Part shown: one piece after another, positions 1-64,000 of the stretch
Position numbering within the stretch: the stretch's first letter is position 1
How the letters are laid out: every line of letters begins with the position of its first letter
Virus record (IMG/VR): IMGVR_UViG_3300010429_001387
Location: 1-64,000 of that record
From: a virus
Lineage: Duplodnaviria > Heunggongvirae > Uroviricota > Caudoviricetes
Length of the DNA: 64,000 nt
Reading direction: 5' to 3' (one strand)
Position numbers and translations under genes: made by a program
Notes under the pieces: generated by a model
The model's database searches: none
What the model saw: the letters and a program-made list of their open reading frames with translations, nothing else
Told to the model about the DNA's origin: nothing

Positions 1-649
1 CAACAACAATATCAGTATATGATTCAAGATTATCTTTATCATAGGTTGTTAATCGAATCTTGGCAATCAATCCAGTCTCAGTTGTAGATGTTATAATCCA
101 ACCTTGAACAGAAAGTGGCATTCGAAAACACCAAACCTTACCAATATTAAATACATCCTCAATTGCGGATTCATCGATAACAGGAGTAAAGGAAAGATCC
201 GGATTCAATGTATACGTATCATCATAGGTTAATGAGACTTTTGGTGTGTCATGTTGCCATTGGATATATTTCTCAATACATTGATTAATCTTGTCGAGTG
301 AATTTGACCAAAACCACATATTGTAAGTAAGGTCAACTGGATTTGCTTTCAATGTTTGGGTATTACCATCTATGGTAGCATATAATCCTCGACGAGCCAC
401 AATTGTCCGTTGTCGTTTCCAAGAAAATGCTACTTGTGTACGATAGATATTAATAAAGTCTAAGAATGTTTTTCCTCGTTTTTCAGCAACCCAACGACGA
501 GCAATTCCTTTTGGACATAATACAACTCCTTGATTAATCGAGTCAGCTGCAGTATCTCCTAAGGTATTGATTCCTAAAATAGAACCAAAACGTGTATATG
601 CTAATGTTCGAATTGCAACATCATACGAATAGAGAAACGAATCAGCCAC
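1..649 (-). CDS. Hypothetical protein, partial; it runs off the window start
   Basis: The minus-strand frame with codon starts at positions 2 mod 3 is free of stops from nt 1 to about 661. Candidate starts are GTG at 649 or ATG at 319. It is absent from the ORF track because its stop lies outside the window. Confidence 0.3.
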   Translation of the reverse strand, partial: MADSFLYSYDVAIRTLAYTRFGSILGINTLGDTAADSINQGVVLCPKGIARRWVAEKRGKTFLDFINIYRTQVAFSWKRQRTIVARRGLYATIDGNTQTLKANPVDLTYNMWFWSNSLDKINQCIEKYIQWQHDTPKVSLTYDDTYTLNPDLSFTPVIDESAIEDVFNIGKVWCFRMPLSVQGWIITSTTETGLIAKIRLTTYDKDNLESYTDIVV

Positions 650-849
650 GTGTATTTTCTTTCAATATTTGTAAGAAACAGTCAAGAACGAGATTTTCAA
701 AGCTTAAAATTCGAGGTCGAAGATTCTTCGAAAACCACCATTCAGCAAATCCTTCTGGCCCAACGGAGCCACATTTCTTAGCATCCATATATTGTTTGTG
801 CAACAGTACAGACGTAAGAAGAGCTCCCATGCCATATTTTTGCACATAT

Positions 850-1071
850 TTAATCGAAAAGTCGAGTTTTACAATTGCATTCATTAACTTCACCAAGATC
901 ATAAGTAACAATAACTTTTCCGGACAGATCAGGAATATTTTTCACATTTTTGTTTCGAACTGTATTTCCGGGAGGAACAATACACTGATTACCATCTGAT
1001 TCCAATAATGTTATTGATATAGATGATATGTTCTTTAATTCTTTAATCCTCATTGCTATTCCTTTAGACAT
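850..1071 (-). CDS. Hypothetical small protein (73 aa)
   Basis: ORF on the coding strand shared with its neighbours. Next to its start at 1071 lies a conserved 'ctcgtttaactgtt' sequence that recurs at the 3' ends of the LRR-like paralogs. Confidence 0.3.
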   Translation of the reverse strand: MSKGIAMRIKELKNISSISITLLESDGNQCIVPPGNTVRNKNVKNIPDLSGKVIVTYDLGEVNECNCKTRLFD

Positions 1072-1098
1072 ATTCTCGTTTAACTGTTAGAGAAATTA

Positions 1099-1587
1099 TC
1101 AAACATTAACTCTCCTTGGTGCAGCCGCATAAATTCTTGTTAATACTGCATCATGCATATTTGCAATCGCCACATCAACCACTTCAAATTCTTCAGTTCC
1201 TACATAATTAGCTGGAATAAATTCAGGGGATATTCTAAAATAAGATCGTAATACAACATCAATAGCTACTTCACTTCCAGCATTTGAGCCTTCTAATGCT
1301 GTTGCAACATTTCCAAATCTTACTAAAATAGGAAGTTGCCCATCATCTGTAAACAATCCCAATTTTTTAAGTTTGTTCATAGATGGTTTCCATTCAATAA
1401 ACACATTCGCTGTGTAGGATGTGTAAACAAGATCCTCTGGCACTGAATATATATCCAATTTTTCAGCTTCTGAATATGTTGTATTGGTAGGAATAAATAA
1501 AGTGCAGGCTATGCCTATAATGTCTAATGCAACATCGACATAATTCCTAACAACATCAATTGTCCGACGTGGAATAAGCTTCGACAT
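1099..1587 (-). CDS. Hypothetical protein (162 aa)
   Basis: 162-aa ORF. Its start overlaps the stop of the upstream gene at 1587, which suggests translational coupling. Confidence 0.5.
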   Translation of the reverse strand: MSKLIPRRTIDVVRNYVDVALDIIGIACTLFIPTNTTYSEAEKLDIYSVPEDLVYTSYTANVFIEWKPSMNKLKKLGLFTDDGQLPILVRFGNVATALEGSNAGSEVAIDVVLRSYFRISPEFIPANYVGTEEFEVVDVAIANMHDAVLTRIYAAAPRRVNV

Positions 1588-1823
1588 TATATTTTCTCGA
1601 TTTCAAAACCAAATACAGTTTCCAAATACGAAATCAACGGTTGTATTCCACCGTCATTAAATTCTAACCAAGCATCTTCAAGATCATTAGCAGTCATCAA
1701 ATCACGATTATGCCAAGTAACCTCATATCCATGTTTTTCGATTGTATCTAATAGTCTATGGTATGAATCTTCAGGTGCTGCTCGAAAATCCTCATTTAGT
1801 TTATCAACTAGATTATGGTACAT
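1587..1823 (-). CDS. Hypothetical protein (78 aa)
   Basis: Compact ORF with the same orientation and tight spacing as its neighbours. Confidence 0.45.
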   Translation of the reverse strand: MYHNLVDKLNEDFRAAPEDSYHRLLDTIEKHGYEVTWHNRDLMTANDLEDAWLEFNDGGIQPLISYLETVFGFEIEKI

Positions 1824-1832
1824 ATGTTGTCC

Positions 1833-2399
1833 TTATCTTAAATAGTCTCGTTTAACTGTTTGTTTGAGTTTTTCCTTCGGAACCAAATTATCACTACAAA
1901 AGAAAACTCCTTTTACTTCAAGAGGAGCTCCTTCAAGAGAAGTTAATCGATTCCCCATACATTTGAAATTACCATTTATTACTTTAGGAACTCCGATTAA
2001 CGAAGTTATTTTATTAAAAGAACAATTAAAATCTTTTCCGACTCTTTTAGGAGCATCATAAAGAGAAATCAATTCATTATTGTCACAATAAAAACTTCCG
2101 CGTACGTCGATTGGACATCCTTTTAATGAAGTCAGCTGATTGTAACTACAATCAAAATGTCCTTTTACTTCTTTAAATTTAACAGGAAGTTGAGTTAAAT
2201 GTAAATCGAATAAATCAACATCATATTTACATGAATATGTTCCATCATCATTTAAAATCCATTCTTGTTCTTTTACTAAACGTTCAATTCTATCTTTTAA
2301 TCGTTCGTCTCGTTCCGCTTTCGAGATCGGCTGGAATGCCGAGTCGAAGTCGGATTCTTCGAATACGTGAATTAGAGATTCATGGAGTTTAGAGAACAT
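1833..2399 (-). CDS. LRR-like tandem-repeat protein, paralog C (about 5 degenerate 22-aa repeats)
   Basis: N-terminal about 55 aa conserved with ORFs 3019..3519 and 4457..5020. Repeats follow the pattern 'F-C--N-LTSL-G-P--V-G-'. The C-terminus 'KQTVKRDYL' is conserved. Confidence 0.6.
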   Translation of the reverse strand: MFSKLHESLIHVFEESDFDSAFQPISKAERDERLKDRIERLVKEQEWILNDDGTYSCKYDVDLFDLHLTQLPVKFKEVKGHFDCSYNQLTSLKGCPIDVRGSFYCDNNELISLYDAPKRVGKDFNCSFNKITSLIGVPKVINGNFKCMGNRLTSLEGAPLEVKGVFFCSDNLVPKEKLKQTVKRDYLR

Positions 2400-3022
2400 T
2401 ACCCAATTCCTAATTCTCTCTTAATATCTGCATAATCTATTGAATTATCTTCTTCATCAAAACACTCTTTTGTTCCAGCAGGACCAACTGCAACAGCATA
2501 CTTTTTATTGTGGGTTTTATCAATCACAACATAAATTGTGATTCCTCCTTCCCAGTATTGATCCCACCAAGTCGCTGTTTTTCCAGAAATACACCATTTA
2601 GTATTAGCTCCATAAAAACATGACGCTTTGTGTGATTTTAATTTCACTATAAGGTATTTGTTTGTTTCTTGGATAATTTCAGAACCTTCTTCTTTGGCTT
2701 GCTTTTTAACTTCACCTTTAGTTTTTACTTTTGACCTATTTTGGATCAAATCATCCAATGATTCTAAATCGTAGGTATAGATATTAGATTCGTCTTTTTG
2801 TACAATTTTACGATTTACAAGGGGATCAAAAGCTTTTACAACATCAATAATATGACGTTGTCTAGTAGGATTTTGTAGATATTGTTTAAGCATCCACTGC
2901 AGATATTTCTTGCTTTTCGAAGGATCTTCTTTAAGAAATAATTCAAAAGCCTCTGCAGATACTTTATTAGTGTCGACATATTGTTGGTGAAGTTCTTTTG
3001 TGCCTTCTTCAAGATATTTCAT
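2399..3022 (-). CDS. Hypothetical protein of a 'TxWC'-motif family (paralog of 20117..20872)
   Basis: Shares 'KASCFYGANTKWCISG...TWWD...YVVIDK' with 'KASQWFCRGTRWCLGS...TYWE...YVLILK' in the other ORF. Its start and stop overlap the neighbouring genes. Confidence 0.55.
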   Translation of the reverse strand: MKYLEEGTKELHQQYVDTNKVSAEAFELFLKEDPSKSKKYLQWMLKQYLQNPTRQRHIIDVVKAFDPLVNRKIVQKDESNIYTYDLESLDDLIQNRSKVKTKGEVKKQAKEEGSEIIQETNKYLIVKLKSHKASCFYGANTKWCISGKTATWWDQYWEGGITIYVVIDKTHNKKYAVAVGPAGTKECFDEEDNSIDYADIKRELGIG

Positions 3023-3519
3023 AGATAGTCTCGTTTAACTGTTTGTTTTAACTGTTGTTCAGGGACAGGATTACGATAACAATCAAAATATCCTCCAACA
3101 TGTGCAGGTGCACCCTGGAGTGATGTTAGTCTGTTTCCACGACAAAAAAAATTTCCTCTAACATGTGCAGGTGCACCTTGGAGTGATGTTAGGTTGTTTT
3201 GGGAACAACTAAAATCTCCACCAACATGTGCAGGTGCACCTTGGAGAGATGTTAATTGGTTATGGAAACAATAAAAATGTCCTCTAACTTCCTTAAACGT
3301 AACAGGAAGTTTAGTTAAATGTAAATCGAAGAGATATACAGTCCCTTCACAAGAATAACTCCCGTCGGGATTTTGTATCCAGGATTGTTCTTTTGCTAAA
3401 CGTTCTATTTTTTGTTTGAGACGTTCGTCATATTCTTCGGGCGAAACCGGCTGGAATGCCGAATCGAAGTCGGATTCTTCAAATATTTGTTGAAGATTAT
3501 CGAAAAGTTGATAATACAT
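3019..3519 (-). CDS. LRR-like tandem-repeat protein, paralog B (3 near-identical 22-aa repeats)
   Basis: Three 66-bp tandem DNA repeats encode 'NxLTSLQGAPAHVxGxFxC'. The N- and C-termini are conserved with the paralogs. Confidence 0.6.
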   Translation of the reverse strand: MYYQLFDNLQQIFEESDFDSAFQPVSPEEYDERLKQKIERLAKEQSWIQNPDGSYSCEGTVYLFDLHLTKLPVTFKEVRGHFYCFHNQLTSLQGAPAHVGGDFSCSQNNLTSLQGAPAHVRGNFFCRGNRLTSLQGAPAHVGGYFDCYRNPVPEQQLKQTVKRDYL

Positions 3520-4436
3520 TACTTAATCCCCAGCATACTTTTTAGTTTAACAACATCTTCAGTTTCAATTTCATCATCTTGCATTAACTCGTTTAAATCT
3601 CCAATAATTTTCAAATACTGATATTTTGCTAAAAACTTAAAAGCTGCATTAGCATCATTCCAATCTTTTGCCAGCTTAACATCCTTTAACAACTCATCGG
3701 GAGATTTTTCTGGCATCTCAATGCTGCGAGCATCAATCCAAATTTTGCGTAAATCATAAAGTTTTTGAATATCAGCTTCAATTTCTTGTAATTTCGCTTT
3801 AGCTAATTGTAAGAATTTCTGTCGTTGGGCTTTTGACATGTTTACCATTGCTTTATGCAACGTATCAAAATCAATCGTATCTCGTTTTAATTCGCCTAAC
3901 AACATATCTGCTTCTTTAAAGGAATCTTGCATTCCCTTTAAAATCCCAGAATAATCTTGCATGGGGTCATAATCCGGTGGAACAATTCTTGGACCTTTAA
4001 TCCAAGCATTTGTTAATAGATCATAAACTCCTTCAGATCGATAGTCCTGCAAAGGATTAAACTGTATGGATATTTCGATCGGATGCTGACCAATAAAAGC
4101 ATCTAAGTCGGTTTGATGTTTTTCAAACCACTTACGAACTTCTTTAGCATCTTTTTCCGTCCATGGGGTTTTTGGAATTATATGCACATCAATATCTGTA
4201 TCTTCTGTATATTGATTTGTTGTAATTGACCCCACTATGTGAATTTGGTCTGCAAGCTCCTGAATATTAACAGTCGGATGTTGTTGCATTACTTTGTATA
4301 TCTTAGCTGCAACAGTATCTCGGAGCTTGTAGATACCATTTGGTTGTTTATCCCAAACCTGCAAATCCAATCCGGCTCGAGGATAATCGAGAAGTGATTC
4401 TTGGATTAGTTGGATTTTATTAAAAAGGTTTTGCAA
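3519..4436 (-). CDS. Pol-beta-superfamily nucleotidyltransferase
   Basis: 'VGSITTNQYTEDTDIDVHII' matches the hG[GS]x9-13Dh[DE]h NTase signature. An alpha-helical C-terminal half follows. The stop codon is shared with the downstream paralog. Confidence 0.6.
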   Translation of the reverse strand: MQNLFNKIQLIQESLLDYPRAGLDLQVWDKQPNGIYKLRDTVAAKIYKVMQQHPTVNIQELADQIHIVGSITTNQYTEDTDIDVHIIPKTPWTEKDAKEVRKWFEKHQTDLDAFIGQHPIEISIQFNPLQDYRSEGVYDLLTNAWIKGPRIVPPDYDPMQDYSGILKGMQDSFKEADMLLGELKRDTIDFDTLHKAMVNMSKAQRQKFLQLAKAKLQEIEADIQKLYDLRKIWIDARSIEMPEKSPDELLKDVKLAKDWNDANAAFKFLAKYQYLKIIGDLNELMQDDEIETEDVVKLKSMLGIK

Positions 4437-4456
4437 GGAATATTCTCAACTTTTAA

Positions 4457-5020
4457 TTATAAATAGTCTCGTTTAACTGTTTGTTTTAACTGTTGTTCAG
4501 GGACAGGATTACGATAACAATCAAAATATCCTCCAACATGTGCAGGTGCACCTTGGAGAGATGTTAGGTTGTTGTGAGAACAAGAAAAACTGTCTCCAAC
4601 ATGTGCAGGTGCACCCTGGAGAGATGTTAGGTTGTTGTGAGAACAATAAAAAGTTCCGCTTACAAATTGCGGTGCTCCCTCAAGAGAGGTTAATTTATTA
4701 GCATTACAATAAAAACTTCCTCCAACATGTGCTGGAGCACCTTGGAGGGATGTTAGGTTGTTGTGAGAACAATCAAAAGATCCTTTTATTTCTTTAAATT
4801 TTACAGGAAGTTGTGGTAAATTTAAACGATAGAGATTTACATCTCCATTACAGGAAAAAGTCCCATCAGGATTTTGTATCCACTTTTGTTCTTTCTTTAA
4901 ACGTTCAATTGTCTGTTTAATACGTTCTTGATGTTCCTCTTTCGAGATCGGCTGGAATGCCGAATCGAAATCATCTTCCTCGTAGATGTGGATTAAGTTT
5001 TCGAATAATTGATAATACAT
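4457..5020 (-). CDS. LRR-like tandem-repeat protein, paralog A (5 repeats)
   Basis: Five 66-bp tandem repeats encode 'NNLTSLQGAPAHVGGSFxC'. It shares the N-terminus 'MYYQLFENL...DFDSAFQP' and the C-terminus 'VPEQQLKQTVKRDYL'. Confidence 0.6.
   Translation of the reverse strand: MYYQLFENLIHIYEEDDFDSAFQPISKEEHQERIKQTIERLKKEQKWIQNPDGTFSCNGDVNLYRLNLPQLPVKFKEIKGSFDCSHNNLTSLQGAPAHVGGSFYCNANKLTSLEGAPQFVSGTFYCSHNNLTSLQGAPAHVGDSFSCSHNNLTSLQGAPAHVGGYFDCYRNPVPEQQLKQTVKRDYL
4520..4790. repeat. Tandem 66-bp coding repeats (5 copies). Related arrays lie at about 3100-3260 (3 copies) and, degenerate, at about 1900-2200
   Basis: Repeated 'catgtgcaggtgcaccttggagagatgttaggttgttgtgagaaca...' units are visible directly in the sequence. 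Confidence 0.8.
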
Positions 5021-5883
5021 TATTTCATGATCTTTAACAGGACTTTAGGCTTATCAGTTGTAATGAATTCAAAAATAACAGCGTCCTTAACTTCTTTAGT
5101 TTCAGTATGCCAATACCCTGCTTTTTGAAGTCCTTCCGCAACAAGATTAGCTATATCTTCGGGATGATCAATCGTAACTTCTTCATTGATGGATTCTTTG
5201 ATAAGTGAAATGGCTTTAGGTACTAATACCATTTTAAGATACACCATCTTAACATCTTCATCAGGATCAAGTTTAGAAGGATCGACAAAATCTTCCAATG
5301 AACTAAGAGCATCAATCATTTCATCATCTGTGGGCCATTCATTAGGAATCTTACCTGATTCAACTGCATCTCGAACAGCTTTGTTATCGTCTGGAGTAAG
5401 TTCTTCCATCTCACCCACTAGCTCAAGAACACCTTCAGTTAATGTTTTAATTACTTTCTCTTCATTGTCATCTTTGTTAGGGACTTTACCTTCTTTAACA
5501 ACCTTCTCGACTAATTCAGAAGAACAAAATGTACATTTACTTTCATTACTCCGAAATGTCTTAAAACAGGCATTACAAAGATAAAGATCAGACTTCTTAT
5601 TTTCTTTAGCCGCAGCTTTAGGCTTGGGATTTTGTGTATCTTTATCCGGAACTTCTTTCCAAGTCTTGTCATTTTTGAGCTTCGGCTTTGCTTTAGGACC
5701 ATTTAACTCCTGGTCAGAATAGTCTTCCATACCAATTTCTTCAGGAGTATTTTCGGGTTTTTTATCAGCAGGAGTCTGTTGTGGAACTTCAATAAGCTCG
5801 ATCTTTGTTTCTTCAATATCTAATCCAGCTTTCTTAAAAGCGTCATCCTCTCGCATTATATTAAGCAATCCCGTGAATTCCAT
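5020..5883 (-). CDS. Acidic protein with a zinc-ribbon and the 'EGKVPNKDDNEEKVIKTL' motif
   Basis: Contains 'CNACFKTFRSNESKCTFCSS' (CxxC...CxxC). It carries the same 16-aa motif, on a near-identical 47-bp DNA segment, as the giant ORF at 16361..20101. Confidence 0.55.
   Translation of the reverse strand: MEFTGLLNIMREDDAFKKAGLDIEETKIELIEVPQQTPADKKPENTPEEIGMEDYSDQELNGPKAKPKLKNDKTWKEVPDKDTQNPKPKAAAKENKKSDLYLCNACFKTFRSNESKCTFCSSELVEKVVKEGKVPNKDDNEEKVIKTLTEGVLELVGEMEELTPDDNKAVRDAVESGKIPNEWPTDDEMIDALSSLEDFVDPSKLDPDEDVKMVYLKMVLVPKAISLIKESINEEVTIDHPEDIANLVAEGLQKAGYWHTETKEVKDAVIFEFITTDKPKVLLKIMK
5447..5493. repeat. Dispersed 47-bp near-identical segment. Other copies are at 18513..18559 and 19815..19861
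   Basis: 'ttaattactttctcttcattgtcatctttgttagggactttaccttc' occurs three times in two different genes, with one mismatch in the third copy. Confidence 0.85.
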
Positions 5884-5886
5884 GTT

Positions 5887-6372
5887 TTACTCCTTTTCTT
5901 CCAAGTCATCAATAAGTTCAACCTTCTCACCATTCATGTCTGACCAGAAAGTTGACCCTCCTTTACCCTCCCAATCGATCAAATCCTTGCATCGATCATA
6001 TACCTGTCCACCACGACACCAAAAGGCTACTTCATGTCGACGACCTTTCTTGGCTCGTGGTTGCAAAGCTAAAGGATGCAGACAGGCAAATCGCATATTA
6101 AGCAACTTTTGCACTGAATCCGCAACACATTTTTCATCAAGGATCTCATCCAGGATCGCTAATGCACGTTTATCCTTTGGCAACACCTTTGCACCATTGG
6201 CAACAGCTGCATTAAATAACCTTTCCACCCCAGTTGCTGGCATTTTATCAGAATATGATCCTAAAATCCTTAACAAGCGTTTAAACAATTTAAGATCTTT
6301 AGCTTCTAAAATCCTTTTAGCTTTACTCATTGGTATTTTCCTCATTTCCACAAATATCATTAATGCTTTCAA
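5887..6372 (-). CDS. Hypothetical protein (161 aa)
   Basis: ORF on the coding strand. The overlapping plus-strand ORF 5873..6406 is judged spurious. Confidence 0.45.
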   Translation of the reverse strand: MKALMIFVEMRKIPMSKAKRILEAKDLKLFKRLLRILGSYSDKMPATGVERLFNAAVANGAKVLPKDKRALAILDEILDEKCVADSVQKLLNMRFACLHPLALQPRAKKGRRHEVAFWCRGGQVYDRCKDLIDWEGKGGSTFWSDMNGEKVELIDDLEEKE

Positions 6373-7198
6373 TCAATGCTTCAATTGTTGCTTGCGTTTG
6401 TCCTAATGTTGGATAAAATATGTTCTGAATTCGTTTTAATCCAACAACAGATTCTTCAACTTGATCTACAACAAACGGATCATCAACTTGTATTGATAAT
6501 TGATGCTGAAGATCATAGTCAACTTGAGCTTCAAATATCATATCAACATCTCCCATTTGTGAGAGATATCGACAAGCAGCTAAGCATTTGCCAGGAAGAA
6601 CCTTTTCATTGATTTCATTATCGAGAATTTGAGATTCAAGAATATCCAATTTTCCTAAATCCTCCTCCTCATTCTCAATTAAATCTTCGAGTAAAGAATT
6701 AACTGCATTTTCCATGTTTCCTAATAGGACTGTGGGATCTGATGCAGTGAGATTCTCTTTGAGATCAAAACATTGTATCCATCGAGTTGCTATTGTGTTA
6801 AGAGCTTGTAGAATAGGCTTTTGGAAATGTTCGACAATTGCATCTCTTAATCGTTCTTTACGAGATTCGAAAACATCTTCATCTTGATCCGAATCCAATA
6901 ATGGATATGATAAATCAAGATATGAATTCTCATCTAATTGCCCATCAAACATAGAATTAAAAGAAGCCCAATGTTCATGAGGAACATGAATTTGGAGTTG
7001 GTCCTCAAAGCAGACTGTCCGCATTTTGTCTCCTTCAAGGATTTCAATGTTCCATTTGTTCTTTTGACGTTTGAGATCACCCAATGTAGCCTTGACTGCT
7101 CCCATTTGAGATGGAAGGAAAGAAATAGCACTCATTGTAGTTGTCTCGTCTTTGCGAAGCGATTCGCCCATATTTGTTGAGAGATCATAGAAATTCAT
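6323..7198 (-). CDS. Acidic hypothetical protein (291 aa)
   Basis: Long ORF with D/E-rich stretches. It overlaps its neighbours by a few codons. Confidence 0.5.
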   Translation of the reverse strand: MNFYDLSTNMGESLRKDETTTMSAISFLPSQMGAVKATLGDLKRQKNKWNIEILEGDKMRTVCFEDQLQIHVPHEHWASFNSMFDGQLDENSYLDLSYPLLDSDQDEDVFESRKERLRDAIVEHFQKPILQALNTIATRWIQCFDLKENLTASDPTVLLGNMENAVNSLLEDLIENEEEDLGKLDILESQILDNEINEKVLPGKCLAACRYLSQMGDVDMIFEAQVDYDLQHQLSIQVDDPFVVDQVEESVVGLKRIQNIFYPTLGQTQATIEALIESINDICGNEENTNE

Positions 7199-7199
7199 T

Positions 7200-10100
7200 T
7201 TAGGTTCCTTTTTGCCAAACAGTTATAGGTTCCATTCGACCAGCATAACAATTTTTCTTTGGATATTTACCTTCATATTCCGAACTAACATTTAAACTGA
7301 TCTTTTTTATCCAAGGTTGAATATGAGATAAAATTTCGTCTTTATGTTGTTCCCATGCAATTTTAGCAGCTTCTGATCGTTTTCCAATTGGAGCTTTAAT
7401 TTTCCACATACCTAAATGACTAACATGTCCAATTTCTTTCGGCCACATTTCTTTAGGAAAATATTCCTTTGATACATACACAACATATGTTGCTAATTTC
7501 TCTTCTTGAAGAGATTCATGGAATTGTGCTGCTAAACTTGGAGCATGAACTTCTTCTCCTCTGAGATACGCTGACAAATCAGATGATGATCGAAGAGGTA
7601 TAGAATCCCCTGTTCTATCAATCCACAAACTTGTTGAATCATGTAATTTTGCTATTTCCTGCAATGCTATGATCTGTTGTTGAGTTGGTTTTTGATTAAA
7701 ATCTAAATGCAATTCACCTTTATCAATATCTGAACTTACGCGGATCATCCCTGTATTTTTAGCTACACCATACCCATATGTATGAGGTAATAATATGTCG
7801 AAATGAGCACATTTAACCCATAGTATGGTACCATCATTAAGAATCCACAATTTTACAACGTGTTCACCAGGAAAAGTCGATTTTGTCATCAATTGTTTTT
7901 GAGTTGCCGGAGGAAACTTAGCTTTAAACCCTTGCTGCAGTTCTGGTAATTCGTCAGATTCCTGGATGGATTCATTTGCAGCCTTTTGACATTCCTTTTG
8001 ATATTTTTGACGAACCAATACAGTCCATGTCCAAGGCACAGGTTCAATTAATTCATAAGCTGTTTGGTAATCTGTATCAGACCATTTGTATCCTTTAGCA
8101 AGTTTTTTTACTTCAGGAAAAATCATTTCTATTTCTATTCGTTTTGGTTTAAATCCCTCTTCTTTTAAAATGTTTTTAAGTTGAATCATTTGCTTTGTAG
8201 TTGGTTCTTCATATAGATTTAAAACCAAATCAGTTTCACCATATGTTCGAAATTGTAATGCGGTTTTTTCAAAGTATTTACGATGAACTTCACCTGTACT
8301 TAATATTTCTGATCTACCATCTGAAAACACAACCCCTGCAGTTTCAAGTAATTGTTTTTTTGATTCATGGAATTGTGCTGCTAAACTTCGCACATTTCGA
8401 CCCATTGCTAAAATACTTCTTAATTCTTCTGGCCAATTATCATCTATTGGTTCAATAGATCCTTCCATATATGGGGGATTCAATCTTTGAACAATCATAC
8501 ATTGAATTGGTTCATGCCAACCATTTATTAATTTATTAACAGCAATAACTTGCTCTTTTGTTAAAATACCTCGAGTCCGAACAACAATAGTAGCTTTATT
8601 ATCGTATACCCAAGCTGGGTATATGCGATATTCTAAAGCTTGTAGTTCCAGAAAACTAGCATCATCATCTACATAGTCAGCATGTTCTTTTCTTGGGTCA
8701 TTTTCAAAAATACGACCATCAGGAAATACAAAACCTGACTTACCAAGATCTCGACCTTTGGCCGTTTCCTCAGTAATGGATTCAACTTTCTTCTTACCAA
8801 GAGCAATTCCTGCCGCTTTGAATCTCGCAGCTGTTTCTTTAGCTTTCCGTTCTGCCTTTTCAATTACGTCATTATAGAACTTCTTGATCCAATTTGCCAT
8901 TGTACCTTTATAGAATGGCAAAACTTTCATTAGATTCTGAAGATGCTTGCAGTATGCTCCATACTTTTTCGGATTTCGAATATCAGGTGATCGATTTTCA
9001 GGCTCACCATACTTAGCTCTATACTTGTCTTGGGAAAGGATATAGTCTCCTCCCCAATAAAGTTGTGCTGGACAGGAGCATGATAATTCAATATCACCAT
9101 TACTAAACATCTTAGCAGCTAATTTCTTAAGATCCACTTTATTGAGTTTCTTATTCCAATTTCTCCGATCCGCAACAAGACGTTCCAAATCTGGACCAAC
9201 ATTCTTCCATTTAACAACTGCATCATACCAAAGATCATCTTCAGTTGCTGAATGAATTCGAAACTCCCATTTATCCTTTTCCATATTATGCAACCGTATT
9301 CCCCCCTTGGCTGCAACTCCTGGAACTTTCTTAGGATTAGAATAGAAATCTGGGAATAGTCGAGTTATGGATTGTTGTTTCTTTTTAAGCTGAGAAAGAT
9401 TAGCTTCTTGTATTTCAGATTCATATGCTGGTTGGTTCAGAAATTCTGGTCCATCTTCAAGAGCCATTTTAAGCCGATTTGTATCAGTTACATCCACTGT
9501 TGCATAACCACCCTGGACCAAACTCAAATCTATAGATACACTATATAGTTTGTATTTATTAATCAATGTCATCACTGATTTTATCTGCTTAGGATTCAAA
9601 GTCCCACCAGTGTCAAGGGATATAGATTCATTTGGCACGATTCGTCCACGGATACCACCTGATCTTAAAAACAATCGTTGCAATTCATATGCCTCATCCT
9701 CTTGAGAAGTAAAACGCACAGCCTTTAACTTTTTCCAATCCTTGCCCGCAATCGTCGCAGCATGCCAAGCTGGCACAACAACTACGGATCCATCATTAAG
9801 TATCAGAAACTTAAGAAATTGATCTTCACCAGCACCCGTCCAAAGACTATTGGGTATGTCAAAAGATATTTGTTCACGTCCCTTAATCTCAGCCTGTAGA
9901 GGAGTCAAGGCCATTGGATTAGTACGGATCTTTGTGGCAACAGCTTCATCAACAGATTCATGAAACTGTGCTGCTAAGGATTTTTGTTTTACTTTTCCAG
10001 TTAAAATAGCAGGCAACTCTTTAGAAGATTTAATATTAAATGTTGTGCCAATATGTTCTAATACTACGGTTTTTGTATTATGCAAATCACATAATTTTTG

Positions 10101-10463
10101 CAACCATTTAATCTGTTCAATTGTAGGTTGTTTTTCAAAATCAATATACATCGTTTTATTTTCGGTTGAAGCTATTCGAATTGCACCAGAGACAATCAGT
10201 TCGTCAATATCAGAACCAGCGTCATATGCTGTTGAATAATGGATATCATCTACAAATATTGGTGTTCCATCATTTAACAGCCAAAATTTTACTAAATAGC
10301 TTTCAGTAGTAGCATGAGTAAAAAGCTCTGATTTCTTTGCAGGTCCAAAATGCTTTACTAAATTCTGTTGAACTTTAGGCAAAGCAGTTTCATTAACAAG
10401 AGAAACTTTCTTCTTGTCTTCTTTGAACAAATCTTTCGCATCATGAAAAATGCTATCAAACAT
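7200..10463 (-). CDS. Large protein (1087 aa) with a triplicated internal domain
   Basis: Three copies each of 'SLAAQFHES' and 'W(L/I)LNDG(T/S)' spaced about 280 aa apart. The matching DNA repeat 'ttcatggaattgtgctgctaaac' occurs near 7520, 8355 and 9960. Confidence 0.6.
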   Translation of the reverse strand: MFDSIFHDAKDLFKEDKKKVSLVNETALPKVQQNLVKHFGPAKKSELFTHATTESYLVKFWLLNDGTPIFVDDIHYSTAYDAGSDIDELIVSGAIRIASTENKTMYIDFEKQPTIEQIKWLQKLCDLHNTKTVVLEHIGTTFNIKSSKELPAILTGKVKQKSLAAQFHESVDEAVATKIRTNPMALTPLQAEIKGREQISFDIPNSLWTGAGEDQFLKFLILNDGSVVVVPAWHAATIAGKDWKKLKAVRFTSQEDEAYELQRLFLRSGGIRGRIVPNESISLDTGGTLNPKQIKSVMTLINKYKLYSVSIDLSLVQGGYATVDVTDTNRLKMALEDGPEFLNQPAYESEIQEANLSQLKKKQQSITRLFPDFYSNPKKVPGVAAKGGIRLHNMEKDKWEFRIHSATEDDLWYDAVVKWKNVGPDLERLVADRRNWNKKLNKVDLKKLAAKMFSNGDIELSCSCPAQLYWGGDYILSQDKYRAKYGEPENRSPDIRNPKKYGAYCKHLQNLMKVLPFYKGTMANWIKKFYNDVIEKAERKAKETAARFKAAGIALGKKKVESITEETAKGRDLGKSGFVFPDGRIFENDPRKEHADYVDDDASFLELQALEYRIYPAWVYDNKATIVVRTRGILTKEQVIAVNKLINGWHEPIQCMIVQRLNPPYMEGSIEPIDDNWPEELRSILAMGRNVRSLAAQFHESKKQLLETAGVVFSDGRSEILSTGEVHRKYFEKTALQFRTYGETDLVLNLYEEPTTKQMIQLKNILKEEGFKPKRIEIEMIFPEVKKLAKGYKWSDTDYQTAYELIEPVPWTWTVLVRQKYQKECQKAANESIQESDELPELQQGFKAKFPPATQKQLMTKSTFPGEHVVKLWILNDGTILWVKCAHFDILLPHTYGYGVAKNTGMIRVSSDIDKGELHLDFNQKPTQQQIIALQEIAKLHDSTSLWIDRTGDSIPLRSSSDLSAYLRGEEVHAPSLAAQFHESLQEEKLATYVVYVSKEYFPKEMWPKEIGHVSHLGMWKIKAPIGKRSEAAKIAWEQHKDEILSHIQPWIKKISLNVSSEYEGKYPKKNCYAGRMEPITVWQKGT

Positions 10464-10477
10464 TAACCATTAACTCC

Positions 10478-11065
10478 TCATTCTTGAATTGGTAAAATCG
10501 CATTATGGTTTCCCAATACACGATAATTAATTACTTTACCTGTGTCTGTCAAATAGACTTTTTCTATTGCAATTCCCCAACCTTTTGAATCTTCCTTTAA
10601 ACCCTGCAAGATTTCCGATTTCAACTCTTTGCGAGCACTAGTTACAAGCTCCTGCAATGTCTTCTCAGCTATGAAGTCATGTATCACACCCAATGCTAAG
10701 GTCTGTATATTTTTGTCGTGATCAAAGTTCTTAAACAATGCTTTCTTAGCAGATGTAAGATGATAACGCAATGCTCCAGAAATTATGACTTCTTGCCCAT
10801 CTCTTGTCCAAGCAGATTGTGCTGGAAGATCTACAATTTGAGTTTTAACTTTTACCTTCTCAGCATTTTGGACTAAAAACCAAATTATGTGCCAACCAGG
10901 CATTAATTCTTTTACCCAGACACCCCCATCTATATTGTCACGATTCCAAGGCCAACCATTCCATAATTTAGGTGTAACACGAACCCCCAACTCATCAGGA
11001 TTGATTATCCATAAACGAGGAATCACAGACAATATTTTATCCAGAAGTTGATACAGCCAATCCAT
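10478..11065 (-). CDS. SPFH/band-7 domain protein
   Basis: 'DGQEVIISGALRYHLTS...WGIAIEKVYLTD' resembles the SPFH core, including the 'GI.V..V.I.D' element. Confidence 0.45.
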   Translation of the reverse strand: MDWLYQLLDKILSVIPRLWIINPDELGVRVTPKLWNGWPWNRDNIDGGVWVKELMPGWHIIWFLVQNAEKVKVKTQIVDLPAQSAWTRDGQEVIISGALRYHLTSAKKALFKNFDHDKNIQTLALGVIHDFIAEKTLQELVTSARKELKSEILQGLKEDSKGWGIAIEKVYLTDTGKVINYRVLGNHNAILPIQE

Positions 11066-11088
11066 TGGTTCTCTTTCTCAATTATGAC

Positions 11089-11820
11089 TTATTGACGTCT
11101 GTGGAAGCAAACCCAGCGGCCTTCTTTTGCTAATTTCTCTTGCAATTCTTTAACCTCTTGTTTTCCCTCTGACATTAAAGCTTGTCCGTCAAGATTTAAT
11201 CCGGCAGCAACAGTCTTCCGTAACGTATTACCTTCAATTTGTTTTACCAATGCTTTTGTATAATACAATATCCAATCATTAATATGTTGGCTGTCAATAT
11301 CATCGGTTGGAATAATCCTCTTTGTTCCTAACACATACAATGCTGTCGTACCTGTTGGAACATTTCGACAATATAGATAACCACCTTCAGTTGGATCATC
11401 ATGATTTTCTTCAAAATACCAACGGAAATTAGCTCCTACATAAATATTAAATGTCTTAAAGGCTTCAGTTGCCATAATTAGATCGGTACGAATATTATCC
11501 AATACAGCAATGCCTGCAAGAGACCAAGTTGGATATTCGTTCCAAATCCAGTTAGAATTCTTGTTAGGATATATTTGTACAACAGACTTGAATTGTTCCG
11601 ACAATTGAACTCTCGTTTGTCCGGGTGCATATGTAACCATTTGTGAGATTTTGTATGCGGAATGTGTATTCCAATATCGAACAGCATTATCTATCTGTTG
11701 TTCAATTGTAGCATCAGGAGTAGCAAGGGTAAGAGGTTCAAACTCCGCTTTTATCCAAGCAACATATTTAGATTTATCGTCTAATATTGACAAAGCAGCC
11801 ATTAAGATTTCCTCTTGCAA
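11089..11820 (-). CDS. Hypothetical protein (243 aa)
   Basis: Long ORF on the coding strand. Confidence 0.5.
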   Translation of the reverse strand: MQEEILMAALSILDDKSKYVAWIKAEFEPLTLATPDATIEQQIDNAVRYWNTHSAYKISQMVTYAPGQTRVQLSEQFKSVVQIYPNKNSNWIWNEYPTWSLAGIAVLDNIRTDLIMATEAFKTFNIYVGANFRWYFEENHDDPTEGGYLYCRNVPTGTTALYVLGTKRIIPTDDIDSQHINDWILYYTKALVKQIEGNTLRKTVAAGLNLDGQALMSEGKQEVKELQEKLAKEGRWVCFHRRQ

Positions 11821-12407
11821 TTTGTATATTGATGGAAATTACCTGGAGCAGGAACAGAAGGAACTTCATCTGTTGGTTCATTATCTTCTTCTGCTTCTGC
11901 CATTGCTGGTTCCAAAGAAACAGCATTATATGTTTTTAACCATTCTTCCATAAGTTCTTTAGCTCGAATATGGTGGTAATAAGAAGGATCCTCTTCATAG
12001 TAAGGTAGAGCAACTTTTTGCATCTCATGTATGGCTTCCCCATTTATGTTTTGCACATCTAATTGCCCAACTTTTTTGAATATAGCTGGTTGTAATATCC
12101 AATGCTCTTCTGTTACTTCTGCATCAAATACACCTGTTGCTGGAACTGCAGGAGCATGAGTTGTATAAACATATATTGTGTTGGGAAAAGAAAAGCCAAC
12201 TACACCCGCAACTAAACATCCTGCTAATGATGGTGAAACACATATACGTGGAGTATCTGGTTCCCCTTGACAAGACGATGTTGGTTCTCTGGGAAGAAAT
12301 TTAACTTCAGGACCAAAGTCTGTGGTCGATATATGATACCAAGTTCGTTCTTCTTGTTCCCGCAAATTCAATAGGGATTCACATAATTGATGATACTTTG
12401 ATATCAT
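11802..12407 (-). CDS. Hypothetical protein (201 aa)
   Basis: Long ORF. It overlaps the upstream gene. Confidence 0.5.
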   Translation of the reverse strand: MISKYHQLCESLLNLREQEERTWYHISTTDFGPEVKFLPREPTSSCQGEPDTPRICVSPSLAGCLVAGVVGFSFPNTIYVYTTHAPAVPATGVFDAEVTEEHWILQPAIFKKVGQLDVQNINGEAIHEMQKVALPYYEEDPSYYHHIRAKELMEEWLKTYNAVSLEPAMAEAEEDNEPTDEVPSVPAPGNFHQYTNCKRKS

Positions 12408-12412
12408 TTTAG

Positions 12413-12808
12413 TTAATCCTTTGTAAATCCAGACAACGGTATTTCATTACCATTCTCATCAAATAGAATATGTTCGTTGGGATTGTCTTTCCAAGCTGAA
12501 ATACACATTGTTCCATTAGCTGTTGGAGGAGGATACAATATGGGAATTATTTTCTGTTCAGGAATATCATCATCTACTAAATCAATGACACCTATTTTGA
12601 TGAGATCTTCTAAAACTTGCTCACATTTGAATATAGCAACAAACACCTGATCTTTAAACAGATAGTGTTCTTCGATTCCAGTGTTTAATGTTTGATCAAT
12701 TAATGATCGAACTTTAGCTTCTACCATCATTTTAATTTTCCAAGATAAAAAAGAAGGGGTGGAGTTTGGCACATCCGTGTTAACTGGAATCCATTCCCTC
12801 CACCCCAT
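12413..12808 (-). CDS. Hypothetical protein (131 aa), possibly a head accessory
   Basis: ORF immediately downstream of the candidate capsid gene. Confidence 0.45.
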   Translation of the reverse strand: MGWREWIPVNTDVPNSTPSFLSWKIKMMVEAKVRSLIDQTLNTGIEEHYLFKDQVFVAIFKCEQVLEDLIKIGVIDLVDDDIPEQKIIPILYPPPTANGTMCISAWKDNPNEHILFDENGNEIPLSGFTKD

Positions 12809-12834
12809 TGGGGCTAAGTTACTTAGTTGTCAGA

Positions 12835-14340
12835 TTACGATCCTAACACATACCCACTTGCCAGGTTTTGAATCGCACCAGCACAGAACAGCCCAGCGTT
12901 GATCGTCTTGAAGGCTGCAGACGACATGAAGCCTTTCTGAGAGATCAAATCACTGGTAGTCAGTGTTGGCGTTGCGAACAGCGGAATATATGGACAGTAA
13001 ATGAAACCTGCATGCATATAGTCCGGTCCACGGAAACCTAACGTGTAGTTATTGGTCGATTTGAACGGATTCTGGATAACAGTTACCTGATTGTCCAGGA
13101 CACCAATCTTAATCGGACCAGTCGGAATTTGGACCGTAGGAGCAGGAGCAAAATGATCCTTGCCCAGCTGCTTGATAACTCGAGCAACATTGTTTCCACA
13201 AACCATGAAAGTCGCGATACCTCTCTTGGTCTTATCGAAGATGTTGTTCGAGCCTTCTTGGATACGATCCAGGAATTCCAGTTTCTTGAACACCCAAGCT
13301 TCACCCTGCGAAGGACGAGCATCCCAAGTCGTTGGAGCAGTTGCAGCATCACTTGATGCCGCAGCAGTATCAATATAGTCCAATCCACGTTGATCAATTG
13401 TGAACTTGATTTCCCCACCCAAATACTTCACAAGTTCACTCTCGAGATCAATACCGTGAGCCTTCTTAAGATCGATCTCTGCACCCAGCGACCATTTCGC
13501 TCTCAGAGGGAAATCCTGGGCAGTAACAGCCGACTGTGAAACCTCGATGTTCGCCTCGGGCACACCATCCAGATTGCCGTATGCATCAGCCGGAAGATCA
13601 TACTGATAGTCATAACTAATCAGGATTGTTGATCCAGAGGTTGATCCGGAAACTGTAAAGGCGTACACACCGGCCGCAGTAATGCTCCCTGTACCAGTAA
13701 TGTAATCACCAGTGATGTTACCATCCTCATCTGACGTACCCAGTTCAGTGTAAGTTGAGCTAACCTTCTGCTCAATCACAACATTTTCCAGGTTAATCAG
13801 GCCAGGAGCAAACGAGCAAGTTCCAGACTTCGAACCATCGCCAGCACCAGACACCGTTTCACGCTCAACGTGAGCAATCGCATACCGACGCTCAGATTGA
13901 CTTTCCGGATGTCCTGTCGTTGAAGACAACATGGTTCCACCTGAACTAACTTCACCCTTGCTGGTACCATACTTAACATCCAGATAGAACACAGCCGCAA
14001 TTCTACGATCAATTGCCTGAACGATAGAAACTTCATTCAGCACAAGTGTCGGCAGCAATGCAGCAATGACCGGCAGCTGAATACCCAAGAAGCTGATATT
14101 GTCTTCAGTTGTAGTCTCGAACAGACGACTGTTCTGCTTCACGCCACATTCGAGGATGGCATTGTACAGACACTGAGCAACGTTTCGCTTCTCGTGCAGG
14201 GTAATAGGACGATTGTGCTCTTCGAGCATGTACTTCTCAACAGATGCCAGAAGGGGTTTAATCTTGGGATGTTCCATGAGGGAATCCCGAGCAGCATCCA
14301 TCTTCCGCATTTCATTTTGAATCATTTCTTGCAGCTTCAT
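12835..14340 (-). CDS. Major capsid protein (candidate)
   Basis: 501-aa ORF directly downstream of the protease/scaffold gene, so size and order fit a T4/SPO1-like head module. No defining motif was found, so this is a positional call. Confidence 0.45.
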   Translation of the reverse strand: MKLQEMIQNEMRKMDAARDSLMEHPKIKPLLASVEKYMLEEHNRPITLHEKRNVAQCLYNAILECGVKQNSRLFETTTEDNISFLGIQLPVIAALLPTLVLNEVSIVQAIDRRIAAVFYLDVKYGTSKGEVSSGGTMLSSTTGHPESQSERRYAIAHVERETVSGAGDGSKSGTCSFAPGLINLENVVIEQKVSSTYTELGTSDEDGNITGDYITGTGSITAAGVYAFTVSGSTSGSTILISYDYQYDLPADAYGNLDGVPEANIEVSQSAVTAQDFPLRAKWSLGAEIDLKKAHGIDLESELVKYLGGEIKFTIDQRGLDYIDTAAASSDAATAPTTWDARPSQGEAWVFKKLEFLDRIQEGSNNIFDKTKRGIATFMVCGNNVARVIKQLGKDHFAPAPTVQIPTGPIKIGVLDNQVTVIQNPFKSTNNYTLGFRGPDYMHAGFIYCPYIPLFATPTLTTSDLISQKGFMSSAAFKTINAGLFCAGAIQNLASGYVLGS

Positions 14341-14356
14341 CTTTATAATCTCCTTA

Positions 14357-16249
14357 TTATGTCCAAGACTTTAGAAATCCTTTTACTAATTTGTCAGACG
14401 CAGATTGTTCTGCATCGACTATCACGGTTTCTTGGATTTTGACCTCCTTGATCTTCTCCGGATGAAGTGCACCCCGACGAGCAACACCAATAATCTTCTC
14501 CAAGAGACTATCTACATCATGAAGTGTTTCACAATCTTCGAGAAGTGCTCGAGTATTGGTATCAACCTTCAATCGCAGATGAGCCAAACGAGAATCGAAG
14601 TACTCAGCAAGTACCTCGTTACGTCCTGTTAATTTAGCATTGTTTGCAGTTTCAACTAATTCAGCTTGATGTGATTTATGGTATTCATCAAGCTTTGATT
14701 CAGCAATTGTTTTAGCTTCTTGCAACTGTTTAGTTGTCGAAGCCGCATCAGCTGCTTTTGTTTCTAGCATTGTTCGAAGACCATTAACTTCGGCTTCAGC
14801 AGTTTCTTGAATCTTCTTAATCCTATCTTGCAACATTCGAACTTGTAATTCAGAATGTTCAGATTCCTCTAATTCCTCGATTAACTTTTCACATTCTGCA
14901 CGAGCAGTTGCTTCTGCTATTTTAAGATTAGTTAATTGTGATTTGATATCAGAGGATTCATTTTCTTTAGTCTTTACTTCACCACGATGTGACTTACCTG
15001 ACTTATCATAGCAATAGCGAACATATTCATCTTTCTTTAATCCATGTTCCTTGTCACCTGATACTGTTCGAACTCGACCACCTTGGTCAACACATTTGTT
15101 GAATTCTTCATCTTCTTGAACTTCTTCGGACTCGGCAACTGAGGACTTTAATTTTTTCAAAGCATCCAATGCTTCATTTTCTGTATCAAACCAACCAGCT
15201 ACAATTTTATCGCGATTCAAATTTATAACAGCAAATTTCTGTGCTTTTTGCTGTGAAACAATGTCATATTGATCTGATGGGTAACCGGAATAATCTTCTT
15301 CCTCTTTTAGCTTTGATTCAGATTCTTCAACTGACTCCATGGGAAGTTCTTTTTCTTCCTCTTCCTCTGGAGTTTCCAATCCCATTTCGCCAGGAGCTAA
15401 TTCTGGTTCTTCGAGAGGCATTTCTTCTTCAGGAGCAACCATATCACCAGCAAGAACCCCACCTTCTTCTCCCGGAGGAACTTCCGGAGTTGGACTAACA
15501 CTTACATTAATCCCGGCACTATTCTGGATTGTAGTATTTCCAGCTAAGTCACCCGAAACTTGAATATTAGTTTGCTGACCTTTATCTTCAATATTAACAG
15601 AAATATTAGATTCATCAACCTTTAAGGATTCCAGCAGCTTAACTGCAAATGCTCTGTCTCCAGCCTTCATATGTTTGTTTTCTAACTCTCTCTGAAGAGT
15701 TTGTGCAACATTCATGCGAACATCAAGAGGTTCCACACCATATGTCGAAGGATCTGCTGTAAAATCAGTTGTTTTATATTGATATGATTCTGGAACAACT
15801 CGTTGGACCTTAACACCTTCACCTAACTCAACCTCTTCCAGATCACCTTCTGCTCTTGTAGACATTCCAACTTTGGATCCTGCTCTTAATAGACAATCAA
15901 CAATTCGACCAGTTGGAGTATCAACTATATCTACAGTTTGATAAACTTTGTTGGATGCTTCATCTATCCACATCTTATGAATAATGTGGGATGTTTCTCG
16001 GAGATCTGATTGGGTCTCCATCGGATGTTCAGCATGCCCAAATAGACAGCGATCCGCAAGCTTCTGTTGGAGTTCAGAATCTGAAAGAACTTTTTCCCAA
16101 ACTTCCTTATCATACACTCGACCATTTGCATTCTTTTCACCTAAATTACAAATGCAATAGGTTGCCCGAGACAATACACTTTCAGGAAGGTTATTTCGAT
16201 CAGATTCGACTAATTGAACATTAGCTTTTAAGCTTTCTATTAGCTTCAT
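14357..16249 (-). CDS. Prohead protease/scaffolding fusion protein (candidate)
   Basis: A globular N-terminal domain is followed by an acidic, coiled-coil-rich C-terminal half ('EEEEKELPMESVEESESKLKEEED', long heptad regions). It sits immediately upstream of the capsid candidate. Confidence 0.4.
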   Translation of the reverse strand: MKLIESLKANVQLVESDRNNLPESVLSRATYCICNLGEKNANGRVYDKEVWEKVLSDSELQQKLADRCLFGHAEHPMETQSDLRETSHIIHKMWIDEASNKVYQTVDIVDTPTGRIVDCLLRAGSKVGMSTRAEGDLEEVELGEGVKVQRVVPESYQYKTTDFTADPSTYGVEPLDVRMNVAQTLQRELENKHMKAGDRAFAVKLLESLKVDESNISVNIEDKGQQTNIQVSGDLAGNTTIQNSAGINVSVSPTPEVPPGEEGGVLAGDMVAPEEEMPLEEPELAPGEMGLETPEEEEEKELPMESVEESESKLKEEEDYSGYPSDQYDIVSQQKAQKFAVINLNRDKIVAGWFDTENEALDALKKLKSSVAESEEVQEDEEFNKCVDQGGRVRTVSGDKEHGLKKDEYVRYCYDKSGKSHRGEVKTKENESSDIKSQLTNLKIAEATARAECEKLIEELEESEHSELQVRMLQDRIKKIQETAEAEVNGLRTMLETKAADAASTTKQLQEAKTIAESKLDEYHKSHQAELVETANNAKLTGRNEVLAEYFDSRLAHLRLKVDTNTRALLEDCETLHDVDSLLEKIIGVARRGALHPEKIKEVKIQETVIVDAEQSASDKLVKGFLKSWT

Positions 16250-16360
16250 GCTATAGCATCCTCTATCCTTAGTTAATAAAATATGGAGCCATTGATTTAT
16301 CCAATCCGTGATAGGCTCAGGCTCCCCAAGCCGACAATTATCTTTCCTAACTTAAATAAA

Positions 16361-19300
16361 TTATGATATGACTATAAAACGGTGCATATCGGTAGCGAAC
16401 CACTGTCTGTTTGAATTAGGAATTTCTTTTGACTCAATCAGAATACGATCCTTTTCAACCTTTCGGACCACACCTTCTTCAATCACTGGATAGAAATTAC
16501 GAGACAGCATGACTTGAACTGTATCATTCTCTTTAATTTCTACATCAACTGGCTTGGTCTTGTTCAATCCTAAGATTAAATTAGCAATTTGAACAGATTC
16601 GTCAGATTCTTCAACAACAGGAGCAGTTACAACTTCTTCAACTTTGCTCTCATCAACCTTAGATTCCTTTGCAGCCTTAGAAATCTTAATTGATGGATAC
16701 TTAGCATGCACTGCGGAAGCAACTTTCTTTTTCATAGTATCTAAACTCCCTGTATACCATTTAGGTGCTGAACTATATTGATTTACACGAGCTAATGCAT
16801 TGCGAGCTTGTCCAATGTTGTTAATTGGAAAATGATCTTTGTCATCTTTTACTGACTTAGATCCAGCTGGGAATACAACATTGCCACGATTGCGAACTTC
16901 TGCTTTAGGATCCTTTTTAGCTTCTTCAACAGTTTCTGATTCTTTCATTTTACATTCATCTTCTTCGTATTCAGCTTCCTCATTATCAATATTAGCGTAA
17001 TATTCCTCTTCATCCTCACCCTCTTCCTCATCTCCATCTCGTGTATTAACTACAACACGTCGACCATCTGTATTAACCGAAAATTCACCGTTTTCGGCTT
17101 CAAACCGTAAATTGTTTTGTACATCAAAAACTCGACCCATACTTTCGGCTTCTTTTCGATCAACTTTCCACATGGATTCAGGAACAATTCCTAAAACACC
17201 TGCATCAACCCCATATCGAATACCATCTGATCCTTTATACTCCCCATCACCATACGCTGTGCCTGCAACTGCAAATTTACCTTCAGGAGAATCATACACT
17301 CCATCATTAAAATCACATTTATCTCCCCAAAAACCATGATACATCTCATCTTTCATAACATAACAAATATCCCCGAAGTAATACACACCAGGCTCAAATG
17401 TTGTTGCAACAACTTCTTCAGGCTTATAGGCTTCTTTGAGATGTGTTTTGTGATTACCAGCTTTTCGATTCTCTTTCATTTCATTGATTTTAGATTCCCG
17501 CATCAATGAAACTCCCTTAGGCAACAGAGCATTAACCGCTTTAATATCCTTAACTCCCTTTAATTCAAAACCAGCATCAGTTTGTCGAGCACTTTTAACT
17601 AATCTTCGATTAACAATTTGCTGGACAGCTGCAGCAATAGCTTCTACATCTCCAGCTTTTGCATCTGGAGAATCTGGAATGTGATAATTGGCTTCTTCAA
17701 CAGTTTCTTCTTTTACACATTCCTCAGTTGGCTCGTCAATTTCTTCTTCATGGGTACGATCCCCAGGTTCATCACAAGCACCCTTTTCCATACGATCCAG
17801 GTGTGTGTAATATTGAGGATCTTCTGCTAGATGATCCATGGCAATCTCTTTAGCAAGTTCAGGTGTGTTAGTATGTTCTAACTCAACCTTGATTCCCATC
17901 TGCAATTGTTCGGGATCAAATTCATCTTCGGCTCGATTGTCTGCTAATCCACCTGAGAGAATGTCTTTGTGATCTTCCTTTACACATTCCTCATCCTCTG
18001 ATTTACGCATACCTGGCAATCCAGCTTTTCGCCTGGCTGAAGCTTTATATGGACCAGTACCATCTCGTTTGCCTGGAGACTCATAACCTTCGTTCTTCTT
18101 GGACTCACCAATCTTAACAATCTTAGTAACCTTTTCCACACCTTTCTTACGAGCCATCATCTGCTTAGCATCATCTTCATCAAATGCTTCGACTCGCATT
18201 TTCTTTTCGACACCATCCACAACAAATGTAACTTCATACACGTGTTTGATGACGCCATAGTCTTCTTCTTGTATATTAGATTCTGCTAATTCAATCTCGT
18301 CATCTGCTAAATTTAATTCACGTCCATCATCAAATTTAACAAAATAAACACCTTCATCTTCATTATCTTTTCGAATTGAGGTTGCTATCCCAACCTTTCC
18401 AACATAATTTTTTGCCCAACGAGGCAATGGTTCATCATGCCCATGCATTTTCTCACCAGTAAACCTAACTCGTTTTCCTCGATAATCAATCCCTTCTTCT
18501 TCCATGAGTGTCTTAATTACTTTCTCTTCATTGTCATCTTTGTTAGGGACTTTACCTTCCATTGTTTCTTCCGACATACCAGCAGCTTCTTGAGCTTTCT
18601 TCAAGAGCTCTTCCTCTTCAGGCTCCAGCATACCTTTGCTTTTCATCTTCATAAGATGTGTTACTAATTGTGTGGCGAAGTATTTATTACCCTCTTCTTG
18701 AGATGCTGGTGCAAAATCTTCACCAAACTCATTGACTTTGGATTCATTAAAATCAGACATATCTAAATCATTTCGAACCTCATAATGAATTAATTTTTGG
18801 ATGCCTGGGATTACATTGTTTCTTATCTTTTGTTTAACCTCAGATAATTTTTCTTCTACAACATATTCAGTTGACCCTGCACCTGTCGACATGAAATGAA
18901 ATCCTAATTTTTCTCTCATTATCTTATCGAGAGTTGGGTCTTCATTGAATGCCTCTTCATCAACTGAAATTAAAACAACTGTTTCTTGGACTTTGGATTC
19001 ATTCTTAGATTCCACCGTCCGCTGTGCAACCAATTCAACATAATCTTGTTCATCAAGATGGGATATGGTTTCCAATGCTAATTCTTTAATACCCTCATCA
19101 GTCATGCGACCTTCATTTGCACCAAATAGATGTGCAAAGTCTGCAGTGAATCGATATTCTTTGTCATTGATTCGAAGCTTAATCCTCTTTTCTGTTTCGT
19201 CTAAAAGTTCAATATCAAATTCGTTTCCCTTTTCATCCTTGATGAGAGTTTCAGACAATTTCTTTTTCATATCTCCATCCTTAGATTCCATTGGTTTGGT

Positions 19301-20101
19301 TTTTGGCTTAGCAGGTTCAGTTGGCTCAGGAGCAGGAAGTTCTTCTTCCTCTTCTTCACCACCCATAAACTCTTCAGGCTCTTCCTCTTCAGGTTCAATT
19401 TCTTCTTCCTCTTCATCTTCAGGAAGGATGTATTGTAACACAACAGATCTTTCTAATTGTGCAATATCAACTTCTTGGATGACCTTGTCGATAAATGTTT
19501 CAACATTTGTTGGATCCAGATCATGTTCCTTAGCTGAATAAACCGGATCTCCTTCTTGATTAACTAATTGGAGATCGGTGACTTCAGCTTCTTCAGATCT
19601 GTCAACAACAAGATAATAATGAACATCATCTGTATGTCCAATGTAGATCTTATCGAAATCGATTTCAGCTGGTTCTTCTTCCTCTTCAGGCTCATCGGTT
19701 AGCTCAGGATTAGGCTGTTCCTCTTCCCCTGGCGTGATCTCTTTGTCTGCTTTGGGTTGGAAGGCTTTGTCGAATTCTTTGTCCTTTGGATCCTCAGGAG
19801 CTTCCATTAAAGTCTTAATTACTTTCTCTTCATTGTCATCTTTGTTAGGGACTTTGCCTTCAGCTTTAACTTTAGCTAAGTTCCTACGGAGAAGTTCAGC
19901 TTCTACTTCTCTCTTGTCATGCTCATATGTTTCGTATCGTTTACCTGTAGGATCTTTATATCCTTCATCCATTTCTTTGTAGAAAGCAATTAGTTCTTGA
20001 TCTCCCATTTCGTAAATGTGACAAACACATTCGTGCATGGGAATATCTCGCATGAAATTATCTTTGTTGTCTACAAATTCGCGAATCCAATCACGCTTCA
20101 T
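16361..20101 (-). CDS. Giant acidic protein (1246 aa); candidate internal head or ejected protein
   Basis: Poly-Glu tracts and two copies of 'EGKVPNKDDNEEKVIKTLME'. A C-terminal 'GIKVELEHT...AMDHLAEDPQYY' domain is present. It lies upstream of the head genes. Confidence 0.55.
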   Translation of the reverse strand: MKRDWIREFVDNKDNFMRDIPMHECVCHIYEMGDQELIAFYKEMDEGYKDPTGKRYETYEHDKREVEAELLRRNLAKVKAEGKVPNKDDNEEKVIKTLMEAPEDPKDKEFDKAFQPKADKEITPGEEEQPNPELTDEPEEEEEPAEIDFDKIYIGHTDDVHYYLVVDRSEEAEVTDLQLVNQEGDPVYSAKEHDLDPTNVETFIDKVIQEVDIAQLERSVVLQYILPEDEEEEEIEPEEEEPEEFMGGEEEEEELPAPEPTEPAKPKTKPMESKDGDMKKKLSETLIKDEKGNEFDIELLDETEKRIKLRINDKEYRFTADFAHLFGANEGRMTDEGIKELALETISHLDEQDYVELVAQRTVESKNESKVQETVVLISVDEEAFNEDPTLDKIMREKLGFHFMSTGAGSTEYVVEEKLSEVKQKIRNNVIPGIQKLIHYEVRNDLDMSDFNESKVNEFGEDFAPASQEEGNKYFATQLVTHLMKMKSKGMLEPEEEELLKKAQEAAGMSEETMEGKVPNKDDNEEKVIKTLMEEEGIDYRGKRVRFTGEKMHGHDEPLPRWAKNYVGKVGIATSIRKDNEDEGVYFVKFDDGRELNLADDEIELAESNIQEEDYGVIKHVYEVTFVVDGVEKKMRVEAFDEDDAKQMMARKKGVEKVTKIVKIGESKKNEGYESPGKRDGTGPYKASARRKAGLPGMRKSEDEECVKEDHKDILSGGLADNRAEDEFDPEQLQMGIKVELEHTNTPELAKEIAMDHLAEDPQYYTHLDRMEKGACDEPGDRTHEEEIDEPTEECVKEETVEEANYHIPDSPDAKAGDVEAIAAAVQQIVNRRLVKSARQTDAGFELKGVKDIKAVNALLPKGVSLMRESKINEMKENRKAGNHKTHLKEAYKPEEVVATTFEPGVYYFGDICYVMKDEMYHGFWGDKCDFNDGVYDSPEGKFAVAGTAYGDGEYKGSDGIRYGVDAGVLGIVPESMWKVDRKEAESMGRVFDVQNNLRFEAENGEFSVNTDGRRVVVNTRDGDEEEGEDEEEYYANIDNEEAEYEEDECKMKESETVEEAKKDPKAEVRNRGNVVFPAGSKSVKDDKDHFPINNIGQARNALARVNQYSSAPKWYTGSLDTMKKKVASAVHAKYPSIKISKAAKESKVDESKVEEVVTAPVVEESDESVQIANLILGLNKTKPVDVEIKENDTVQVMLSRNFYPVIEEGVVRKVEKDRILIESKEIPNSNRQWFATDMHRFIVIS

Positions 20102-20116
20102 GAATTAAACTCCATT

Positions 20117-20872
20117 TTATTCACCATACATATCTTTACCTTTTTTAAATGTGGAAAAAGGCACATTTATACTTTTCAATAACACACTATTGAAATCTTG
20201 ATTTAAAAGATCATCTTTTTCATTATATATTTCTATGTATGTAGAATCTTTTATATTTGGTAGTGCTAAAATTCCGATTTTCGCATTTCTTGTTAATTTC
20301 ATAATCTTATATGGTTTTTCGTGAACGCCTCTTTCCCAAAATTCAAGATTAATTTTTAGTGGTTGTTTTAAAATTAAAACATAAAAATAATATCCATGGC
20401 GTTGTTTTTCTTCCCAGTATGTCGTATTTAATGACCCCAAACACCATCTTGTTCCACGACAAAACCATTGAGATGCTTTGTAATCAAAGATATTGTAAAT
20501 ACTACAATATTCATTATCAAAAACTAGTTGACTTCCCGCTTCTTGATGCTTTTTAGCTGGAGTTTGTTTTATATCTTTCAAAAGATTTTTTAATTGATCT
20601 GCATCAAATTGATAAATGTCGGTTTGTCCAGGTTGTAATAATTTGTGTTTTAGAAATAAATCGAAGTCATTGATTAGCTTAATTACATCTTCTGTTGAAG
20701 CACCATTTACAATTTCTCGGGCCATCCATTCTGTATATTTATTAGAATTTGTAAAATCTGCATTAACTATTTCTTCGAATGTTTCCGCATCAATTTTATC
20801 AGCATATTTCTTTCGAGCTGATGCATATCCTTCTTCTATTTGACACAACATTTCAAAAAGCTTTTCAAACAT
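20117..20872 (-). CDS. Hypothetical protein of the 'TxWC' family (paralog of 2399..3022)
   Basis: Contains 'ASQWFCRGTRWCLGSLNTTYWEE'. The N-terminal region is also similar to the paralog. Confidence 0.55.
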   Translation of the reverse strand: MFEKLFEMLCQIEEGYASARKKYADKIDAETFEEIVNADFTNSNKYTEWMAREIVNGASTEDVIKLINDFDLFLKHKLLQPGQTDIYQFDADQLKNLLKDIKQTPAKKHQEAGSQLVFDNEYCSIYNIFDYKASQWFCRGTRWCLGSLNTTYWEEKQRHGYYFYVLILKQPLKINLEFWERGVHEKPYKIMKLTRNAKIGILALPNIKDSTYIEIYNEKDDLLNQDFNSVLLKSINVPFSTFKKGKDMYGE

Positions 20873-20874
20873 AA

Positions 20875-21198
20875 TTAAAACCCAAAAACAGATCCCACCT
20901 TAGCCTCAAAAGTGGATTCTACATCATCACTTGCAGCAGGCACACTTCCTGCTTGCAGATAAATCGTGATTTCATAGGTGCTAGAAGGGAAATCTTCAGG
21001 AATGATAACAGGATACTGCCCATTCATTTGAGCATCAGACATCTCAATTGCAGAATTAACCCAAGTTGTGTCTATGGCAAAAGCTTCAGCAACTGTATCC
21101 CAAATGTAATTATCTGCTCTGCGAACAATTCGAAAATAGTAAGTGTTACCTGTGTAACCTTGAGCATCAAAGAAAATACGATCGATATAAGCATCCAT
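20875..21198 (-). CDS. Hypothetical protein (107 aa)
   Basis: ORF on the coding strand. Confidence 0.45.
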   Translation of the reverse strand: MDAYIDRIFFDAQGYTGNTYYFRIVRRADNYIWDTVAEAFAIDTTWVNSAIEMSDAQMNGQYPVIIPEDFPSSTYEITIYLQAGSVPAASDDVESTFEAKVGSVFGF

Positions 21199-21213
21199 GC
21201 AAGATTCTCCTGT

Positions 21214-21447
21214 TTAAGACATTTTTACAATAGCTAAAATTAAACCAACAATTGCCGAAAGCATTGCGGTGTATGTTGCTATTCTTAAGAGTTTATGTTC
21301 ATGCAGATGATCATTAACATTGGATATTACAATATCCAATTTAGTTTGTGTGACATTACTTTCCGCACTCAAATTAGATAAATCTTCTTTGATGTCTTTT
21401 AACTGAGTTTTAACATCATCCAGTACCACACGATCTTCCTTGTTCAT
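21214..21447 (-). CDS. Small membrane protein (77 aa)
   Basis: C-terminal hydrophobic helix 'LLRIATYTAMLSAIVGLILAIV'. Confidence 0.4.
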   Translation of the reverse strand: MNKEDRVVLDDVKTQLKDIKEDLSNLSAESNVTQTKLDIVISNVNDHLHEHKLLRIATYTAMLSAIVGLILAIVKMS

Positions 21448-21698
21448 GGATTCTGATCTCCCTCATCATGATGTTGTTTGTTTAACATTGCCTCTAAATT
21501 TGCTTTTTCGCGTTGTGTGGATTCTAAATCAAACATAATGTGTTTGACATTGATTCGAAGAAAATCTAAAAGATCATTTAATGTTGTAAAAGAAGGTTCC
21601 TTAATTTTACAATCTGCTAAACACCCACATGTTATTTTGAAGATCTCGTCTGCTTTGAATGTCACTTCCAACAATTGTTTCTGTTCTTCTTTAGTCAT
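21444..21698 (-). CDS. Hypothetical protein (84 aa)
   Basis: ORF that overlaps the stop and start of its neighbours. Confidence 0.4.
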   Translation of the reverse strand: MTKEEQKQLLEVTFKADEIFKITCGCLADCKIKEPSFTTLNDLLDFLRINVKHIMFDLESTQREKANLEAMLNKQHHDEGDQNP

Positions 21699-21709
21699 GG
21701 GATGTTTCC

Positions 21710-21994
21710 CTAATGATTTAGAATATTGCCACTTGAGGAACTTTTTCTTTTAATAACATAGAAATTCTGAGATGTTGTTTTAACACTGTCCTCATAAAAT
21801 AATCCAACCCATATTCCTAACATATCAAAAACAATATCTAAATAATACAATCCTTGTCCTGCTTCTTGAAGAGTTATTAGTGATGTCCACACAATTGCAG
21901 GATTAAGAAATTTACCTTGCACTAATATATTTTCTTGGAAACCCTTGGATCTATAAAAGATTCGGTTGGACCCAAGAGCATATTGCTCAGCCAT
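21710..21994 (-). CDS. Hypothetical protein (94 aa)
   Basis: ORF on the coding strand. Confidence 0.4.
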   Translation of the reverse strand: MAEQYALGSNRIFYRSKGFQENILVQGKFLNPAIVWTSLITLQEAGQGLYYLDIVFDMLGIWVGLFYEDSVKTTSQNFYVIKRKSSSSGNILNH

Positions 21995-22395
21995 TAGCTA
22001 ACCATCGGTGGAGTATCAATTGAAGAGACTTTAGTATCAATAACATCAATTTTAGAATCAATCGTTGTAACATCACCTTGGAGACTATTAACATCATCAC
22101 CAACACTTTGCATGTTATGAGATCCAACAGAATATCTCTTAACTACTTGTCCTGATCCATCCTGTTTATGAATTAAGACAACCCACTCACCAACATCATC
22201 AGGAGTAAATGTACCAACATAAACCCCTGTTGTTCCTCGTTCGGTTAAGGTTACATCTGGGAAGTTAATGATGTCTTTAAGTCCAGTTGGAAGATAGATT
22301 TCAGCAATTACAGTTGCTCCTGTTTCTTTGTTTGGGGCCTGATACACAATTGTTGCAGCATTGTTAACTTTAAAATTCTTTTCAGACATAATCAC
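21994..22395 (-). CDS. Hypothetical tail-associated protein (133 aa)
   Basis: Lies immediately downstream of the tail fibre gene. It is Ser/Thr/Val-rich. Confidence 0.4.
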   Translation of the reverse strand: MIMSEKNFKVNNAATIVYQAPNKETGATVIAEIYLPTGLKDIINFPDVTLTERGTTGVYVGTFTPDDVGEWVVLIHKQDGSGQVVKRYSVGSHNMQSVGDDVNSLQGDVTTIDSKIDVIDTKVSSIDTPPMVS

Positions 22396-22560
22396 TCTCC
22401 TTGTGCTGGTGGATATTTTGTTATAAAATATTGTTGAAGCTTGATCATTTTTCGAAGATGTCTATTAACTCGTTTTAATTCTAAGAATATTAAGAGATCA
22501 ATTGTTGGTCGTTTTAATTTAGATTTTGAATTACAATTATTCTTATTTTGTTGTGGCATA

Positions 22561-24672
22561 TTAATTGTTTATAAGATTATCTCCTGTTGCAATTCCATCA
22601 TTAAATATGTTGGGAGATTTATCCTTTTTGTTTTGAGCAAATGTTCCTGTATATTCTGTTCCATTTGCTCCATACCCTATACCATCAACAACATTGGATG
22701 CTCCAGGAAGAACATCTGTTCCAGAGAATTCAATTCCACCAGCACCATAGCTAGTCCCAGTTCTTACTTTTCCAACTACAGGAAGTTTTAACATTCCTAT
22801 CTTTTCGGCGAATTGATAATCCACACCATCCCGAACATCAGCTTCATCGGGATAATCACCATCTTTTGTCCAGGCAAAGTAGACATCACCACTGGCTCTC
22901 TTGGCTGTTAGACGAACCCACACAAGTTTAGGAATTGAACCAGTATTCTTATAAGATACGACAACTTCTTGCCACCCTGTTTCGGTTCCACTTACAATAT
23001 CAGAATCCAATGAAGTGTAACTACTTGATACAATAGGATCGCTTCCCTGGTCAATAATCTCCAATCTTGGAGGATAAGTCGAATGGTCATCTGCAATCTT
23101 AATATACCCACGAACTCGCAAAGTCTCCCCAGGCATTATAGTAACTGGTTCCTGATAGAAACCATGAAATGTCGCCGACTCGCAAGTTAATTTTAATCCC
23201 TGTGTATATCCTGTAGGAACAGTAATGGTTTCACTCTCCGTAATTCCACCCTTAGAAAGTGTTTTGATAGCAGAAGCCGTACCATCCACTCCATGCCAGA
23301 GAACATAACCGTTCGCAAGAGTCCATTCGTTGTTGTAATCAACGAACTCGGTAGCCCCCAAGAGAGATACATCGGTCAATGTGACAAAGGGACACCGGCG
23401 AAATGCTGTTGTATCATTGCTTGTGGTGTTCGAGCAGGTGACGGTGCAGTTGTTGAACCCATTGTTATTCCCGCTGCTTGTGCCTCCGCTCCAGGTGACG
23501 GTGCACGTATAGAATCCATTGCTATTCCCGCTACTTGTGCCTCCGCTCCAGGTGACGGTGCACGTATGGAATCCATTGCTATTCCCGCTACTTGTGCCGC
23601 CAGACCAGATGACTGTGCAAAGATAAAACCCGGTACTATTCCCACTGCCTGTACCTCCAGTCCATGTGACGGAGCAGAGATTGAATGTGTTGGTATTTCC
23701 GGCACTTGTGCCATTAGACCATATAACACCACAGGTATGGAATACACTGTTGTTCCCGCTACTTGTACCACCAGACCAAGTAACAGTGGAGTTATGAAAC
23801 CCTCTTGACCAACCAGAGGCCCATCCGCTCGTCGGACCAACGCCATAATACCCACCATCTACAGTCAATCCCGTACAGGCATCAAACCCAAATCCCTGTC
23901 CTGCTGTAGCACAGTACATCCAAGCATCGACTCTGGCATTAACAGCATTAGCAATACACTTTTGAGACGATCCAGACCCACCTATGATCTTAACGTTTCG
24001 TGTGGCAAGAGCAATTATACAAGGATAGTTCCCCGCTGTTTTTGCGGCAGTCAATCCAGCCGTAACAGTGATAGTGGAAGCAGCAATTCCCCCAGCAGCA
24101 ATAACACGAGTTTCATGTTCCTGTGCCTTTTGTAAATCACAAATTGAAACCGTATCACCAGCAGCCCAGATGTCCCCAGTGACATTTGTGTCTACGCTCA
24201 ATTCAGTCTGACCTATAGCTTCGTCAGCGGACAATCGAATAATAGGATTAGCTGGTTCGGCACAGAGAATCTTAATATCGAGATACGTTCCGTCGATATA
24301 ACCTGTCGTCATACACTCAATAGTCACTTTACTGGCAAACGGATGTCGAGTATCTCCAGTGGCCCAGGCTCCATCGGAATTGCACAACAATCTGCCTTTG
24401 GTGGCAGCATTTGTCCCATTAATAGTAGTTCCTGTTTTGATCTTAAGATGCTTAGTCGTAGCTCCAACATTGAAGAATAACATCCCTGGTGTGGTTGCAT
24501 GGCTGGTAATAGTCAATCCTGCAATACCATTAGCAAAACCCGATTGATCTACATCGAATTCCACCGAATGACCTGCAGCAATGACAACTGTGTCATTATC
24601 AGCAGGGACACCTGTGTCCCAAGTACCGGCAACAGACCACTTACCTGATCCTATAGAAGTTATCGTAGCCAT
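22561..24672 (-). CDS. Tail fibre/tailspike protein with a tandem repeat array
   Basis: 703 aa and Gly/Thr/Ser-rich. It has at least six tandem 22-aa repeats 'TWSGGTSSGNSNGF(Y/H)TCTV', encoded by 66-bp DNA repeats at about 23390-23800. Confidence 0.55.
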   Translation of the reverse strand: MATITSIGSGKWSVAGTWDTGVPADNDTVVIAAGHSVEFDVDQSGFANGIAGLTITSHATTPGMLFFNVGATTKHLKIKTGTTINGTNAATKGRLLCNSDGAWATGDTRHPFASKVTIECMTTGYIDGTYLDIKILCAEPANPIIRLSADEAIGQTELSVDTNVTGDIWAAGDTVSICDLQKAQEHETRVIAAGGIAASTITVTAGLTAAKTAGNYPCIIALATRNVKIIGGSGSSQKCIANAVNARVDAWMYCATAGQGFGFDACTGLTVDGGYYGVGPTSGWASGWSRGFHNSTVTWSGGTSSGNNSVFHTCGVIWSNGTSAGNTNTFNLCSVTWTGGTGSGNSTGFYLCTVIWSGGTSSGNSNGFHTCTVTWSGGTSSGNSNGFYTCTVTWSGGTSSGNNNGFNNCTVTCSNTTSNDTTAFRRCPFVTLTDVSLLGATEFVDYNNEWTLANGYVLWHGVDGTASAIKTLSKGGITESETITVPTGYTQGLKLTCESATFHGFYQEPVTIMPGETLRVRGYIKIADDHSTYPPRLEIIDQGSDPIVSSSYTSLDSDIVSGTETGWQEVVVSYKNTGSIPKLVWVRLTAKRASGDVYFAWTKDGDYPDEADVRDGVDYQFAEKIGMLKLPVVGKVRTGTSYGAGGIEFSGTDVLPGASNVVDGIGYGANGTEYTGTFAQNKKDKSPNIFNDGIATGDNLINN
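23390..23800. repeat. Tandem repeats of about 66 bp inside the tail fibre gene
   Basis: Repeated 'ccgctccaggtgacggtgcacgtatagaatccattgctattcccgctacttgtgcctc' units. They create mirror-image spurious ORFs on both strands. Confidence 0.75.
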
Positions 24673-24947
24673 TAAACAACTCCACCTTCCACAGTAATCA
24701 CCAATTTTCTACGTAAAACTTCGGCAACAAGATCAGCATCTGAGCAATTCATCAAAATCTGAATCACGGGATCAGGCTCAGGAGTATGTGTCAGATCATA
24801 CCACTGCAATGCATAAGCAATCCAATCATCATCAGTTACATATGTTCCCAACGGAGCGTTCATTGCCGCTGTGCAACCGTCAGCAAAACGAAAATAGGCA
24901 TAATCTGAATTATTCCAAGTATATCGTCTTATCAGTTCTACAGTCAT
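24672..24947 (-). CDS. Hypothetical protein (91 aa)
   Basis: ORF. Its C-terminus 'EVLRRKLVITVEGGVV' resembles the downstream paralog's 'EVKKRNIQLYVRGEAK'. Confidence 0.4.
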   Translation of the reverse strand: MTVELIRRYTWNNSDYAYFRFADGCTAAMNAPLGTYVTDDDWIAYALQWYDLTHTPEPDPVIQILMNCSDADLVAEVLRRKLVITVEGGVV

Positions 24948-25192
24948 TTTGCTTCCCCTCTTACATAAAGTTGTATGTTACGTTTCTTTACTTCTGCTAC
25001 CAATTCATCATCTGTTAACCCAGAAATATTAGTCTTTGGCTCTTCAGGTGTCTTTAATGCCAATTCCCGAAGATTATTAACCACTGATTCTACATCTTTA
25101 TCCTGACACTTTAGGGGAACTCGACCCAGGACATCATCCTCAATTACAACGTAATGATGATTATTCCAGTCATATGATTTTATGATCTTCAT
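24944..25192 (-). CDS. Hypothetical protein (82 aa), paralog of 24672..24947
   Basis: Shared '...DDELVAEV(K/L)(K/R)R' motif. The gene ends overlap. Confidence 0.4.
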   Translation of the reverse strand: MKIIKSYDWNNHHYVVIEDDVLGRVPLKCQDKDVESVVNNLRELALKTPEEPKTNISGLTDDELVAEVKKRNIQLYVRGEAK

Positions 25193-25348
25193 TTAGATCA
25201 CCTTATTAGATTTTTAGAAACAATCACATCACCAACAACATTAACCAATACAACACAATCTTTGATAACCTTTGGTAGATAAGAATTCGTGATTGCAGTC
25301 TTTCTCATTTCACCAAGAATTCTTGTTGTTAAATCAAGTTTGCTCATG

Positions 25349-25795
25349 TTACCATTCTTCCTCTTCTGGCAACTCATCCTTTTTCATTTTACATTCGACT
25401 TCAGGTTCATCTTCTGGACCAACCATTTCTTCTTTTGGCTCTTCCAGATTGCCTTCAAGATTTCCCGAAGCTGCATCAATATTAGCATCAACAGTGTTCA
25501 TAAGATATGTTTCAATATGTTCTTCTTCAATCTGATCCACCAAAATATGAAACAAATCTATCGTTGCCTCTTTGAATCGATCAAGAGCCTCAAGTCCTTC
25601 ACCATCATTTGTCAACTCTTCAATCTTATCAAACACTTCTCTTGGAAGATCGCCAGTTTTGTGTTCTGGCTCATCGACCCCCTGGACTGGAGTATCTGGT
25701 GTATCCGAAACTGGCGATTCCTCGTCTCGTGCCATTTCTTCTTGAACCACTTTATTTACATTTTCAAACAACTTTTCATAGTTAGCTCTGGTCAT
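25349..25795 (-). CDS. Acidic hypothetical protein (148 aa)
   Basis: D/E-rich ORF. Confidence 0.45.
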   Translation of the reverse strand: MTRANYEKLFENVNKVVQEEMARDEESPVSDTPDTPVQGVDEPEHKTGDLPREVFDKIEELTNDGEGLEALDRFKEATIDLFHILVDQIEEEHIETYLMNTVDANIDAASGNLEGNLEEPKEEMVGPEDEPEVECKMKKDELPEEEEW

Positions 25796-25933
25796 CCGTG
25801 ATCTCCTTTTTGATTTGGTCTACTAAATATATTTGAAAATCCTCTTTTTCGACACCTTGATTTATAAGACTCATTTTCATGCTTTTAACAGCTAATCTAA
25901 AATTCTGTTTCTGCTCTTTACACAATCGACTTT

Positions 25934-26125
25934 CTATTCTACACCAAACTTCTTTGGATAAAGATCCTGTTTCAAATTCCATTTTCTCTTTTCCTCGTTA
26001 TTAGCTTTTCTTTTGATGGGTCCTTGTTCACCCTGGCAGTACTCACATATCCAGTATTCACTATCTTTCGATAGTGTCATCTCGCTATTACAACTGCCAC
26101 ATTTTGGCGATTTAAACGTTTTCAC
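25934..26125 (-). CDS. Small zinc-ribbon protein (63 aa)
   Basis: Contains 'CGSCNSEMT...WICEYCQGE' (CxxC...CxxC). Confidence 0.35.
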   Translation of the reverse strand: MKTFKSPKCGSCNSEMTLSKDSEYWICEYCQGEQGPIKRKANNEEKRKWNLKQDLYPKKFGVE

Positions 26126-26158
26126 TTCTATTCTCCTCTTTACTAGCTTTTCGATTTG

Positions 26159-26578
26159 TTAGCTGGGGTTTTCCATCATCTGATAACATATCTCATTTTG
26201 TCTTTCTAACAGTTGAGGCAACAACATTGCATATTCAAAATTACCATGTTCACATTCTATTGCTACATGAGTTATCAGAGATGAATATCCAATTAGCTTT
26301 CTAAGATTCGATGTGTGTGTATCATGGATTTCTTTTAATGTTTTAAATACCGATTTGGTTTTCAACTTATTAATTAGGTTTATTAAAAGTTCCTGATTAG
26401 AAGGCACATTTTTAACCAGATTTTGAGCTTCATCCAATTTGCCCTCGTTTAATAGATAAATGGATCTATTAAGGATACTGGTTAAGGCTTGATTATGTTT
26501 ATAAAACTTTTTTAAGTCATTTATTTGGATTTGGAGTTCTAGAGGAGTCATTGATTCTTCCTTGAAGTTAAATATCAT
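26159..26578 (-). CDS. Hypothetical protein (139 aa)
   Basis: ORF on the coding strand. Confidence 0.45.
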   Translation of the reverse strand: MIFNFKEESMTPLELQIQINDLKKFYKHNQALTSILNRSIYLLNEGKLDEAQNLVKNVPSNQELLINLINKLKTKSVFKTLKEIHDTHTSNLRKLIGYSSLITHVAIECEHGNFEYAMLLPQLLERQNEICYQMMENPS

Positions 26579-26702
26579 TCATTTATTGCGTCCAAAACTT
26601 CTAATGCTTGAATAATAACATCAACTTCTTCTTGGCTAATATCTATATGATCGTTAGGACCAAGATTATTGAAATATTGAATTAGTTCTCTCAGATTCAT
26701 TT

Positions 26703-26888
26703 TTAGATTTCCTTGATGTCAACTTTGATAGGTTTAAAAAGTGTTCCTTGAAATTGCCATGATGCGTAATTACGTGCTTCAGATTTTGATTTAAATAATG
26801 TAGCATAGTATAGTTTATCCCATTGTTTATCAAAATCATCCCAATATAGATTTTTCTTTGTTTTATGTTTTAACACCCAAGCTTTCAT
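26703..26888 (-). CDS. Small protein of the 'MKAWV...NLYWDD' family (61 aa)
   Basis: Tandem paralog of 26891..27079. A related 60-aa ORF lies at 30928..31110. Confidence 0.45.
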   Translation of the reverse strand: MKAWVLKHKTKKNLYWDDFDKQWDKLYYATLFKSKSEARNYASWQFQGTLFKPIKVDIKEI

Positions 26889-26890
26889 TT

Positions 26891-27079
26891 TTAGACTTCC
26901 TTGATTTCGACTTTAACAACTTTAAATGGTTCATTTATTTTAGTGCACACTATTGCAGTAAATGCTTCGCTTTTCGTACAAGATAATAAAGCGTGTGATA
27001 AAGGTCCCCAAGCTCTTGCGTAGTCATCCCAGTACAAATTTTTCTTTGGATGATGTTGTTTAATTACCCAAGCTTTCAT
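26891..27079 (-). CDS. Small protein of the 'MKAWV...NLYWDD' family (62 aa)
   Basis: 'MKAWVIKQHHPKKNLYWDDYARAW' aligns with 'MKAWVLKHKTKKNLYWDDFDKQW'. Confidence 0.45.
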   Translation of the reverse strand: MKAWVIKQHHPKKNLYWDDYARAWGPLSHALLSCTKSEAFTAIVCTKINEPFKVVKVEIKEV

Positions 27080-27082
27080 TTT

Positions 27083-27295
27083 TTAGATCTCCTTAATATC
27101 TGTCAACTTTCGCATTATTAATTTAGAAGTAGACTGAGATTGACGTTCAAGGAGGAAAACTCGTTCTCCTGGACAACATGTTTCTTTTTGATTTTGGAGA
27201 CCATTTGGAAGAAACAAAGCTCCTATTTCTATTGCATGTAAAGGAAGTTGTTGGAATGTTTCGTAGTCAATGGTATCAAGAGGATCGTCGTTCAT
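27083..27295 (-). CDS. Hypothetical protein (70 aa)
   Basis: Its C-terminus 'DIKEI' is shared with the adjacent small paralogs. Confidence 0.35.
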   Translation of the reverse strand: MNDDPLDTIDYETFQQLPLHAIEIGALFLPNGLQNQKETCCPGERVFLLERQSQSTSKLIMRKLTDIKEI

Positions 27296-27317
27296 TGATC
27301 TTTCTCCTTAGTTTGGT

Positions 27318-27983
27318 TTACTTTAAACCTGTTCCATTGCAGTTTGGGCATGGATCATTACAAGCTGGATCTGGTTCAGGGTGTATACATCCTGTTCCCC
27401 GACACCTTGAACAAATAATTGGTGTTTGACCATTTTCTTTTTGTATTGCATTAATGATTGCTTGGCGAATTGAAGATACTGCTCCAAACTGTGTCGTCTC
27501 GTGCAATCTTATTCCCCTCCCATTTGACGACCATCGAAAGATGACTTTACCTGTATATTGTGCTTTGCTTAATTGCTCTTGTAACCAATCAAGAAGTTCA
27601 GTATCCGAATAATATTCTTTTTGCGACGATTCAATAATGACTACCTCATTATGCTGAGCAGCTGATTTCTGTTGTTGCAAAAGATCTTGAATTAGTTTCT
27701 TTTCCAAATATATTGCTCCATTGCCATAAGGTCTTAATCCATAACCAGGAGCAGTTAATTTAAGTTTTTCATCATTAAAATCTTCAACCCCAAAAACAAC
27801 ATCGGCTGGAATACCTAGATGAAAATCCATATCTTGACCATAGAGATAAAGATTTCCTTCTTTAAATTGGATTCGTTTCGGAAATGGATTAAACATTTCT
27901 CTAGAAAGAATCTCTTCTTCAAAGTCACTCATTTTTAATCTTTCTCCAATAACATCGCATGTCGATTTTTTATCTCTATCCAC
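27318..27983 (-). CDS. Protein with a C-terminal DnaJ-type zinc finger (CxxCxGxG x2)
   Basis: 'CSRCRGTGC...CPNCNGTG' at the C-terminus. Confidence 0.5.
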   Translation of the reverse strand: MDRDKKSTCDVIGERLKMSDFEEEILSREMFNPFPKRIQFKEGNLYLYGQDMDFHLGIPADVVFGVEDFNDEKLKLTAPGYGLRPYGNGAIYLEKKLIQDLLQQQKSAAQHNEVVIIESSQKEYYSDTELLDWLQEQLSKAQYTGKVIFRWSSNGRGIRLHETTQFGAVSSIRQAIINAIQKENGQTPIICSRCRGTGCIHPEPDPACNDPCPNCNGTGLK

Positions 27984-28372
27984 TGATCTAACGAGATTCC
28001 TCGTTCGGTTCCTTTGCGTCTTTTACGAACTTCTTCATCTGTTGGGATCGGAAGGAAATCCCAAATGATCTCGTATCTTCCGAACAATTCTTGTACATAA
28101 TCTTCAAAGTACTTTCTATCGTTCTTTGACAAAAAGAATACAGCATCATCTACAGCCACATTATACTGTGCATCCAACCAATTTAATACACACGCAACCA
28201 TAATTTGGCGAATAGGGTTTTCAAGTTTGGGATCAAATGTGTATTTTTCAAAGAAGATCGTTCGTAAAGCATCAGCTTCGACAAGAACAGCAGGTTGATT
28301 ATTCTTTATCCATTCACGACATTTAGTTGTCTTACCAGAAGCTGTGGTACCTACAGGAATATAGATTGTCAT
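27935..28372 (-). CDS. P-loop nucleotide/polynucleotide kinase-like protein
   Basis: Walker A 'GTTASGKTT' lies just after an internal Met ('MTIYIPVG'). The track ORF extends to 28465, but that extension overlaps the lipoprotein gene, so I take the start at 28372. The architecture resembles small phage Pnk/dNMP-kinase-type proteins. Confidence 0.45.
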   Translation of the reverse strand: MTIYIPVGTTASGKTTKCREWIKNNQPAVLVEADALRTIFFEKYTFDPKLENPIRQIMVACVLNWLDAQYNVAVDDAVFFLSKNDRKYFEDYVQELFGRYEIIWDFLPIPTDEEVRKRRKGTERGISLDQWIEIKNRHAMLLEKD

Positions 28373-28373
28373 A

Positions 28374-28574
28374 TCAGTCAGCCTTTTTAAATTCCCATGT
28401 TGCAGAGATATTAACCCCACTCCAATCTTCGGGACTATGATTATACATTCCTTGTTCAATTCCAACAGTTACATAGTCCGGAACCAACGCAGCTTGCTTA
28501 TCAAAACCTGTGCCACTACACCCATGCATTAGAAAGACAAAACCTCCTACTAAAACCAATAGCATGATTTTCAT
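28374..28574 (-). CDS. Small lipoprotein or secreted protein (66 aa)
   Basis: 'MKIMLLVLVGGFVFLMHGCSG' looks like a signal peptide with a lipobox-like 'MHGC'. Confidence 0.4.
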   Translation of the reverse strand: MKIMLLVLVGGFVFLMHGCSGTGFDKQAALVPDYVTVGIEQGMYNHSPEDWSGVNISATWEFKKAD

Positions 28575-28890
28575 TTTTAACTCCTAATTAGATGTATACC
28601 ACCACTTCCAACCCAAACAGGTTCAGGCATCCATGTCTTCTGATCATTACACATCATAATGACCGTATCATGTGTCCAGGGTATACACAACGATATATGT
28701 CCATTAGAATTTGTGTATTGATGTGTTGGTTGTGTAGATGGATCGATGTAAACCATTTATTCTTCGCCTAACAGATCTTTTAAGGACAATCGAAAATAAT
28801 CTTGCATTTGATCGATTAGTTCTTCTCTAACTTTTATCCAATTATCCCAAGCTGGATCAAATTCAATTGGTTTAATGTATTCAAAATCAT

Positions 28891-29397
28891 TCATTTTCGT
28901 AATGCCTTAAAACACTCAACACAATACTTAACTTGGAAAATACAATCCTCTAAAGCATCATGTGTTGTGACTGAAGTATCTTGTTTCGGTAATCCAGCAA
29001 GATCAACTAAAGTTCTAATGTCTCTCGCAGCACGATACGGAAGAGGTTTTATCTTGAACCGCTTTAATGCTTCTTGTATTATAACAAAGTCGAAGGTTGC
29101 GTGTGACCAAATCTGTTTTGCATCCTTTACAAATGCTTTAAACTGCCGTAAAGCTTCACAACATTTAACTGGATTATTTAAGAATGTTAGTAGATTACCT
29201 TCTTTAGCTTGATTCAACCACCAACAAATTGTTGATCCGTCAAATTCACCAATTTTCTCAGAAACAAAATCCACATTTACAAGGAAGGAGCTTCCTATTT
29301 CACCCGTATATCGATCGAAATAGCAAGCTCCTATTTGGATGATGACTGCTTCCGAACCAGAAGACATTGTCTCCAGATCTAACATCAAATCCGTCAT
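28891..29397 (-). CDS. DEDDh 3'-5' exonuclease (DnaQ/RNase T-like)
   Basis: Exo I 'LDLETMS', Exo II 'HATFDFV' and Exo III 'HDALEDC' are all present. Confidence 0.6.
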   Translation of the reverse strand: MTDLMLDLETMSSGSEAVIIQIGACYFDRYTGEIGSSFLVNVDFVSEKIGEFDGSTICWWLNQAKEGNLLTFLNNPVKCCEALRQFKAFVKDAKQIWSHATFDFVIIQEALKRFKIKPLPYRAARDIRTLVDLAGLPKQDTSVTTHDALEDCIFQVKYCVECFKALRK

Positions 29398-29399
29398 TA

Positions 29400-30221
29400 T
29401 TACCTCTCTTGTTTCTCACTACACTTTGCGATACCTAAAGCTATTCTATCAATTGGAACAATAAAGCTTAATCCATTGGTTCCTCGATACAACCAAGAAA
29501 CGATACCAATTAAATCTCCGTTTGAATCAAAAACTGGACCTCCAGAATTTCCTGGATTTGTCGGAGCATCAATTTGAATATACTTTTGCACAGCACCTAT
29601 CGGATCTGCAACGTCAACATTTAAGCGACTCACAATACCAGATGTAACAGTAAATGTTAGATTAAAAGGCATTCCAACGACAACGATTGTATCTCCAACC
29701 TGTGTTGCATTTTGTGGATGTTTAATTTCAACCGGCTCCAAATTCAACCCATCTGGGTCAATCCAAATAATTCCCACATCTGGATTTCGACTTCCTGCAT
29801 TTGATGTGTATAAGACTTCGCGTTCGACACCATCAGCAAAAACAACCCAAAATCTATTATACGGGCCTGGTGTAACATCATCAACAACATGAGCAGCAGT
29901 TAAAATTATTCCATTCGGATCAATAACCACCCCCGATGCACAACACCTAAAATTCTCGCCGGTCAGTGGATTGATTTGGTCATACTCTATGTATACTGTT
30001 ACAACCGAAGATTTTCGATATTTCGCAACATTCTGAACTGCATTTTCTTTTGCATACAAATAATTTAAACCATAAAAAACATAATCAAATTGTACTTCCG
30101 TAACGAGATTTGAATAATGTAAATCTTCCTTAATTGATTCAATCCTCATTGATGTTAAAACTGTGTTTACTGCCAATCCTGCCAACAGAACCACAACCAT
30201 CCATGTTCGTGCTCTCTTCAT
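29400..30221 (-). CDS. Trypsin-like (S1/HtrA-type) serine protease with an N-terminal membrane anchor or signal
   Basis: N-terminal hydrophobic 'WMVVVLLAGLAVNTVL'. Has the catalytic motifs 'TAAHVV', 'DVGIIWI' and 'GNSGGPVF'. Confidence 0.6.
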   Translation of the reverse strand: MKRARTWMVVVLLAGLAVNTVLTSMRIESIKEDLHYSNLVTEVQFDYVFYGLNYLYAKENAVQNVAKYRKSSVVTVYIEYDQINPLTGENFRCCASGVVIDPNGIILTAAHVVDDVTPGPYNRFWVVFADGVEREVLYTSNAGSRNPDVGIIWIDPDGLNLEPVEIKHPQNATQVGDTIVVVGMPFNLTFTVTSGIVSRLNVDVADPIGAVQKYIQIDAPTNPGNSGGPVFDSNGDLIGIVSWLYRGTNGLSFIVPIDRIALGIAKCSEKQER

Positions 30222-30256
30222 CGTACTGCTCCTTAAATTAAATTAATATGGTTTTA

Positions 30257-30469
30257 CTATTGTTTTTGCAGATAAATATCCTTCCTCTGCTTTTCAATTT
30301 CAGAATTATATTTAGCAATCCATTCATCACGCTCATCTAACACATTGCCTAACACATTTAAAAGATTACGTGTTGTCCGCTCTTCCTCACTCAACCAATG
30401 TTTTAAAACTCCTATAGTAATAAATTCCAGTACAGCAACACCAGCAAGTAAATATAGTCCGAAAGACAT
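30257..30469 (-). CDS. Small membrane protein (70 aa)
   Basis: N-terminal transmembrane segment 'MSFGLYLLAGVAVLEFITIGVL'. Confidence 0.35.
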   Translation of the reverse strand: MSFGLYLLAGVAVLEFITIGVLKHWLSEEERTTRNLLNVLGNVLDERDEWIAKYNSEIEKQRKDIYLQKQ

Positions 30470-30658
30470 TTTCTTTCTCCTAATTAATTTTGATCATTTT
30501 CGAAAACATATTAACGTATATCAATGTTCCATTTTCTGTTCTTAAATGCCAAGAATCACCTGTTGCCACTGGAATGTGTAAAACTTCCAAATCAAACTCA
30601 GCATCTATATTTTCAAAGAACACATTTACTTTATCACCAATTTGGATTTTATCGGTCA

Positions 30659-30925
30659 TTAAAAGAAACTCCTGCCGTCACACAATTCAACTAAAACATC
30701 TCCATGACAAGGCAATGGAGCACACCAACATCCTAATACGTTTCCTTTTAGCTCATGCAAGTCCTGCAATAGAACAGGTTGCTGCAAAATCCATTCTCTG
30801 TACTTTTGTATGACTTCTTGTCTTGTTCCATCTTTTCCAATTGTAAATGGATTTCCCCATTTTGAAGGACGACCAATGTAGACATCATATGGCTGTTTTT
30901 GACAATGTACCACTTTAGTTGGCAT
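30659..30925 (-). CDS. DUF4326-like protein
   Basis: 'VVHCQKQPYDVYIGRPSKWGNPF...GCWCAP...CHGDVL' matches the pattern I recall for the DUF4326 family. Confidence 0.4.
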   Translation of the reverse strand: MPTKVVHCQKQPYDVYIGRPSKWGNPFTIGKDGTRQEVIQKYREWILQQPVLLQDLHELKGNVLGCWCAPLPCHGDVLVELCDGRSFF

Positions 30926-30927
30926 TT

Positions 30928-31110
30928 TTAATAAACAGTTATTACAACTTTTCGAACTGTCTCGCTAACTGGTTTACAATCTCTAGCTTTTCTGCGAGTA
31001 GAATAAAATCTCGCATTGAAAATATTTGATGTATATTCGTAGTCGTCGTTCCAGTCCAAATACTTGCCGTTCTTTTTGGATTTAAGTACCCAACCAGTTT
31101 GGGATTTCAT
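30928..31110 (-). CDS. Small protein related to the 'MKAWV...YWDD' family (60 aa)
   Basis: 'GWVLKSKKNGKYLDWNDDYEY' resembles the tandem pair at 26703..27079. Confidence 0.4.
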   Translation of the reverse strand: MKSQTGWVLKSKKNGKYLDWNDDYEYTSNIFNARFYSTRRKARDCKPVSETVRKVVITVY

Positions 31111-31430
31111 GATTTCTCCTCTGCAACAATATTTACTTTATACACATCAATATTTTTAGGAATTATTTGCACAACTCCGGTATCAATTGCAACACAATAA
31201 ACAACATCATCTCGTAATGTAAGTTTAGTTTCAACATCCTTAAACATATCAATTTGGGATAAATCAATTACCTCTAAACATTGCTGCTTTTCAATTAAGC
31301 GAAATGTTTCGCCTATTTCAATTTCACTTGCTTTGCATTTCACTCGATTCTTCAGATGAACTTCCATGATTCTTTTTCTCCTTAGACTTTTTCTTCTTCT
31401 TACGATGCTCACAAGTATGACAAAAATCAT
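31107..31430 (-). CDS. Hypothetical protein (107 aa)
   Basis: ORF that overlaps the downstream gene. Confidence 0.4.
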   Translation of the reverse strand: MIFVILVSIVRRRKSLRRKRIMEVHLKNRVKCKASEIEIGETFRLIEKQQCLEVIDLSQIDMFKDVETKLTLRDDVVYCVAIDTGVVQIIPKNIDVYKVNIVAEEKS

Positions 31431-31544
31431 AATTATTAACGTGTTTACATTGAGAACATGGATCCATCTTCATATATTCTCTTTCTAAAAACACATTAAA
31501 GAAAAAACGGAGAAGATGAAATCCTCTCCGTCAAAGCAGGAAGA

Positions 31545-31799
31545 CTATTCCTGCTGAGGCTTGCCTTTTAATTCTCTGTGCTTTACATCATGCATTACAA
31601 CAGCCGCTGATTCCTTTGCATCTTTTTCAGTACGACCAGCAGCCAGATACATATTTACGATGACTTGCTTAACTTCTTTATCTTCTTTGCCTTCAACTAA
31701 AAGCTGTCTTGCTGTTTTGATAACACCACGAACTGCCGTTTGCCTTACTTTAACTGGTTGTTCTTGAATAGTTTCTTCACTCATTTTCATTCTCCTCAA
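31545..31799 (-). CDS. Hypothetical protein (84 aa)
   Basis: ORF on the coding strand. Confidence 0.4.
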   Translation of the reverse strand: MRRMKMSEETIQEQPVKVRQTAVRGVIKTARQLLVEGKEDKEVKQVIVNMYLAAGRTEKDAKESAAVVMHDVKHRELKGKPQQE

Positions 31800-32148
31800 T
31801 TATAGGTTGTAATTCATCTTTGGAACTATGGTTATTATACTTATCAATTAAATAAAGTAAATGGTTTGCAAAACGTTTAGTTGTTGCTCCATTAAGACAA
31901 ACCATATCATTAAACGGTGTTCCAGTCCGCAATATTTTCCAAGCCCAACGCAATCTGTCTTTCCAACCCAAACGATTATTACTGTATGGAGCCATTCCCC
32001 AAAATGCAATATTTACATGTGGACCACCTGCAATATCTTCATACCATGGATCGTCTTCAGCAACGATTACTAATCCCTCCCCACCACAATCACAAGGGAA
32101 TACCTTTAATACGGGAAGGGTACCAAATGCACCTTTTGAATCTTTCAT
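31777..32148 (-). CDS. Hypothetical protein (123 aa)
   Basis: ORF that overlaps its neighbours. Confidence 0.4.
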   Translation of the reverse strand: MKDSKGAFGTLPVLKVFPCDCGGEGLVIVAEDDPWYEDIAGGPHVNIAFWGMAPYSNNRLGWKDRLRWAWKILRTGTPFNDMVCLNGATTKRFANHLLYLIDKYNNHSSKDELQPIIEENENE

Positions 32149-32690
32149 TTTCGAAAATCCCTTTCAATCATCAATAATTTCCCCAACATGTTTAATCCTT
32201 GATCTTGACATTTTTGACAGAAACAACTTCCCCAAAAATTATCATGCCAATAATTACCTTCTTTTAACAATCCATCCGTTTGAAGCAATAACTCAACTAA
32301 GTCCGCATGTTGCTCGAATTTACAATAAACCAATTCAGCCATTACAGATAATTTAATTGCTTCCCAATCTGATCGGATAGGAAGGGTTTTACCTTTTGCT
32401 TTAGCCCTTGCTGCTGTAGATAATTGTAAGATAGCATCTGCATAATCTAAATTTTTTGCAGCTTGATATGCATGTTCAACTGTCGGCCATGTTCGTTGCT
32501 GCCAAATAATTGGGCTATGATAAAAATTACTTAAAAATCTGTATTCATTTTTGAATTCTAAAATCATTTCAATCGCCAAATAATATACACAAATCCAATT
32601 GCATCTATTATCAATTTTGCTGCTAACCAAACTAAAAAGACATAATCTGTGGATTTCATTTCTTCTTCCTAGGTGCTCGAGTTCTTCCAC
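32145..32690 (-). CDS. NADAR (YbiA-like) family protein
   Basis: 'YRFLSNFY...VEHAYQAAK...LKEGNYWHDNFWG' matches the NADAR signature (FLSNF, EHxYQxxK, EGN...WG). Confidence 0.6.
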   Translation of the reverse strand: MEELEHLGRRNEIHRLCLFSLVSSKIDNRCNWICVYYLAIEMILEFKNEYRFLSNFYHSPIIWQQRTWPTVEHAYQAAKNLDYADAILQLSTAARAKAKGKTLPIRSDWEAIKLSVMAELVYCKFEQHADLVELLLQTDGLLKEGNYWHDNFWGSCFCQKCQDQGLNMLGKLLMIERDFRK

Positions 32691-32868
32691 AATAAACTTC
32701 GATGTTTAAATGCATACAAAAACCACCACACATGTGTCCATTATCATGTTCTCCCAACGAATCAGCTTGATGTGGAATAGCATGTGGACATTTTAAACAT
32801 TGCTCGTTATGAAACTTACCTATATACCATTTATACTTTGGTTTGGGATTATGCTTGGTCAAAATCAT
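32656..32868 (-). CDS. Small Cys/His-rich protein (70 aa)
   Basis: Multiple C/H residues ('CLKCPHAIPHQ...HMCGGFCMH'). Confidence 0.35.
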   Translation of the reverse strand: MILTKHNPKPKYKWYIGKFHNEQCLKCPHAIPHQADSLGEHDNGHMCGGFCMHLNIEVYCGRTRAPRKKK

Positions 32869-32983
32869 TCCTTTGATTTATCACGACACCAATTTTTAGA
32901 CTTCTCTTTCTTCTTGTCTTTAAAGACATTTGTTGGAGGAGGCATTTTACCTCTAGGAAGTTTTGGTTTATTCTTTTTCATAA

Positions 32984-33055
32984 CTCCCCAGGAAAGAATC
33001 GAACTTTCATTTTGCGGTTAACAGCCGCACGTTCTACCATTGAACCACCAGGGAA
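32984..33055 (-). tRNA. tRNA-Asn: tRNA-Asn (GTT)
   Basis: Manual fold gives acceptor TCCCTGG/CTGGGGA, D stem GTTC/GAAC, anticodon stem TGCGG/CCGCA with loop CTGTTAA, and T arm GAAAG-TTCGATT-CTTTC. No CCA is encoded. Confidence 0.65.
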
Positions 33056-33056
33056 G

Positions 33057-33129
33057 GTGACCACTGGAATTCGAATCCAGACACCAGGAGCCACAATCCT
33101 GTGCTCTAACCAGTTGAGCTATGGCCACA
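33057..33129 (-). tRNA. tRNA-His: tRNA-His (GTG)
   Basis: Acceptor GTGGCCA/TGGTCAC, D stem GCTC/GAGC, anticodon stem CAGGA/TCCTG with loop TTGTGGC, T arm CTGGA-TTCGAAT-TCCAG, and discriminator C. No encoded G-1 and no CCA. Confidence 0.7.
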
Positions 33130-33131
33130 GT

Positions 33132-33214
33132 GACGGTGAAGAGATTCGAACTCTTACACCCTGAAGGGTATTGGTTCTTGAAACCAATGCGTCTGCCAAT
33201 TCCACCACACCGTC
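33132..33214 (-). tRNA. tRNA-Leu: tRNA-Leu (CAA), class II with a long variable arm
   Basis: Acceptor GACGGTG/CACCGTC, anticodon stem TTGGT/ACCAA with loop TTCAAGA, variable arm CCCT..AGGG, and T arm AAGAG-TTCGAAT-CTCTT. Confidence 0.7.
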
Positions 33215-33311
33215 AAAACTCCTAAGATCTTCACGTCTGCCATATCACTAAGGCTATGTAAAATGTAGTCTACCAAACTCATTTTCCTTACAGACCTTAT
33301 AAGATATCTTA

Positions 33312-33384
33312 GGAATTAAATAGCGGTGGATGGATTTGAACCATCGACCTTCTCCTTATGAGGGAGCTAAGCTAACCACTGCTC
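33312..33384 (-). tRNA. tRNA-Met: tRNA-Met (CAT); could be the initiator or Ile-lysidine type
   Basis: Acceptor AGCGGTG/CACCGCT, D stem GAGC/GCTT, anticodon loop CTCATAA, and T arm GATGG-TTCAAAT-CCATC. Confidence 0.65.
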
Positions 33385-33392
33385 TACACCGC

Positions 33393-33465
33393 TAAAATAT
33401 TGGACCGTGGAGAGACTCGAACTCTCATTCTGAACATTGCAAGTGTTCCGCTTTCCCAATTAAGC
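33393..33465 (-). tRNA. tRNA-Ala: tRNA-Ala (TGC)
   Basis: Acceptor GGGCGTG/CACGGTC with a G3·G70 mismatch, D stem GCTT/AAGC, anticodon stem GAACA/TGTTC with loop CTTGCAA, and T arm GAGAG-TTCGAGT-CTCTC. Confidence 0.55.
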
Positions 33466-33480
33466 TACACGCCCATAAAA

Positions 33481-33745
33481 TTGAATGTTCAGCCCTGACC
33501 CATCATACCGGCTTTCTCCGTCGAGCAGCCACGTCGTCGACAACACCTGCCAGGAAGAGGTTGTTCTCATAAACATTCAATTATTTTTAAAGCTCAGCGG
33601 GGCAAAACCCTATCAAGCCGTCCAGCGGCACTGAGCTATTATAATGAATCATTTGGCAGGGATTTACACCACTGCATATGGACCGCGTATCGGCTGTTCG
33701 ATTGTAATAGGATACGGCTGATCAGGCTACCACCCATTACATCCC
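33481..33745. ncRNA. GC-rich ORF-free structured island, a candidate ncRNA or small inserted element, flanked by 10-bp direct repeats
   Basis: About 55% GC against an AT-rich background. No ORF of 60 aa or more. Nested stems are visible (AGCTCAG...CTGAGCT enclosing GCCG/CGGC; GTCGA...TCGAC). The direct repeat CCCTGACCCA sits at 33484 and 33734. Confidence 0.35.
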
Positions 33746-33799
33746 TGACCCACTTAACCGTTGCAAGCGTCTACTTATTCCGCCACAAATGATTCTATT

Positions 33800-33988
33800 T
33801 TATTCTTCAAACTCATCAACAAATGTATCAAAGTCATCATAATTAAACTTATTCAAAACAGCTTTGATTTTCATCCTTGATTGCTTATTTTGCATCTTAC
33901 GTTGTGTTGCATTAGGCTTTACACGACTTTCACTATCCACCACGTCATCAAACTGTTCTCTACGAGGTCTGCGATTTGTACTACTCAT
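33800..33988 (-). CDS. Small basic protein (62 aa)
   Basis: ORF on the coding strand, Arg/Lys-rich. Confidence 0.35.
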   Translation of the reverse strand: MSSTNRRPRREQFDDVVDSESRVKPNATQRKMQNKQSRMKIKAVLNKFNYDDFDTFVDEFEE

Positions 33989-33999
33989 GTTACTTACCT

Positions 34000-34296
34000 T
34001 TACGTTCCTTTCTCAACAATTGCAAGAATATCATCAAATTCCAACAACAAACACTCACCATCATCCATTTCTAATGTTGTTCCACCTTGTGTAGAAATCA
34101 ACACCTTATCTCCAACAGCACATGGCTGTGGAGCTTGTACACCTGAAGGATATGTCTTTCCTGGACCAATGGCAAGTACATCTGCTATCGTTCCAAGAAT
34201 CTTTGCACTTGCCGGAAGAACAATTCCTCCTTCGGTCTTTGTCTTTGGAGGCTCACGTTTTACAATTACTTTATTAAAAGACGGTTTAAATTTCAA
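34000..34296 (-). CDS. groES: GroES-family co-chaperonin
   Basis: 'KVIVKREPPKTKTEGGIVLPASA...DVLAIGPGK...GDKVLIS...ILAIVE' matches the GroES pattern along its full length at 98 aa. Confidence 0.65.
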   Translation of the reverse strand: MKFKPSFNKVIVKREPPKTKTEGGIVLPASAKILGTIADVLAIGPGKTYPSGVQAPQPCAVGDKVLISTQGGTTLEMDDGECLLLEFDDILAIVEKGT

Positions 34297-34317
34297 TTTG
34301 CTTTCTCCTTAAAACAA

Positions 34318-34503
34318 TTATTCCATTTCAATTAAAGCATGATTATCTCTCTCACGAAAGAGACGATCCATTGCTTGTGCTCGATTAACAAACTCTGTAT
34401 TATACTGATGCTTATTCCGAAAATTAATCGAAACTTCTGAATCAACACCATAGCGATGCAACAAAGCTGTGTAATCAATGATGAGATGTCCTGCTGCTTT
34501 CAT
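34318..34503 (-). CDS. Hypothetical protein (61 aa)
   Basis: Short ORF between GroES and tRNA-Pro. Confidence 0.3.
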   Translation of the reverse strand: MKAAGHLIIDYTALLHRYGVDSEVSINFRNKHQYNTEFVNRAQAMDRLFRERDNHALIEME

Positions 34504-34531
34504 TATGAACCTTTCAAATATATTTCGTTAA

Positions 34532-34607
34532 TCGGAATGGCAGGATTCGAACCTGCGATTACGTGGTCCCAGGCCACGTGGCTTAAACCAAACTAGCCCA
34601 CATTCCG
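34532..34607 (-). tRNA. tRNA-Pro: tRNA-Pro (TGG)
   Basis: Acceptor CGGAATG/CATTCCG, D stem GGCT/AGCC, anticodon stem CGTGG/CCACG with loop CCTGGGA, and T arm GCAGG-TTCGAAT-CCTGC. Confidence 0.65.
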
Positions 34608-34621
34608 AATATTATACTTGT

Positions 34622-34918
34622 TTAAACAATGATTTTTGTTAATTCAATTTCTATATACGGATAATGATTGCACGCTCCAGACTCAAAATAAACCTCATCC
34701 CGGCAGAAACAATGTGTAACTTTACAAACTTTCAGACGTTTTCCTCCTCTAGATTCAATCCATTCCCCTTCTCTTGGAACAGCAACAAACCGTTCCGGCC
34801 AACATTCCATTCTATATTCATCAAGATTAGTTCGACAACGACCACGAATCATTTTATAATTCTCCTCTCTTAAAATTTTAAAACCGAGCACCCTACTCAC
34901 TAGATGTTCTGGCGGCAC
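34622..34918 (-). CDS. Cys/His-rich hypothetical protein (98 aa)
   Basis: ORF containing 'CKVTHCFCRDE...GACNHY'. Confidence 0.4.
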   Translation of the reverse strand: MPPEHLVSRVLGFKILREENYKMIRGRCRTNLDEYRMECWPERFVAVPREGEWIESRGGKRLKVCKVTHCFCRDEVYFESGACNHYPYIEIELTKIIV

Positions 34919-34948
34919 ATCATTGCTTTCAGGTGCCTCGAAGCAGAA

Positions 34949-35020
34949 TAGACCTGGTTGGATTTAAACCAACAACGACACCCTTATAAGGGGTGTGCTC
35001 TATCGTTGAGCTACAGGTCA
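34949..35020 (-). tRNA. tRNA-Ile: tRNA-Ile (TAT)
   Basis: Acceptor TGACCTG/CAGGTCT with a 1-72 mismatch, D stem GCTC/GAGC, anticodon stem CACCC/GGGTG with loop CTTATAA, and T arm GTTGG-TTTAAAT-CCAAC. Confidence 0.55.
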
Positions 35021-35021
35021 T

Positions 35022-35092
35022 TTGACCTACATGGATTTGAACCAGGATCGCACGATTATCGGTCGTGTACTCTACCATTGAGCTATAGGTCA
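35022..35092 (-). tRNA. tRNA-Ile: tRNA-Ile (GAT)
   Basis: Perfect acceptor TGACCTA/TAGGTCA, D stem GCTC/GAGT, anticodon stem CACGA/TCGTG with loop CCGATAA, and T loop TTCAAAT. Confidence 0.6.
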
Positions 35093-35093
35093 C

Positions 35094-35164
35094 CAACTCC
35101 ATTAGGATTTGAACCTAAACTGGGAGATTCAAAATCTCCAGTGCTGCCGTTACACTATGGAGTT
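35094..35164 (-). tRNA. tRNA-Gln: tRNA-Gln (TTG)
   Basis: Acceptor AACTCCA/TGGAGTT, anticodon stem GGAGA/TCTCC with loop TTTTGAA, and T arm TTAGG-TTCAAAT-CCTAA. Confidence 0.65.
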
Positions 35165-35376
35165 AAAAATACAGAATGAAAAACACAACCGAATTCTATT
35201 CAGGGTTAATTAAAATTTTGCGATTCGTAAACATGTCCCTTATCAACTCTTCTTATTCTCAAAAATATACCAAGACCGCATTTTCGCCCGCACGAACGAG
35301 GAATTTGTAACCTTTAAATATTGGCTTTGTTCCTCCTCAGCCTTTCATTCTGTATTAAATTTTCAAAGAAACTAAA

Positions 35377-35450
35377 TAGCCCTGATCAGATTTGAACTGA
35401 CGTCTTTGGCTTGAAGGGCCAATATCCTAGACCGACTAGAAGACAGGGCC
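35377..35450 (-). tRNA. tRNA-Glu: tRNA-Glu (TTC)
   Basis: Acceptor GGCCCTG/CAGGGCT, anticodon stem TTGGC/GCCAA with loop CCTTCAA, and T arm GTCAG-TTCAAAT-CTGAT. The D-arm geometry is slightly non-canonical. Confidence 0.5.
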
Positions 35451-35454
35451 AAAA

Positions 35455-35658
35455 TCAGATTAATTGAATAATCTGTTTAAATATTGAATAAGCTAATTCA
35501 TCATCTCGTTCTTTTTCCGCTTCAAGCAGTTGATCAAACAAGTGATCAAATTCCTTTTGAGTATCTTGTTCAGTTTTAATTGTTCTTTCTTCCTGTTTAT
35601 ACATATGGAACACATTTACCTCGAAAGGAAATATCCAATTCAACAACTTCATAATCAT
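35455..35658 (-). CDS. Hypothetical protein (67 aa)
   Basis: Short ORF downstream of the portal gene. Confidence 0.35.
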   Translation of the reverse strand: MIMKLLNWIFPFEVNVFHMYKQEERTIKTEQDTQKEFDHLFDQLLEAEKERDDELAYSIFKQIIQLI

Positions 35659-35770
35659 TACTGGAATTGTAATATCCTAGATGAAAATCCCAAATCAAAG
35701 GTGTATGTTTGAAATATCTAACACATTCCAAACAACCATTTACCAACAAACCATACCACATTTTACCATC

Positions 35771-35805
35771 CCTTTGCAGATTGAAAATTAGGGGCTACAA
35801 CAAGT
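35771..35805 (-). terminator. Candidate intrinsic terminator downstream of the portal gene
   Basis: 8-bp perfect stem GGGGCTAC/GTAGCCCC with a 5-nt loop. On the transcribed strand it is followed by 'UAAUUUUCAAU'. Confidence 0.4.
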
Positions 35806-35921
35806 AGCCCCATCTTCTTGGAATCCAGGCCCATGTTGAGATCATGAATGACATCTCCATGGCTGGCTCATACTTATATTATAGCTTATAATCAGAGAAA
35901 CCAAAATGGAAAATTATAAAA

Positions 35922-37883
35922 TTACACTTTCTTTTCTTCTGCTATTTCAGTTACACAAGCATCACCATATTTATCCATCCAGGTTAGATAATCTCGCTGC
36001 TCCAAGAAATTGATGTCAATTGGATTCTCAGCCGGATTATCAATTATCATTATACGTTCATTCAATTTGTCCTTGGTATCTTCAGTAACATGTGAAGACA
36101 TTACAGCTGGTAGGCATGCATACACATCAGTATTGAATCTACCTTCATTTAATCTTGGACATCTTCGCACTTTAGCCTCAATAATTGTAGTGGCGTCAAA
36201 ATCATCTTCTACACTAGAAATTAATCGAATTGGTTTCTTTTCTTCTTCTTTTTTAACTGGTGGAACAGCCGGAACGGGACCACCAGCTGGGGGCACGGCT
36301 CCAGGTTGTTCCATTGGAGGCATTGCCTCAGCAGCAGCTTTTGCTGCAGCAGCTTCTGCCTCTTTAGCAATAACATCTTTGGATTTGTAAAAATCTTCGA
36401 TACGAAAATCTTCTAATCGCAGGATCTTATCATTATAATACTCAAACACCTTTTCGGGATCCAATTTACGTCCACTAACTTTCTTTAGCGTCGACATAAA
36501 TGATCCTAATGTTTTCAATCCAGTTTCCAAACCTTTGCGAATTGCATTTTCTTCTGCGGTAGAAGTTTCTGCCATTTGAATTTGGAACAATTGTGGATCT
36601 GGATCCATCCCTTTATATGCAAGATGGATCTGACACATACGAACTAAACCATTAATTAGTGCTCTTTGGATTCTTCTCGCAGATCTAGCAAATCGAATAC
36701 CTAACTGTTCAATTGCTTCGGATCCTAATGATCCTGTTGCCTCTTTTACATAACCACCTAACAATGATGGTGGCGTTGCCAATGCTGTCGCTAATTGATT
36801 TCGAAGATTATCAATATCAACAATCCAACGAATGTCAGCTTCCCCACCAACTTTCTCATAAGTAAGATCATTAATATCACCCCAAACAGGAATGAATATA
36901 TCTTCGATAGCAGAGATAGATGAATTCTTCGAATCGAAAGACGCTGAACCTTCTCTTGTATCAATAGCTCTTGCTCTTGTTATAAGAGTTGCATATTGAT
37001 CCATAAGAGACGAAACAGCTTCCATATTTGTACCATCAACTTTATACTTCCAGATGTATTTGATAATACCTCTTGTAACACGAGCAAGTAACAAACTATC
37101 TTCTGCTAAGCGAAGTCGTTTGTATGATGGCAAGGCATTAAGGAGCAATGATGTCCCATATCGTGTTGTCACTTGTCTTGTTTCAGATGTTGTGATAAGA
37201 TTAACACTTCTCATCTCCGAATATTGATTTTCAGCAAATCGAGAACGTCTCTTAATACCACCCAACAATCTCATGTGTACATATTTCCAAGGTGGAATTA
37301 ATGTGTTCTTCTCTGTAGATTGATTACCCGAAAAACCTTGCAACGATTTATAAAACCCTACGAGTATACCTTCATATTCAACACGAGAAGTATTCATGGG
37401 ATGTTCTGCATCATTAATAGAAACGATACCTAATCCCGGCATACCATTTAATTCAATAAACAAATCACCATATGCAGCCAATGTAAAGGCCCAATCATGA
37501 ATCCTTTCTTCTATCGAAATCCTGTCAAACAGATCATTTAATTCCCGCTGGTAGGTTTCCGAATCAGCTTGCACCCAGCAAGTCGCACCATGAATTGGAG
37601 AAAATGGTGTACTTGTTCCGGCGTATAATTCTATAGCAGGACCCACCATCCAATGGGTAATTGCCCGTTCAACTTCCTGGTAAATATTCCACCGATCCCA
37701 ACTAATTTCAATATCTGCATTAATTGACCGTTGAACCATTTCCGCAGTGATACCTGCTTTTTTGATCATGCGGATAACTTCTTCGGTAGCATTTTCGCCT
37801 TTGACTACCTCAGTCGGAATCATCGGAGGTTTGGGTGTGAGATCAGGAAGAAGTGAATTAAATGGGTTTTGGGTATAAGGCAT
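35922..37883 (-). CDS. Portal protein (candidate)
   Basis: 653 aa. The C-terminal tail is Ala/Pro/Glu-rich and low in complexity. Size and composition are typical of myovirus portals. This is my recollection of the pattern only. Confidence 0.45.
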   Translation of the reverse strand: MPYTQNPFNSLLPDLTPKPPMIPTEVVKGENATEEVIRMIKKAGITAEMVQRSINADIEISWDRWNIYQEVERAITHWMVGPAIELYAGTSTPFSPIHGATCWVQADSETYQRELNDLFDRISIEERIHDWAFTLAAYGDLFIELNGMPGLGIVSINDAEHPMNTSRVEYEGILVGFYKSLQGFSGNQSTEKNTLIPPWKYVHMRLLGGIKRRSRFAENQYSEMRSVNLITTSETRQVTTRYGTSLLLNALPSYKRLRLAEDSLLLARVTRGIIKYIWKYKVDGTNMEAVSSLMDQYATLITRARAIDTREGSASFDSKNSSISAIEDIFIPVWGDINDLTYEKVGGEADIRWIVDIDNLRNQLATALATPPSLLGGYVKEATGSLGSEAIEQLGIRFARSARRIQRALINGLVRMCQIHLAYKGMDPDPQLFQIQMAETSTAEENAIRKGLETGLKTLGSFMSTLKKVSGRKLDPEKVFEYYNDKILRLEDFRIEDFYKSKDVIAKEAEAAAAKAAAEAMPPMEQPGAVPPAGGPVPAVPPVKKEEEKKPIRLISSVEDDFDATTIIEAKVRRCPRLNEGRFNTDVYACLPAVMSSHVTEDTKDKLNERIMIIDNPAENPIDINFLEQRDYLTWMDKYGDACVTEIAEEKKV

Positions 37884-37970
37884 GTTCAGATTCCCTTCTT
37901 AAGAAATATCCTCAAAATTTACGAGATAACTGTTCTTAATTAAATAAATGTTTTTAAATTATACATCGGA

Positions 37971-38318
37971 TCAAAACAATATGACCTCAACAGACACATT
38001 ATTCCTTTTAGCTAAATCAATTGTTGATTTAGTACCTTTTGATTTACCATCCCAGAATGCTAAAATGAAATCTGAATCTAACACAATCAACTGATTTCTT
38101 AAGAAACCAGCAGATTTTCCAAATGTTTTCCAATCAGGAAGATGTATTGTTTTTCCAAGATTGTTTTCGTTGGCAAATAGTTCGGCTAATTGATCTGCTC
38201 CTTTAGCTCCTCCTGATATTAAATGGAAGGGTATTAACAGCGTTAAATAACTTTCTAAAAGAGAATAGTTATTGAAACTCCTAGATCCAACAACCCCAAT
38301 CTTAGGGATTTCCATCAA
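37971..38318 (-). CDS. SLOG/DprA-like Rossmann-fold protein
   Basis: 'GVVGSRSF...ISGGAKGADQLAE' is a GGxxGxD-type SLOG/LOG/DprA-like nucleotide-binding motif. Confidence 0.4.
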   Translation of the reverse strand: MMEIPKIGVVGSRSFNNYSLLESYLTLLIPFHLISGGAKGADQLAELFANENNLGKTIHLPDWKTFGKSAGFLRNQLIVLDSDFILAFWDGKSKGTKSTIDLAKRNNVSVEVILF

Positions 38319-38631
38319 CTCTTATTCCTGTGTTGGGGATCACTTGGATGGCTCTGTCATCCCAACATTCGATCATAAGATAATCTTTTTGATATGTTAC
38401 TTCAAGTGGAGGCAATCCATATTTCTTACACCAAGCATGGATAATTCGAATATCAAAATCTGGTTGGGAAGCTCGGGCAGTAAATATCTTGACTCGTTTG
38501 CCTTCTGCTAACATATTCTTAACACGTGAAAGCATCAAAGGCACAGCTTCACCAATATGGTGTGAACCTCGCCATTCATCATAATACGCTAACGTACCAT
38601 CCAAATCAATTGCAATCCAACCTTTATCCAT
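38302..38631 (-). CDS. HAD-superfamily phosphatase (small)
   Basis: Motif I 'IAIDLDGTL', a conserved Thr in 'KIFTARAS', and Lys/Asp later in the sequence. Confidence 0.5.
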   Translation of the reverse strand: MDKGWIAIDLDGTLAYYDEWRGSHHIGEAVPLMLSRVKNMLAEGKRVKIFTARASQPDFDIRIIHAWCKKYGLPPLEVTYQKDYLMIECWDDRAIQVIPNTGIRVDGNP

Positions 38632-38813
38632 TATTTAATTCCTTAATATATTTGCTTTTGAATACTTTCAAATTGTTTATATACTGCAGGTTTCATACAA
38701 GCCTTAATCAACTCATCTGTATTTTTCGGGGGCATTAACCAATCAAAATGAGCAGTCTGTAAAAAGGCTATCATTAATGTCCACTCATTATAACTTGGAG
38801 CTATATTTAGCAT

Positions 38814-39740
38814 TTAAACCTCTCTCAAAAATTGCGGAAGTGAACCCACAATCCAAAAACAGTTTCGTTTTCCTTTAAACAATTCAGGATCATCTAACAT
38901 CCATACAAAAACTTTCGCTTCATAATGGGGGTGAAGTTCAGTCCCATCAGGCAAAAACGCTTCCACTTGCTCTTCATATTTCCAACCATCTGTATATGCA
39001 TCAACATAATGGAATGGGATATTCCACAAATCCAATCCAGACAGTATTGATAAGGTTGCAAGTCTTTCTCGGATCTTCTTTTCTCGATTTGGTGCTGTTC
39101 CAATTAACCAAACATCCTTAACTTGTTTATTATACTTTTTTAATCCATATAAAATGCCTGTAGATGTGATTCCAGATCCACAGTCAATTACCAAATTATC
39201 TAAATCATCTGGAAGATTCTTTACCTGATTTGCAGTTACATCATAAAATGCTTCCACATAATTTGTGTTCTGGCAATTAACACCATACTCCAAAAAGAAA
39301 TCACCTGGAAGCATTTCTTTCTTACCACACGATTGCAATACGTTTGATCTTCCAGAAGGAGCTAATTTAATTTCTGCTCCGAAATGCTTCACCAATCGTG
39401 GCATATGGTGTTTCTGGTGCTGCGGTGTCCCATACCATACAATGCATGGGAGATCATAATATCGGGCAACAGCAGCTGCCACAGGAGCTTGTGCGGATAA
39501 AACAGAGCACCCAGTAATAATTCGTTTGTATCCTTCTTTGACAATTAAAGAAAGTAAGAGGCATCCTTGCCTAAGTTTGCCTCCATTAAGGATGTCACTG
39601 CCAAAAGGGGAATACAAATCATCACGTTTATAATAAACCCCAGCCATTTCCTGCACAGGAGTTAGATCATAAACTTGGAGATCTTGGAGAGATTTGGACA
39701 TGTCAAAAATAGTAGAGATCGACAGGTGTAACAAGATCAT
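38814..39740 (-). CDS. PLP-dependent fold-type-II enzyme (ACC-deaminase/D-Cys desulfhydrase-like)
   Basis: 'YYKRDDLYSPFGSDILNGGKLRQ' parallels the ACCD family 'KRDDL...GGNKxRKL' PLP-lysine region. A Gly-rich 'DCGSGITSTG' loop is present. Confidence 0.5.
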   Translation of the reverse strand: MILLHLSISTIFDMSKSLQDLQVYDLTPVQEMAGVYYKRDDLYSPFGSDILNGGKLRQGCLLLSLIVKEGYKRIITGCSVLSAQAPVAAAVARYYDLPCIVWYGTPQHQKHHMPRLVKHFGAEIKLAPSGRSNVLQSCGKKEMLPGDFFLEYGVNCQNTNYVEAFYDVTANQVKNLPDDLDNLVIDCGSGITSTGILYGLKKYNKQVKDVWLIGTAPNREKKIRERLATLSILSGLDLWNIPFHYVDAYTDGWKYEEQVEAFLPDGTELHPHYEAKVFVWMLDDPELFKGKRNCFWIVGSLPQFLREV

Positions 39741-39942
39741 CTAAGTACATATATTCTAGTGAACCTCTTAGATCAAATTTTGTTTTAGGCACTACCAAAA
39801 CAGCATACTCTTCTTCATCCTTAATATAAATTGCTCTTCGACGTCCAATACGAAATGCATCTCCCATCATCAAATCACCGAACGGAACTTTCTTTGTTCT
39901 TGCCATGATCTTTCTCCTACTCATACATTTTAAAAATTTCAC
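39703..39942 (-). CDS. Hypothetical protein (79 aa)
   Basis: ORF that overlaps its neighbours. Confidence 0.35.
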   Translation of the reverse strand: MKFLKCMSRRKIMARTKKVPFGDLMMGDAFRIGRRRAIYIKDEEEYAVLVVPKTKFDLRGSLEYMYLDDLVTPVDLYYF

Positions 39943-40111
39943 CTGTTACCATATTTACTTGATAGTGTTTTCCAGACCCAGGAACAGTCATTTCAATTGT
40001 ATCATCTCGCATGCACAATGCTAATTGATTTCCCTCTTCTGTTTTTAATATTAAGGGATTATAAACCTTTTTAAGCACAAAAGCATATGCCTCATTTACG
40101 TCAATCTGCAT
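39917..40111 (-). CDS. Hypothetical protein (64 aa)
   Basis: Short ORF. Confidence 0.35.
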   Translation of the reverse strand: MQIDVNEAYAFVLKKVYNPLILKTEEGNQLALCMRDDTIEMTVPGSGKHYQVNMVTGEIFKMYE

Positions 40112-40123
40112 ATTTACTCGCTT

Positions 40124-41185
40124 TCAAATATCAAAGGTTTTGTCTTTGTCCACCGTGTCCAAACCCATAACATTATACCCAAACTTTGATTTAGCTATCT
40201 CACGCATTACATTTTCAAATGTAAGTTGATCCAATACATCTGATGCCCAAGATGATTGACACAAAGTTTTAAAGCAAACAGTGTGTCCAACTTCTTTCAT
40301 AGCTGGCGTTGGTTGTGGATCTTCTCCTGCGTAAATGTGATTGAGATTGAATGTGTTGTGTTGGAAACCCGGAACTCCTTCACAACCACAACATACCAAC
40401 GAATCTCCCATCCAACGCAAACGATTTTCACCACAGAAAAACTTAAGATTCAACTCATGGGCTCTATCACGGATTTGTTCAAAGTGATGTTGCAGAATAT
40501 TTAAGGGATAAACAAAGTCGGCTCCAACCTGTATTGTCCCAGGCTGTTTTCCATCATAAAACTTCATACCTTCAACCACAACACCATATGCTCCAGCATT
40601 TTGAACTTGAGGAATAGTAATCGTTAATACTTTTTCAAGTTCGGTAATCATATACGGCTGAATACGAACAATAACTCTTTTTGATACTTTTGCAAGTTTA
40701 CCAATAATTTCCACACGTTCTTTAAATGGAGGAGCTCCAGCATCCAAAACATCATATGATGGAGAAACTAACGACACTTGCATAACTGCATTACATTGTG
40801 AAATCAAATCAAGATATTCAGGTTTTGCAACAATCCTTCCTTTTGTGGAAGCAAGAAATGGGTGTTGACTTTCAGCTAAAATCTTTAGAGCTTCAAATGA
40901 AATCTTATACTTATCTTCACACGGTTGAAAAGGATCTGACATCCCTCCTATGTGAATCGGGAATTTCCAATCCTTATCAATCCAAGATAGTTCGCCTTTT
41001 CTCTCGCCTGCAATAAAATTTCGAAGTGCTGTTAAACTATCACCTTTTTCAATATCCACATCTTGCCCAATTCGATCATCTAATTTGCGACGAGTAAAGC
41101 AATATTGGCAAGAATGTGTACATCCCTTATATGGATCCCATCTTACAGGCACAGAACACAGCACGACTTGGCTTCCACATCTCAC
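40124..41185 (-). CDS. Radical-SAM enzyme, SplB/'DNA repair photolyase' (COG1533)-like
   Basis: 'DPYKGCTHSCQYCFTRRK' fits the CxxxCxxC cluster in the PYxGCxHxCxYC context I recall for spore-photoproduct-lyase-like radical SAM proteins. Confidence 0.55.
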   Translation of the reverse strand: MRCGSQVVLCSVPVRWDPYKGCTHSCQYCFTRRKLDDRIGQDVDIEKGDSLTALRNFIAGERKGELSWIDKDWKFPIHIGGMSDPFQPCEDKYKISFEALKILAESQHPFLASTKGRIVAKPEYLDLISQCNAVMQVSLVSPSYDVLDAGAPPFKERVEIIGKLAKVSKRVIVRIQPYMITELEKVLTITIPQVQNAGAYGVVVEGMKFYDGKQPGTIQVGADFVYPLNILQHHFEQIRDRAHELNLKFFCGENRLRWMGDSLVCCGCEGVPGFQHNTFNLNHIYAGEDPQPTPAMKEVGHTVCFKTLCQSSWASDVLDQLTFENVMREIAKSKFGYNVMGLDTVDKDKTFDI

Positions 41186-41188
41186 GAT

Positions 41189-41422
41189 TTATCCTTTCGC
41201 TTGAACTAATTTTTCTTTACAATACTCAACAACATGAGCAGCCAATTCTGTTTTCCCAAACTTCTTAAAATAATTATTAACAATTTCAAAATCTTCGATA
41301 TTCCAAGTCAAACTCGCCGACATGTAAATCTGAGCACCAACGTTCTCAGCAGCCTTTAATACAGCTTCTTTAATACTATTATTTTGGATTTTACACCAAA
41401 GTGGAGGTTTAAATGTGAACAT
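41189..41422 (-). CDS. Hypothetical protein (77 aa)
   Basis: ORF on the coding strand. Confidence 0.35.
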   Translation of the reverse strand: MFTFKPPLWCKIQNNSIKEAVLKAAENVGAQIYMSASLTWNIEDFEIVNNYFKKFGKTELAAHVVEYCKEKLVQAKG

Positions 41423-41633
41423 TCCTTTTTCTCCTTTTAATAAGAACTTTTAGGGAATCGGGATCATGAATACTAGGCCCCATTATCCATGTGAATGGTC
41501 CTAAACAAGCTACGATAAATCCCATCATTAAATCACTTGTTCGGAGGTCAAAGTCCGAAGTCCACCAATATACAAATCCAATAAATCCAACTATCCACCA
41601 CAAAATAAGACCCAGCGTTATTAATAGTACCAT
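41409..41633 (-). CDS. Small membrane protein (74 aa, two TM segments)
   Basis: 'LLITLGLILWWIVGFIGFVYWW' and 'MMGFIVACLGPFTWIMG'. Confidence 0.4.
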   Translation of the reverse strand: MVLLITLGLILWWIVGFIGFVYWWTSDFDLRTSDLMMGFIVACLGPFTWIMGPSIHDPDSLKVLIKRRKRNVHI

Positions 41634-41816
41634 TTCTCAATCTCCAAAATCATAGTCAGCCCAATAGATATCACTGTGTAGCTGATCAACAACTCGATTA
41701 ATAATTTCCCCAACGACTTTAATTTGTTCTTCAGTTAAATTTGCTTCTTTAAGTTTCACATCAATGTCGGCCCAAGTCATTGCATTCTCCTTAACAAGAG
41801 AGGACACCGCTGTTCT

Positions 41817-42071
41817 TTAAGCAGATTTAAAACGGTTCATTATCTCCTCAAGTGTTTTGTCAGGATGCATCCACAGCAGAAAATCCTTTAAACAATACTG
41901 ACACAAATCAATTGAAATTTCCAAGTCATCATACCAACTATCATATCCACCAATTGTTGACGCGAAAAGACCTTCATAATTATAGGCTTGTTTACAAGTT
42001 TTCCCACACCTATCACAAATAATATCTTTCAGGACTTCGGTACTTCTTTCAATGATTTCATGCCGTTTCAT
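41817..42071 (-). CDS. Small Cys-containing protein (84 aa)
   Basis: 'CDRCGKTCKQ...CQYC'. Confidence 0.35.
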   Translation of the reverse strand: MKRHEIIERSTEVLKDIICDRCGKTCKQAYNYEGLFASTIGGYDSWYDDLEISIDLCQYCLKDFLLWMHPDKTLEEIMNRFKSA

Positions 42072-42385
42072 TGTTCATCCTTTAATTTAATCAAAGTAAC
42101 TTCTTTCTTTTCTTCTTCTCCCAGCAAAATCCCTTCCACTTGCTCCCATGACATCTTAACAGCATACCCAGCACCACAATTAAGCCTCAACAATGTACCA
42201 GGGATGCCGATCGGTTCACCATCAGGACCTTTCATATTGGAAGGCAACGTAATTGGTTCTAACGCTGCAACTTGATCCTTATGGAATCTTACTTGCTTTT
42301 CGATCACAGCCAACTGATTTCCCATTTGACGCATTTCAACAACTTGCATTTCTACAAAATTAGGAAGCATGGTTTCTCCAATCAT
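42068..42385 (-). CDS. Hypothetical protein (105 aa)
   Basis: ORF with overlapping ends. Confidence 0.4.
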   Translation of the reverse strand: MIGETMLPNFVEMQVVEMRQMGNQLAVIEKQVRFHKDQVAALEPITLPSNMKGPDGEPIGIPGTLLRLNCGAGYAVKMSWEQVEGILLGEEEKKEVTLIKLKDEQ

Positions 42386-43077
42386 ACAAAACTTAGGAAT
42401 TCAACTTGTAAATTCGAATTAATTCCAAAATGTTTATCTACAAGATGCTTTAACCAAACATCTTTTTCTTCTAATGACATTAATTCATTAACAATGTACA
42501 CATCAAACACTTTTGCCTTTAATGCTTCACCCCAAGATAATGTTGCGTAAGAATCCAATAAATTGCATCCAGATTCTATCAACAAATCTCTTGTATATTC
42601 CGCAACACCATCCAACGCTGTTTCAGATTTGTGTTTATCTGTATCAGCAAATGGAGCTTTCGTTAATCGAATTACTAACCCATTATGTTCTTGAATATAC
42701 TTTAATTCATTTCGAAATCGAACATCGGGAGTTATAACAATGTCTACAAATAGTTCTTGCAATTTTTTAGCATATGCATTGACCCAACAATCTGAAAACA
42801 TTTCACGAAACCAATCTGTTCCTACAATTTGTAACATTTGCCTCACAGTTTTATTGCAAGGCAACATTCTATTTTTATTCTCATCAGGCTCCAAGTCTTT
42901 GATTGTCCAATTCCACTCCGTAGGAACAAAGCAGTCAATAACTATTTCTTTAAGTTTGTCGGCAAAACAGACAATCTCAGTTTTTGTTGCAAATTTCTCC
43001 TGAAGCAATTTACTCAAAGTTGCAGCCGCAGTACTTTTGCCAGATTGTTTCTTTCCTGAGATCCCAATTATCAACAT
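42382..43077 (-). CDS. P-loop kinase (dNMP-kinase-like; alternatively a 5-hmdU DNA kinase-like protein)
   Basis: N-terminal Walker A 'IIGISGKKQSGKST', the same position as in T4 gp1-type kinases. 231 aa. Confidence 0.5.
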   Translation of the reverse strand: MLIIGISGKKQSGKSTAAATLSKLLQEKFATKTEIVCFADKLKEIVIDCFVPTEWNWTIKDLEPDENKNRMLPCNKTVRQMLQIVGTDWFREMFSDCWVNAYAKKLQELFVDIVITPDVRFRNELKYIQEHNGLVIRLTKAPFADTDKHKSETALDGVAEYTRDLLIESGCNLLDSYATLSWGEALKAKVFDVYIVNELMSLEEKDVWLKHLVDKHFGINSNLQVEFLSFV

Positions 43078-43212
43078 ACCTTATCGTCTCCGGCATTTTC
43101 TTCTTTCTTTTCTTCCTCAACTTTAGGAGCATACTTCTTGCGAAGATATTCTTTCATATCCAAATAAAACAGATATTTAAGATTCTCTTGAGCCTCTTGC
43201 ATTTCACGTTGT

Positions 43213-43446
43213 TTACGACGATTGATTCCCATTAGATTCCTCTTTTAAAGTATTTTGTCCTTTTCTTGCAATATCTTGACCCGGCCAATCTTTACCTTTA
43301 AACAGTATGCCCCCACCTGAACCAATTAATCGCTTTAACTTTTTCTTACCACATTTCGGACACAACCTTTTTGGCCCTTCTGTTATCTTTTGATAGATTT
43401 CAAATTGACTTCCACAATTAGCACACATATAATCGTAGGTTGGCAT
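43213..43446 (-). CDS. FmdB-family zinc-ribbon protein
   Basis: 'MPTYDYMCANCGSQFE...CPKCG' is the classic FmdB pattern. Confidence 0.55.
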   Translation of the reverse strand: MPTYDYMCANCGSQFEIYQKITEGPKRLCPKCGKKKLKRLIGSGGGILFKGKDWPGQDIARKGQNTLKEESNGNQSS

Positions 43447-43448
43447 TT

Positions 43449-44048
43449 TTACGAAACCTCAATTCCTCGAATCCGAAATTGGTGCCTTAACCGTATAACA
43501 CAATCTTGTGCCGTTTTCCTAACCGAATCAATATGCAGATTATAAAGAGCAGCTAATTGTGTATAAGGTATTTCCCACATAAAATGAGCCTTCATAATAT
43601 TAATTTCGGTTTGTGTGAATATACCTTCTTCAATTAATTTCTTTATATTTTCTTCAACACATTCAAATTCTAAATTCGTGTAAATACCTTTATCGGATTC
43701 TTCAGTATCAACCCAATCCATCGAAAGTTCAGGACGAGAAGGAAAATCCTTTTTTATCTCACATTTCATGTAAGCAATGAATTTTGCGATTACAATATCT
43801 GGTATTTCATCCGGCTTAATTTTCTTTACACCTGCATACAAACCAACTATTGCCGAATTGTAAACATCCTGTATGTCAGCTTTTTTCAAATGTGGAAGTT
43901 TACCAATACAACCCCACGCAACATATAGAGCAAGCTTGTCAACACGCAATAATATTTTGCTAAATGTGTCAACCGATGGCTCTTTTTGATATTGCAAACA
44001 CAATGATTTAAGTACTTCCTTGTTAAGTTGATCCATATTTGTGGACAT
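43449..44048 (-). CDS. Sigma-70-family-like transcription factor (candidate late sigma)
   Basis: The C-terminal 'LAALYNLHIDSVRKTAQDCVIRLRHQF' resembles a region-4 HTH. The gene sits immediately upstream of the terminase. Confidence 0.4.
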   Translation of the reverse strand: MSTNMDQLNKEVLKSLCLQYQKEPSVDTFSKILLRVDKLALYVAWGCIGKLPHLKKADIQDVYNSAIVGLYAGVKKIKPDEIPDIVIAKFIAYMKCEIKKDFPSRPELSMDWVDTEESDKGIYTNLEFECVEENIKKLIEEGIFTQTEINIMKAHFMWEIPYTQLAALYNLHIDSVRKTAQDCVIRLRHQFRIRGIEVS

Positions 44049-44065
44049 AAAATTAATCTTTCATT

Positions 44066-46021
44066 TCATCCATGGTGTAAACCTCGTATCTTTTTCAATA
44101 GTTCATTATACTGAATTGCCTCTTGATTCTTTGGTGGAATTGGGTCTTCTCGCTTGATTTGTATGCCTGCATCTACCCACCAGAGTTTTTCCGCTTCCCT
44201 TACTTCTGGCTTCATTTTTCCAAACAATTGATTCATCATCTCAATATCTGGTGGGGTAATACATTCTTTGATTGCTTGTGTTATAGAACCACCAACCGCA
44301 TCACTAATATCTTTTGACCCCATAAGAACTATTTCGCGGAGATTGCCTGTTTCCAACATTTCAACTTCCACAACTTCAGCAGGATGATCAACCATATTCT
44401 TTTCAGGGTCATCTTCAAGATTCTTTAATTCAAAATGCAGATATGGGTGCCACGGTGTGGACCATCGGCCTTCACAAACTAATGTAGCAAAATCCCTATA
44501 GTCTTGGGGATTTTTATCCATAGATAGATAGTCACAGGCTATGCCAGCACGTTCGAGAATTTGTTTGGTATCTTCTGTTCCGATTCTTAAATCGAAAGTA
44601 CATCGATGGATATTAAACTTACAAACTTCTTTAAGATCTAAAATGAACTTACGAATTTTGTGGATCGGAATCTTGTCACCAGGGTGTGCCTTGATACGCA
44701 TTGCAAAGTCCGTGTGGGTCACAGGGACACGTTCTGTCCTGAATGTACCATCTGCATTTTCAATATTCTTTTTCGTCCACCCTGTAATGCAGGACATGGC
44801 TAATCCACTAGCATCCCCATCACCGGAATATGCGTAGTCCTGATGGATAAAGCGAGGAACATTCTTAGGAACTTTAATAGATGTTATGTCAAGAAAATTC
44901 ATTAAGTCAATGTTATCATTAAGTCCAACCTCAACTGTCATTAATTTAACAGGATTTGGGTCTTTCGTATAACATTTCATTAGCATGGTTTCAGAAGGAA
45001 ACAATTTGGAAACACGAACATGGGAAACAGATATGCCAGCGATGTCCCGAAGTGAGCAGACCAAATCTTTCTGAAATGGTTCTAAATATTCAATGGGGAC
45101 ATCAATAATTTGAAACCCTTTAGCCTGGAATTCTTTTGCTTCCTCATCTGTATCACAAATCTTTGGAGGATTGTAAATATCCCCAACAGAGACTTTAAAC
45201 TTCTTTCCACAATAATTCGAAGCTGGTTTTGCTTCCCAAATTGGAATATCAATGATAACAATATTTGGAGAATTTTTATACTTAGCAATAAATGTGTTTA
45301 AAAAGCTTAATCTTTCTTGCTTTGATGCAACAAGAAAAAATCTTCCAATTGTCTCACCTTTAACAATAAATCGAGAATCAAGACGTCTACGTGCATTTTC
45401 ATAGGCTTCAATAACTTTAGCTCGTTGAATATCGGATGCAACAGGAGAATCTACCTCGTCCATCAAAGCCAAAATGATATTTTCACCCTGAGTCCCAAAA
45501 CCTTGAACAAACGGTGATGCAAATGTATACTTAAACAAATTAAATTCTAACTTCGGTTGAAGCTCTGAGCCTTTCACAATCCCATGTTCACGGAACCAAG
45601 ACGAACTTAATAGCATGGTTTGAAAGAGTTTGTATCCGGTGCTTTCGGATTGAGATTTTGTTAAATTAAAAAACACAATCGACATCTGCGAACCAGACCC
45701 AAGTTTAAAGTATTCCCAAGGGTTTTTCAAACATAGAATTCGACACATTGTATACAACATACCTATAATTGCTGTATACGTTTTTCCTCCCCCAATACAA
45801 CCCGTAAAGACATATAAAAATTTAGAATCTTCTTGAGCCACCTTCTCCAACACTTGTTGCCAAATTGGATACACTACACTCCCATTATTGGTAATAGTGC
45901 CTAAATACTTAGGATCAGCAAGGAATTGCTTAATTGTGGGCGGTCGTTCTTTGTAATTAAGTGAGTATATGTACTCTATATAATTTTCAATTTTGTGATC
46001 CATTTGAACTTCCTTTTTCAA
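44066..46021 (-). CDS. Terminase large subunit (candidate)
   Basis: Walker A 'FTGCIGGGKTYTA' and Walker B-like 'IILALMDEVD'. The C-terminal half has clustered acidic residues ('IHQDYAYSGDGDASG'). 651 aa. Confidence 0.5.
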   Translation of the reverse strand: MKKEVQMDHKIENYIEYIYSLNYKERPPTIKQFLADPKYLGTITNNGSVVYPIWQQVLEKVAQEDSKFLYVFTGCIGGGKTYTAIIGMLYTMCRILCLKNPWEYFKLGSGSQMSIVFFNLTKSQSESTGYKLFQTMLLSSSWFREHGIVKGSELQPKLEFNLFKYTFASPFVQGFGTQGENIILALMDEVDSPVASDIQRAKVIEAYENARRRLDSRFIVKGETIGRFFLVASKQERLSFLNTFIAKYKNSPNIVIIDIPIWEAKPASNYCGKKFKVSVGDIYNPPKICDTDEEAKEFQAKGFQIIDVPIEYLEPFQKDLVCSLRDIAGISVSHVRVSKLFPSETMLMKCYTKDPNPVKLMTVEVGLNDNIDLMNFLDITSIKVPKNVPRFIHQDYAYSGDGDASGLAMSCITGWTKKNIENADGTFRTERVPVTHTDFAMRIKAHPGDKIPIHKIRKFILDLKEVCKFNIHRCTFDLRIGTEDTKQILERAGIACDYLSMDKNPQDYRDFATLVCEGRWSTPWHPYLHFELKNLEDDPEKNMVDHPAEVVEVEMLETGNLREIVLMGSKDISDAVGGSITQAIKECITPPDIEMMNQLFGKMKPEVREAEKLWWVDAGIQIKREDPIPPKNQEAIQYNELLKKIRGLHHG

Positions 46022-46724
46022 ACTGTGCTTCCTGCTCTGGAGAATTCATTTTCTCCAATCGATGAAGAACTGCTTCTCTCTCCATTGGGGACATATTTTC
46101 CAAATCTTTTCCAACGGAAGCATCAATATTCACTGGCTCAGCCACTTTATCTTTACGCTGATCTACATAGATAAACTGTTGATTCTTTTCAACGATTTTT
46201 GGTGCTCCAGTTGTAAATCCCATTTCTTTCGCCATCTTGATAAGATGTGTTGACTCTTCCCGCATTTGCTTCAGAATTTTCATCTTCAATTCTTCAAGAT
46301 CCAGAAATGAAAGTGTCTTGACATTACAGGTTTCATTGCACGCTAAGCATCGATAGTAGCTGTTACCACCCATTTCAATATGTTCTACCGGAGCACTACA
46401 ACAAATCGAAGCTTCAGCAATTTCTCGACCATCCCATGTTTGATACATAGCTTCTAATTTAGCTTTACGCTCTAATGATCCTTGCAGTATCTCTTGAGCT
46501 AAATTACAGGCAACCCAATAATTAATGTCCTTGGATTGACTCTTTTTGAATTTGTCATAGATTCGCTTGACTTCTTCAATTGATACTTCTCGATTGACAA
46601 ACTTCGATGCTTCTTCGGCAACTCGCATTAAATTCTTCGGAAACCGAAGAAGTAAGTATCGAACATGTTCCTCATACGTAGTTTTCTGGATGGAATTCAT
46701 GTCAATCTTTCTTAACAATAGCAT
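45987..46724 (-). CDS. Terminase small subunit (positional candidate)
   Basis: 245-aa ORF whose 3' end overlaps the large-subunit start. No diagnostic motif. Confidence 0.3.
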   Translation of the reverse strand: MLLLRKIDMNSIQKTTYEEHVRYLLLRFPKNLMRVAEEASKFVNREVSIEEVKRIYDKFKKSQSKDINYWVACNLAQEILQGSLERKAKLEAMYQTWDGREIAEASICCSAPVEHIEMGGNSYYRCLACNETCNVKTLSFLDLEELKMKILKQMREESTHLIKMAKEMGFTTGAPKIVEKNQQFIYVDQRKDKVAEPVNIDASVGKDLENMSPMEREAVLHRLEKMNSPEQEAQFEKGSSNGSQN

Positions 46725-47076
46725 GCAAATCTAAGACACCACAAAGCACAACCGCATGCTTCTTACCTCGTTTATCCGGAACTAATGATCTCCAGGGAAC
46801 CCAATGATCGTAAAACACCAGAGAACCCGGAACTAAGGATGGATCTGTTGGAAACCACCGACCTTCTTTATCGTGGTATCCTGGCCCAATTGCCAACAAT
46901 ATTCCCCAACCTTCGGATACAAATTCTTCGCGAAGATGTTCAGGAATTAAAATGTTACCTCCCTCAACAAATGTTGTTGGCAGAGGTTTAGGATAGATAA
47001 AAACTCGATCGGCTGTTGGTTTCCAAGGAAATTGGAGTTTTCCTCGTTTGTTGTGGAATGGTGTTTGCAAATCCAT
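46702..47076 (-). CDS. GroES/gp31-like co-chaperonin (candidate)
   Basis: 'RVFIYPKP...GGNILIPEH...GWGILLAIGPG...GSLVFYD' follows GroES beta-barrel spacing with an insertion. Confidence 0.35.
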   Translation of the reverse strand: MDLQTPFHNKRGKLQFPWKPTADRVFIYPKPLPTTFVEGGNILIPEHLREEFVSEGWGILLAIGPGYHDKEGRWFPTDPSLVPGSLVFYDHWVPWRSLVPDKRGKKHAVVLCGVLDLHAIVKKD

Positions 47077-47094
47077 CCTTGGCTCCTCTAATCG

Positions 47095-47418
47095 TTAAAG
47101 TTGCAACCTATTAAGAATGTCAATAGCTCCATTATCAATAGCTTCAAGCTGGTTTCGTATAGCCGAAAGTTGTTGCAATAAAGAACTGCCATGCGACGAT
47201 TGATCATCTTTCACATTTGGTGCTTGAGAAGTTGGAACATTAGGCTCTTTTACAATTTCTAATCTTGCTGACAATTGCAAAAGGTGATCTTGCAAAATGT
47301 GTAACCTTGAAGTTATTTGATTTAATCCATTTTCTATGGGGGAAAGATCCTGTTCACGTTTACAATCACCCACGCATGTTGACCCAAATGTGGTATTTAC
47401 AGTTACTCTTGGCTCCAT
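47095..47418 (-). CDS. Hypothetical coiled-coil protein (107 aa)
   Basis: ORF on the coding strand. Confidence 0.35.
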   Translation of the reverse strand: MEPRVTVNTTFGSTCVGDCKREQDLSPIENGLNQITSRLHILQDHLLQLSARLEIVKEPNVPTSQAPNVKDDQSSHGSSLLQQLSAIRNQLEAIDNGAIDILNRLQL

Positions 47419-47432
47419 TGTTCTATCTCCAA

Positions 47433-48068
47433 TTAAAGTGTTGCCTTAATCTTTGCGACGGTTTCTTTGGTATCAGCTGATTGAGCCGCAGCCAACTTTG
47501 CCTTCAATGCTTCTGCTTCACCATTTCCTGTCTTGATGAATGCTTGAACACCCTTTACTAGTTCAATAATCTGACGATCCTTTGCAGTCACTTCACCCTT
47601 AACTTCCGATACCACTTGTTCCATTTCCTGTTGAGTAATGTCACCAGGACGCTTCCGCATCAATCCAATCATACCTGTAAGACCACCAAATCCAGCTAAT
47701 CCAAGACCCATCGACAGCAAGCCAGTTTCGCTAAACAACATCTCTTCCTTCTGCTTAGCAATTTCAAGATTCTTGGCTGCAATATCATGAAGCAGATTAT
47801 AGTCAAGATTATTCTTTTCTTGAAGCTGTTGCAATGCTAATGTATTGACCTCATAAGCAGCTACAATTGCCCTCGCAAGCTTCTCAGCCTTATGTAAATT
47901 AGCATAGCCTTTAAATTCATTTGCGTCAACAACTCCAGCCTTGTCAACGTAGTTGATGGCTTGCTTATTAAGCTCAGCTGGAGTTATATATTCGGACAAT
48001 GCCACACACCCAATTCCACTAATTGCCATAATTCCCAACAATACATATGCTACGATCTTCATTCTCAT
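47433..48068 (-). CDS. Membrane/lipoprotein-like coiled-coil protein (211 aa)
   Basis: N-terminal signal 'IVAYVLLGIMAISGIGC', a second TM 'LLSMGLGLAGFGGLTGMIGLM', and a coiled-coil region. Confidence 0.4.
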   Translation of the reverse strand: MRMKIVAYVLLGIMAISGIGCVALSEYITPAELNKQAINYVDKAGVVDANEFKGYANLHKAEKLARAIVAAYEVNTLALQQLQEKNNLDYNLLHDIAAKNLEIAKQKEEMLFSETGLLSMGLGLAGFGGLTGMIGLMRKRPGDITQQEMEQVVSEVKGEVTAKDRQIIELVKGVQAFIKTGNGEAEALKAKLAAAQSADTKETVAKIKATL

Positions 48069-48080
48069 TTCTCCTTAAAT

Positions 48081-48344
48081 TTAAACCAATTCTTCTTTTG
48101 TGAGAGCATACACAGTACCATCCGATGCCCAAGAAGCCCAACATTTATAATAAATTTTTTGCAACCAAACCCATCTTCCTGAATTCAATTGTACGGGTCT
48201 CCAGGCAAACCATTTCTGTGCATACATAAATGGGTTTTTAAGATCTCGTTCTTGATGTGTTTTTCCCCAAATCATTATTAATATCTCCAATAATCTGTAT
48301 GAAACAATATGAGAACGATCATCAAGGGTCCTAAACATGAACAC
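48081..48344 (-). CDS. Hypothetical protein (87 aa)
   Basis: Trp-rich ORF. Confidence 0.35.
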   Translation of the reverse strand: MFMFRTLDDRSHIVSYRLLEILIMIWGKTHQERDLKNPFMYAQKWFAWRPVQLNSGRWVWLQKIYYKCWASWASDGTVYALTKEELV

Positions 48345-48444
48345 ATAAGACTATACCACAAATTGATTTCATTAAATGATTTCTTCCAATCTAAATACCC
48401 GAGAAATCCTCCAACAATCACCCAAAGAAAAACCATCAAATAAA

Positions 48445-49068
48445 TCATTTTATTCTCTCCACAAAACTAATTCCATCTTCTTGTTCAACTTTGTAGCACA
48501 CATCCGCAGCATCAATAAGATTTTGCTCATGTGTAACCATAATTGTTTGCACTTCCAACAAGGAAGTTAATTCTCGAATCATGTGCTGCAAAAGAGGCAG
48601 TCTTGCCTTATCAACATACTTCAAAGGCTCATCAAAGAACATGATTGATGATGTTCTGTCTATTTGAATCGCCCAACAAGTGAAGCGTAAAGCAAAGGAT
48701 ACAACATCAACCACACCACCACCTAATTCTTCTTTTAGCGAAAACTTTTGATTTCCTTTAATCACATAAAAATTGGTTTCCGGTTGATTTCGGACTATTT
48801 GATTTTCAATAGTAAATCCATATTCCGAACCAAATACAAATTGCAAAGCATCTGTTACTAATAATTCAATTACTTCTCTTACTTCGGTTTGAGCTAACAC
48901 ACCCACAAGATTAAATACTTCTTGAACCTGTTTAAGTTCGTTTAATTTAGTGTTTAGGTCTTGTACATCACAAGCTAACTCATTAAATTGTTGAGTTAAA
49001 ACCTCCTGCTTAGCTCTTGTCTTTTGAACATATTCACGATAAAGCTTAAACTTCTGCATTTTTCCCAT
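48445..49068 (-). CDS. Rad50/SbcC ATPase, C-terminal half (signature, Walker B, D-loop, H-loop)
   Basis: 'LGGGVVDVVSFALRF' is signature-like. 'IMFFDEPLKYVD' is Walker B. 'MVTHEQ' is the H-loop. Confidence 0.55.
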   Translation of the reverse strand: MGKMQKFKLYREYVQKTRAKQEVLTQQFNELACDVQDLNTKLNELKQVQEVFNLVGVLAQTEVREVIELLVTDALQFVFGSEYGFTIENQIVRNQPETNFYVIKGNQKFSLKEELGGGVVDVVSFALRFTCWAIQIDRTSSIMFFDEPLKYVDKARLPLLQHMIRELTSLLEVQTIMVTHEQNLIDAADVCYKVEQEDGISFVERIK

Positions 49069-49282
49069 TACCTAAATAGATTTCAATCTTAGTACCTAAT
49101 GGAAGTTTTTCACAGGGAAGTACCAAAGGTTGCATTGGCGAAAGATTTGTCTTGTCTTCACCATTTGGTCCAGAGGTAACCCAAAACTTTGTACCAGTTA
49201 AACGATGTCGCATTAACACCGCTGATCCATCCGGTTTATTCTTTCTTCGAAATGGATTCCACATTATCAACTCCCTTTGCAT
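49046..49282 (-). CDS. Hypothetical protein (78 aa)
   Basis: Short ORF between the coiled-coil piece and the Rad50 C-terminal half. Confidence 0.35.
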   Translation of the reverse strand: MQRELIMWNPFRRKNKPDGSAVLMRHRLTGTKFWVTSGPNGEDKTNLSPMQPLVLPCEKLPLGTKIEIYLGNGKNAEV

Positions 49283-49514
49283 TGTTAATAATCTTATCTA
49301 ATTCAGCATCAATCTCTTGAAGACGTTTTTCATTTTCGGAAACTGTTTCCAACAATCGAGCTAATTCTTTTTCTGCTTCCTCAATAGAATTCAACCCTAA
49401 AGCTGATAATTGCTTCATAACTTCTTCCATACGTCCTTGTCGTTTTGCTTCTTGCCGAATCAAATCTTCAAGGATCTTCTGCTTTTGGTTTAGTTGATCA
49501 ATTATTTGACTCAT
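49236..49514 (-). CDS. Coiled-coil protein (92 aa), possibly the returning Rad50 coiled-coil arm
   Basis: Heptad-rich 'LNQKQKILEDLIRQEAKRQ...LARLLETVSENEKRLQEIDAELDKI'. Confidence 0.4.
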   Translation of the reverse strand: MSQIIDQLNQKQKILEDLIRQEAKRQGRMEEVMKQLSALGLNSIEEAEKELARLLETVSENEKRLQEIDAELDKIINNAKGVDNVESISKKE

Positions 49515-50440
49515 TGTGTGTCACACTCCAAAAGGATATCATTAATTATTTCTTGCACAGTTGTTGAAACATTCTTTTCTTGGAGCACATCGGAAAGCAT
49601 AGATTTCCACCCAACTTTAGCAGCTTCCGAATCCTTTAATCTATTAATAAACTGCTCTAGGGATTGTTTGTTCGGAGAACTATCTTCTATTTTCGTTAAA
49701 TCAAATACTTCTTCAACTGGCTTACAATCCAAAGGAAAATCTTGTATCGTTAAATCAGGAATCGAAACCACACATACTTTCGGTTGCAACCCTTCTCGAA
49801 CATCATTAAGATTTTTGCGAACTATACATCCAGGATTTAAAATTTTACGACCTTGATATTCATCATAGAACGAATAGTGATAATCTCCACAAAGAATAAG
49901 ACTGTAATCGGGATTTGCTCTTAAGAATGCTCGAGGATTCTCCAACTCTTGTCCCGGAAACAAGGGACGATTTCCTATCATACGATGTGTGACTAAAATG
50001 TTAACTGCTTTTGGATTTTCTACTAAAGGAACATCTTCTCCAAAGGAAGCTCCATAGAAATAAACCGGAGCAGATTGATCTTTTTTCGTATTTACAACGA
50101 ATTCTCCCAGGATTTGCAACGCATTAGCCGATTCCAAAACAGCTAACGGACTATTAGAAAGTGTTCCTAAATTATGTCCTGATAAATCGTGTTGGCCACT
50201 AACACATAACAATCTTTGAGGATAGGATAGCAATAATCGAGTTACTTCCGCAATTACTCGATTTGCGACTGTTGGTGTATCAAAAAAATCACCAACTTGT
50301 ATAACATATAAGCAGTCCTCTTGGGTAAATATATCGAATGCCTGTTTAAGTTTTCCTAAGATTGTTTCAAAATAACTGTCCTTCCTTCTGGCAGGACTTC
50401 GGTTTGTTATATGCAAATCACCCAACACACCTATTTTCAC
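49511..50440 (-). CDS. Mre11/SbcD-family nuclease (calcineurin-like phosphoesterase)
   Basis: 'MKIGVLGDLHI' (motif I), 'VIQVGDFFD' (motif II), 'GQHDL' and 'ILCGDYH'. Confidence 0.6.
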   Translation of the reverse strand: MKIGVLGDLHITNRSPARRKDSYFETILGKLKQAFDIFTQEDCLYVIQVGDFFDTPTVANRVIAEVTRLLLSYPQRLLCVSGQHDLSGHNLGTLSNSPLAVLESANALQILGEFVVNTKKDQSAPVYFYGASFGEDVPLVENPKAVNILVTHRMIGNRPLFPGQELENPRAFLRANPDYSLILCGDYHYSFYDEYQGRKILNPGCIVRKNLNDVREGLQPKVCVVSIPDLTIQDFPLDCKPVEEVFDLTKIEDSSPNKQSLEQFINRLKDSEAAKVGWKSMLSDVLQEKNVSTTVQEIINDILLECDTQ

Positions 50441-51690
50441 AGTTTATTTCCTAACAAGATTTTCTTTGTCTGTTCAGTCAATTTGCTGCCACAAGATGGA
50501 CAAGTATCTAACTGTTGCTTTAGGTGTTGAACTTCTTCTTCAACTTGAATCACTTTTTGAACTCCAGAAGCAATGTCTAAATCAAGATCTTTATACACAT
50601 AAATCAAATCAGATATTTGAACAGCATTTGTAGCTGTTTCATTAAATACCTTTATCTGCTGTGCTTTTTCTTCTAAGCAAACAGTGACTTTTGCAACATC
50701 AACATATTTTGATCTTTGAGCAGCTTTATACGATGCAACCATTGCAGAAAGGTTGTTGATTTGAGCAGCCCAATGTTGTATAGTTGCCGTTGTTTGTATG
50801 ATATCATCAAAATAATTAAACAAAATCGTTTCTTCTGGAAGTTGGACTTGAGCTTCCTTTAAGTTCTTCACATTTTCTAAACAAGAATCAATTGCAACTT
50901 TTTGTTGTGTGGCTTCATTTACTTTCTTTTCCACCAATGTGGCTTCGGCTATTAATTCCACGATTCGATCCATCGGAAGGGAAATCTTCTTTGATTCCAA
51001 TTCCTTAATTTGAGCCACTAACTCACTAAGATCCACAATTGATTGACTATCGTCAGCAATAAAATCTTGAAGATGTGTTGCTGTGTCTAACAATTCTTCA
51101 AGCTTAGATAACGGAATTTGCTGGATGGTATCCAACTCTTCTTTCAGTACATCTAATGATTCCTGCTTCTCGACGATTCGTGAATTAACAGTACGAATCC
51201 GTTTAGCTGTTATCTCAACAGCCTTATCTAATTTCTGCAAACCAGTAATATTTCTTAGGTACTCTGAAATACTACCAGGAGAATCAAAAACTAAAAACGA
51301 TGGACTAAATTGCCCCTGCAAGTTAATATCAGACAAATTCAAAGCATTTGTAACTTCTGGCGGTGGAGATTGTCCAAAAGCTGTGAATTCTCCTTGAAAA
51401 TTTGGAGCATTTAATTCATAGTAATTCTTAGATTTACCACGAGAACGAATAACTTGTACTTTACCTTTAGTCCCATCAAAGATCAAATCAACTAACGCAT
51501 CCGATTGTCCTTTACGAATGAAACTTTCACCTAAAGGACGATTGTTTAAAACCCAATTAATTGCTCGGATGCAGGCTGACTTCCCAGCATTGGATTCCCC
51601 AACAATCACATTTACTCCAGGAGAAAACTCCATAAAGGTATCTTGATGTGATTGAAAATCTTTAATTCGAATCGATTTTAACATTACCAA
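50437..51690 (-). CDS. Rad50/SbcC ATPase, N-terminal half plus coiled-coil plus zinc hook
   Basis: Walker A 'VIVGESNAGKSA', a long coiled coil, and a C-terminal 'CPSCGSKL' CxxC hook. Confidence 0.6.
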   Translation of the reverse strand: MVMLKSIRIKDFQSHQDTFMEFSPGVNVIVGESNAGKSACIRAINWVLNNRPLGESFIRKGQSDALVDLIFDGTKGKVQVIRSRGKSKNYYELNAPNFQGEFTAFGQSPPPEVTNALNLSDINLQGQFSPSFLVFDSPGSISEYLRNITGLQKLDKAVEITAKRIRTVNSRIVEKQESLDVLKEELDTIQQIPLSKLEELLDTATHLQDFIADDSQSIVDLSELVAQIKELESKKISLPMDRIVELIAEATLVEKKVNEATQQKVAIDSCLENVKNLKEAQVQLPEETILFNYFDDIIQTTATIQHWAAQINNLSAMVASYKAAQRSKYVDVAKVTVCLEEKAQQIKVFNETATNAVQISDLIYVYKDLDLDIASGVQKVIQVEEEVQHLKQQLDTCPSCGSKLTEQTKKILLGNKL

Positions 51691-52385
51691 ATCTTCTCAA
51701 TAAATGGACGATCTAATAAATTCACAGGATATGTTTTTGTGACTCGATTAAATACTCTGATTTGATGCTCGGGAAGATCTTTAAGTTGAAGTTTTCCTAA
51801 ACGTAATAACATTTCTGTTCGTAGCAAAGATGCCAGGAAATATGCATCAGCAACATCTGTACCGGGACCAGCTAATTCTGTTTTCTTACCCTTTTTTGAT
51901 GACTTTACATATACATCTAATCCAGTTTCTTTCTTAAATTGATTATATATCGTTTCTTTTGAGGCATGTCCATTTCCTACAGCAAACAATTTTACACTAT
52001 CTGGATCGTGAACCCGGATAGCTGCTCCTCCCAATAAAAGTTGGGTTTTCAAATAACCTGTTAATTCTGCAATCTCATATTGGCGTGGTGAATCAGAAGC
52101 ATATCCATATCCTTCAATTGATACCATCAATATCGTATTTGCACAGTTATAAATATCATAGAGTCTTCTAAGCAAACCTACAATATAAATCATGCGATCA
52201 AAATGCTCTGAAGAATCACATCTCGCAGAAGGAATTTGATGATGCACTGAATGATGTTTGTCAACTTCAACATCCTTTTTAACATCTGTCATATAATAAT
52301 AGTCTAAAACTTTGCCTTCTTCATCAAGAAGGCATGATCCAAAATGATTTAATGACAAATCAATTCCCAAAAATTTCATTACCAC
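51684..52385 (-). CDS. RuvC-like Holliday-junction resolvase (candidate)
   Basis: 'FLGIDLSLNHFGSC' is an RNase-H-fold N-terminal Asp motif. Later acidic residues occur in 'SIEGYGYAS' and 'DVADAYFLA'. Confidence 0.45.
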   Translation of the reverse strand: MVMKFLGIDLSLNHFGSCLLDEEGKVLDYYYMTDVKKDVEVDKHHSVHHQIPSARCDSSEHFDRMIYIVGLLRRLYDIYNCANTILMVSIEGYGYASDSPRQYEIAELTGYLKTQLLLGGAAIRVHDPDSVKLFAVGNGHASKETIYNQFKKETGLDVYVKSSKKGKKTELAGPGTDVADAYFLASLLRTEMLLRLGKLQLKDLPEHQIRVFNRVTKTYPVNLLDRPFIEKIW

Positions 52386-53542
52386 ACTCTCGGCTTTCTA
52401 TCTTCGGTTTCGTATTGTCGTTCCCAAACCTTAGCCACAACACGCTTCAATTGTTCCTCTCGTGCCTGATCTTCAATAACAGGGACCCAATCCATGATTC
52501 GCTTATTACAGGCATTTTCCTTAGGATCAACAATTATTTCCCCATCACAATCTTTAGTTGTGCATTTCTCATCAGTTATATCCAACAAAGCCCCACATTT
52601 CTTACAAACGGGAATGAAAACTTTGGTTGTTAATTTATACAAATCATCTTTAGATGTTTCTTTTTGTGTATCAGCCAAGAAGGAAAGTGAAGAAGTAATA
52701 TCATCCAAACCATAATCAAACAGAATTTTGAAGTGTCCTTTTCTAAATGGGGGACCTATCTTATTTTTCTCGACCTGATATTTTACCCAAATACCAATCT
52801 CTTTATCATTCGAATTAGTTACTTTCTTATCATGTTTCAAATATAAACGTACTGAAGAATAAAATTCTAATCCTCGACCACCCGTTGTAACTTCGCTGGC
52901 ATATGGAGAATTCACATTATCTCGCGTTTGATCAATACAAAATAATGTTACATCCTTATCAACCATGTCCTTAATATATTTTCGCAACCCCAAACCAATT
53001 TGTTTGGCTCGATATGCTCCAAATCCTTGCTTAGACATTTCTGTTTTGAGTTCAAATGCAGCTGGTAAAGCAGTGATGGTGTCCACCACAACAATTTTAG
53101 GTTTACGAGTCCGTATTTTCAAAATTCCACTCAAATAAGTATCAAAAAATTCCTCAATACTTCCAGGTTGTTCTAATGTCTTCATATCTTTGTTATAGGA
53201 ATATCCATAGAAGAAATCAGCGTGGGTGCAATCAAGCCCATACATTTTTGCAAATTGAGGATCAAATGTATACTCAATATCTGCTAAAAATGCTTGCTTA
53301 CCGGATCGTAATGCATAGCCTAAAACGGTACTCGCCAAAACTGATTTAGCTGTGCTGGCCCCACCATATACGTGAAAGATCCGGCCCACCGGAATTCCAC
53401 CAGGTAATTGGTTTGAAATTGCTAAGTCTAAAACAGTTGCTCCAGTAGAACACCAATCTTTCACTTCAGGAAAGTCATCAAATTCACAGGCTGCAGCAGT
53501 TTCTTGGATTTCTTTTCCCAATTCTTCGGTCTTTTTACTCAT
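52379..53542 (-). CDS. RecA-superfamily recombinase-like ATPase with a C-terminal zinc ribbon
   Basis: P-loop-like 'YGGASTAKS' and Walker B 'IVVVDTITAL'. The C-terminal 'CKKCG...CTTKDC' is a zinc ribbon. Confidence 0.45.
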   Translation of the reverse strand: MSKKTEELGKEIQETAAACEFDDFPEVKDWCSTGATVLDLAISNQLPGGIPVGRIFHVYGGASTAKSVLASTVLGYALRSGKQAFLADIEYTFDPQFAKMYGLDCTHADFFYGYSYNKDMKTLEQPGSIEEFFDTYLSGILKIRTRKPKIVVVDTITALPAAFELKTEMSKQGFGAYRAKQIGLGLRKYIKDMVDKDVTLFCIDQTRDNVNSPYASEVTTGGRGLEFYSSVRLYLKHDKKVTNSNDKEIGIWVKYQVEKNKIGPPFRKGHFKILFDYGLDDITSSLSFLADTQKETSKDDLYKLTTKVFIPVCKKCGALLDITDEKCTTKDCDGEIIVDPKENACNKRIMDWVPVIEDQAREEQLKRVVAKVWERQYETEDRKPRVW

Positions 53543-54074
53543 TTAATTCCTCACCTTGAGTTTCTTCTTGCCTTTGAGCAGCATTCTTTCGACGCAATTC
53601 AACAATATCTTGTTCACCAACAGTTGACATAACTTTTCTCTCAGGAGTCAAATCCTGTTTAGTTGAATAATACTCATGAACAAATAACGAAACAGCATCC
53701 TTTACCATTGATTTCCGTTGCTCAGCAGCCGCCAACAAAACACTTGCACAATCCGCTAAGTATTGAGTATCAAGATAGAATTTAGAAGCTTTTTGATATT
53801 CCGGATGAATTACCACTGCATCTTCAATGGCATCAATAGTAACTTTAGAGATGCCAAATGATCCAGGATTTTTTCTAGCTTTGTCTCGCAAGTCAGCGGC
53901 AACAAAATCTGCTCGATCCTTTGCTTGACGAGCCTCATGCTTCAGTTGGGAAACAAAATCCCCCACTTCTGCATAAAATGCAGCTTGGTAGACACATTCT
54001 TCATCTAAACGTTCACGAGAAATGGGCATCCTTGCCCGGATTGACTCCAATTTTTCTCTAATTTCATTGTCCAT
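53535..54074 (-). CDS. Hypothetical protein (179 aa); a recombination mediator is possible by position
   Basis: ORF between the RecA-like gene and the SSB. No motif found. Confidence 0.35.
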   Translation of the reverse strand: MDNEIREKLESIRARMPISRERLDEECVYQAAFYAEVGDFVSQLKHEARQAKDRADFVAADLRDKARKNPGSFGISKVTIDAIEDAVVIHPEYQKASKFYLDTQYLADCASVLLAAAEQRKSMVKDAVSLFVHEYYSTKQDLTPERKVMSTVGEQDIVELRRKNAAQRQEETQGEELNE

Positions 54075-55014
54075 TTGCCATTCCTCTTAATTGATTAATC
54101 CGATTGCGAACTGCTTCCTGAGAACTAACAGCCGTACCACTCGCCGCAGCTTGTGGCTGAGGATCTGCTGTTCCTCGTGCTCGAGTTGGTGGATCTTGAA
54201 CTGTTTGTGCCACAGGAACAGGTTGCTGAACCGGAGCAGGTTGTTCGGCCCCACCACGTGTTCTGGTGGGAGGATCTTGAACAACACTTTCTTGAGGATT
54301 TTCCATTTGGGGATTTGAAGAAGGATCGGCAAATCCCATAGCTGTCACCAATTGTTCGTATGTCGGATACATGATAAACTCCTCAAAGTCATCAGGAGCA
54401 TTATTATACCATTCCTGAGGAGGAGGAGAATTATCCATCAGCTTAAATCCTTCATACTTAGTTGTCATTCCCTTACCAACTCTCTCAAACTCAATATCCT
54501 TACCTGTTAACGGATCACTAACATCAATGAAATCACCTGTCCGACGATCCTTCGACAACGAAATAACATTGTCCTTTACCGAAACTGGAGAATCAAACCA
54601 ATGCAATCCCAGCTTTTCAGTCTCAGCATCCTGAACATTGTAGATGAAGAAGAAATATCTCCTCGAAGGCCACAATTCTTTCAGACGATCATCATTTGCA
54701 TTCTGAGCTCGAATGGTATCAGCGTACTCACAGATCGGACAACGCTGATTCAACATCCTCTTCGGACAAACAAACGTACGACCATCTGGCCCAATGCCTG
54801 TATGAATAAAAATTTCCTTCCCATAGAATGGAAGCTTATCTGCAGGATACTTCGAAAATTTTGGTGAAATAATACGGATAAAATTCGTATCCTGCATCTT
54901 GTATGGGGGAATACCTGCACGTTCCAACGCACGTACATCTACATAATCATACTTTCCTGAGTTACCTTCTTTCGTTTTACGATGTTCATTCGCAATTGCG
55001 TCCATCCGACTCAT
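54064..55014 (-). CDS. Single-stranded DNA-binding protein, T4 gp32-like
   Basis: Zn-binding 'HTG...FVCPKRMLNQRCPICEY' and an acidic/Pro-Gln-rich C-terminal tail. Confidence 0.55.
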   Translation of the reverse strand: MSRMDAIANEHRKTKEGNSGKYDYVDVRALERAGIPPYKMQDTNFIRIISPKFSKYPADKLPFYGKEIFIHTGIGPDGRTFVCPKRMLNQRCPICEYADTIRAQNANDDRLKELWPSRRYFFFIYNVQDAETEKLGLHWFDSPVSVKDNVISLSKDRRTGDFIDVSDPLTGKDIEFERVGKGMTTKYEGFKLMDNSPPPQEWYNNAPDDFEEFIMYPTYEQLVTAMGFADPSSNPQMENPQESVVQDPPTRTRGGAEQPAPVQQPVPVAQTVQDPPTRARGTADPQPQAAASGTAVSSQEAVRNRINQLRGMANGQ

Positions 55015-55059
55015 ATTTTATTCCTCCAAAAACTTAATGGATTATGTTACCGTTGATTA

Positions 55060-56004
55060 TTATACTGTGCTCCCAAAAATAGCTTTGCAGAAAAGTGAAC
55101 CTAATGTTGCCTTGCCTCCATAAAAAACATTAAACGAAAATATCTGGATTAGATTCGACAGATCTTCTGCTTCATTGAGATTGTCGGCTGTTACCAGTTT
55201 CTTATACAGATACCCTAAGATGGCTTTGCGGATGTTTTCAGGTTCTCCATCCAAAGCATCAAATTTCTGCAATATCAATTGCCATTTTTGTTTTCGAACA
55301 TCCGGAGCAGCATACATTAATTTACAAAGTTCAATAATTTCAACATCCTTTTCTGTGCCCTTCAGAAGCAAATTGATTGCGTCATCCAGATTATCAACTT
55401 CCATAACTGTTTCTAATGCAACAATTGCTGCTCTTGGTGAACCTTCAGATGTGACCGCTACAGCATCAAGAATTTCAGGTTTAACTTCAATACCTGCCTT
55501 CTTAACAACATTATCCAACAATTGACGAATCTTACCTTCGGACAAAGATGCCATTTCAAATTTAGTACATCGATTACGAATTGTAGGAATGATATTCTTT
55601 GGTTCGGTTGTGCAGAAAATAAAATAGCAATCCCGAGGATGATCTTCTAAAATCTTTAACAAACATTCTTGAGCAGAGGCAGTGAGTTGGTGAGACTCGT
55701 CAAAAATATACACTTTTGCATTACCATCAATAGTTGATTTTTGAGCATTTACCGTAATTTCTCGGATATTATCAATACCTCTTGTATTAGCCGCATTCAG
55801 TTCAAAAACACTGTTTTCTGAAGCACCAAATTCTCGAGCTAGAATCCTAGCAACAGTTGTTTTTCCACATCCAGAACTTCCAGAAATAAGAATAGCGTGA
55901 GGATGCTCTTCAGATTTTAACATCTTCTCCATTGCTTTGACTGTTGCAGGATTTCCTACAATTTCATCAAGCGTATCAGGACGTACTTTTTGATATAGAC
56001 TCAT
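55060..56004 (-). CDS. Clamp-loader AAA+ ATPase (gamma/tau- or gp44-like)
   Basis: Walker A 'ISGSSGCGKTT', Walker B 'VYIFDESHQL', sensor 'CTT', and 'SEGSPRAA'. Confidence 0.6.
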   Translation of the reverse strand: MSLYQKVRPDTLDEIVGNPATVKAMEKMLKSEEHPHAILISGSSGCGKTTVARILAREFGASENSVFELNAANTRGIDNIREITVNAQKSTIDGNAKVYIFDESHQLTASAQECLLKILEDHPRDCYFIFCTTEPKNIIPTIRNRCTKFEMASLSEGKIRQLLDNVVKKAGIEVKPEILDAVAVTSEGSPRAAIVALETVMEVDNLDDAINLLLKGTEKDVEIIELCKLMYAAPDVRKQKWQLILQKFDALDGEPENIRKAILGYLYKKLVTADNLNEAEDLSNLIQIFSFNVFYGGKATLGSLFCKAIFGSTV

Positions 56005-56222
56005 TATGTTCCTCTCTTTAAAGTTTCCGGCTTATTCAACAAACCTTCCCAAGTTTTATCTGTTGGGGTAATAACAAGTGATCTACGACGAACTTTGTCA
56101 ATTTGAAATTCAACATTCCCAATGAAAAACTTCTGTCCTATTACAAATACCGGCATACCCTGCATTGCCTTTTCATCATCTTCCGTTATGATGGGATTAA
56201 ATTCTCTTGTTTCCACATTCAT
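56004..56222 (-). CDS. Hypothetical protein (72 aa)
   Basis: Short ORF coupled to the clamp loader. Confidence 0.35.
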   Translation of the reverse strand: MNVETREFNPIITEDDEKAMQGMPVFVIGQKFFIGNVEFQIDKVRRRSLVITPTDKTWEGLLNKPETLKRGT

Positions 56223-56223
56223 T

Positions 56224-56601
56224 TTATTTCTCCAAAGCTTTTAACCAAGACAAATTTACGGGAATGTATGTTGGAGGCTTAACCCACTTACCTGTAGTAT
56301 CAAAATGGCCTCCTGCTTTCGTCATATTAGATTCATGGACTTGCCGAAAAACTTCATCAAAGGGCAAACCATGTTCCACTGCTGCACCATCAACAACATA
56401 CTTCAAATCCGCAAGAGCATCAGCAATTTCCACAATATTGCCTTCCGATACAGCTTTGCAATACTCAGAAAATTCTTCTGCTATTAATCTTGCTCTTCGG
56501 GCAAAAGCATGTCGATCAATTTGACGTGGGGATTCTCCTATTGGAATCCCCACCATCTGATGGAATTCTTTAACCATTTCAAAAGTAGTCATATTATTCA
56601 A
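56224..56601 (-). CDS. mazG: MazG-like nucleoside triphosphate pyrophosphohydrolase
   Basis: 'RLIAEEFSEY' (EExxE) and 'DALADLKYV'. 125 aa. Confidence 0.55.
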   Translation of the reverse strand: MNNMTTFEMVKEFHQMVGIPIGESPRQIDRHAFARRARLIAEEFSEYCKAVSEGNIVEIADALADLKYVVDGAAVEHGLPFDEVFRQVHESNMTKAGGHFDTTGKWVKPPTYIPVNLSWLKALEK

Positions 56602-57620
56602 TCCTCATTTGTAAATCTAATTATACGTTGAACAACCAATTCTATTTCATTTAACTCATGCCCCCAGATAATTAAAGTGTTATATCCTTCCTTTAAAAAA
56701 TGTTCTTTTCTTTCTTTTTCATGTTCTTCATTTGTTAATCCAGTTTTCTCCTCAGAATGCCAAAAGTCACCAAAAAATTCTATCAATAGAGGTTTTGTTT
56801 TATGTACATAATCTGGACAACGACCATTTATTATTAATTTTCCATCACCTACAAAATCCCATTCACCTGGAAATAATTTGTTAAGTAATTTTTTAACAAA
56901 CTTTTCATACCTATTTGGCATTACTTTATGAGATTTCATCTGTTTTGCTATATATTCCGGATTTTTCCAACTCTTTTTCGCATGTGGCCTATTTTTCTTT
57001 CCAATTTGCTTCTTTGATTCTTCAGAAATTTTATGCCTATAAGAAGGATGATTTTCTCCTGACAATTCTTTTCTACTCAATTTACATATTGGGCAATTAC
57101 AATCTTCTTTATGACCTAATTCTTGAAGAGTTTTTCCTTTCTTAGCTTTACTGACTTTTTCAGCTATCTCAGGATTTTTCATACAATTATTTTCCCCTTG
57201 GGACCACAAATGTGGTTTTCCTCTTCTTGACAAACCACTTTTCTTTGCAACCTCAGGATTTCGCATAGGATTATTATTATTCCCAATATACTCTCCACGT
57301 TTTGCTTTACATTGCCCACAATTACAATTTTCAGGATGTTTTTCTGCTCGTTTATTTAAACAAAACGTACAAGGGCAATCTTTTTTATGTTCTGAACGAA
57401 TATGTATGCCTCGTTTTGCTGAACAACTAACACATTTACAATCTTCTTTATGTTCTATAAAATCTCCTCTTTTATTTCTACAAGCAACACACATACAATT
57501 TTCTTTATGGATTATATTTCTTAATTGATGATACAGTATGTATTTATTTTCGGAATTTGTAACATGCTCTCCACATCCACATGCACATAAAGGAAGATTT
57601 TCTTTATTTTTATTATTCAT
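56598..57620 (-). CDS. Vsr/EDxHD-like endonuclease with an N-terminal zinc-finger repeat array (homing-endonuclease candidate)
   Basis: C-terminus 'CPDYV...LLIEFFGDFWHSEE...EGYNTLIIWGHEL' parallels Vsr 'PDIV...VIFVHGCFWHG...GWRVLIVWE'. The N-terminus has at least four 'C.C..C.(A/N)KRG' repeats. Confidence 0.5.
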   Translation of the reverse strand: MNNKNKENLPLCACGCGEHVTNSENKYILYHQLRNIIHKENCMCVACRNKRGDFIEHKEDCKCVSCSAKRGIHIRSEHKKDCPCTFCLNKRAEKHPENCNCGQCKAKRGEYIGNNNNPMRNPEVAKKSGLSRRGKPHLWSQGENNCMKNPEIAEKVSKAKKGKTLQELGHKEDCNCPICKLSRKELSGENHPSYRHKISEESKKQIGKKNRPHAKKSWKNPEYIAKQMKSHKVMPNRYEKFVKKLLNKLFPGEWDFVGDGKLIINGRCPDYVHKTKPLLIEFFGDFWHSEEKTGLTNEEHEKERKEHFLKEGYNTLIIWGHELNEIELVVQRIIRFTNED

Positions 57621-57629
57621 TTTATTTAT

Positions 57630-58643
57630 TTAATCCATACAAATTTGATGACAAGATGGACAAATACTATAATGTTTTGATATTTCCCCTGCTGTTTTCA
57701 TTAAACTTGCAGACGAAATCCTAGAAAGCTTATTAGAATGTGAAGAAACAAAAGTAAAATTATTCCACAAATCATATGCCGTCTCTGGACCTTTACCATT
57801 ATTCGAGGCTACAGCAGCATCAACAATTTCTTTCTGTGTGCGAACAGGAATCCCAAACCTTCGGAACATGCTTGCAAGTGTCTCATCAAGCTTTTCACCA
57901 AGCTTTACTTCAGTCAACTTTCGAATCCTGCCGAACTCATTACTTAAAGCGGAAAAAGCAGACTGTGTATGATTCATTACCCAACTTTGCAAATCTGAAC
58001 CATCATCATTTTTATGCGACCATTGCCCAATATTCTCCGAAACAATTGCCCCATTCGAGCAAATCTGCCTAAAAACATATGGTGTAATTTCGATCTTATG
58101 CTCCCCAATAATAGAATTCTGCATGCGAATTCCACCATACAACATATCACCAGGCATCGGTTCAAACTTCTGATCAACCACCACCGAAACCGTTGAATAG
58201 TCAAGTCCTGTATAAACTTGATGATAGCCTAATACTCGCTGAATTCCAACACTACGCTCAATACTTTCCATCATCTGCATATTAGAAAAGTATTCTGAAC
58301 GACTTGCAGAAGCTCCAACAATATTTTCATCCTTAACAAACAAACGAATCTTTCCCTTTGTTCCACCCGAATACCAATAATTGAGATGATGTGATAGAAG
58401 CTCCCAAGGACAACGTTTCACATACGATTCCGGAATCCCAACTAGCCGAGCAACATCGGCCAATCCTGACGACAGCATTTCATACTCCTGTGCTGCAAAT
58501 GCCATGATTGGAGGACCTTCATTTTTCTTCCAGAAATTAGTCTTGCTGTCTGTATCCAAATCAAGATCAACATGTGTGATATTTTCAGTTGTTTCAAGTG
58601 TTTTAACGACTGCTTCTTTGTTCATTAATGCTAATTCTGACAT
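57630..58643 (-). CDS. Hypothetical protein (337 aa)
   Basis: Long ORF between the polymerase and the endonuclease. The C-terminus has 'CPSCHQIC'. Confidence 0.45.
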   Translation of the reverse strand: MSELALMNKEAVVKTLETTENITHVDLDLDTDSKTNFWKKNEGPPIMAFAAQEYEMLSSGLADVARLVGIPESYVKRCPWELLSHHLNYWYSGGTKGKIRLFVKDENIVGASASRSEYFSNMQMMESIERSVGIQRVLGYHQVYTGLDYSTVSVVVDQKFEPMPGDMLYGGIRMQNSIIGEHKIEITPYVFRQICSNGAIVSENIGQWSHKNDDGSDLQSWVMNHTQSAFSALSNEFGRIRKLTEVKLGEKLDETLASMFRRFGIPVRTQKEIVDAAVASNNGKGPETAYDLWNNFTFVSSHSNKLSRISSASLMKTAGEISKHYSICPSCHQICMD

Positions 58644-58645
58644 AT

Positions 58646-61285
58646 TTAGTCTCCTACTTTTATAAAATCATCCAATAAGATATTCTTTTTTGTTTCGTTT
58701 TCTTTAACTACAACATATAGATTATTATCAATCTTCTTTAAAGGTTGTAGATCAAACCAACATGATTTTCCAATTTCCCAGGATACGGTTAATGGAACAA
58801 TCCCTTGCCATTCAAATCTCTTGGACGTCATAATCTCAGTTACGATTTGAACAACTTCAGCAGCCTCTTGTGGTACGGTATCAATAGTAAGGCTATCGTG
58901 AATCTCAAACAATGGTTTAGATCGAAGTTTCCTCTTAGCAAATTCTTTCTCAATTTTTATTATACTGTCCAGCATCAAATGAAACGCTGTTCCCTGGATC
59001 GGATAATTACAAATCTTGTTTATGTTCAGAGGACCATAACATCGGAATCCTGACATTCCCTCAATATAACCATTGCAAACGTACTTTTCAGTATTTTGAA
59101 TTTGCCAAGCCTTAACACCTTGGAATTCTCTCCAGAATTTCTCTTGTACTTCTTTAATGTGTTCTTTTCGAAGCTTGGGGAATTTAGGAGCAATTGTTTC
59201 CCAAATAGCCCCATAAAAGGAGGCGAACACAAAGGAGTTCTTCGCATCAAATCGCTGTTCAGAAGTGATATCAGATTCTGGAATTAAATAGATTTCCGAG
59301 GACCATCGACGATGAGTATCAACTCCATTAATAATTTGATGAGTTAATTCTGTATCGCGTGAATCCATAGCAATGACTTTAACTTCCAAGGCATCAAAGT
59401 CAACTTCCAACAAGATGTTGCCAGGAGAAGCTTTAATAACTCTACGGAATTTCTTGAGCTCTTTATCATGTTTAAAAATATTCTGTATTGAAGGATTGTC
59501 GGCAGAAGATCTAAAAGTATCCACCGTATTTAGGTTGAATGTTGGATGCACAAACCAGTTCTTATCTATCAATCCTCTGTAATTCTTAGCTCGTTTCAAC
59601 AAAGATGTGCATTTACGAAATCGCTGAACCGCATTAACTAACTTTTTAACTTCCTCATCTCTCGTTGCAGCAATAATCTTTTCAAGAGCATCAATATCAG
59701 TTGACAGTGTTCCCTTAAATGGTTCAACCTTGTAATATTTATAAAGTATTGTACTTAATTGTTGTGGAGATTCTGGATTAAACTCTTTTTTAGCATATTG
59801 TTCGTATGCTGGAATTCCTTTACAAGTTCGCATTTCAACTTTACGTTGTTCAGCTTCTTGTGAATATTCTAGTTCTAGCGATCTCATATCTTCTTCGGAA
59901 ATTGGAACACCACGTTCCGTCAAATTCACAAGAGCTAATGCTCCAGTTTGAAACAATTGACTAAATTCTGCTATTCGATTTTCTGAAATAATGCGTGGAT
60001 ATTGATATTCTAATGCCATCCGAGTATATCGAGCATCCCACGAATTATAATGAAAAATAGCTTCTAATGGAGCACGAGCCATATCCCGAGCATCAACCAT
60101 GCACTTATAATCATGTCCGGTCATCTCAAAAACTTGGAAAGCTAATCCTGTCGTTCCTGTATTCCCATTTAGAACATGAGCCCCGATCATTGTATCATAA
60201 ATATGATTTATTTCTTCGGTGTTAACCTCCACCAACTCTTCAAAATTGTAAGATGCTTGCTTAAAATACACACGATTCCAAATCTCTTCCATATTAAGAT
60301 TTTGAACCGCTTTGGGAGCAGGACTTCTTAAGAATTCCCGAATTGCATTAAATACATGAGATTTTTCTTCTGGATTGAAAAATACTCTTCCAGTAGTGGG
60401 GTTTACAACATCAACCGGAATGAAATATCCTATATTGACAGCATTTGATAACGCTACTGAAAGCACACGAGCATTTCTATGAAACGGACTTAATGTCGTG
60501 GTTTCATAGTCATAAGCAACGTGTGTTTTGCTGTTGCCAAGCATTTTTAATGTAGATTGAACTTTGTCAACTGTATCTAAAAGAATATTCCCTTCTTTAG
60601 TTAAAGGCTTTGGAAGTGGTTTATTAAGATATGATAATGCTTTCGCAACATCAAATGCTAATAGATTTTCATCGTCTGGTACGTCTGTTCGATTTTTTCT
60701 TCGCAAGAAAAATGAAGGATGGTATGCCCCCACAACCCAGCAATTAAATTCCTCGCTGGGAACAACTCTCCCATGCATCATTTTAGCACTAAAAGAAGAA
60801 AAGTTGCAAGCATCTGGAACTTTTAAAACAGCGTTAATTGCTTGCTCACCCAAACAGATAATCAATTTGGGTTGAACTTCACGAATATCCTGAATTAAAT
60901 TTTTGCGACATGCTAATATTTGTTCTTTGGTCGGATCTGTATCTTTGAAACACGAGACAATGTTGGTACGAACACAATCTTGATCTAAATTCAACCCCAC
61001 ATATCCCAACTGTCTTTTCAACAAATCTCCGGAAGGACCAACAAATGGGATTCCTAACGTATCTTCTTGTCGTCCTGGACATAACCCAACAATCAATATC
61101 CCTGATTGACCTTTTCCGTATCGTTTGATTCTTGGATTTCGACAATTCTTAGACAATCCACAAGTACTACAATCCAACACAATATTCCTAGGAGCAGAAG
61201 ATTTCTGACTCCTGCTCCTAGGTTTCGCCGTGGTAGCGGATATTTCTTTTCGATCTATTTCAAAAAACGATCCTTGTTGTCCCAT
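58646..61285 (-). CDS. Family-A DNA polymerase with an N-terminal UDG-family-4-like domain
   Basis: N-terminus 'GLCPGRQEDTLGIPFVGPSGDLL' plus 'GAYHPSF' are UDG-4 motifs A and B. The C-terminal half has Pol A-type motifs ('DFDALEVKVIA', 'RRWSSEIY...KNSFVFASFYG', 'HDSL'). Confidence 0.7.
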   Translation of the reverse strand: MGQQGSFFEIDRKEISATTAKPRSRSQKSSAPRNIVLDCSTCGLSKNCRNPRIKRYGKGQSGILIVGLCPGRQEDTLGIPFVGPSGDLLKRQLGYVGLNLDQDCVRTNIVSCFKDTDPTKEQILACRKNLIQDIREVQPKLIICLGEQAINAVLKVPDACNFSSFSAKMMHGRVVPSEEFNCWVVGAYHPSFFLRRKNRTDVPDDENLLAFDVAKALSYLNKPLPKPLTKEGNILLDTVDKVQSTLKMLGNSKTHVAYDYETTTLSPFHRNARVLSVALSNAVNIGYFIPVDVVNPTTGRVFFNPEEKSHVFNAIREFLRSPAPKAVQNLNMEEIWNRVYFKQASYNFEELVEVNTEEINHIYDTMIGAHVLNGNTGTTGLAFQVFEMTGHDYKCMVDARDMARAPLEAIFHYNSWDARYTRMALEYQYPRIISENRIAEFSQLFQTGALALVNLTERGVPISEEDMRSLELEYSQEAEQRKVEMRTCKGIPAYEQYAKKEFNPESPQQLSTILYKYYKVEPFKGTLSTDIDALEKIIAATRDEEVKKLVNAVQRFRKCTSLLKRAKNYRGLIDKNWFVHPTFNLNTVDTFRSSADNPSIQNIFKHDKELKKFRRVIKASPGNILLEVDFDALEVKVIAMDSRDTELTHQIINGVDTHRRWSSEIYLIPESDITSEQRFDAKNSFVFASFYGAIWETIAPKFPKLRKEHIKEVQEKFWREFQGVKAWQIQNTEKYVCNGYIEGMSGFRCYGPLNINKICNYPIQGTAFHLMLDSIIKIEKEFAKRKLRSKPLFEIHDSLTIDTVPQEAAEVVQIVTEIMTSKRFEWQGIVPLTVSWEIGKSCWFDLQPLKKIDNNLYVVVKENETKKNILLDDFIKVGD

Positions 61286-62343
61286 TAACGCCGAGCCTTC
61301 ACCAAATACTTGAACTTATCAGATTCAAACAATACAACAGAGGAATCTGCAAAGAAGCAAAATTCCCAACAAAATCCCAACACATCAGACATCAGGTTCG
61401 GATTGACACAGAAATTCAAATCAGGACCTGTTCGAGCAGCCTTCAAAGGTGTATCTTCTTCCAAAGACCTCATTTCCTCCCCAGCAACAGAGAATACTTT
61501 CGAAACAGTTTTAACTGAATCTTTTCCAACATAGAAATGTACTTCTTTGTCGTCTGCCGAAACATCTGATAGGATAGTCATATGCCGAGCAAGAATGTTT
61601 GTAAACGATTCATGCAATTGTATCTTTTCAACATTTGTGCTATTGGGAAAGAACCCGGATAAATCTTTGTATTCTCCTTCTATCGCATTTGCCCAAAGGA
61701 TTGTTCCACCAGTCAGCTTGACTCCAAATCGCCCACCGTAGTTAGTTCCGGCCTTAAAACACATGACTTCTACATTTTTCTTATTGGAATACAGAAATCC
61801 AATCACAGATTTCGGAATCGAACAAACCATCCCCGTATTGGTTGCCAAATTCCACTTCAAGATACGGTAACGATCACATCCCCAAACAGTGTTATTCTTT
61901 ATTGCAACTCCAGTAAGTGGTCCGGTACTTTCGTCTTTAGAACAACCGTGCTTACAAAATTCCATCCCATCAATCAAATCCACCATATCAAATGATTGTG
62001 TTTCGAGGGGAAAATCTGGTAAAGTCGTCACTTTTGGTTCAGCAATAACAAAGTCTCCAAAAGAAGAAGAATCCGAAATCTTCACCTTGCCTTTGGACAC
62101 AACAACTTCCACATCCTCATCTGCCATTTTGTTGAGCAAGGCATAGAATGACGCTGCAGTAACGGAAAGATTAAGCTCTAACCCTTCTGGTAGAGGAGCA
62201 TCAATCCAAATTGCACCATCTGAAGCTTGGACACGCTTCCCATAAAAATGGAAAGCTTGGTACTCTACAAAGATGGATTTATTTTCCACCGCTTCCATCA
62301 AATTTCGCAAACAAGACAGCAATTCCAAACGCTTGACTTTCAT
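61285..62343 (-). CDS. Sliding clamp, DnaN (beta)-like (candidate)
   Basis: 352 aa. The N-terminus 'MKVKRLELLSCLRNL' has the pattern of DnaN domain I. It is positioned between the primase and the polymerase. Confidence 0.4.
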   Translation of the reverse strand: MKVKRLELLSCLRNLMEAVENKSIFVEYQAFHFYGKRVQASDGAIWIDAPLPEGLELNLSVTAASFYALLNKMADEDVEVVVSKGKVKISDSSSFGDFVIAEPKVTTLPDFPLETQSFDMVDLIDGMEFCKHGCSKDESTGPLTGVAIKNNTVWGCDRYRILKWNLATNTGMVCSIPKSVIGFLYSNKKNVEVMCFKAGTNYGGRFGVKLTGGTILWANAIEGEYKDLSGFFPNSTNVEKIQLHESFTNILARHMTILSDVSADDKEVHFYVGKDSVKTVSKVFSVAGEEMRSLEEDTPLKAARTGPDLNFCVNPNLMSDVLGFCWEFCFFADSSVVLFESDKFKYLVKARR

Positions 62344-63284
62344 TTCATTCTCCTTGCCAAAGTTTTAAATATCAAATCCCAGGTTTCTTCCGTCCCATAA
62401 CTATCTGGATCGTGTGGAGGAGGTAACTCCACCACTACCACATTATTTATAAAATCAGCGAATCGCTCAGCTTCTTCTTGAGCAATCAAAATCGCATCAG
62501 AATCAAAACAAATAACTAAATTCTCAACTTTTGATTTGATAATCAATGAGTGTTGCTTATCCGACATAGCAGTGCCTAATGATGCTACTGCATTATACCC
62601 AACTCGCCATTGATCCAAAACACCTTCAACCAATACCAATGTACTCATGTTCCAATCTACATTATCCCATCCATACAAATATTCTTTGATGTCATTATTC
62701 GCATTTACATATTTCTTCTCAGCCTTGCCAGTTAAATCTGCAGCAATGTAACTAACTAATTGCCCATCAAAATACAGAGGAATTATCATGCGGCACATGT
62801 ATTTTCCAACTGTACAAACTCCGCAACGATTTGCAATCAATGTTTGTTTATCTACCTTACGACGGATCATCCACGAATTCAACGGAGGGTATTCTGTCGC
62901 AGCAGTTATCAACTCAAAATACTGAGGAAGTTGAATTAACTGTTGATTTGTGGAGTTTGTCTCTGTTTCGGAAGGATAGAAAATTTCGTTAAGTTGTGTA
63001 ATAATATCCTTATCATACTCAAATCCAGCTTCGCGAATTAATTTGAAGCATTCCTGGATAGATTGGAAGGATAATCTTGACAGAAGATAGGCAAAACTGC
63101 CATCAAGTCCACACTTCCAACAATGGAAGATTAAGGATTCACGATTAATACCATTATGATTTGAATGATCATTGCAGAAAGGACATTGAACATTAATGTA
63201 ATCTTCCGAACAATTCTTTCCCACTTCCCAATAGGGGATTTGATATCGTTCCAGCAGAGTTTTTATGATGCGGGATTGGTTCAT
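62340..63284 (-). CDS. DnaG-like primase (zinc ribbon plus TOPRIM)
   Basis: Zinc-binding 'CPFCNDHSNH...CWKCG', and TOPRIM 'LVLVEGVLDQ' ... 'ICFDSD'. Confidence 0.6.
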   Translation of the reverse strand: MNQSRIIKTLLERYQIPYWEVGKNCSEDYINVQCPFCNDHSNHNGINRESLIFHCWKCGLDGSFAYLLSRLSFQSIQECFKLIREAGFEYDKDIITQLNEIFYPSETETNSTNQQLIQLPQYFELITAATEYPPLNSWMIRRKVDKQTLIANRCGVCTVGKYMCRMIIPLYFDGQLVSYIAADLTGKAEKKYVNANNDIKEYLYGWDNVDWNMSTLVLVEGVLDQWRVGYNAVASLGTAMSDKQHSLIIKSKVENLVICFDSDAILIAQEEAERFADFINNVVVVELPPPHDPDSYGTEETWDLIFKTLARRMK

Positions 63285-63526
63285 TAAGACTTGTTTTTAA
63301 TGGGAGGATCAATCAATGTTTCGTAGCGAGTTGATTGTGAGGCAGCTGCAAGGAATTGGGTTATTCGAATTGGAGACCACCCAGCTTTCGACAATTGCTC
63401 TGAAAATGAGCTCCATTCAAAATCCCAACCTCGTTTCAACAAATCATGGAGATCTAACAATGCTTGGATATACAAAATAATTTCAGAAGTGTTTTGTAGA
63501 TCTACAGTTGCAGAATCCTTTGCCAT
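63284..63526 (-). CDS. Hypothetical protein (80 aa; start 'MAKDS')
   Basis: This is the C-terminal portion of the track ORF 63284..63640. The likely true start is ATG at 63526. It overlaps the stop of the upstream small ORF (TAATG). Confidence 0.4.
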   Translation of the reverse strand: MAKDSATVDLQNTSEIILYIQALLDLHDLLKRGWDFEWSSFSEQLSKAGWSPIRITQFLAAASQSTRYETLIDPPIKNKS

Positions 63527-63678
63527 TATTTCCCATCTCCCCAAATAGCAGCCACTGCAATAATAAACGGGAAAATAAAGAAGAATCCAAGAAATGGTGC
63601 ATGTGCTCCACTTCGAGCTATACCTATCCAAACGCCACACATTCCTAATGTTGCAATTGCTCTTCCAATAGCCTTCAT
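63526..63678 (-). CDS. Small membrane protein (50 aa), not in the ORF track
   Basis: Preceded by 'AAGGAGGAG' with 4-nt spacing. The protein 'MKAIGRAIATLGMCGVWIGIARSGAHAPFLGFFFIFPFIIAVAAIWGDGK' is hydrophobic. Its start overlaps the upstream stop (ATGA). Confidence 0.4.
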   Translation of the reverse strand: MKAIGRAIATLGMCGVWIGIARSGAHAPFLGFFFIFPFIIAVAAIWGDGK

Positions 63679-64000
63679 ATCTCCTCCTTATTGCGTTTCA
63701 CATCACTTAAAATATATTGTATGGCAGAAATTGCATCTTCTTTCCTACGGCCAACAGCCAAGTAAAGTGGAAGAATATTTTCCACAATCTGCTCATCGGT
63801 TTTTTGCTCAGCAAGGTATTGCCGGCAAAGTTTGCTTACGCCCATAACTTTCTTCGGACGCGGTTCCTTTCCCGGCCAAAGTTCCTTAAACCCTTCATAT
63901 GAAGGTTCATGTTTTGGTTCGTATTCCTCAACATCTGTTACACCTTGTTCCGCATTGCTGTCTTCAGCTTTCTGCTGCTCATCGGTAAGTTCAGGAATCC
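63675..64000 (-). CDS. Hypothetical protein, partial; its N-terminus lies beyond the window end
   Basis: Open minus-strand frame from 64000 down to TGA at 63675-63677 ('...ILSDVKRNKEEI*'). The last codons carry the ribosome-binding site for the next gene. Confidence 0.45.
   Translation of the reverse strand, partial: IPELTDEQQKAEDSNAEQGVTDVEEYEPKHEPSYEGFKELWPGKEPRPKKVMGVSKLCRQYLAEQKTDEQIVENILPLYLAVGRRKEDAISAIQYILSDVKRNKEEI

What the first reader, a model, noticed from the sequence alone, without database searches (positions are those of the whole stretch)
33481..33745. GC-rich, ORF-free, highly structured 250-bp island next to the tRNA cluster, bounded by 10-bp direct repeats (CCCTGACCCA)
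This island is sharply GC-enriched relative to its surroundings, and no ORF in the track covers it. It lies between tRNA-Ala and a small gene. It contains nested perfect stems: AGCTCAG...CTGAGCT enclosing GCCG-TCCA-CGGC, and GTCGA...TCGAC. Identical 10-mers sit at 33484 and 33734. This pattern fits either a structured ncRNA, in the way large ncRNAs associate with phage tRNA arrays, or a small inserted element with target-site duplication. It does not fold as a tRNA, and I could not match RNase P or tmRNA motifs by eye.
Basis: seen in the sequence. Interest (0 to 1): 0.6.

Follow-up and report, generated by a model that had tools for sequence, protein, structure and literature searches.

The report
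Anticodon-less tRNA-like RNA in phage
The GC-rich gap beside the phage's tRNA genes encodes structured RNAs, the largest being a tRNA-leucine-derived molecule that has lost its anticodon arm and belongs to a widespread phage RNA family found neither in Rfam nor in the papers searched.

Summary
The island is real but larger than reported: window 33475-33799, about 325 nt, 46.8% GC, with no credible ORF. It reads on the minus strand, like the tRNAs, and has three stem-closed modules.

Module A (33649-33792) is a tRNA-like RNA. It has a 7-bp acceptor stem, a tRNA-Leu(UAA)-type D arm, a T arm with loop UGUAAAU, and an 89-nt insert where the anticodon arm should be. Pattern searches recovered about 120 distinct homologues in viral contigs. 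Unannotated copies occur in cultured Firmicutes phages (SPP1, phi3T, Listeria LP-101, Lactobacillus Sha1, Enterococcus EFDG1). Acceptor and T stems covary strongly, and a D-loop/T-loop tertiary pair covaries (G-C 70, A-U 34, G-U 0). Rfam has no model for it.

Module B (33591-33637) is a small Y-shaped RNA conserved, with five compensatory changes, in two related phages. Module C (33479-33582) is unique to this phage.

The 10-mers exist, 9 nt from the stated positions, but they lie inside modules and are not target-site duplications.

Inferred mechanism: tRNA-processing enzymes cut module A from the tRNA transcript, and it acts as a non-decoding tRNA mimic. Function is untested.

The parts
33649..33792 (-). 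Module A: tRNA-Leu-derived, anticodon-less tRNA-like RNA (144 nt). The acceptor stem extends to a 10-bp helix spanning 33646-33795.
   Evidence: It fits the family architecture found in about 120 homologues. CM R1 hits 33749-33792 at 31.2 bits and 33656-33678 at 14.7 bits. Its scaffold is 100% identical in relative L035 while the flanks are about 88% identical.
33786..33792 (-). Acceptor stem, 5' strand UCAUUUG. It pairs 7/7 with 33649-33655 (CAAAUGA).
   Evidence: This stem covaries across the family, and all 7 pairs show double-sided changes.
33767..33785 (-). U8 plus the D arm, UGGCGGAAUAAGUAGACGC. This is the tRNA-Leu(UAA)-type D arm, with A at the position that pairs with the T loop.
   Evidence: The same 18-19-mer occurs in all family members. 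It also occurs, in the G variant, in genuine tRNA-Leu(UAA) genes.
33676..33766 (-). Variable central domain ('cargo', about 89 nt) replacing the anticodon arm. It contains one CCCTGACCCA copy (33743-33752 on the plus strand).
   Evidence: L035 has an unrelated 88-nt sequence between identical flanks. Across the family this domain is 24-233 nt long with no shared sequence.
33656..33675 (-). T arm GCAG(U)GG-UGUAAAU-CCCUGC: a 6-bp stem with one bulged U and a 7-nt T-loop-like loop.
   Evidence: The family loop is UG(U/C)AAAU. Loop position 3 covaries with D-loop position 18 of the alignment.
33591..33637 (-). Module B: a 47-nt Y-shaped mini tRNA-like RNA. It has an 8-bp closing stem that includes a U.G pair, a 4-bp hairpin, the linker UYGAUA, and a 3-bp hairpin.
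   Evidence: Homologues are at L035 2484-2545 and L036 4225-4292. All 15 pairs are kept in all three sequences, with 5 compensatory double changes. CM R2 finds only these three in 870 kb.
33479..33582 (-). Module C: a 104-nt hairpin-closed element (11-bp perfect closing stem) of unknown nature. It contains the other CCCTGACCCA copy (33493-33502 on the plus strand).
   Evidence: z = -2.2. It is absent from L035, where tRNA-Asp and tRNA-Val occupy the place, and from L036. It has no similarity to any fetched locus.
33402..33474 (-). tRNA-Ala(UGC), the first of five tRNAs downstream of the island on the same strand.
33800..33988 (-). 62-aa ORF whose stop codon lies 7 nt upstream of module A.

Best explanation
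The island is a run of three small structured RNA genes on the minus strand, transcribed together with the phage's tRNA array.

Shown. The main one, module A (33649-33792), belongs to a large family of tRNA-Leu-derived tRNA-like RNAs carried mainly by phage contigs, plus three bacterial MAG contigs. These RNAs keep the parts of a tRNA that build the L-shaped core: a 7-bp acceptor stem, U8, a Leu-type D arm, a T arm, and a D-loop/T-loop pair. The anticodon arm is replaced by a linker or by an unrelated structured insert of 24-233 nt.

Inferred. Because it has tRNA-like ends, lacks an encoded CCA and sits at tRNA spacing inside arrays, RNase P probably cuts it out at the 5' end and RNase Z at the 3' end, like a CCA-less pre-tRNA. 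It would then persist as a stable, non-decoding tRNA mimic whose conserved scaffold presents or protects a variable domain.

Shown. Module B is a second, lineage-specific mini tRNA-like RNA.

Open. Module C is an unexplained hairpin specific to this phage.
For: Family membership:
- AAGTAGACGC N75-105 GGTGTAAATCC gave 9 viral and 3 genome hits.
- D-arm-only patterns gave 55 and at least 120 more.
- After parsing, 120 distinct members remain.

Structure:
- 97.8% of cells are paired, and 13 of 17 pairs show double-sided changes.
- The covariation score is 0.698, against 0.189 in shuffles (0/500) and at most 0.14 when slid.
- 94 of 164 real instances have 13/13 perfect pairs, against 1 of 164 with shuffled downstream sequence.

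Tertiary pair: G-C 70, A-U 34, A-C 9, G-U 0, Fisher p = 7e-21.

tRNA-Leu origin: genuine tRNA-Leu(UAA) genes share the 18-nt D arm. R1 also scores the window's own tRNA-Leu at 22 bits.

No anticodon arm: the shortest members have a 24-nt unstructured linker, or a hairpin with a 5-6-nt loop.

tRNA-like gene behaviour:
- 30 of 120 lie within 300 nt of a tRNA or tmRNA, all on the same strand, and 12 lie within 30 nt.
- Examples are L081 and L070, 2-6 nt from their neighbouring tRNAs.
- 1 of 120 encodes CCA. The discriminator is A in 58% and the next base is U in 58%.

Selection in this lineage: 65 scaffold nt are identical between the window and L035, where flanks are 87.8% identical (P about 2e-4), while the centre is swapped.

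Strand: a conserved G.U or U.G pair in each of modules A and B would be an A.C mismatch on the plus strand.
Against: - No transcript data were available for this phage or for any family member.
- Processing by RNase P and RNase Z is inferred from architecture only.
- The tRNA-like fold is not the thermodynamic optimum. It gives -36.2 kcal/mol when constrained and -42.5 when free. Whole-island z-scores are unremarkable.
- The window copy is atypical, with a bulged U in the T stem and discriminator U.
- Members were selected by a pairing criterion, which inflates the percentage of cells paired (control).
- The first base pair is U-A or A-U in most members rather than G-C.
- Most members (77 of 120) have no tRNA in the fetched locus. 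In cultured temperate Firmicutes phages and some viral contigs the element sits between a late-activator gene and HNH/terS. A cis role in late-operon transcripts is therefore equally conceivable.
- The function of the variable domain is unknown.
Confidence: 0.65

Rival explanations
1. Purely cis-acting 'punctuation'. The tRNA-like scaffold serves only as a cleavage signal for RNase P and RNase Z, or as a stabiliser, separating or defining the ends of neighbouring RNAs. These would be tRNAs here and late-operon mRNAs in temperate phages. The excised piece has no function of its own, so its centre drifts freely.
For: Only the parts that RNase P, RNase Z and the CCA-adding enzyme need are conserved (acceptor and T stack plus elbow), while the centre is free. 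In Sha1, LP-101 and D6E, and in IMG/VR contigs, the element lies in the leader between RinA/ArpU-type activators and HNH/terS. One member contains a complete nested tRNA-Ile, which would be cut out and split the scaffold.
Against: The D-loop and T-loop sequences are almost invariant and differ from canonical tRNA in a fixed way (G55, a 6-bp T stem). A generic processing signal would not need this. In the window, the upstream ORF and the downstream tRNAs need no extra signal. Cargo lengths of 89 and 88 nt in two relatives, with structured folds, hint at constraint. In Sha1 and SPP1 a terminator-like hairpin follows the element, as for a stand-alone small RNA gene.
Confidence: 0.2
2. A small mobile element (MITE-like) inserted next to tRNA-Ala, with CCCTGACCCA as its target-site duplication.
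For: Two identical 10-mers lie 250 nt apart. The modules are closed by 10-11-bp perfect inverted repeats. Relatives differ in content here.
Against: The 10-mers lie inside modules A and C, not at indel boundaries. L035 lacks both copies, and its differences are a centre swap plus absence of module C, not a clean excision between repeats. The pair pattern occurs in 21 IMG/VR contigs, none similar to the island. A 10-mer repeat arises in 3.7% of shuffles. The 'inverted repeats' are RNA stems that covary in homologues.
Confidence: 0.02
3. Decayed tRNA genes or a neutral spacer: leftovers of tRNA turnover in the array, with no present function.
For: tRNA content differs between the window, L035 and L036 at this spot. 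Module C occupies the place of tRNA-Asp and tRNA-Val and has no homologue. The GC content equals that of tRNA genes.
Against: For module A: the scaffold is 100% conserved against 88% flanks, there is family-wide covariation, and a conserved non-canonical T loop is incompatible with decay. For module B: there are 5 compensatory changes and no disruptive ones. Rfam's tRNA model finds nothing in the island at E <= 1. The idea remains possible for module C only.
Confidence: 0.05
4. A real, decoding tRNA-Leu gene interrupted by an intron, such as a group I intron like that of cyanobacterial tRNA-Leu(UAA).
For: The D arm is identical to that of tRNA-Leu(UAA), the tRNA that classically hosts a group I intron (background knowledge). 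The insert sits where the anticodon arm should be.
Against: No Rfam group I or other intron hit appears at E <= 1. Family centres are as short as 24-32 nt and lack any 5-bp stem with a 7-nt anticodon loop. The T loop has G55 instead of U and a 6-bp T stem. Neither ARAGORN nor Rfam calls a tRNA.
Confidence: 0.03
5. A DNA-level signal (promoter region, origin, packaging site) rather than an RNA.
For: A TATAAT-like box is conserved between modules A and B. In CPR-phage relatives the element lies between an AAA_24 ATPase and a replication protein O homologue. In some siphophages it lies near the genome ends or terS.
Against: Compensatory changes keep G-U wobble pairs on one strand only. The orientation always matches the tRNAs. 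The promoter scan finds no site inside the island above background.
Confidence: 0.05

Closest known systems
Bacteriophage T4 stable RNAs species 1 and 2 (rnaC, rnaD)
   Same: They are 139- and 119-nt stable non-coding RNAs placed head-to-tail with tRNA genes in a phage tRNA array, 1-6 nt apart. rnaC ends in a T arm followed by an acceptor-like 3' strand. From memory, they are processed with the tRNAs and their function remains unknown.
   Different: There is no sequence or CM similarity: R1 gives 6 bits, on the T arm only. T4 rnaC has a canonical GGUUCGAAUCC T loop and no Leu-type D arm. This is an analogue, not a family member.
Canonical tRNA-Leu(UAA) (class II tRNA)
   Same: It shares an identical 18-nt D arm (UGGCGGAAUAGGUAGACG), a 7-bp acceptor stem, U8, a T arm, and a G-C pair of the G19-C56 type. 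The discriminator is A in 58% of members.
   Different: The family has no anticodon arm, a T loop UG(U/C)AAAU instead of UUCRANY, and a 6-bp T stem. It is not detected by ARAGORN or Rfam RF00005.
tmRNA tRNA-like domain
   Same: The 5' and 3' ends form an acceptor and T-arm module around a large non-tRNA insert. In Enterococcus phage EFDG1 and in L069 a phage tmRNA gene directly abuts a family member.
   Different: No tag ORF or pseudoknot architecture was seen, and neither ARAGORN nor Rfam gives a tmRNA hit on the element. The family has a true D stem, which tmRNA lacks (background knowledge).
Bacterial Y RNA-like RNAs (YrlA, RF02553)
   Same: They are non-coding tRNA mimics, also encoded by some phages (read in PMC12282133, which cites Chen et al. 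2014).
   Different: The YrlA model hits only real tRNAs here, at 23-25 bits against a gathering score of 69. The topology differs: in YrlA the tRNA-like part is internal and the ends form the Ro-binding stem (from memory). The window was not checked for a Ro/Rsr gene.
Engineered 'tRNA scaffold' for recombinant RNA expression (Ponchon and Dardel)
   Same: The design is the same: the anticodon arm of a tRNA is replaced by an arbitrary RNA, so that tRNA-processing enzymes trim the chimera and the tRNA fold stabilises it. The method is mentioned in PMC3753655, found; the details are from memory.
   Different: It is synthetic. Nothing here shows that the natural inserts are 'payloads'.

Membership tests
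tRNA-Leu-derived anticodon-less tRNA-like family (defined here) | 7-bp acceptor stem formed by the 7 nt before U8 and the 7 nt after the T arm | tested here: met
   UCAUUUG/CAAAUGA pairs 7/7. All 7 family pairs covary.
tRNA-Leu-derived anticodon-less tRNA-like family (defined here) | U8 plus D arm UGGCGGAAUA(A/G)GUAGACG(C) | tested here: met
   Exact match at 33767-33785, minus strand.
tRNA-Leu-derived anticodon-less tRNA-like family (defined here) | 6-bp T stem with 7-nt loop UG(U/C)AAAU, directly followed by the acceptor 3' strand | tested here: met
   The loop UGUAAAU and the stem are present. The window and L035 carry one bulged U in the 5' strand, GCAG(U)GG/CCCUGC.
tRNA-Leu-derived anticodon-less tRNA-like family (defined here) | The D-loop base (alignment column 18) is complementary to T-loop position 3 | tested here: met
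   The window has A with U. The family has G-C 70, A-U 34, A-C 9 and G-U 0.
tRNA-Leu-derived anticodon-less tRNA-like family (defined here) | Centre without an anticodon stem-loop, ending in YAU before the T stem | tested here: met
   The window centre is 89 nt and ends in UAU. The family ends in CAU (62) or UAU (49) out of 120.
tRNA-Leu-derived anticodon-less tRNA-like family (defined here) | Significant score with a covariance model of the scaffold | tested here: met
   R1 gives 31.2 bits (E 9e-7) on the 5' half and 14.7 bits on the T arm. The hit is split because the model lacks the 89-nt insert.
Canonical tRNA (RF00005) | Anticodon arm with a 5-bp stem and a 7-nt loop | tested here: not met
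   The island has no tRNA hit at E <= 1 and ARAGORN gives none. Short family members have no such arm.
Canonical tRNA (RF00005) | T loop U54-U55-C56-R-A | tested here: not met
   The loop is UGUAAAU, with G at position 55 and U at 56.
tmRNA (RF00023 / permuted) | tRNA-like domain plus tag reading frame and pseudoknots, detected by ARAGORN or Rfam | tested here: not met
   No hit in the window. tmRNA is detected next to, not on, the EFDG1 member.
Group I intron | Match to the Rfam Intron_gpI model and flanking exon halves | tested here: not met
   No hit at E <= 1. The flanks are a complete ORF and a complete tRNA.
Transposable mini-element with target-site duplication | Direct repeats at the exact boundaries of an insertion that a relative lacks | tested here: not met
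   The indel boundaries against L035 and L036 do not coincide with the 10-mers, and L035 has neither copy.
Y RNA-like (YrlA) | Match to RF02553 | tested here: not met
   Only real tRNAs give weak hits.
Y RNA-like (YrlA) | Co-occurrence with a Ro/Rsr gene | not tested
   The window's proteins were not screened for a TROVE domain.
Leucine-accepting tRNA-like RNA | A73 discriminator, 3' CCA and charging by LeuRS | not testable with these tools
   The discriminator is A in 69 of 120 members but U in the window copy. CCA is not encoded. Charging needs an enzymatic assay.

The most novel reading that the evidence does not exclude
Phages carry a natural 'tRNA scaffold'. It is a tRNA-Leu core stripped of its anticodon arm that host enzymes trim, CCA-tail and possibly leucylate. 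Phages would use it to display interchangeable RNA domains, for example decoys or binders aimed at host tRNA-directed defences or the translation apparatus. The conserved D and T arms would double as recombination handles for swapping cargo between phages. This would also give T4's long-unexplained stable RNAs a functional counterpart in genetically tractable phages (SPP1, phi3T).
Probability: 0.15. Interest if true: 0.85.

Novelty: new variant of a known kind. Interest (0 to 1): 0.7.

Why it matters
tRNA mimics are known (tmRNA, Y RNA-like RNAs, T4 stable RNAs, plant-virus tRNA-like structures). This particular family appears to be uncurated. It has no Rfam 15 model, and the copies checked in cultured phage records (phi3T, SPP1, LP-101, Sha1, D6E, EFDG1) carry no RNA annotation. 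Ten full-text searches found no description of it.

It occurs in model phages such as SPP1 and phi3T, where deletion and RNA-end mapping are straightforward.

It occupies two telling places. One is inside tRNA arrays of large phages. The other is the leader between the late-gene activator and the HNH/terminase genes of temperate Firmicutes phages.

Understanding it could explain what non-decoding 'extra' RNAs in phage tRNA clusters are for, a question open since the T4 species 1 and 2 RNAs were sequenced. For genome annotation, it gives a name to a recurrent 'empty' GC-rich gap.

Tried and rejected
- Rfam. An E-value scan of window 30000-38000 gave only tRNAs and weak YrlA hits on tRNAs. Scans of relatives, 12 family loci and 6 cultured-phage loci found no model covering the element.
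- blastn of the island against INPHARED matched only the tRNA-Ala part.
- The pattern CCCTGACCCA..CCCTGACCCA in IMG/VR gave 21 hits, none related to the island.
- The exact 20-mer of the window's T arm gave nothing in IMG/VR. An 18-mer in JGI metagenomes gave 17 chance or unrelated hits, including an unrelated conserved motif.
- Relatives were sought through proteins. GroES in IMG/VR gave only about 30% identity. The portal gave one 54% relative, L034, which lacks tRNAs and the island; its GC-rich stretch is coding. The 62-aa ORF recovered only itself and the L035 homologue.
- Ideas rejected by eye or test for the island: SRP RNA, RNase P RNA, 6S RNA and a T-box leader all lack Rfam support.
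- No sigma-70-like promoter or terminator site was found inside the island.
- Neighbour-gene enrichment found no single protein partner for the family, only context classes.
- The highly abundant unannotated RNAs reported near tRNA genes of Listeria phage CKA15 (PMC12282133) could not be linked to the family. P100 coordinates did not correspond, and the lead was dropped.
- The SPP1 re-annotation paper does not mention an RNA between genes 9 and 11.
- No homologues of module C or of either cargo were found in 1.9 Mb of fetched loci.
Full report
**1. What is at the coordinates**

Every gene and all ten tRNAs in this part of the window lie on the minus strand. The window comes from a large phage: it has a T4-type portal, a GroES homologue and two tRNA clusters, and an identical ENA contig exists.

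Between the stop codon of a 62-aa ORF (33800-33988) and tRNA-Ala (33402-33474) lies a 325-nt stretch, 33475-33799. It contains no credible ORF. Its GC content is 46.8%, against 37.3% for the window and 45.7% for the adjacent tRNA block.

The two CCCTGACCCA copies are at 33493-33502 and 33743-33752, 9 nt from the stated positions. An exact 10-mer repeat appears in 3.7% of shuffled islands.

Read on the minus strand, the island splits into three modules, each closed by a perfect stem:
- Module A: 33795-33646, closed by 10 bp.
- Module B: 33637-33591, closed by AGCUCAGU/GCUGAGCU.
- Module C: 33582-33479, closed by 11 bp.

Folding energy alone is unconvincing. The whole-island z-score is -0.63 on the minus strand, and modules B and C give about -2.2.

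**2. Known families do not match**

Rfam 15 at E <= 1 finds only the tRNAs. ARAGORN finds no tRNA or tmRNA in the island. INPHARED blastn matches only the tRNA-Ala part.

**3. Close relatives**

The phage lineage is rare. Searches with neighbouring proteins returned two useful relatives. L035 is a Logan contig whose GroES is 97% identical. L036 is a JGI contig whose GroES is 73% identical.

*L035.* The flanks are 86-90% identical to the window. Within module A, the first 33 nt and last 32 nt are 100% identical. The probability of this at 87.8% background identity is about 2e-4. The centre, however, is an unrelated sequence of almost the same length: 89 nt in the window and 88 nt in L035. Module B is conserved with compensatory changes. 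Module C is absent, and tRNA-Asp and tRNA-Val stand in its place.

*L036.* There is no island at this position. A small membrane-peptide ORF and a hairpin precede tRNA-Ala.

Neither 10-mer is present in L035, and no indel boundary coincides with them. The target-site-duplication idea therefore fails.

**4. The family behind module A**

I used the two conserved blocks as a gapped pattern: AAGTAGACGC N75-105 GGTGTAAATCC. It returned 9 IMG/VR contigs and 3 bacterial MAG contigs (one Clostridium, two Patescibacteria), where about one or two chance hits were expected.

All hits show the same plan:
- a 7-nt strand;
- UGGCGGAAUA(A/G)GUAGACG(C);
- a centre with no shared sequence;
- YAU;
- a 6-bp stem with loop UG(U/C)AAAU;
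- a 7-nt strand complementary to the first.

Parsing yielded 120 distinct members with centres of 24-233 nt, median about 76 nt.

*Covariation.* I aligned the scaffolds only, for 92 distinct sequences (A2):
- 97.8% of cells pair.
- 13 of 17 pairs carry double-sided changes.
- The covariation score is 0.698, against 0.189 in shuffles (0/500) and at most 0.14 with slid partners.

Members had been selected by a pairing criterion, so I ran a control. With shuffled downstream sequence, 1 of 164 instances reaches 13/13 perfect pairs, against 94 of 164 for the real sequences.

*Tertiary pair.* One D-loop position covaries with the third T-loop base: G-C 70, A-U 34, A-C 9 and G-U 0, Fisher p = 7e-21. 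This is what the G19-C56 elbow pair of tRNA would produce. The other invariants also match the tRNA core (comparison from background knowledge; columns):
- U8 and A14;
- A15 with the U that precedes the T stem;
- U at loop position 1 and A at loop position 5;
- G-C closing the T loop.

*Origin.* Genuine tRNA-Leu(UAA) genes in phage contigs carry the identical 18-nt D arm. The scaffold model R1 also scores the window's own tRNA-Leu at 22 bits. The family is therefore a tRNA-Leu derivative.

*Not a decoding tRNA.* The shortest members have a 24-nt unstructured linker, or one hairpin with a 5-6-nt loop, and none has an anticodon arm. Loop position 2 is G where tRNAs have U55. The T stem has 6 bp.

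*The window copy.* It meets every family feature. It carries one bulged U in the T stem, which it shares with L035.

**5. Where the family lives**

It occurs without any RNA annotation in cultured phages:
- Bacillus phi3T and SPbeta-like phages, after the HU-like gene yonN.
- SPP1, between genes 9 and 11.
- Listeria LP-101, flanked by the Rfam families rli62 and mcrA RNA.
- Lactobacillus Sha1, between rinA and HNH/terS.
- Geobacillus D6E.
- Enterococcus EFDG1, abutting a phage tmRNA in a tRNA array.
- D-arm BLAST matches under unannotated sequence (not inspected further) in Leuconostoc, Weissella, Paenibacillus and other Firmicutes phages.

Among the 120 members:
- 30 lie within 300 nt of a tRNA or tmRNA, all on the same strand, and 12 lie within 30 nt, which is array spacing.
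- Five loci carry two copies.
- One centre contains a complete tRNA-Ile, and several contain canonical T-arm hairpins.

The recurrent neighbours are RinA-like and DUF1492 (ArpU-type) activators upstream, and HNH, small terminase and Tad2-like genes downstream. A CPR-phage subgroup sits between an AAA_24 ATPase and a replication protein O homologue. No single protein partner emerges.

At the 3' end, CCA is encoded in 1 of 120 members. The discriminator is A in 58%, and the next base is U in 58%.

**6. Module B and module C**

The R1 search unexpectedly hit L036 4234-4286. This proved to be a homologue of module B, placed just before tRNA-Glu.

The three B sequences share this plan:
- an 8-bp closing stem that includes a conserved U.G pair;
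- a 4-bp hairpin, whose loop in L036 (UAAUGGGUAGA) resembles a D loop;
- the linker UYGAUA;
- a 3-bp hairpin.

All 15 pairs hold in all three sequences, with five compensatory double changes. A model of B finds nothing else in 870 kb of phage loci. B is therefore a lineage-specific mini tRNA-like RNA.

Module C has no homologue anywhere I could search. It may be a further RNA or debris from tRNA turnover.

**7. How it most likely works**

*Shown:*
- Module A has a conserved, covarying, tRNA-shaped core.
- The transcribed strand is the minus strand, because G.U pairs exist on that strand only.
- It behaves like a tRNA gene in placement and orientation.
- The scaffold is under strong purifying selection while the centre is freely replaced.

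*Inferred, from established knowledge of tRNA maturation:*
- RNase P, RNase Z and the CCA-adding enzyme recognise the acceptor and T stack and the elbow, not the anticodon arm.
- CCA-less precursors in Firmicutes are cut by RNase Z.
- The RNA is therefore probably excised like a CCA-less pre-tRNA, receives CCA, and persists as a non-decoding tRNA mimic that carries a variable domain.

*Open questions:*
- Whether the product acts in trans, or whether the element is only a processing or stabilising signal. The second reading is attractive for the late-operon leaders.
- Whether LeuRS charges the RNA. From memory, E. coli LeuRS needs neither the anticodon nor the variable arm, but it does need A73 and the D/T core. 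The window copy has U at that position, so charging is at best not universal.

**8. Comparison with known systems**

The nearest analogue is the pair of T4 stable RNAs, rnaC and rnaD. They are 139 and 119 nt and are appended to the T4 tRNA array, and rnaC has a T arm and an acceptor-like 3' end. They are not members, because R1 gives them 6 bits.

tmRNA, YrlA and canonical tRNA-Leu share parts of the design, but each fails a defining feature (see the membership table).

Ten full-text literature searches and two targeted readings found no description of this family. This is absence of evidence in the searchable library only.

**9. Verdict**

The ncRNA reading is right and the insertion/TSD reading is wrong.

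The island's main component belongs to a widespread and apparently uncurated family of tRNA-Leu-derived, anticodon-less tRNA-like RNAs found mainly in phage contigs. The family is a new variant of a known kind (tRNA mimics). It is worth follow-up because it occurs in tractable model phages.

Noticed in passing
L041, L043, L046 (9560-9760) and L049 (JGI/ENA metagenome contigs): These contigs share a conserved motif of about 130 nt, closed by CUAUACGCAaGCAGGG / CCCUGCcUGCGUAUAG. It happens to contain the same 18-mer, GUGGUGUAAAUCCCUGCC. Rfam found nothing there at E <= 1. It may be an undescribed structured RNA unrelated to the island.
   Followed up: partly
L035 2175-2318: An extra 47-aa ORF sits between the 63-aa ORF and the tRNA-like RNA. 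It is flanked by a duplicated GAGTTTGAGGAATA and is absent from the window, so it looks like a small gene insertion.
   Followed up: no
L035 about 2776-2850; L036 about 5790-5870: Directly after tRNA-Ala there is a tRNA-like sequence with a CUCAUAA anticodon loop (CAU) and an odd T arm (CUGGG-GGCGGUA-CCCAG). ARAGORN and Rfam do not call it. The window has a canonical tRNA-Met at this place.
   Followed up: no
L117 2145-2700 (Enterococcus phage EFDG1) and L069: A phage-encoded tmRNA gene (Rfam 140 bits in EFDG1) is followed within 0-3 nt by a member of the tRNA-like family, inside a tRNA array.
   Followed up: partly
L114 2312-2737 (Listeria phage LP-101): The leader between the ArpU-type regulator and the HNH gene holds three consecutive RNA elements: Rfam rli62, the new tRNA-like RNA, and the Rfam mcrA RNA motif. 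A terminator-like hairpin follows them.
   Followed up: partly
window 33215-33319 (minus): The 105-nt spacer between tRNA-Met and tRNA-Leu folds into a long hairpin closed by about 13 bp (-29.1 kcal/mol). It is about 86% conserved in L035.
   Followed up: no
window 35178-35361: An AT-rich insertion of about 184 nt lies between tRNA-Glu and tRNA-Gln. In L035 the two tRNAs are 11 nt apart.
   Followed up: no
L036 196-3702: The portal gene of this relative is 1168 aa and carries intein-splicing and HNH domains, so it is an intein-invaded portal.
   Followed up: no
L059 12931-14149; L063 2543-2614: Two twister-P5 ribozymes and a RAGATH-18 RNA lie within a few kb of family members.
   Followed up: no
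L177 5439-5580: This variant has the same Leu-type D arm and an 87-nt multi-hairpin centre, but a canonical GGUUCAAAUCC T loop and a 5-bp T stem. ARAGORN does not call it. It may be an intermediate between tRNA-Leu and the family.
   Followed up: partly
L015, L022, L024, L025 and L030 (IMG/VR): Five of the 21 contigs matching CCCTGACCCA..CCCTGACCCA have exactly the same 251-nt span. That suggests a repeated element of their own, unrelated to the island.
   Followed up: no
L120 3345-3623 and four or five other family loci: Tad2-like (Thoeris anti-defence 2) genes recur near family members, mostly downstream, in temperate-phage-type contexts.
   Followed up: no

Follow-up and report, generated by a model that had tools for sequence, protein, structure and literature searches.

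A radical-SAM and PLP enzyme module in a Caudoviricetes genome and its possible role in late DNA hypermodification

A radical-SAM (rSAM) enzyme gene, a fold-type-II PLP enzyme gene and a short open reading frame were identified in a Caudoviricetes virus as a module that may hypermodify DNA bases late in infection, with the rSAM enzyme acting first, the PLP enzyme tailoring the product, and both working independently of the known 5-hmdU pathway. We hold this reading at about even confidence. The window, i.e., the whole stretch of DNA that was analyzed, comprises positions 1 to 64,000 of the IMG/VR record IMGVR_UViG_3300010429_001387 and, together with a 10-kb flank, gives a visible sequence of ~76 of the ~128 kb of the presumed genome (a 127,878-bp contig). 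It is from the homology, catalytic motifs and gene linkage shown below that we infer substrate, chemistry and biological role.

A sequence-only reading had proposed a hypermodification island of five enzyme genes, encoding a kinase, an rSAM enzyme, a PLP enzyme, a HAD phosphatase and a SLOG protein. ORF calling and profile searches confirmed its coordinates, minus-strand orientation and family calls for all five, the motifs in every gene for which it had quoted one, and the setting between the portal (Portal_T4, 35922-37883) and large terminase (44066-46021) genes. The five genes are tightly packed, with overlaps or gaps of less than 15 nt. Given that the whole window is equally co-directional and packed (89 of 101 ORFs are on the minus strand in a rough ORF call), their adjacency by itself lies within what chance can give; scans for promoters and terminators gave signal at shuffle level. 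What does go beyond chance is the rSAM-PLP linkage, conserved in about 50 other phage loci, a type of linkage not shared by the genes for the kinase, HAD and SLOG proteins.

The rSAM enzyme (40124..41185, minus strand, 353 aa) is the core gene of the module. Its motif CTHSCQYC corresponds to a conserved CX3CX2C at C22/C26/C29, and the family invariants also include C10, C131, C265, C266 and an SDPFQP motif. Matches were obtained to Radical_SAM and to the Rv2578c/PA0069-type family (COG1533, "SplB-like") at 1e-17, and within NCBIfam the best match was the uncharacterized Rv2578c family (64 bits versus a cut-off of 430), with no spore photoproduct lyase (SPL) model returned. For the AF2 model (pLDDT 88.8), the top solved structure was the SPL 4fhc (E = 2.7e-6, TM 0.51-0.53), with the RiPP maturases SkfB and SuiB only narrowly behind. 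The earlier description of the enzyme as SplB-like is supported. Comparison with M6 gp53 gave a probability of 91% over 258 columns by hhalign and a pairwise E of 0.007, and the two families are bridged by proteins of 400-450 aa, which match the rSAM family at 1e-42 to 1e-53 and gp53 at 1e-9 to 1e-11. By these comparisons, the enzyme is SPL-like and a distant homologue of gp53. Homologues sharing 45-62% identity were located in 93 loci from phages, prophages or MAGs; the family was not found in any cultured INPHARED phage, the sole INPHARED match being partial, 30% identical and from a metagenome-derived record.

The PLP enzyme (38814..39740, minus strand, 308 aa; 295 aa in database gene calls, which start at M14, nt 39701) carries KRDDL and NGGK (K38, K55) and matches PALP (43.2 bits, cut-off 35) and phrog_3650 (6e-50). 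Its nearest solved structures are ACC-deaminase/D-Cys-desulfhydrase; the fold assigned previously stands, and the closest phage relatives of the enzyme form the DNA-acting gp226/gp52 clade. Over its full length, the enzyme is homologous to ViI gp226 (phmmer E = 5.6e-33) and M6 gp52, and a tblastn search retrieved 348 phage records, mostly ViI-like Ackermannviridae. K55 aligns with ViI gp226 K92 and M6 gp52 K36 and is proposed to be the counterpart of the conserved Schiff-base lysine; the family invariants are K38, R39, D41, K55, R57, S82, S189, Y273, K276, W296 and G299. As judged by this homology, the protein belongs to the same family as gp226 and gp52, for both of which decarboxylation of amino-acid adducts on DNA thymine has been demonstrated, and DNA polymers are the substrate of the characterized relatives of both the rSAM and PLP enzymes (PMC8989533). 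Given the relationship of the two enzymes to gp53 and to gp226/gp52, it is reasonable to infer that they have a role in DNA hypermodification, with the PLP enzyme as a putative accessory tailoring enzyme.

Directly upstream of the rSAM gene lies a 77-aa ORF (41189..41422, minus strand) that we liken to the C-terminal tail (~40 aa) of the ParB_N-like proteins preceding rSAM in other phages: its residues 34-70 match positions 156-192 of 194 of the HMM of these proteins (cluster 1), weakly, at E = 4.7e-6 as a single target and 1.6e-3 against all window ORFs. A homologous small ORF occupies the same position in two relatives, L004 (E = 1.9e-14) and L088 (E = 1.7e-17), and an RHH fold was tried for the ORF without confirmation. 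In 90 of the 94 related loci, the rSAM gene comes after ParB_N-like genes, which are similar to the N-terminal module found in ParB-DNA-methyltransferase fusions (phrog_498, 7e-42; PADLOC MTase_II, ~1e-34). Apart from the ParB-tail-like ORF, small ORFs flanking rSAM are not conserved. The 77-aa product could possibly be an adaptor or DNA-binding partner.

Linkage was compared across these 94 phage or prophage loci, taking ±10 kb around the rSAM gene. In 52 of 90 related loci, rSAM is immediately followed downstream by PLP, and rSAM occurs without PLP in about 40% of loci; PLP presence is mixed even between rSAMs at least 90% identical, as expected of a tailoring step. The pair also occurs in two further arrangements, one in the lineage of the window, L004 and L088, and one in L175, where a SAM-synthetase gene adjoins the rSAM gene, as it also does in L094. 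Carriers of the module include temperate prophages, one of them in Faecalispora jeddahensis (L006), and among the hosts of the relatives are many Clostridia, a class with numerous spore formers. No homologues of the kinase, HAD or SLOG genes were found in the 94 loci, nor are these genes conserved with the rSAM/PLP pair in a collinear 90-kb relative. The island of five genes is therefore not sustained, and the conserved core, as delimited by these comparisons, is the rSAM, the PLP and the 77-aa ORF.

The kinase (42382..43077, minus strand, 231 aa; N-terminus MLIIGISGKKQSGKST) matches PF21448 DNMK (47.7 bits, cut-off 27.1; 1.9e-12) and phrog_139 (2.4e-33) and has no match to PF18748 (5-hmdU DNA kinase, HMUDK), which M6 gp54 and ViI gp67 do match. 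Among the reference proteins, it matches only the ordinary "dnk" of ViI, and its tblastn homologues are phage dNMP kinases, e.g., of Streptomyces, Arthrobacter and Caulobacter phages. A function as DNA kinase on 5-hmdU was thus rejected, an ordinary dNMP kinase being the very outcome that the sequence-only reading had set against its own proposal for this gene. The small HAD-like phosphatase (38302..38631, minus strand, 109 aa, DLDGTL) matches phrog_1238 (1.2e-7), phrog_415 "polynucleotide kinase" (3e-4) and, weakly, HAD-IIIA (2.4e-3), and may represent the phosphatase half of a polynucleotide-kinase/RNA-repair set that has been split. A PNK-like kinase is encoded at 27935-28465 in the window and an RNA-ligase-like gene is present in the right flank. 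The SLOG (YAcAr) protein (37971..38318, minus strand, 115 aa) matches PF10686 (37.2 bits, cut-off 28.2) and phrog_289 (2.6e-21). These three are ordinary nucleotide, RNA-repair or NAD-related phage genes, nearby by chance. The UDG-PolA fusion, MazG and NADAR, previously said to fit a modified-DNA lifestyle, are not diagnostic of modified DNA; the nearest relatives of the window PolA are from Herelleviridae and Vibrio MAR10-like phages, at about 25% identity.

Searches of the window and 10-kb flank yielded no dUMP hydroxymethylase, 5-HMUDK (PF18748) or amino-acid:DNA transferase (AADT, PF18724). For the window, the reported lack of a hydroxymethylase holds both in the profile search of all ORFs (best 25 of 68 Pfam families) and in the reference-protein comparison; the suggestion that the gene may lie elsewhere was not borne out in the flank (~76 of ~128 kb covered) or in the 45 kb of the collinear relative, from portal to contig end and including the whole replication region, where the other two genes were not found either. 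The same three were not found within ±10 kb in the 94 loci, among them prophages whose whole stretch between the replication module and the terminase is covered. The remaining ~40% of the presumed 128-kb genome could carry missing pathway genes of this phage. Not finding the kinase, transferase and hydroxymethylase of the known pathway is suggestive of a DNA-modification route not described before.

By such a route, the small protein, encoded like the rest of the module in the late region and immediately upstream of the packaging genes, would direct the rSAM enzyme to phage DNA that has just been replicated; in most other phages, this role would fall to two ParB_N-like proteins of the kind seen in DNA-methyltransferase fusions. 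With a [4Fe-4S] cluster and SAM, the rSAM enzyme would generate a 5'-deoxyadenosyl radical and act on a DNA base, most likely at the thymine C5-methyl(ene) by analogy with SPL and M6 gp53, creating or rearranging an amino-acid-bearing side chain. Where present, the PLP enzyme would engage that side chain's free alpha-amine in a Schiff base and decarboxylate the chain, leaving an aminoalkyl group, in the manner of ViI gp226 and M6 gp52. The steps from 5-hmdU through 5-phosphomethyl-dU to amino-acid transfer would be bypassed. Counting against this explanation are the distance of the homology to gp53, the narrow lead of SPL among the structural matches, the weak match of the 77-aa ORF and the need for an amino-acid side chain with no transferase found to supply it. 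The product, if the explanation is true, would be a bulky, positively charged base shielding the DNA from host nucleases.

Several other explanations were weighed. Chance assembly of five unrelated auxiliary genes in a dense single-strand genome is very improbable as an account of the whole: it agrees with the co-directional, tightly packed window and with the unlinked kinase, HAD and SLOG genes, for which it stands, but for the pair it is refuted by rSAM-PLP adjacency in 52 loci and three gene arrangements. Somewhat less improbable, and still quite doubtful, is a pre-replicative scheme, in which rSAM and PLP modify a free deoxynucleotide and the dNMP kinase, HAD and MazG-like proteins channel the dNTP pool for the phage polymerase. 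The kinase and small HAD genes do flank the pair, a MazG-like gene lies at 56224-56601, and gut-phage relatives have, ~4 kb upstream, a gene that looks MazG-type by eye (cluster 12, no Pfam family); however, the kinase and HAD are missing from every related locus, the characterized relatives of both enzymes use DNA polymers, the partners present almost everywhere are ParB_N modules like those in DNA-methyltransferase fusions, and a late-region position beside the terminase fits post-replicative action.

It is also unlikely that no base is modified at all, the rSAM being an SPL-like DNA-repair lyase or a peptide, small-molecule or anti-defense enzyme and the substrate of the PLP enzyme a free metabolite resembling an amino acid. 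SPL as top structural match and the many clostridial hosts would fit a lyase, the closeness of SkfB and SuiB and the small ORFs beside the rSAM gene a peptide maturase, and the loci without PLP and the ACC-deaminase/D-Cys-desulfhydrase fold agree as well. Yet NCBIfam gave Rv2578c, far below its cut-off, instead of an SPL model, the flanking ORFs are not conserved save the ParB-tail-like one, PADLOC gave no hits, the PLP enzyme shares invariant residues with its nearest, DNA-acting phage relatives, and the ParB/MTase-type partners indicate DNA-sequence or DNA-loading functions. An unlikely explanation, too, is the canonical M6-type pathway with its missing genes elsewhere in the genome, in which incorporated 5-hmdU would be phosphorylated by a DNA kinase and substituted with an amino acid before isomerization by the rSAM and decarboxylation by the PLP enzyme. 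The homology to M6 gp53/gp52 and ViI gp226 is the part of the proposed M6/ViI-type thymidine hypermodification that stood, and incomplete genome coverage also leaves room for this pathway; its kinase, hydroxymethylase and transferase are the part that did not, in any of the sequence searched, and the module is present in temperate prophages.

In ViI, the genes of the pathway are scattered across >100 kb, a precedent for the canonical explanation; the DNMK-type "dnk" that ViI encodes next to its hydroxymethylase also speaks for that explanation. A ViI-like member of the PLP family directly adjoins an ADDT gene, whereas no such gene was found with the module described here. In M6, as here, the rSAM and PLP genes are adjacent, and its gp53, of which the window rSAM is a distant homologue, is a glycinyl-thymine isomerase.

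The five ORFs that the sequence-only reading had joined into a candidate DNA hypermodification island lie on the minus strand, flanked by a T4-type portal gene (35922-37883) and the large terminase gene (44066-46021). Each contains the motif quoted for it, and profile searches confirmed the general family calls: a P-loop kinase (42382-43077), a radical-SAM (rSAM) enzyme (40124-41185), a fold-type-II PLP enzyme (38814-39740), an HAD-like protein (38302-38631) and a SLOG protein (37971-38318). The HAD-like protein is very short (109 aa) and has motif I (DxDGT, present as DLDGTL), with all of its family matches below threshold (HAD-IIIA at 18 bits against a cut-off of 44.6; phrog_1238 at 1.2e-7). 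The SLOG/YAcAr protein matches PF10686 at 37.2 bits (curated cut-off 28.2) and phrog_289 at 2.6e-21. Promoter and terminator scans for operon boundaries gave chance-level results. In a rough ORF call of the whole window, 89 of 101 ORFs are on the minus strand, and the dense packing is window-wide, the five-gene region included. Since the whole window is equally packed, the adjacency of the five genes says little, and conserved linkage elsewhere is the real test.

The locus set consisted of 80 IMG/VR loci and 13 MAG or prophage loci with the rSAM gene at 45-62% identity, and 10 kb on either side was analysed for each. In 52 of the 90 loci having downstream sequence, the PLP gene lies immediately next to the rSAM gene. 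Its presence is mixed even where the rSAM enzymes are at least 90% identical, so that it behaves as an accessory tailoring gene. Directly upstream of the rSAM gene, 90 of the 94 loci have ParB_N-like genes of ~190 aa, usually two; of the four exceptions, two break off upstream of the rSAM gene, and the other two form the window-like lineage (the 90-kb contig L004, and L088). In related loci, small and large terminase genes are found downstream of the module. For the dNMP kinase, the HAD protein and the SLOG protein of the window, none of the 94 loci has a homologue. The closest relatives, L004 and L088, have in common with the window's set no more than the rSAM and PLP genes and, upstream of the former, a small ORF that is the counterpart of the 77-aa ORF at 41189-41422. 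What survives of the proposed island is therefore its rSAM/PLP part, conserved as a module; the kinase, HAD and SLOG genes fall outside it, and annotating them as hypermodification genes is unwarranted. The island reduces to an rSAM enzyme, a ParB-type partner and an optional PLP enzyme of the type of Salmonella phage ViI gp226.

For the ParB-like proteins, the best matches are to the module found at the N-terminus of phage and type II DNA methyltransferases (phrog_498, 7e-42; PADLOC MTase_II, about 1e-34). DndB and DpdB are other ParB_N-domain partners of DNA-modifying enzymes (PMC10853773). The 77-aa ORF of the window aligns with the last ~40 residues of the ParB-like proteins. When a ribbon-helix-helix domain was considered for this ORF and the ParB tail, hhalign aligned in register at 2-3% probability and Foldseek gave no significant match; a single-sequence AF2 model (pLDDT 62) has a beta-alpha-alpha C-terminal half. 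Neither the rSAM nor the PLP enzyme matched PADLOC defence systems. Among prophages of isolate genomes, the module is present in Faecalispora jeddahensis (L006; GCA_030825295.1, JAPJQE010000004.1 at ~55-76 kb, in the order ParB-ParB-rSAM-PLP) and in Peptoniphilaceae bacterium AM52-5BH (L094), the latter having the rSAM gene without the PLP gene. A third arrangement is seen in L175, where an rSAM gene of the same family (445 aa) is followed by a SAM synthetase gene, several other genes and then the PLP gene. The SAM synthetase directly after the rSAM gene is full-length in L175 (6494-7558) and an N-domain-only protein in L094 (11018-11803), which is consistent with a local supply of SAM.

Several further genes were observed around the module in the relatives. 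Not far upstream of the rSAM gene, L004 (8960-9772) and L088 (3278-4060) have a gene for a second CxxxCxxC protein, ~265 aa long and without a Pfam family, and in both a Dam-type methyltransferase gene directly follows the PLP gene; neither protein has a homologue in the window. Pentapeptide-repeat proteins (L004, 11449-12675; L179, 9066-9815) are encoded between the rSAM and PLP genes and at other places in the 90-kb relative, whose portal gene contains an intein.

The rSAM enzyme is of the COG1533 or "DNA repair photolyase" type, with the Rv2578c and PA0069 families as best NCBIfam matches. The cysteines of its CX3CX2C motif (C22/C26/C29) are invariant, and its score against Radical_SAM (28.1 bits) is slightly below the cut-off of 29.5. 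An AF2 model built on a 27-sequence alignment (pLDDT 88.8) has a partial TIM barrel matching rSAM structures, with spore photoproduct lyase (SPL, 4FHC) as top solved-structure match (E=2.7e-6, TM 0.51-0.53, 273 columns) by a small margin over SkfB and SuiB. When compared by hhalign with gp53 of Pseudomonas phage M6, the rSAM profile aligned at 91% probability over 258 columns, the (S/T)DPF(Q/L)P motif included. Proteins of 400-450 aa form a tier with matches to the rSAM family as well as to gp53 (1e-9 to 1e-11), so that the homology between the two is transitive. Profile and model comparisons relate the enzyme specifically to gp53 and SPL and not to other rSAM families, a grouping also supported by the Rv2578c/PA0069-type matches; the relationship is distant, and the margin over SkfB and SuiB is small. 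The earlier description as SplB-like can thus be kept for the SPL/gp53-like fold and distant homology, and not in the sense of an SplB equivalog proper: the spore-photoproduct-lyase model was absent among NCBIfam matches at E≤0.1, and a PDB sequence-profile search did not retrieve SPL.

An exhaustive profile search placed 275 representatives (~275 clusters at 50% identity) in the rSAM family at E≤1e-30, and some of the 90%-identity clusters hold 900-1650 member sequences each. The members come from many metagenomic phage contigs, apparently mostly gut-derived, and from prophages of isolate genomes; among the cultured phages of INPHARED none carries the gene. A single-protein search of IMG/VR returned no close relatives, for which alignment-based searches had to be used. 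Some members are longer (413-451 aa) and share at the C-terminus a conserved extension whose motif resembles TGTQMxSHWLC...PTPEQFEKL, among them those of two related loci (L086, 9992-11281; L097, 9995-11329) and the database representatives P0030, P0061, P0092, P0119, P0194 and P0217. The extension has no Pfam match, no second ORF in the loci contains its motif, and both loci examined are without a PLP gene; the idea of a methyltransferase-type module was dropped on the first two of these grounds. Apparent rSAM-PLP and ParB-rSAM fusions in the short database representatives P0253, P0270 and P0303 are probably truncated or chimeric gene calls and were left out of account.

Among solved structures, ACC deaminase and D-cysteine desulfhydrase come closest to the PLP enzyme. 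Among characterised members, it is homologous over its full length to ViI gp226 (E=5.6e-33) and Det7 gp191 (E=2.1e-33), with a match to phrog_3650 at 6e-50 and a weaker one to M6 gp52 (E=4e-5). A tblastn search against cultured phages matched 348 records, mostly of ViI-like Ackermannviridae. In the multiple alignment, window K55 shares its column with ViI K92 and M6 K36, residues proposed by Lee et al. as Schiff-base lysines (PMC8989533); the column is invariant in 18 sequences, and further residues are invariant throughout the family. The proposed PLP enzyme is thus upheld and can be placed more narrowly, as a member of the family of the DNA-acting decarboxylases gp226 and gp52, with the putative Schiff-base lysine conserved. 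Two ViI-like members of the PLP family were also noted: P0191, a metagenomic protein, is encoded directly beside a PF18724 amino-acid:DNA transferase (ADDT) gene, and P0172 (516 aa, on a 231,716-bp JGI contig) is fused to a PF14082 domain.

The kinase, in turn, had been read as a 5-hmdU DNA kinase (5-HMUDK), a role against which the sequence-only reading itself would have counted the profile of an ordinary dNMP kinase, and this is the profile that was found. It matches PF21448 (DNMK) at 47.7 bits against a Pfam curated cut-off of 27.1 and phrog_139 at 2.4e-33, with the P-loop GxxGxGKS/T at residues 6-16. Of 422 phage records matched, those listed are mostly annotated as dNMP kinases, Streptomyces, Arthrobacter and Caulobacter phages included. 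The dedicated 5-hmdU DNA kinase family PF18748 (HMUDK_HMUD1) is matched by M6 gp54 (7.7e-18) and ViI gp67 (2.6e-116) and not by the window kinase, whose sole match among all M6 and ViI reference proteins is ViI "dnk". A 5-HMUDK assignment is ruled out by this family membership, by the phage dNMP kinase homologues and by the missing PF18748 match. A second P-loop protein (27935-28465), also considered as a DNA kinase, is polynucleotide-kinase-like and was rejected.

The rest of a 5-hmdU pathway (Lee et al. 2018/2021) was searched for with M6 gp51 and gp55 (aGPT-Pplases), gp54 (5-HMUDK) and gp58 (hydroxymethylase), with ViI gp67, gp243, gp247 and the thyA-like protein, and with a metagenomic ADDT (L174). 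The sequence covered comprised the window, 10 kb beyond its right end and ~2 kb beyond its left, so that of a presumed genome of 127,878 bp ~40% (~50 kb) was outside coverage; for the collinear 90-kb relative, 45.4 kb were assembled, starting at the portal gene, taking in the entire replication region and reaching the end of the contig. No reference query matched in the window, its flanks, the 94 related loci or the 45.4 kb of the collinear relative. For the kinase step, phmmer with M6 gp54 and ViI gp67 and gp243 found nothing in any of these. For the amino-acid:DNA transferase (AADT), the M6 gp51 and gp55, ViI gp247 and L174 queries were equally without a match in the same sequence, which covers ~60% of the window phage's genome, and PF18724 is absent from the precomputed Pfam annotation of L003, L004, L006 and L175. 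For the dUMP hydroxymethylase (HMase), M6 gp58 and the ViI thyA-like protein matched nothing in the sequence examined, which leaves out ~50 kb of the genome. Thymidylat_synt, TET/JBP, HMUDK and ADDT are absent among the Pfam matches listed for the window ORFs (in one scan, the best 25 of 68 families), and Thymidylat_synt and TET_JBP are absent from those of the collinear relative's extension, TET/JBP being judged by Pfam and not by a reference-sequence query. The kinase and transferase steps of an M6/ViI-type pathway, which the earlier interpretation presupposed, were therefore not found in the covered sequence or in the 94 loci. That P0191 was seen directly beside an ADDT gene indicates that the method can detect such genes when present. 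For the window phage itself, absence is unproven because of the ~50 kb outside coverage. Two ~340-aa proteins adjoining the polymerase were considered as a hidden HMase or AADT and discarded, having no Pfam match and no match to the reference enzymes; one of them matches phrog_1362 (unknown function) and is conserved in the collinear relative.

Other genes had been taken as fitting a modified-DNA lifestyle. The UDG-PolA fusion (58646-61285, 879 aa) is a family-A DNA polymerase that has, besides a 3'-5' exonuclease domain, a UDG domain at its N-terminus. UDG-fused PolAs are found in phages with T-modified DNA; the nearest cultured-phage relatives of this one are in Herelleviridae and Vibrio MAR10-like phages (~25% identity). 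As far as is known, most Herelleviridae have canonical DNA, and the fusion is therefore non-diagnostic. MazG-like, NADAR and SLOG genes are common phage auxiliary genes, and MazG and NADAR are likewise not diagnostic of modified DNA. NADAR (32145-32690), DUF4326 (31107-31430 region) and SLOG/YAcAr (37971-38318) occur in the same phage and may form an NAD/ADP-ribose-related gene set. The PNK-like kinase (27935-28465), the PNK-phosphatase-like HAD (38302-38631) and an RNA-ligase-like (PHA02142) gene in the right flank of the window (L168, 6682-7914) are dispersed and could be a split tRNA/RNA-repair set. Between the NADAR and portal genes, ten tRNA genes (Asn, His, Leu, Met, Ala, Pro, Ile x2, Gln and Glu) lie on the minus strand at 32983-35451. 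Also among the auxiliary genes are a GroES/Cpn10 homologue (34000-34296) and a trypsin-like serine protease with a hydrophobic N-terminus (29400-30221). Paralogous ORFs of ~60 aa with similar N-termini are found at 26703-26888, 26891-27079 and 30928-31110, the first two with MKAW..K...KKNLYWDD. At 1833-5883 there are three tandem paralogous cassettes, in which ORFs of 188, 166 and 187 aa sharing the N-terminus M..QLF.NL..I.EE.DFDSAFQP.S are interleaved with others of 207, 305 and 287 aa; the cassettes may be exchangeable and encode tail fibres or chaperones.

The methyltransferase-type ParB partners, the late-region position by the terminase genes, the occasional SAM-synthetase neighbours and the homology of both enzymes to DNA-acting ones point to post-replicative chemistry on DNA just before packaging. 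Since the rSAM gene occurs without the PLP gene and PLP enzymes of this clade are always accompanied by an rSAM enzyme, the most likely order is that the rSAM enzyme comes first and its product is then tailored by the PLP enzyme; to judge from homology, this tailoring would be the decarboxylation of an alpha-amino acid side chain. The route probably bypasses 5-hmdU, as no kinase, transferase or hydroxymethylase was found and the module occurs in temperate prophages. By analogy with known enzymes, we tentatively propose that the ParB-like and rSAM proteins, with or without the PLP enzyme, may form a self-contained DNA hypermodification system independent of 5-hmdU. The rSAM enzyme would act directly on a canonical base of duplex DNA and functionalise it, most plausibly by abstracting hydrogen from the thymine C5-methyl group to give a methylene radical, as in SPL and gp53; an amino-acid-type group, possibly from SAM or a free amino acid, would then be attached, and the PLP enzyme would optionally decarboxylate it to an amine. 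Such a system would still be related to the known hypermodification of phage DNA by gp53/gp52-type enzymes; that the installation chemistry is categorically new has a realistic, if limited, chance.

Other explanations have to be weighed against this proposal. A canonical 5-hmdU pathway, with the missing genes elsewhere in the genome, would have room in the uncovered part and would suit enzymes related to gp53 and gp52; as none of these genes was found in the covered sequence or within 10 kb on either side in the related loci, we regard it as unlikely. A pathway on free nucleotides could draw on the neighbouring kinase and phosphatase, the former being a dNMP kinase by family; both genes are missing from every related locus that has the module, and this explanation seems to us highly improbable. 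Repair, peptide or small-molecule functions are suggested by SPL as the top structural match and by the closeness of SkfB and SuiB to it in the structural ranking; a repair role leaves the linkage of the rSAM gene to PLP and ParB-like genes unexplained, and such functions are in our view improbable. Pure chance applies to the presence of the kinase, HAD and SLOG genes only.

To our knowledge, all known thymidine hypermodifications proceed via 5-hmdU, a DNA kinase and an amino-acid:DNA transferase. As 5-HMUDK served as the bait when T-hypermodification clusters were surveyed in metagenomes (PMC8989533), a kinase-less system would have been missed there, and no description of a phage module of rSAM, ParB and PLP was found in the literature searched. 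If the proposed route is true, this would be the first radical-SAM enzyme to install a DNA base modification, as opposed to rearranging or repairing one. If the DNA is modified, the module would represent a new enzymatic logic for DNA hypermodification, a possible reason why gut phages resist restriction or show sequencing bias, and a source of new DNA-modifying enzymes for use as tools. Phages and prophages associated with the gut appear to carry it in abundance, and since some carriers sit in isolate genomes (L006, L094), it is directly testable.

Compared with known systems, the closest parallel is the tailoring pair of M6 (Lee et al. 2021, PMC8989533), where the rSAM enzyme gp53 (glycinyl-thymine isomerase) and the PLP enzyme gp52 (decarboxylase) of 5-NedU tailoring are adjacent, as are the rSAM and fold-II PLP enzymes of the window. 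Both rSAM enzymes are SPL-like with CX3CX2C and (S/T)DPF(Q/L)P motifs, and the PLP enzymes are homologous with the same lysine. In contrast to M6, where the pair sits between gp51 (amino-acid:DNA transferase) and gp54 (5-HMUDK) in a genome with a dUMP hydroxymethylase, none of these was found here or in the 94 related loci; the window rSAM enzyme is ~130 aa shorter (~21% identity in the local match), the gene order is reversed, and the partners of such rSAM enzymes are, unlike in M6, ParB_N-like proteins or the 77-aa ORF. The closest characterised relative of the window PLP enzyme is ViI gp226, an experimentally characterised PLP-dependent O-serinyl-thymidine decarboxylase of the 5-NeOmdU pathway (about 29-31% identity over ~95% of the length). 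ViI has no rSAM partner and uses the gp67 and gp243 kinases, the gp247 transferase and a thyA-like hydroxymethylase; its type of PLP enzyme has insertions and an NGSK motif, where the window enzyme has NGGK. SplB (PDB 4FHC) is likewise a radical-SAM enzyme and acts on thymine C5-methylene in DNA; identity in the structural alignment is 14%, and the window enzyme differs in its additional invariant cysteines (C10, C131, C265/266) and its linkage to PLP and ParB-like genes. The window kinase belongs by the curated cut-off to the T5/phiC31-type phage dNMP kinases (PF21448, phrog_139), from which it differs in an extra ~70-aa C-terminal region without a family match. Finally, the ParB_N domain is shared with ParB-methyltransferase fusions; here it occurs in a stand-alone protein of ~190 aa that is duplicated, ends in a distinct C-terminal tail and has an rSAM enzyme as its partner where the known fusions have a methyltransferase, and the window phage retains only the tail-like 77-aa ORF in its place.

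Follow-up and report, generated by a model that had tools for sequence, protein, structure and literature searches.

Organisation of the locus

All five open reading frames (ORFs) that an earlier note had read from this DNA were found again at the same coordinates on the minus strand of the window, that is, of the whole 64,000-nucleotide stretch of Caudoviricetes DNA that was analysed. Read from 5′ to 3′, they encode the N-terminal half of Rad50, an Mre11/SbcD-type nuclease, a coiled-coil protein of 92 aa, a protein of 78 aa and the C-terminal half of Rad50. The stop and start codons of the N-half and Mre11 genes overlap as GTGA and those of the Mre11 and small-protein genes as ATGA, and the overlaps are longer between the 92-aa and 78-aa ORFs (47 nt) and between the 78-aa and C-half ORFs (23 nt). 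Synonymous changes outnumber non-synonymous ones in five of the five genes when they are compared with a 92%-identical relative, and all five are judged by these codon changes to be under purifying selection. Directly upstream lies a RuvC-like Holliday-junction resolvase gene (51684..52385, minus strand; phrog_159, 2.8e-19) whose end overlaps the start of the N-half, and the same gene string is headed by a RecA/UvsX-like recombinase (52379..53542, minus strand; Pfam RecA, 4e-33; phrog_97, UvsX-like, 1.8e-46). The module is surrounded by the phage's own replication and recombination genes, and no mobile element was found in the window.

In the N-half ORF (50437..51690, 417 aa), an ABC-ATPase N-lobe is followed by a long helical arm and, at the C-terminus, by a zinc hook. 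Translation probably begins at the ATG at 51684, the start called on independent contigs, which gives 415 aa. The protein matches Pfam AAA_23 (8e-15), the N part of SMC_N and phrog_16465 (2e-31), and its best match among solved structures is the N chain of Pyrococcus furiosus Rad50 (1ii8_A, 7e-12). Modelled alone with AF2 (pLDDT 80), the N-half is predicted to contain three helices of 40 residues and one of 100, and the top Foldseek matches of the model are Rad50 N chains (2e-8). The Walker A motif GESNAGKS (51577..51600, minus strand) has G31, G36 and K37 invariant in 40 homologues, and the Q-loop residue Q127 is likewise invariant. The zinc-hook motif DTCPSCGSKLTEQTKKIL occupies 50455..50508 on the minus strand, with CPSC at 50491–50502; CPSCGSKL corresponds to residues 397–404, of which C397 and C400 are invariant among the N-half homologues, with P398 conserved to at least 90%. 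A profile built from the C-terminal ~80 residues matches the Rad50 hook structures 1L8D (5e-9) and 6ZFF (2e-8), and the alignment includes the flanks of the hook (CPtCGseLTeesrkkLL against CPVCGRELTDEHREELLS). These motifs and structural matches bear out the description of this ORF as carrying Walker A, a long coiled coil and a terminal CPSCGSKL, and the CPxC hook is predicted to bind zinc. The polypeptide stops ~17 residues past the second cysteine of the CxxC. The break had been placed at the apex of the hook; it does fall near the hook, but not exactly at the apex, since it lies ~17 residues into the descending helix.

The next ORF (49511..50440, minus strand), located between the genes for the Rad50 N-half and the small coiled-coil protein, matches Metallophos_2 (2e-9), phrog_100 SbcD (1e-8) and the annotated SbcD of phBC6A51 (1e-27). 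The Mre11 motifs GDLH, GDFFD and GQHD were found in it, motif III being GQHD and not GNHD in the clade of the window. These matches and motifs agree with its previous assignment as an Mre11/SbcD gene between the Rad50 halves. It is followed by the 92-aa coiled-coil protein (49236..49514, minus strand), made up of a helix, an LGLNS break and a second helix. No family was found for this protein in Pfam, PHROGs or NCBIfam, and the searches of solved structures returned generic coiled-coil matches, none of them specific and none to any Rad50 arm segment. A jackhmmer search from the 92-aa protein gave 159 matches in 158 loci, with lengths of 66–208 aa (153 of them no longer than 101 aa), which define a family with one member per locus. 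Among these were BC1854, vB_BboS-125 gp34 and an 80-aa protein of Tepidanaerobacter (2e-16), from which the reverse search recovered the 92-aa protein at 1e-11. The 78-aa ORF (49046..49282, minus strand) has no match in Pfam, PHROGs, NCBIfam or PADLOC. It shows a conserved core and 15 synonymous versus 4 non-synonymous codon changes relative to L007, the 92%-identical relative, and is kept in 12 loci only; it is a clade-specific accessory gene outside the universal module and not an arm segment.

The last ORF (48445..49068, minus strand, 207 aa) encodes the ABC-ATPase C-lobe, preceded by a coil of ~60 aa. It matches phrog_15167 (3.5e-30), the C part of SMC_N (2e-8) and positions 698–894 of the 895 in the NCBIfam Rad50 model PRK01156, and its profile aligns end to end with the C chains of P. 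furiosus Rad50 (3qkr_B, 3e-16; 1ii8_B, 9e-16). The equivalent of the signature motif, EELGGGVVDV (48703..48732, minus strand; G118 and D121 invariant, G116/G117 at least 90% conserved), aligns to LSGGE of P. furiosus Rad50. GGG replaces the canonical SGG, and the change of the signature serine to glycine extends throughout the family. Walker B and the D-loop, IMFFDEPLKYVD, lie at 48610..48645 (minus strand; D146, E147 and P148 invariant), and the H-loop region, QTIMVTHE, at 48526..48549 (minus strand; Q174 invariant, T179 and H180 at least 90% conserved). The patterns hhhhDEP and QxxMVTH, together with the D-loop, are conserved among C-half homologues. All the elements previously attributed to this ORF (signature, Walker B, D-loop and H-loop) were found, the signature as its GGG variant, and the profile search that, according to the earlier note, might have shown it to be unrelated to Rad50 led to the Rad50 C chains at 3e-16. 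With the catalytic motifs divided between the two halves, neither could be an ATPase by itself.

A family of loci with a split Rad50

A survey of related phages for the same architecture had been suggested. It demonstrated that the N-half, small-protein and C-half genes are located on one strand and in this order in 142 of 142 related loci, and a gene for Mre11 is also present in 141 of them. Rad50 is encoded by three genes, not as one polypeptide, in the window as well as in the 142 related loci. At 50% identity, the family falls into at least 2,265 clusters, and it occurs in phages and in Bacillota chromosomes. The same split is the rule in this very large family; the unusual fragmentation noticed in the window is natural, but it is an old, family-wide trait and not the peculiarity of one genome. 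No paper describing the three-piece Rad50 family was found, and it is apparently undescribed.

The genes are tightly packed, most neighbours being separated by a median gap of −4 to 3 nt, and the small-protein and C-half genes abut or overlap (median 2.5 nt). Three gene orders were found. Mre11 lies between the N-half and the small protein, as in the window, in 78 loci; it precedes the N-half in 58 loci, mostly in Bacillota chromosomes and often between recA and rny; and it follows the C-half in five. Because of these three orders, the location of Mre11 between the halves is probably a rearrangement and not the cause of the Rad50 fission. Of 80 viral and 63 genome loci, 61 and 37, respectively, have a recA homologue on the same strand, no more than 3 kb upstream. 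An ORF with an AP2 domain is present at the N-half/small-protein junction only in vB_BboS-125.

The 41 N-half homologues (303–485 aa) and the 118 C-half homologues (140–247 aa) are all half-length, the best 150 of 2,265 strong representatives measure 169–304 aa, and no full-length Rad50 homologue is found among these three sets. The CxxC is located 2–29 aa from the C-terminus in 130 of 131 distinct N-halves. Across the family, N-half lengths span 296–710 aa (sd 70), those of the small protein and the C-half vary far less (sd 8 and 13), and the lengths of the N-half and the small protein are not correlated (rho 0.06). The ascending arm spans ~150 to 440 aa, with the variable segment in its middle, and the return pieces are nearly constant. 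In the shortest members (N-half of 296–303 aa), the arm (~140–150 aa) is as long as the small protein (~80) and the C-half coil (~60) together, and in the window ~246 ascending residues face ~170 descending ones.

A probable Mre11–Rad50 machine built from separate chains

The analysis directly establishes that the split is real, that the genes are under purifying selection and strictly co-occur in colinear order, and what the pieces and the hook are homologous to; from here, we infer that the pieces assemble physically and that the complex is active. The locus is likely to encode a working Mre11–Rad50 (SbcCD-type) machine for the processing of double-strand breaks, in which Rad50 is built from three polypeptides. 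The N-half would provide the lobe with Walker A and the Q-loop, the ascending helix and the CPxC zinc hook, and the C-half would provide ~60 residues of coil and the lobe with the signature, Walker B, D-loop and H-loop. The two lobes would have to associate non-covalently into one ABC ATPase head, as they do in P. furiosus Rad50: the crystals of its catalytic domain (PDB 1F2T/1II8) came from N and C chains that had been expressed separately. The coiled-coil protein, ~85 aa in the family, would be the return strand of the arm, descending between the hook and the coil of the C-half. Mre11 would be the nuclease, its helical C-terminus probably clamping the base of the arm where the helices of the N- and C-halves meet, and two assemblies would be joined via zinc at their hooks. 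Together with the RecA/UvsX-like and RuvC-like genes alongside, such a complex would, in the phage, process DNA ends by resection and so serve repair and recombination-dependent replication. Activity is assumed here, because the signature serine is replaced by glycine and motif III of Mre11 reads GQHD. A concatenated single-sequence AF2 model of the pieces reached a pLDDT of 41 and was unusable.

The role of the small protein is where another reading has some weight. The two halves may form the ATPase with the small protein as an accessory or regulatory subunit, for example an adaptor that clamps the halves or bridges them to Mre11 or DNA, while the ascending arm stands alone, folds back or pairs with the arm of a second N-half. 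Such a role would fit a protein that has no sequence link to any Rad50 arm and whose length is constant over a three-fold, uncorrelated variation of the arm, as well as the position of the variable segment in mid-arm and the helices of the AF2 model of the N-half alone. However, the three genes follow the order of the canonical Rad50 chain in all 142 loci, the small-protein and C-half genes abut or overlap, the arm equals the small protein plus the C-half coil in the minimal members, and an amphipathic helix of 140–440 residues without a partner is physically implausible. An accessory role is therefore unlikely, and the suggestion that the return arm may itself be split agrees with the genomic context, in which a small-protein family known from 158 loci is encoded between the N- and C-halves in every one of the 142.

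It is very unlikely that the module, instead of serving repair, is a defence or counter-defence system based on an SMC-like ATPase resembling Lamassu LmuB, Gabija GajA or OLD. The PADLOC models LmuB, AriA, GajA, Old and mad3 do match the ATPase pieces (1e-10 to 1e-18), but the matches are partial and mostly limited to the generic ABC N-terminus or to the C-lobe, and the best full-range matches are to Rad50. Lamassu LmuB, Gabija GajA, OLD and PARIS AriA differ also in their company: the partners here are Mre11, present in all but one of the 142 loci, RecA and a RuvC-like protein, with no defence effectors. The neighbours recA, RuvC-like and, in bacteria, rny denote a housekeeping locus and not a defence island, and in the window the module sits amid replication and recombination genes of the phage.

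Phages offer precedents, such as the bypassing of T4 gene 60 and split inteins, for pieces that are rejoined after transcription, and the tight packing with overlapping stops and starts could be taken as a sign of intron splicing, intein trans-splicing, ribosomal bypass or programmed frameshifting that restores a canonical Rad50. Such rejoining is extremely unlikely. No Rfam family, and hence no group I or II intron, was found in 47000–53000, and no intein or Hint domain in any piece; there is no spare terminal sequence, since the N-half ends 17 aa past the hook and the C-half begins directly in coil. Further, Mre11 stands between the N-half and small-protein genes in the 78 loci with that order and unrelated ORFs intervene in others, and the ATGA/GTGA overlaps are the usual pattern of coupled but separate genes. 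Finally, there is virtually no probability that the split is an artefact or the decay of a single-chain Rad50 (frameshift, misassembly or recent pseudogenisation), for which there is no positive support beyond the default suspicion that adjacent fragments of one protein family arouse and the ORF overlaps of 47 and 23 nt, and against which stand the purifying selection, the break points shared by 142 loci of phages and bacteria, and the complete Mre11 gene between the pieces, their own start codons overlapping the preceding stops, the 84-nt N-half/Mre11 and Mre11/small-protein junctions identical in three independent assemblies and the half-length homologues, the last four of which mean that frameshift correction cannot fuse the pieces, so that the natural fragmentation proposed in the earlier note holds.

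Relation to known systems

What the locus encodes is a known enzyme system in a new arrangement, a natural three-chain Rad50 with Mre11. Canonical Mre11–Rad50/SbcCD systems (archaeal, E. coli SbcCD and T4 gp46/gp47) have the same division of motifs between N-lobe and C-lobe. They likewise have a long helical arm with a CPxC hook, to whose P. furiosus version the hook flanks of the window align, an adjacent Mre11/SbcD phosphoesterase and linked recombination genes. The differences lie in the chain. In canonical Rad50, a single polypeptide ascends the arm, reverses at the hook and descends again, whereas in the window the chain ends shortly after the hook, and the way back would be made by two further proteins, one of ~85 aa and the C-half with its first ~60 residues; this descending strand is ~130 residues shorter than that of archaeal Rad50. 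The signature is GGG in this family as against SGG. The NCBIfam Rad50 equivalogs (PRK01156, PRK03918 and Rad50_Sulf) score 46–60 bits at best, below their cut-offs of 700–1000, the matches being partial (the N-half to the front of the models and the C-half to the end), and model positions ~473–698 are left without a counterpart except the small protein. The engineered P. furiosus Rad50cd (1F2T/1F2U/1II8/3QKR) also has separate N and C chains that reconstitute the head, and the C-half aligns end to end with its 174–179-residue C chain and the N-lobe with its N chain. Rad50cd is, however, a laboratory truncation without arm and hook, whereas the two-chain head of the window is natural, keeps both and adds a third chain.

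Rearrangement of the same enzyme system in the opposite direction, fusion into one chain as against fission into three, is represented by the Mre11–Rad50 fusions of Mimivirus R555 and its relatives (Yoshida et al., 2011, PMC3175470). The same study lists gp8 of Bacillus phage 0305phi8-36 as a Mre11–Rad50 fusion and notes a ‘missing’ ATPase segment in this phage, not linked to gp5 (PMC3175470). Gp8 is a member of the split family, with Mre11 fused to an N-half that ends in CPTC; the missing segment is gp5, which is encoded separately, and gp7 is the small protein. Mre11 fusion was found only in this gp8, and to the N-half only, whereas in the window Mre11 has an ORF and a start codon to itself. 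The same N-half/small-protein/C-half arrangement, with SbcD nearby, exists in phBC6A51, vB_BboS-125 and 0305phi8-36. The PHROGs families phrog_16465 (‘exonuclease’) and phrog_15167 (‘ATPase’) contain N-half and C-half proteins, and databases give the pieces generic names as if unrelated (‘chromosome segregation ATPase’, ‘exonuclease’, ‘hypothetical protein’). Other phage enzymes, for example NrdA in Aeh1 (PMC3045599) and the RNA polymerase and Pol III subunits of jumbo phages (PMC7824862), likewise divide a single-chain cellular enzyme into separate, co-assembling polypeptides. Those splits lie within globular domains or result from a resident homing endonuclease, whereas here the split lies in a coiled coil and is found in phages and bacterial chromosomes.

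Implications for the Rad50 arm

In most members of the family, the return pieces do not have the length to pair with all of the ascending arm. A tentative proposal, which we hold to be possible although not the probable case, is that the split is not a neutral fission but enables a different arm architecture. With its chain ending at the hook, the ascending helix could far exceed the return strand in length, and the distal arm would be something other than an antiparallel coiled coil within one molecule. It may be a parallel coiled coil of the two N-halves of a dimer, zipped from the end of the return strand to the shared zinc, or it may consist of self-folding helical inserts. If the proposal is true, the ‘ring’ of Rad50 would be closed only by non-covalent strand pairing, and the reach of Rad50 could evolve by change in a single gene.

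Gene content and setting of the locus

All five ORFs from which the earlier note had proposed a split Rad50 were recovered on the minus strand of the window. The front piece of Rad50, here the N-half (51690..50437, minus strand, 417 aa), has matches to two Pfam families, AAA_23 (8e-15) and SMC_N (N-terminal part), and to PHROG 16465, named 'exonuclease' (2e-31). The next gene (50440..49511, minus strand, 309 aa) encodes an Mre11/SbcD-like protein that matches calcineurin-like phosphoesterases and the SbcD-like PHROG 100. The back piece, the C-half (49068..48445, minus strand, 207 aa), matches PHROG 15167, a 211-position 'ATPase' family (3.5e-30), and, in Pfam, the C-terminal part of SMC_N only (profile positions 113-218 of 220). 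Two small ORFs of 92 aa (49514..49236) and 78 aa (49046-49282), both on the minus strand, gave no match in the Pfam and PHROGs searches. The N-half is immediately preceded, on its own strand, by genes for a RuvC-like resolvase and a RecA/UvsX-like protein. The window belongs to a tailed phage that encodes a major head protein, prohead protease, portal, DNA polymerase and sliding clamp; a Megablast search with 12 kb around the locus found no match in deposited phages, and the phage is without a close cultured relative. Membership of a defence system was rejected, as only partial ATPase matches were obtained.

The mechanical ORF call starts the N-half at TTG 51690 (MVMLKS...; window 51682-51690). 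In homologues and in the gene calls of independent contigs the start is ATG 51684 (MLKS..., 415 aa), and it shares one base with the stop of the RuvC-like gene before it. The gene string recA, ruvC-like, N-half, Mre11, 92-aa gene, 78-aa ORF and C-half is overlapping or abutting throughout. Downstream of the C-half, positions 48081-48448 hold a hydrophobic 56-aa ORF (MIYLMVFLWVIVGGFLGYL...) and an 87-aa ORF, and two related loci (L007, the 92%-identical relative, and L008) have comparable ORFs, 52-61 aa long, after the C-half. Elsewhere the window contains very large ORFs at 7200-10463 (1087 aa), 16361-20101 (1246 aa), 22561-24672 (703 aa) and 44066-46021 (651 aa); a PHROGs search at 1e-5 found nothing for the 1087-, 703- and 651-aa ORFs.

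Assignment of the pieces to Rad50

For both halves, the closest solved structure is the catalytic domain of Pyrococcus furiosus (P. furiosus) Rad50, whose two chains had been expressed separately. The best match of the N-half is chain 1ii8_A (7e-12), and the C-half profile aligns end to end with chains 3qkr_B and 1ii8_B (3e-16 and 9e-16), which upholds the Rad50 identity that the earlier note had given to the ORF at 48445..49068. Modelled by AF2 (pLDDT 80), the N-half consists of the N-lobe, helices at 151-190, 194-233, 240-279 and 293-393, and then a CPSC knuckle, and the top structural neighbours of the model are Rad50 N chains. An alignment of 40 N-halves shows no variation at Walker A (G31, G36, K37), the Q-loop glutamine or either hook cysteine, and the C-half family retains Walker B (DEP invariant), the D-loop region, Q174 and the H-loop histidine. 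The catalytic motifs of a single ABC site are thus shared out over two proteins, and neither half could by itself be an ATPase. In the signature of the C-half (window 48703-48732) serine is replaced by glycine family-wide (LGGGVVD compared with LSGGE; GGG compared with SGG), and G118 and D121 are invariant in this region.

A profile restricted to the final ~80 residues of the N-halves retrieved the zinc-hook crystal structures of P. furiosus Rad50, 1L8D (5e-9) and 6ZFF (2e-8), with CPtCGseLTeesrkkLL aligned to CPVCGRELTDEHREELLS. The N-half tail is a genuine Rad50 hook, for which zinc binding is predicted. Among 131 distinct N-halves, one lacks the CxxC motif, and the distance from CxxC to the C terminus is 2 to 29 residues (median 17); the window N-half stops ~17 residues into the would-be descending helix. 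The Mre11 of the window and of its close relatives L009 and L097 carries GQHD at motif III (window 50186-50203), not the canonical GNHD, which is present in bacterial and Bacillus-phage members.

Reality of the split

Fragmentation of this kind could come from a sequencing or assembly error, from decay of the gene, or be undone after transcription by an intron or intein. A frameshift or assembly error is contradicted by both 84-nt junctions, which are identical across three independently assembled contigs (JGI, ENA and Logan data), and by the homologues, all of half length: the 118 C-half homologues in the database measure 140-247 aa and the 41 N-half homologues 303-485 aa, without exception. 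When 1.84 billion cluster representatives were searched exhaustively with a profile, 2,265 matched at E<=1e-30, the best 150 of which are all 169-304 aa long, and none of ~170 C-half ORFs checked is fused to an N-half. The genes meet in short overlaps, GTGA between the N-half stop and the Mre11 start and ATGA between the Mre11 stop and the start of the 92-aa gene. Comparison with the 92%-identical relative showed more synonymous than non-synonymous codon changes in all five genes, as expected of selection rather than pseudogenisation. Rejoining through RNA, by an intron or otherwise, was rejected because an Rfam search of the locus (47000-53000) detected no intron-like RNA family, and the pieces contain no intein domain, nor room for one. 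Because of the junction identity, the half-length homologues, the selection and the lack of introns and inteins, artefact, decay and post-transcriptional rejoining are excluded or very unlikely as the source of the split.

A conserved module in phages and Bacillota

The C-half profile was used to fetch 160 loci, 80 from one-genome-per-species bacterial and archaeal contigs (80 of 294 relatives found) and 80 from uncultured viral contigs (80 of 315 relatives), supplemented by close relatives and three deposited Bacillus phages. The N-half, the small protein and the C-half are present together in 142 loci from phages and bacteria, so that the architecture recurs well beyond the window, and 141 of these also contain Mre11/SbcD. 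In all 142 the three genes lie on one strand in the order N-half, small protein, C-half, which is colinear with canonical Rad50, and most adjacent gene pairs have median gaps of -4 to 3 nt. Mre11 stands between the N-half and the small protein in 78 loci, among them the window and almost every viral contig; it precedes the N-half in 58, mostly Bacillota chromosomes, and follows the C-half in five, from Bacillus phages, whereas the remaining locus has the three Rad50 genes only. The two break points are identical in all gene orders, and the fission is therefore older than the rearrangements. The position of Mre11 between the halves, to which the earlier note had drawn attention, is thus true of the window but unlikely to be the cause of the fission.

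Many viral relatives carry an additional, non-conserved ORF between the N-half and Mre11 (192 aa in L004, 118 aa in L009:6216-6572, 206 aa in L099), and the median gap there is 121 nt, in contrast to the overlapping genes at most of the other junctions. The AP2 domain is common in homing-endonuclease-like phage ORFs. In phage vB_BboS-125 an AP2-domain gene (gp33, 190 aa, L003:3584-4156) sits exactly at the junction between N-half and small protein, which hints that the split junctions tolerate or attract mobile inserts.

A recA homologue precedes the module on the same strand, at a distance of up to 3 kb, in 61/80 viral loci and 37/63 genome loci, and an rny homologue in 48/81 genome loci. In Tepidanaerobacter (L010/L011:5293-8684) the module lies between recA and rny, in the order cinA-thpR-recA-Mre11-N-half-small protein-C-half-rny-ymdB-spoVS. 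Its place in a housekeeping locus suggests that the module serves these Bacillota as their cellular SbcCD.

The small coiled-coil protein and the length of the arm

An iterative search from the 92-aa protein of the window gave 159 matches in 158 loci, 66-208 aa long and in 153 cases no longer than 101 aa, among them BC1854 of phBC6A51 and gp34 of vB_BboS-125. The chromosomal 80-aa protein of Tepidanaerobacter was retrieved at 2e-16, and the reverse search succeeded at 1e-11. The protein consists of two ~36-residue helices with a short Gly/Pro-containing break between them. Against solved structures its profile found generic coiled coils only, and the match to 1L8D (E = 0.18) is not meaningful. 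The 78-aa ORF between this gene and the C-half does not belong to the arm. It has homologues in 12 loci, all of the window's clade, and is an accessory insert. It is a real, selected gene, with 15 synonymous and 4 non-synonymous changes and a conserved core (GYAVL..D..TG..W.T..G.G.D...LS..QP..FP..K.P..T...IY), and it belongs to no detectable family.

The small protein and the C-half are of near-constant length (sd 8 and 13). N-half lengths span 296-710 aa (sd 70) and show no correlation with the length of the small protein (rho 0.06). The variable segment lies mid-arm, at window residues ~291-340, with the main insertion point of other members after residue 278, and the arm blocks near the head and near the hook are conserved. 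The two strands are balanced in the shortest members, such as L120 and L166 (N-half ~300 aa): ~140-150 aa ascend, and the small protein and the coil of the C-half together give ~140, as a canonical antiparallel arm needs. The window has ~246 ascending residues against ~170 descending, bacterial N-halves of 480 aa, such as that of Tepidanaerobacter, have an ascending excess of ~140, and the ~85-aa small protein is the sole counterpart of positions ~473-698 of archaeal Rad50 models. Because ascending residues outnumber descending ones, the surplus must be accommodated by self-folding or by pairing of one N-half with the other in a dimer. An arm built of tandem homologous units of ~46 aa, with the small protein as one more unit, was considered and not supported. 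An HMM from the four apparent units of the window matched only itself and close relatives (6/131 proteins), none of 131 small proteins and no C-half N-termini. Proline spacings of 40-59 residues are enriched (45%, compared with 16% at random), a weak regularity.

Comparison with known systems

By function and in every testable feature of head and hook, the sequences of the split family appear to agree with canonical Mre11-Rad50. In contrast, canonical Rad50 is a single polypeptide and the split family is not. Its pieces score below every curated Rad50 cut-off. In PHROGs the two halves are already present as separate, generically named families, and GenBank labels the pieces 'exonuclease', 'chromosome segregation ATPase' or 'hypothetical protein'. 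In Bacillus phage 0305phi8-36 (L001:1406-5442, gp8-gp5), gp8 is Mre11 (aa 1-336) fused to a Rad50 N-half (aa 337-769) with a CPTC end, while gp7, the small protein, and gp5, the C-half, are separate, with an unrelated 238-aa gp6 between them. This lineage thus shows both fusion and fission. gp8 had been listed among Mre11/Rad50 fusions in which one P-loop NTPase segment 'was not observed' (Yoshida et al., 2011; PMC3175470); the missing segment is gp5. No description of a split or bipartite Rad50 or SbcC was found in the searchable open-access literature, including the 0305phi8-36 papers, and this large three-piece variant is apparently undescribed.

Proposed assembly and implications

With these corrections, the reading of the locus as a split Rad50 is supported, and a heteromeric Rad50 is its best-supported interpretation. 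The N-half would give one ATPase lobe, the ascending helix and the zinc hook, and the C-half ~60 residues of coil and the other lobe. The data show the homology of the pieces, how the motifs are distributed, and their co-occurrence, colinearity and selection; we infer that the pieces assemble physically and that the small protein serves as the return strand, taking the descending place between the hook end of the N-half and the coil of the C-half. Mre11 would bind in its usual way, probably where the helices of the two halves meet at the foot of the arm, and zinc at the hooks would join two assemblies. P. furiosus constructs have established that two-chain Rad50 heads do assemble. An AF2 prediction of the concatenated N-half, small protein and C-half, made without an alignment, was uninformative (pLDDT 41, pTM 0.27). 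In the phage, the complex may have the role of T4 gp46/gp47, that is, end resection for recombination-dependent replication, beside the UvsX-like and RuvC-like genes.

Models of Mre11-Rad50 action depend on the coiled coil, which in these models passes signals between hook and head and forms a closed ring or rod around DNA. The split family, found in phages and, beside recA, on Bacillota chromosomes, counts at least 2,265 clusters at 50% identity and refutes the view that the chain has to run unbroken through the hook. Its arm is cut just past the hook, and the ATPase C-lobe is therefore without a covalent tether to it; a separate protein of ~85 aa would supply the return strand. The finding is also of practical use for annotation, in which the three pieces now go under the names 'exonuclease', 'hypothetical protein' and 'chromosome segregation ATPase'; in one or more published analyses a phage Rad50 was taken to be without half its ATPase. 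In conclusion, the family provides a ready system in which to study what sets the length of the arm and which of its strands carries information, as ascending and descending strands can be varied independently, something that otherwise needed protein engineering.
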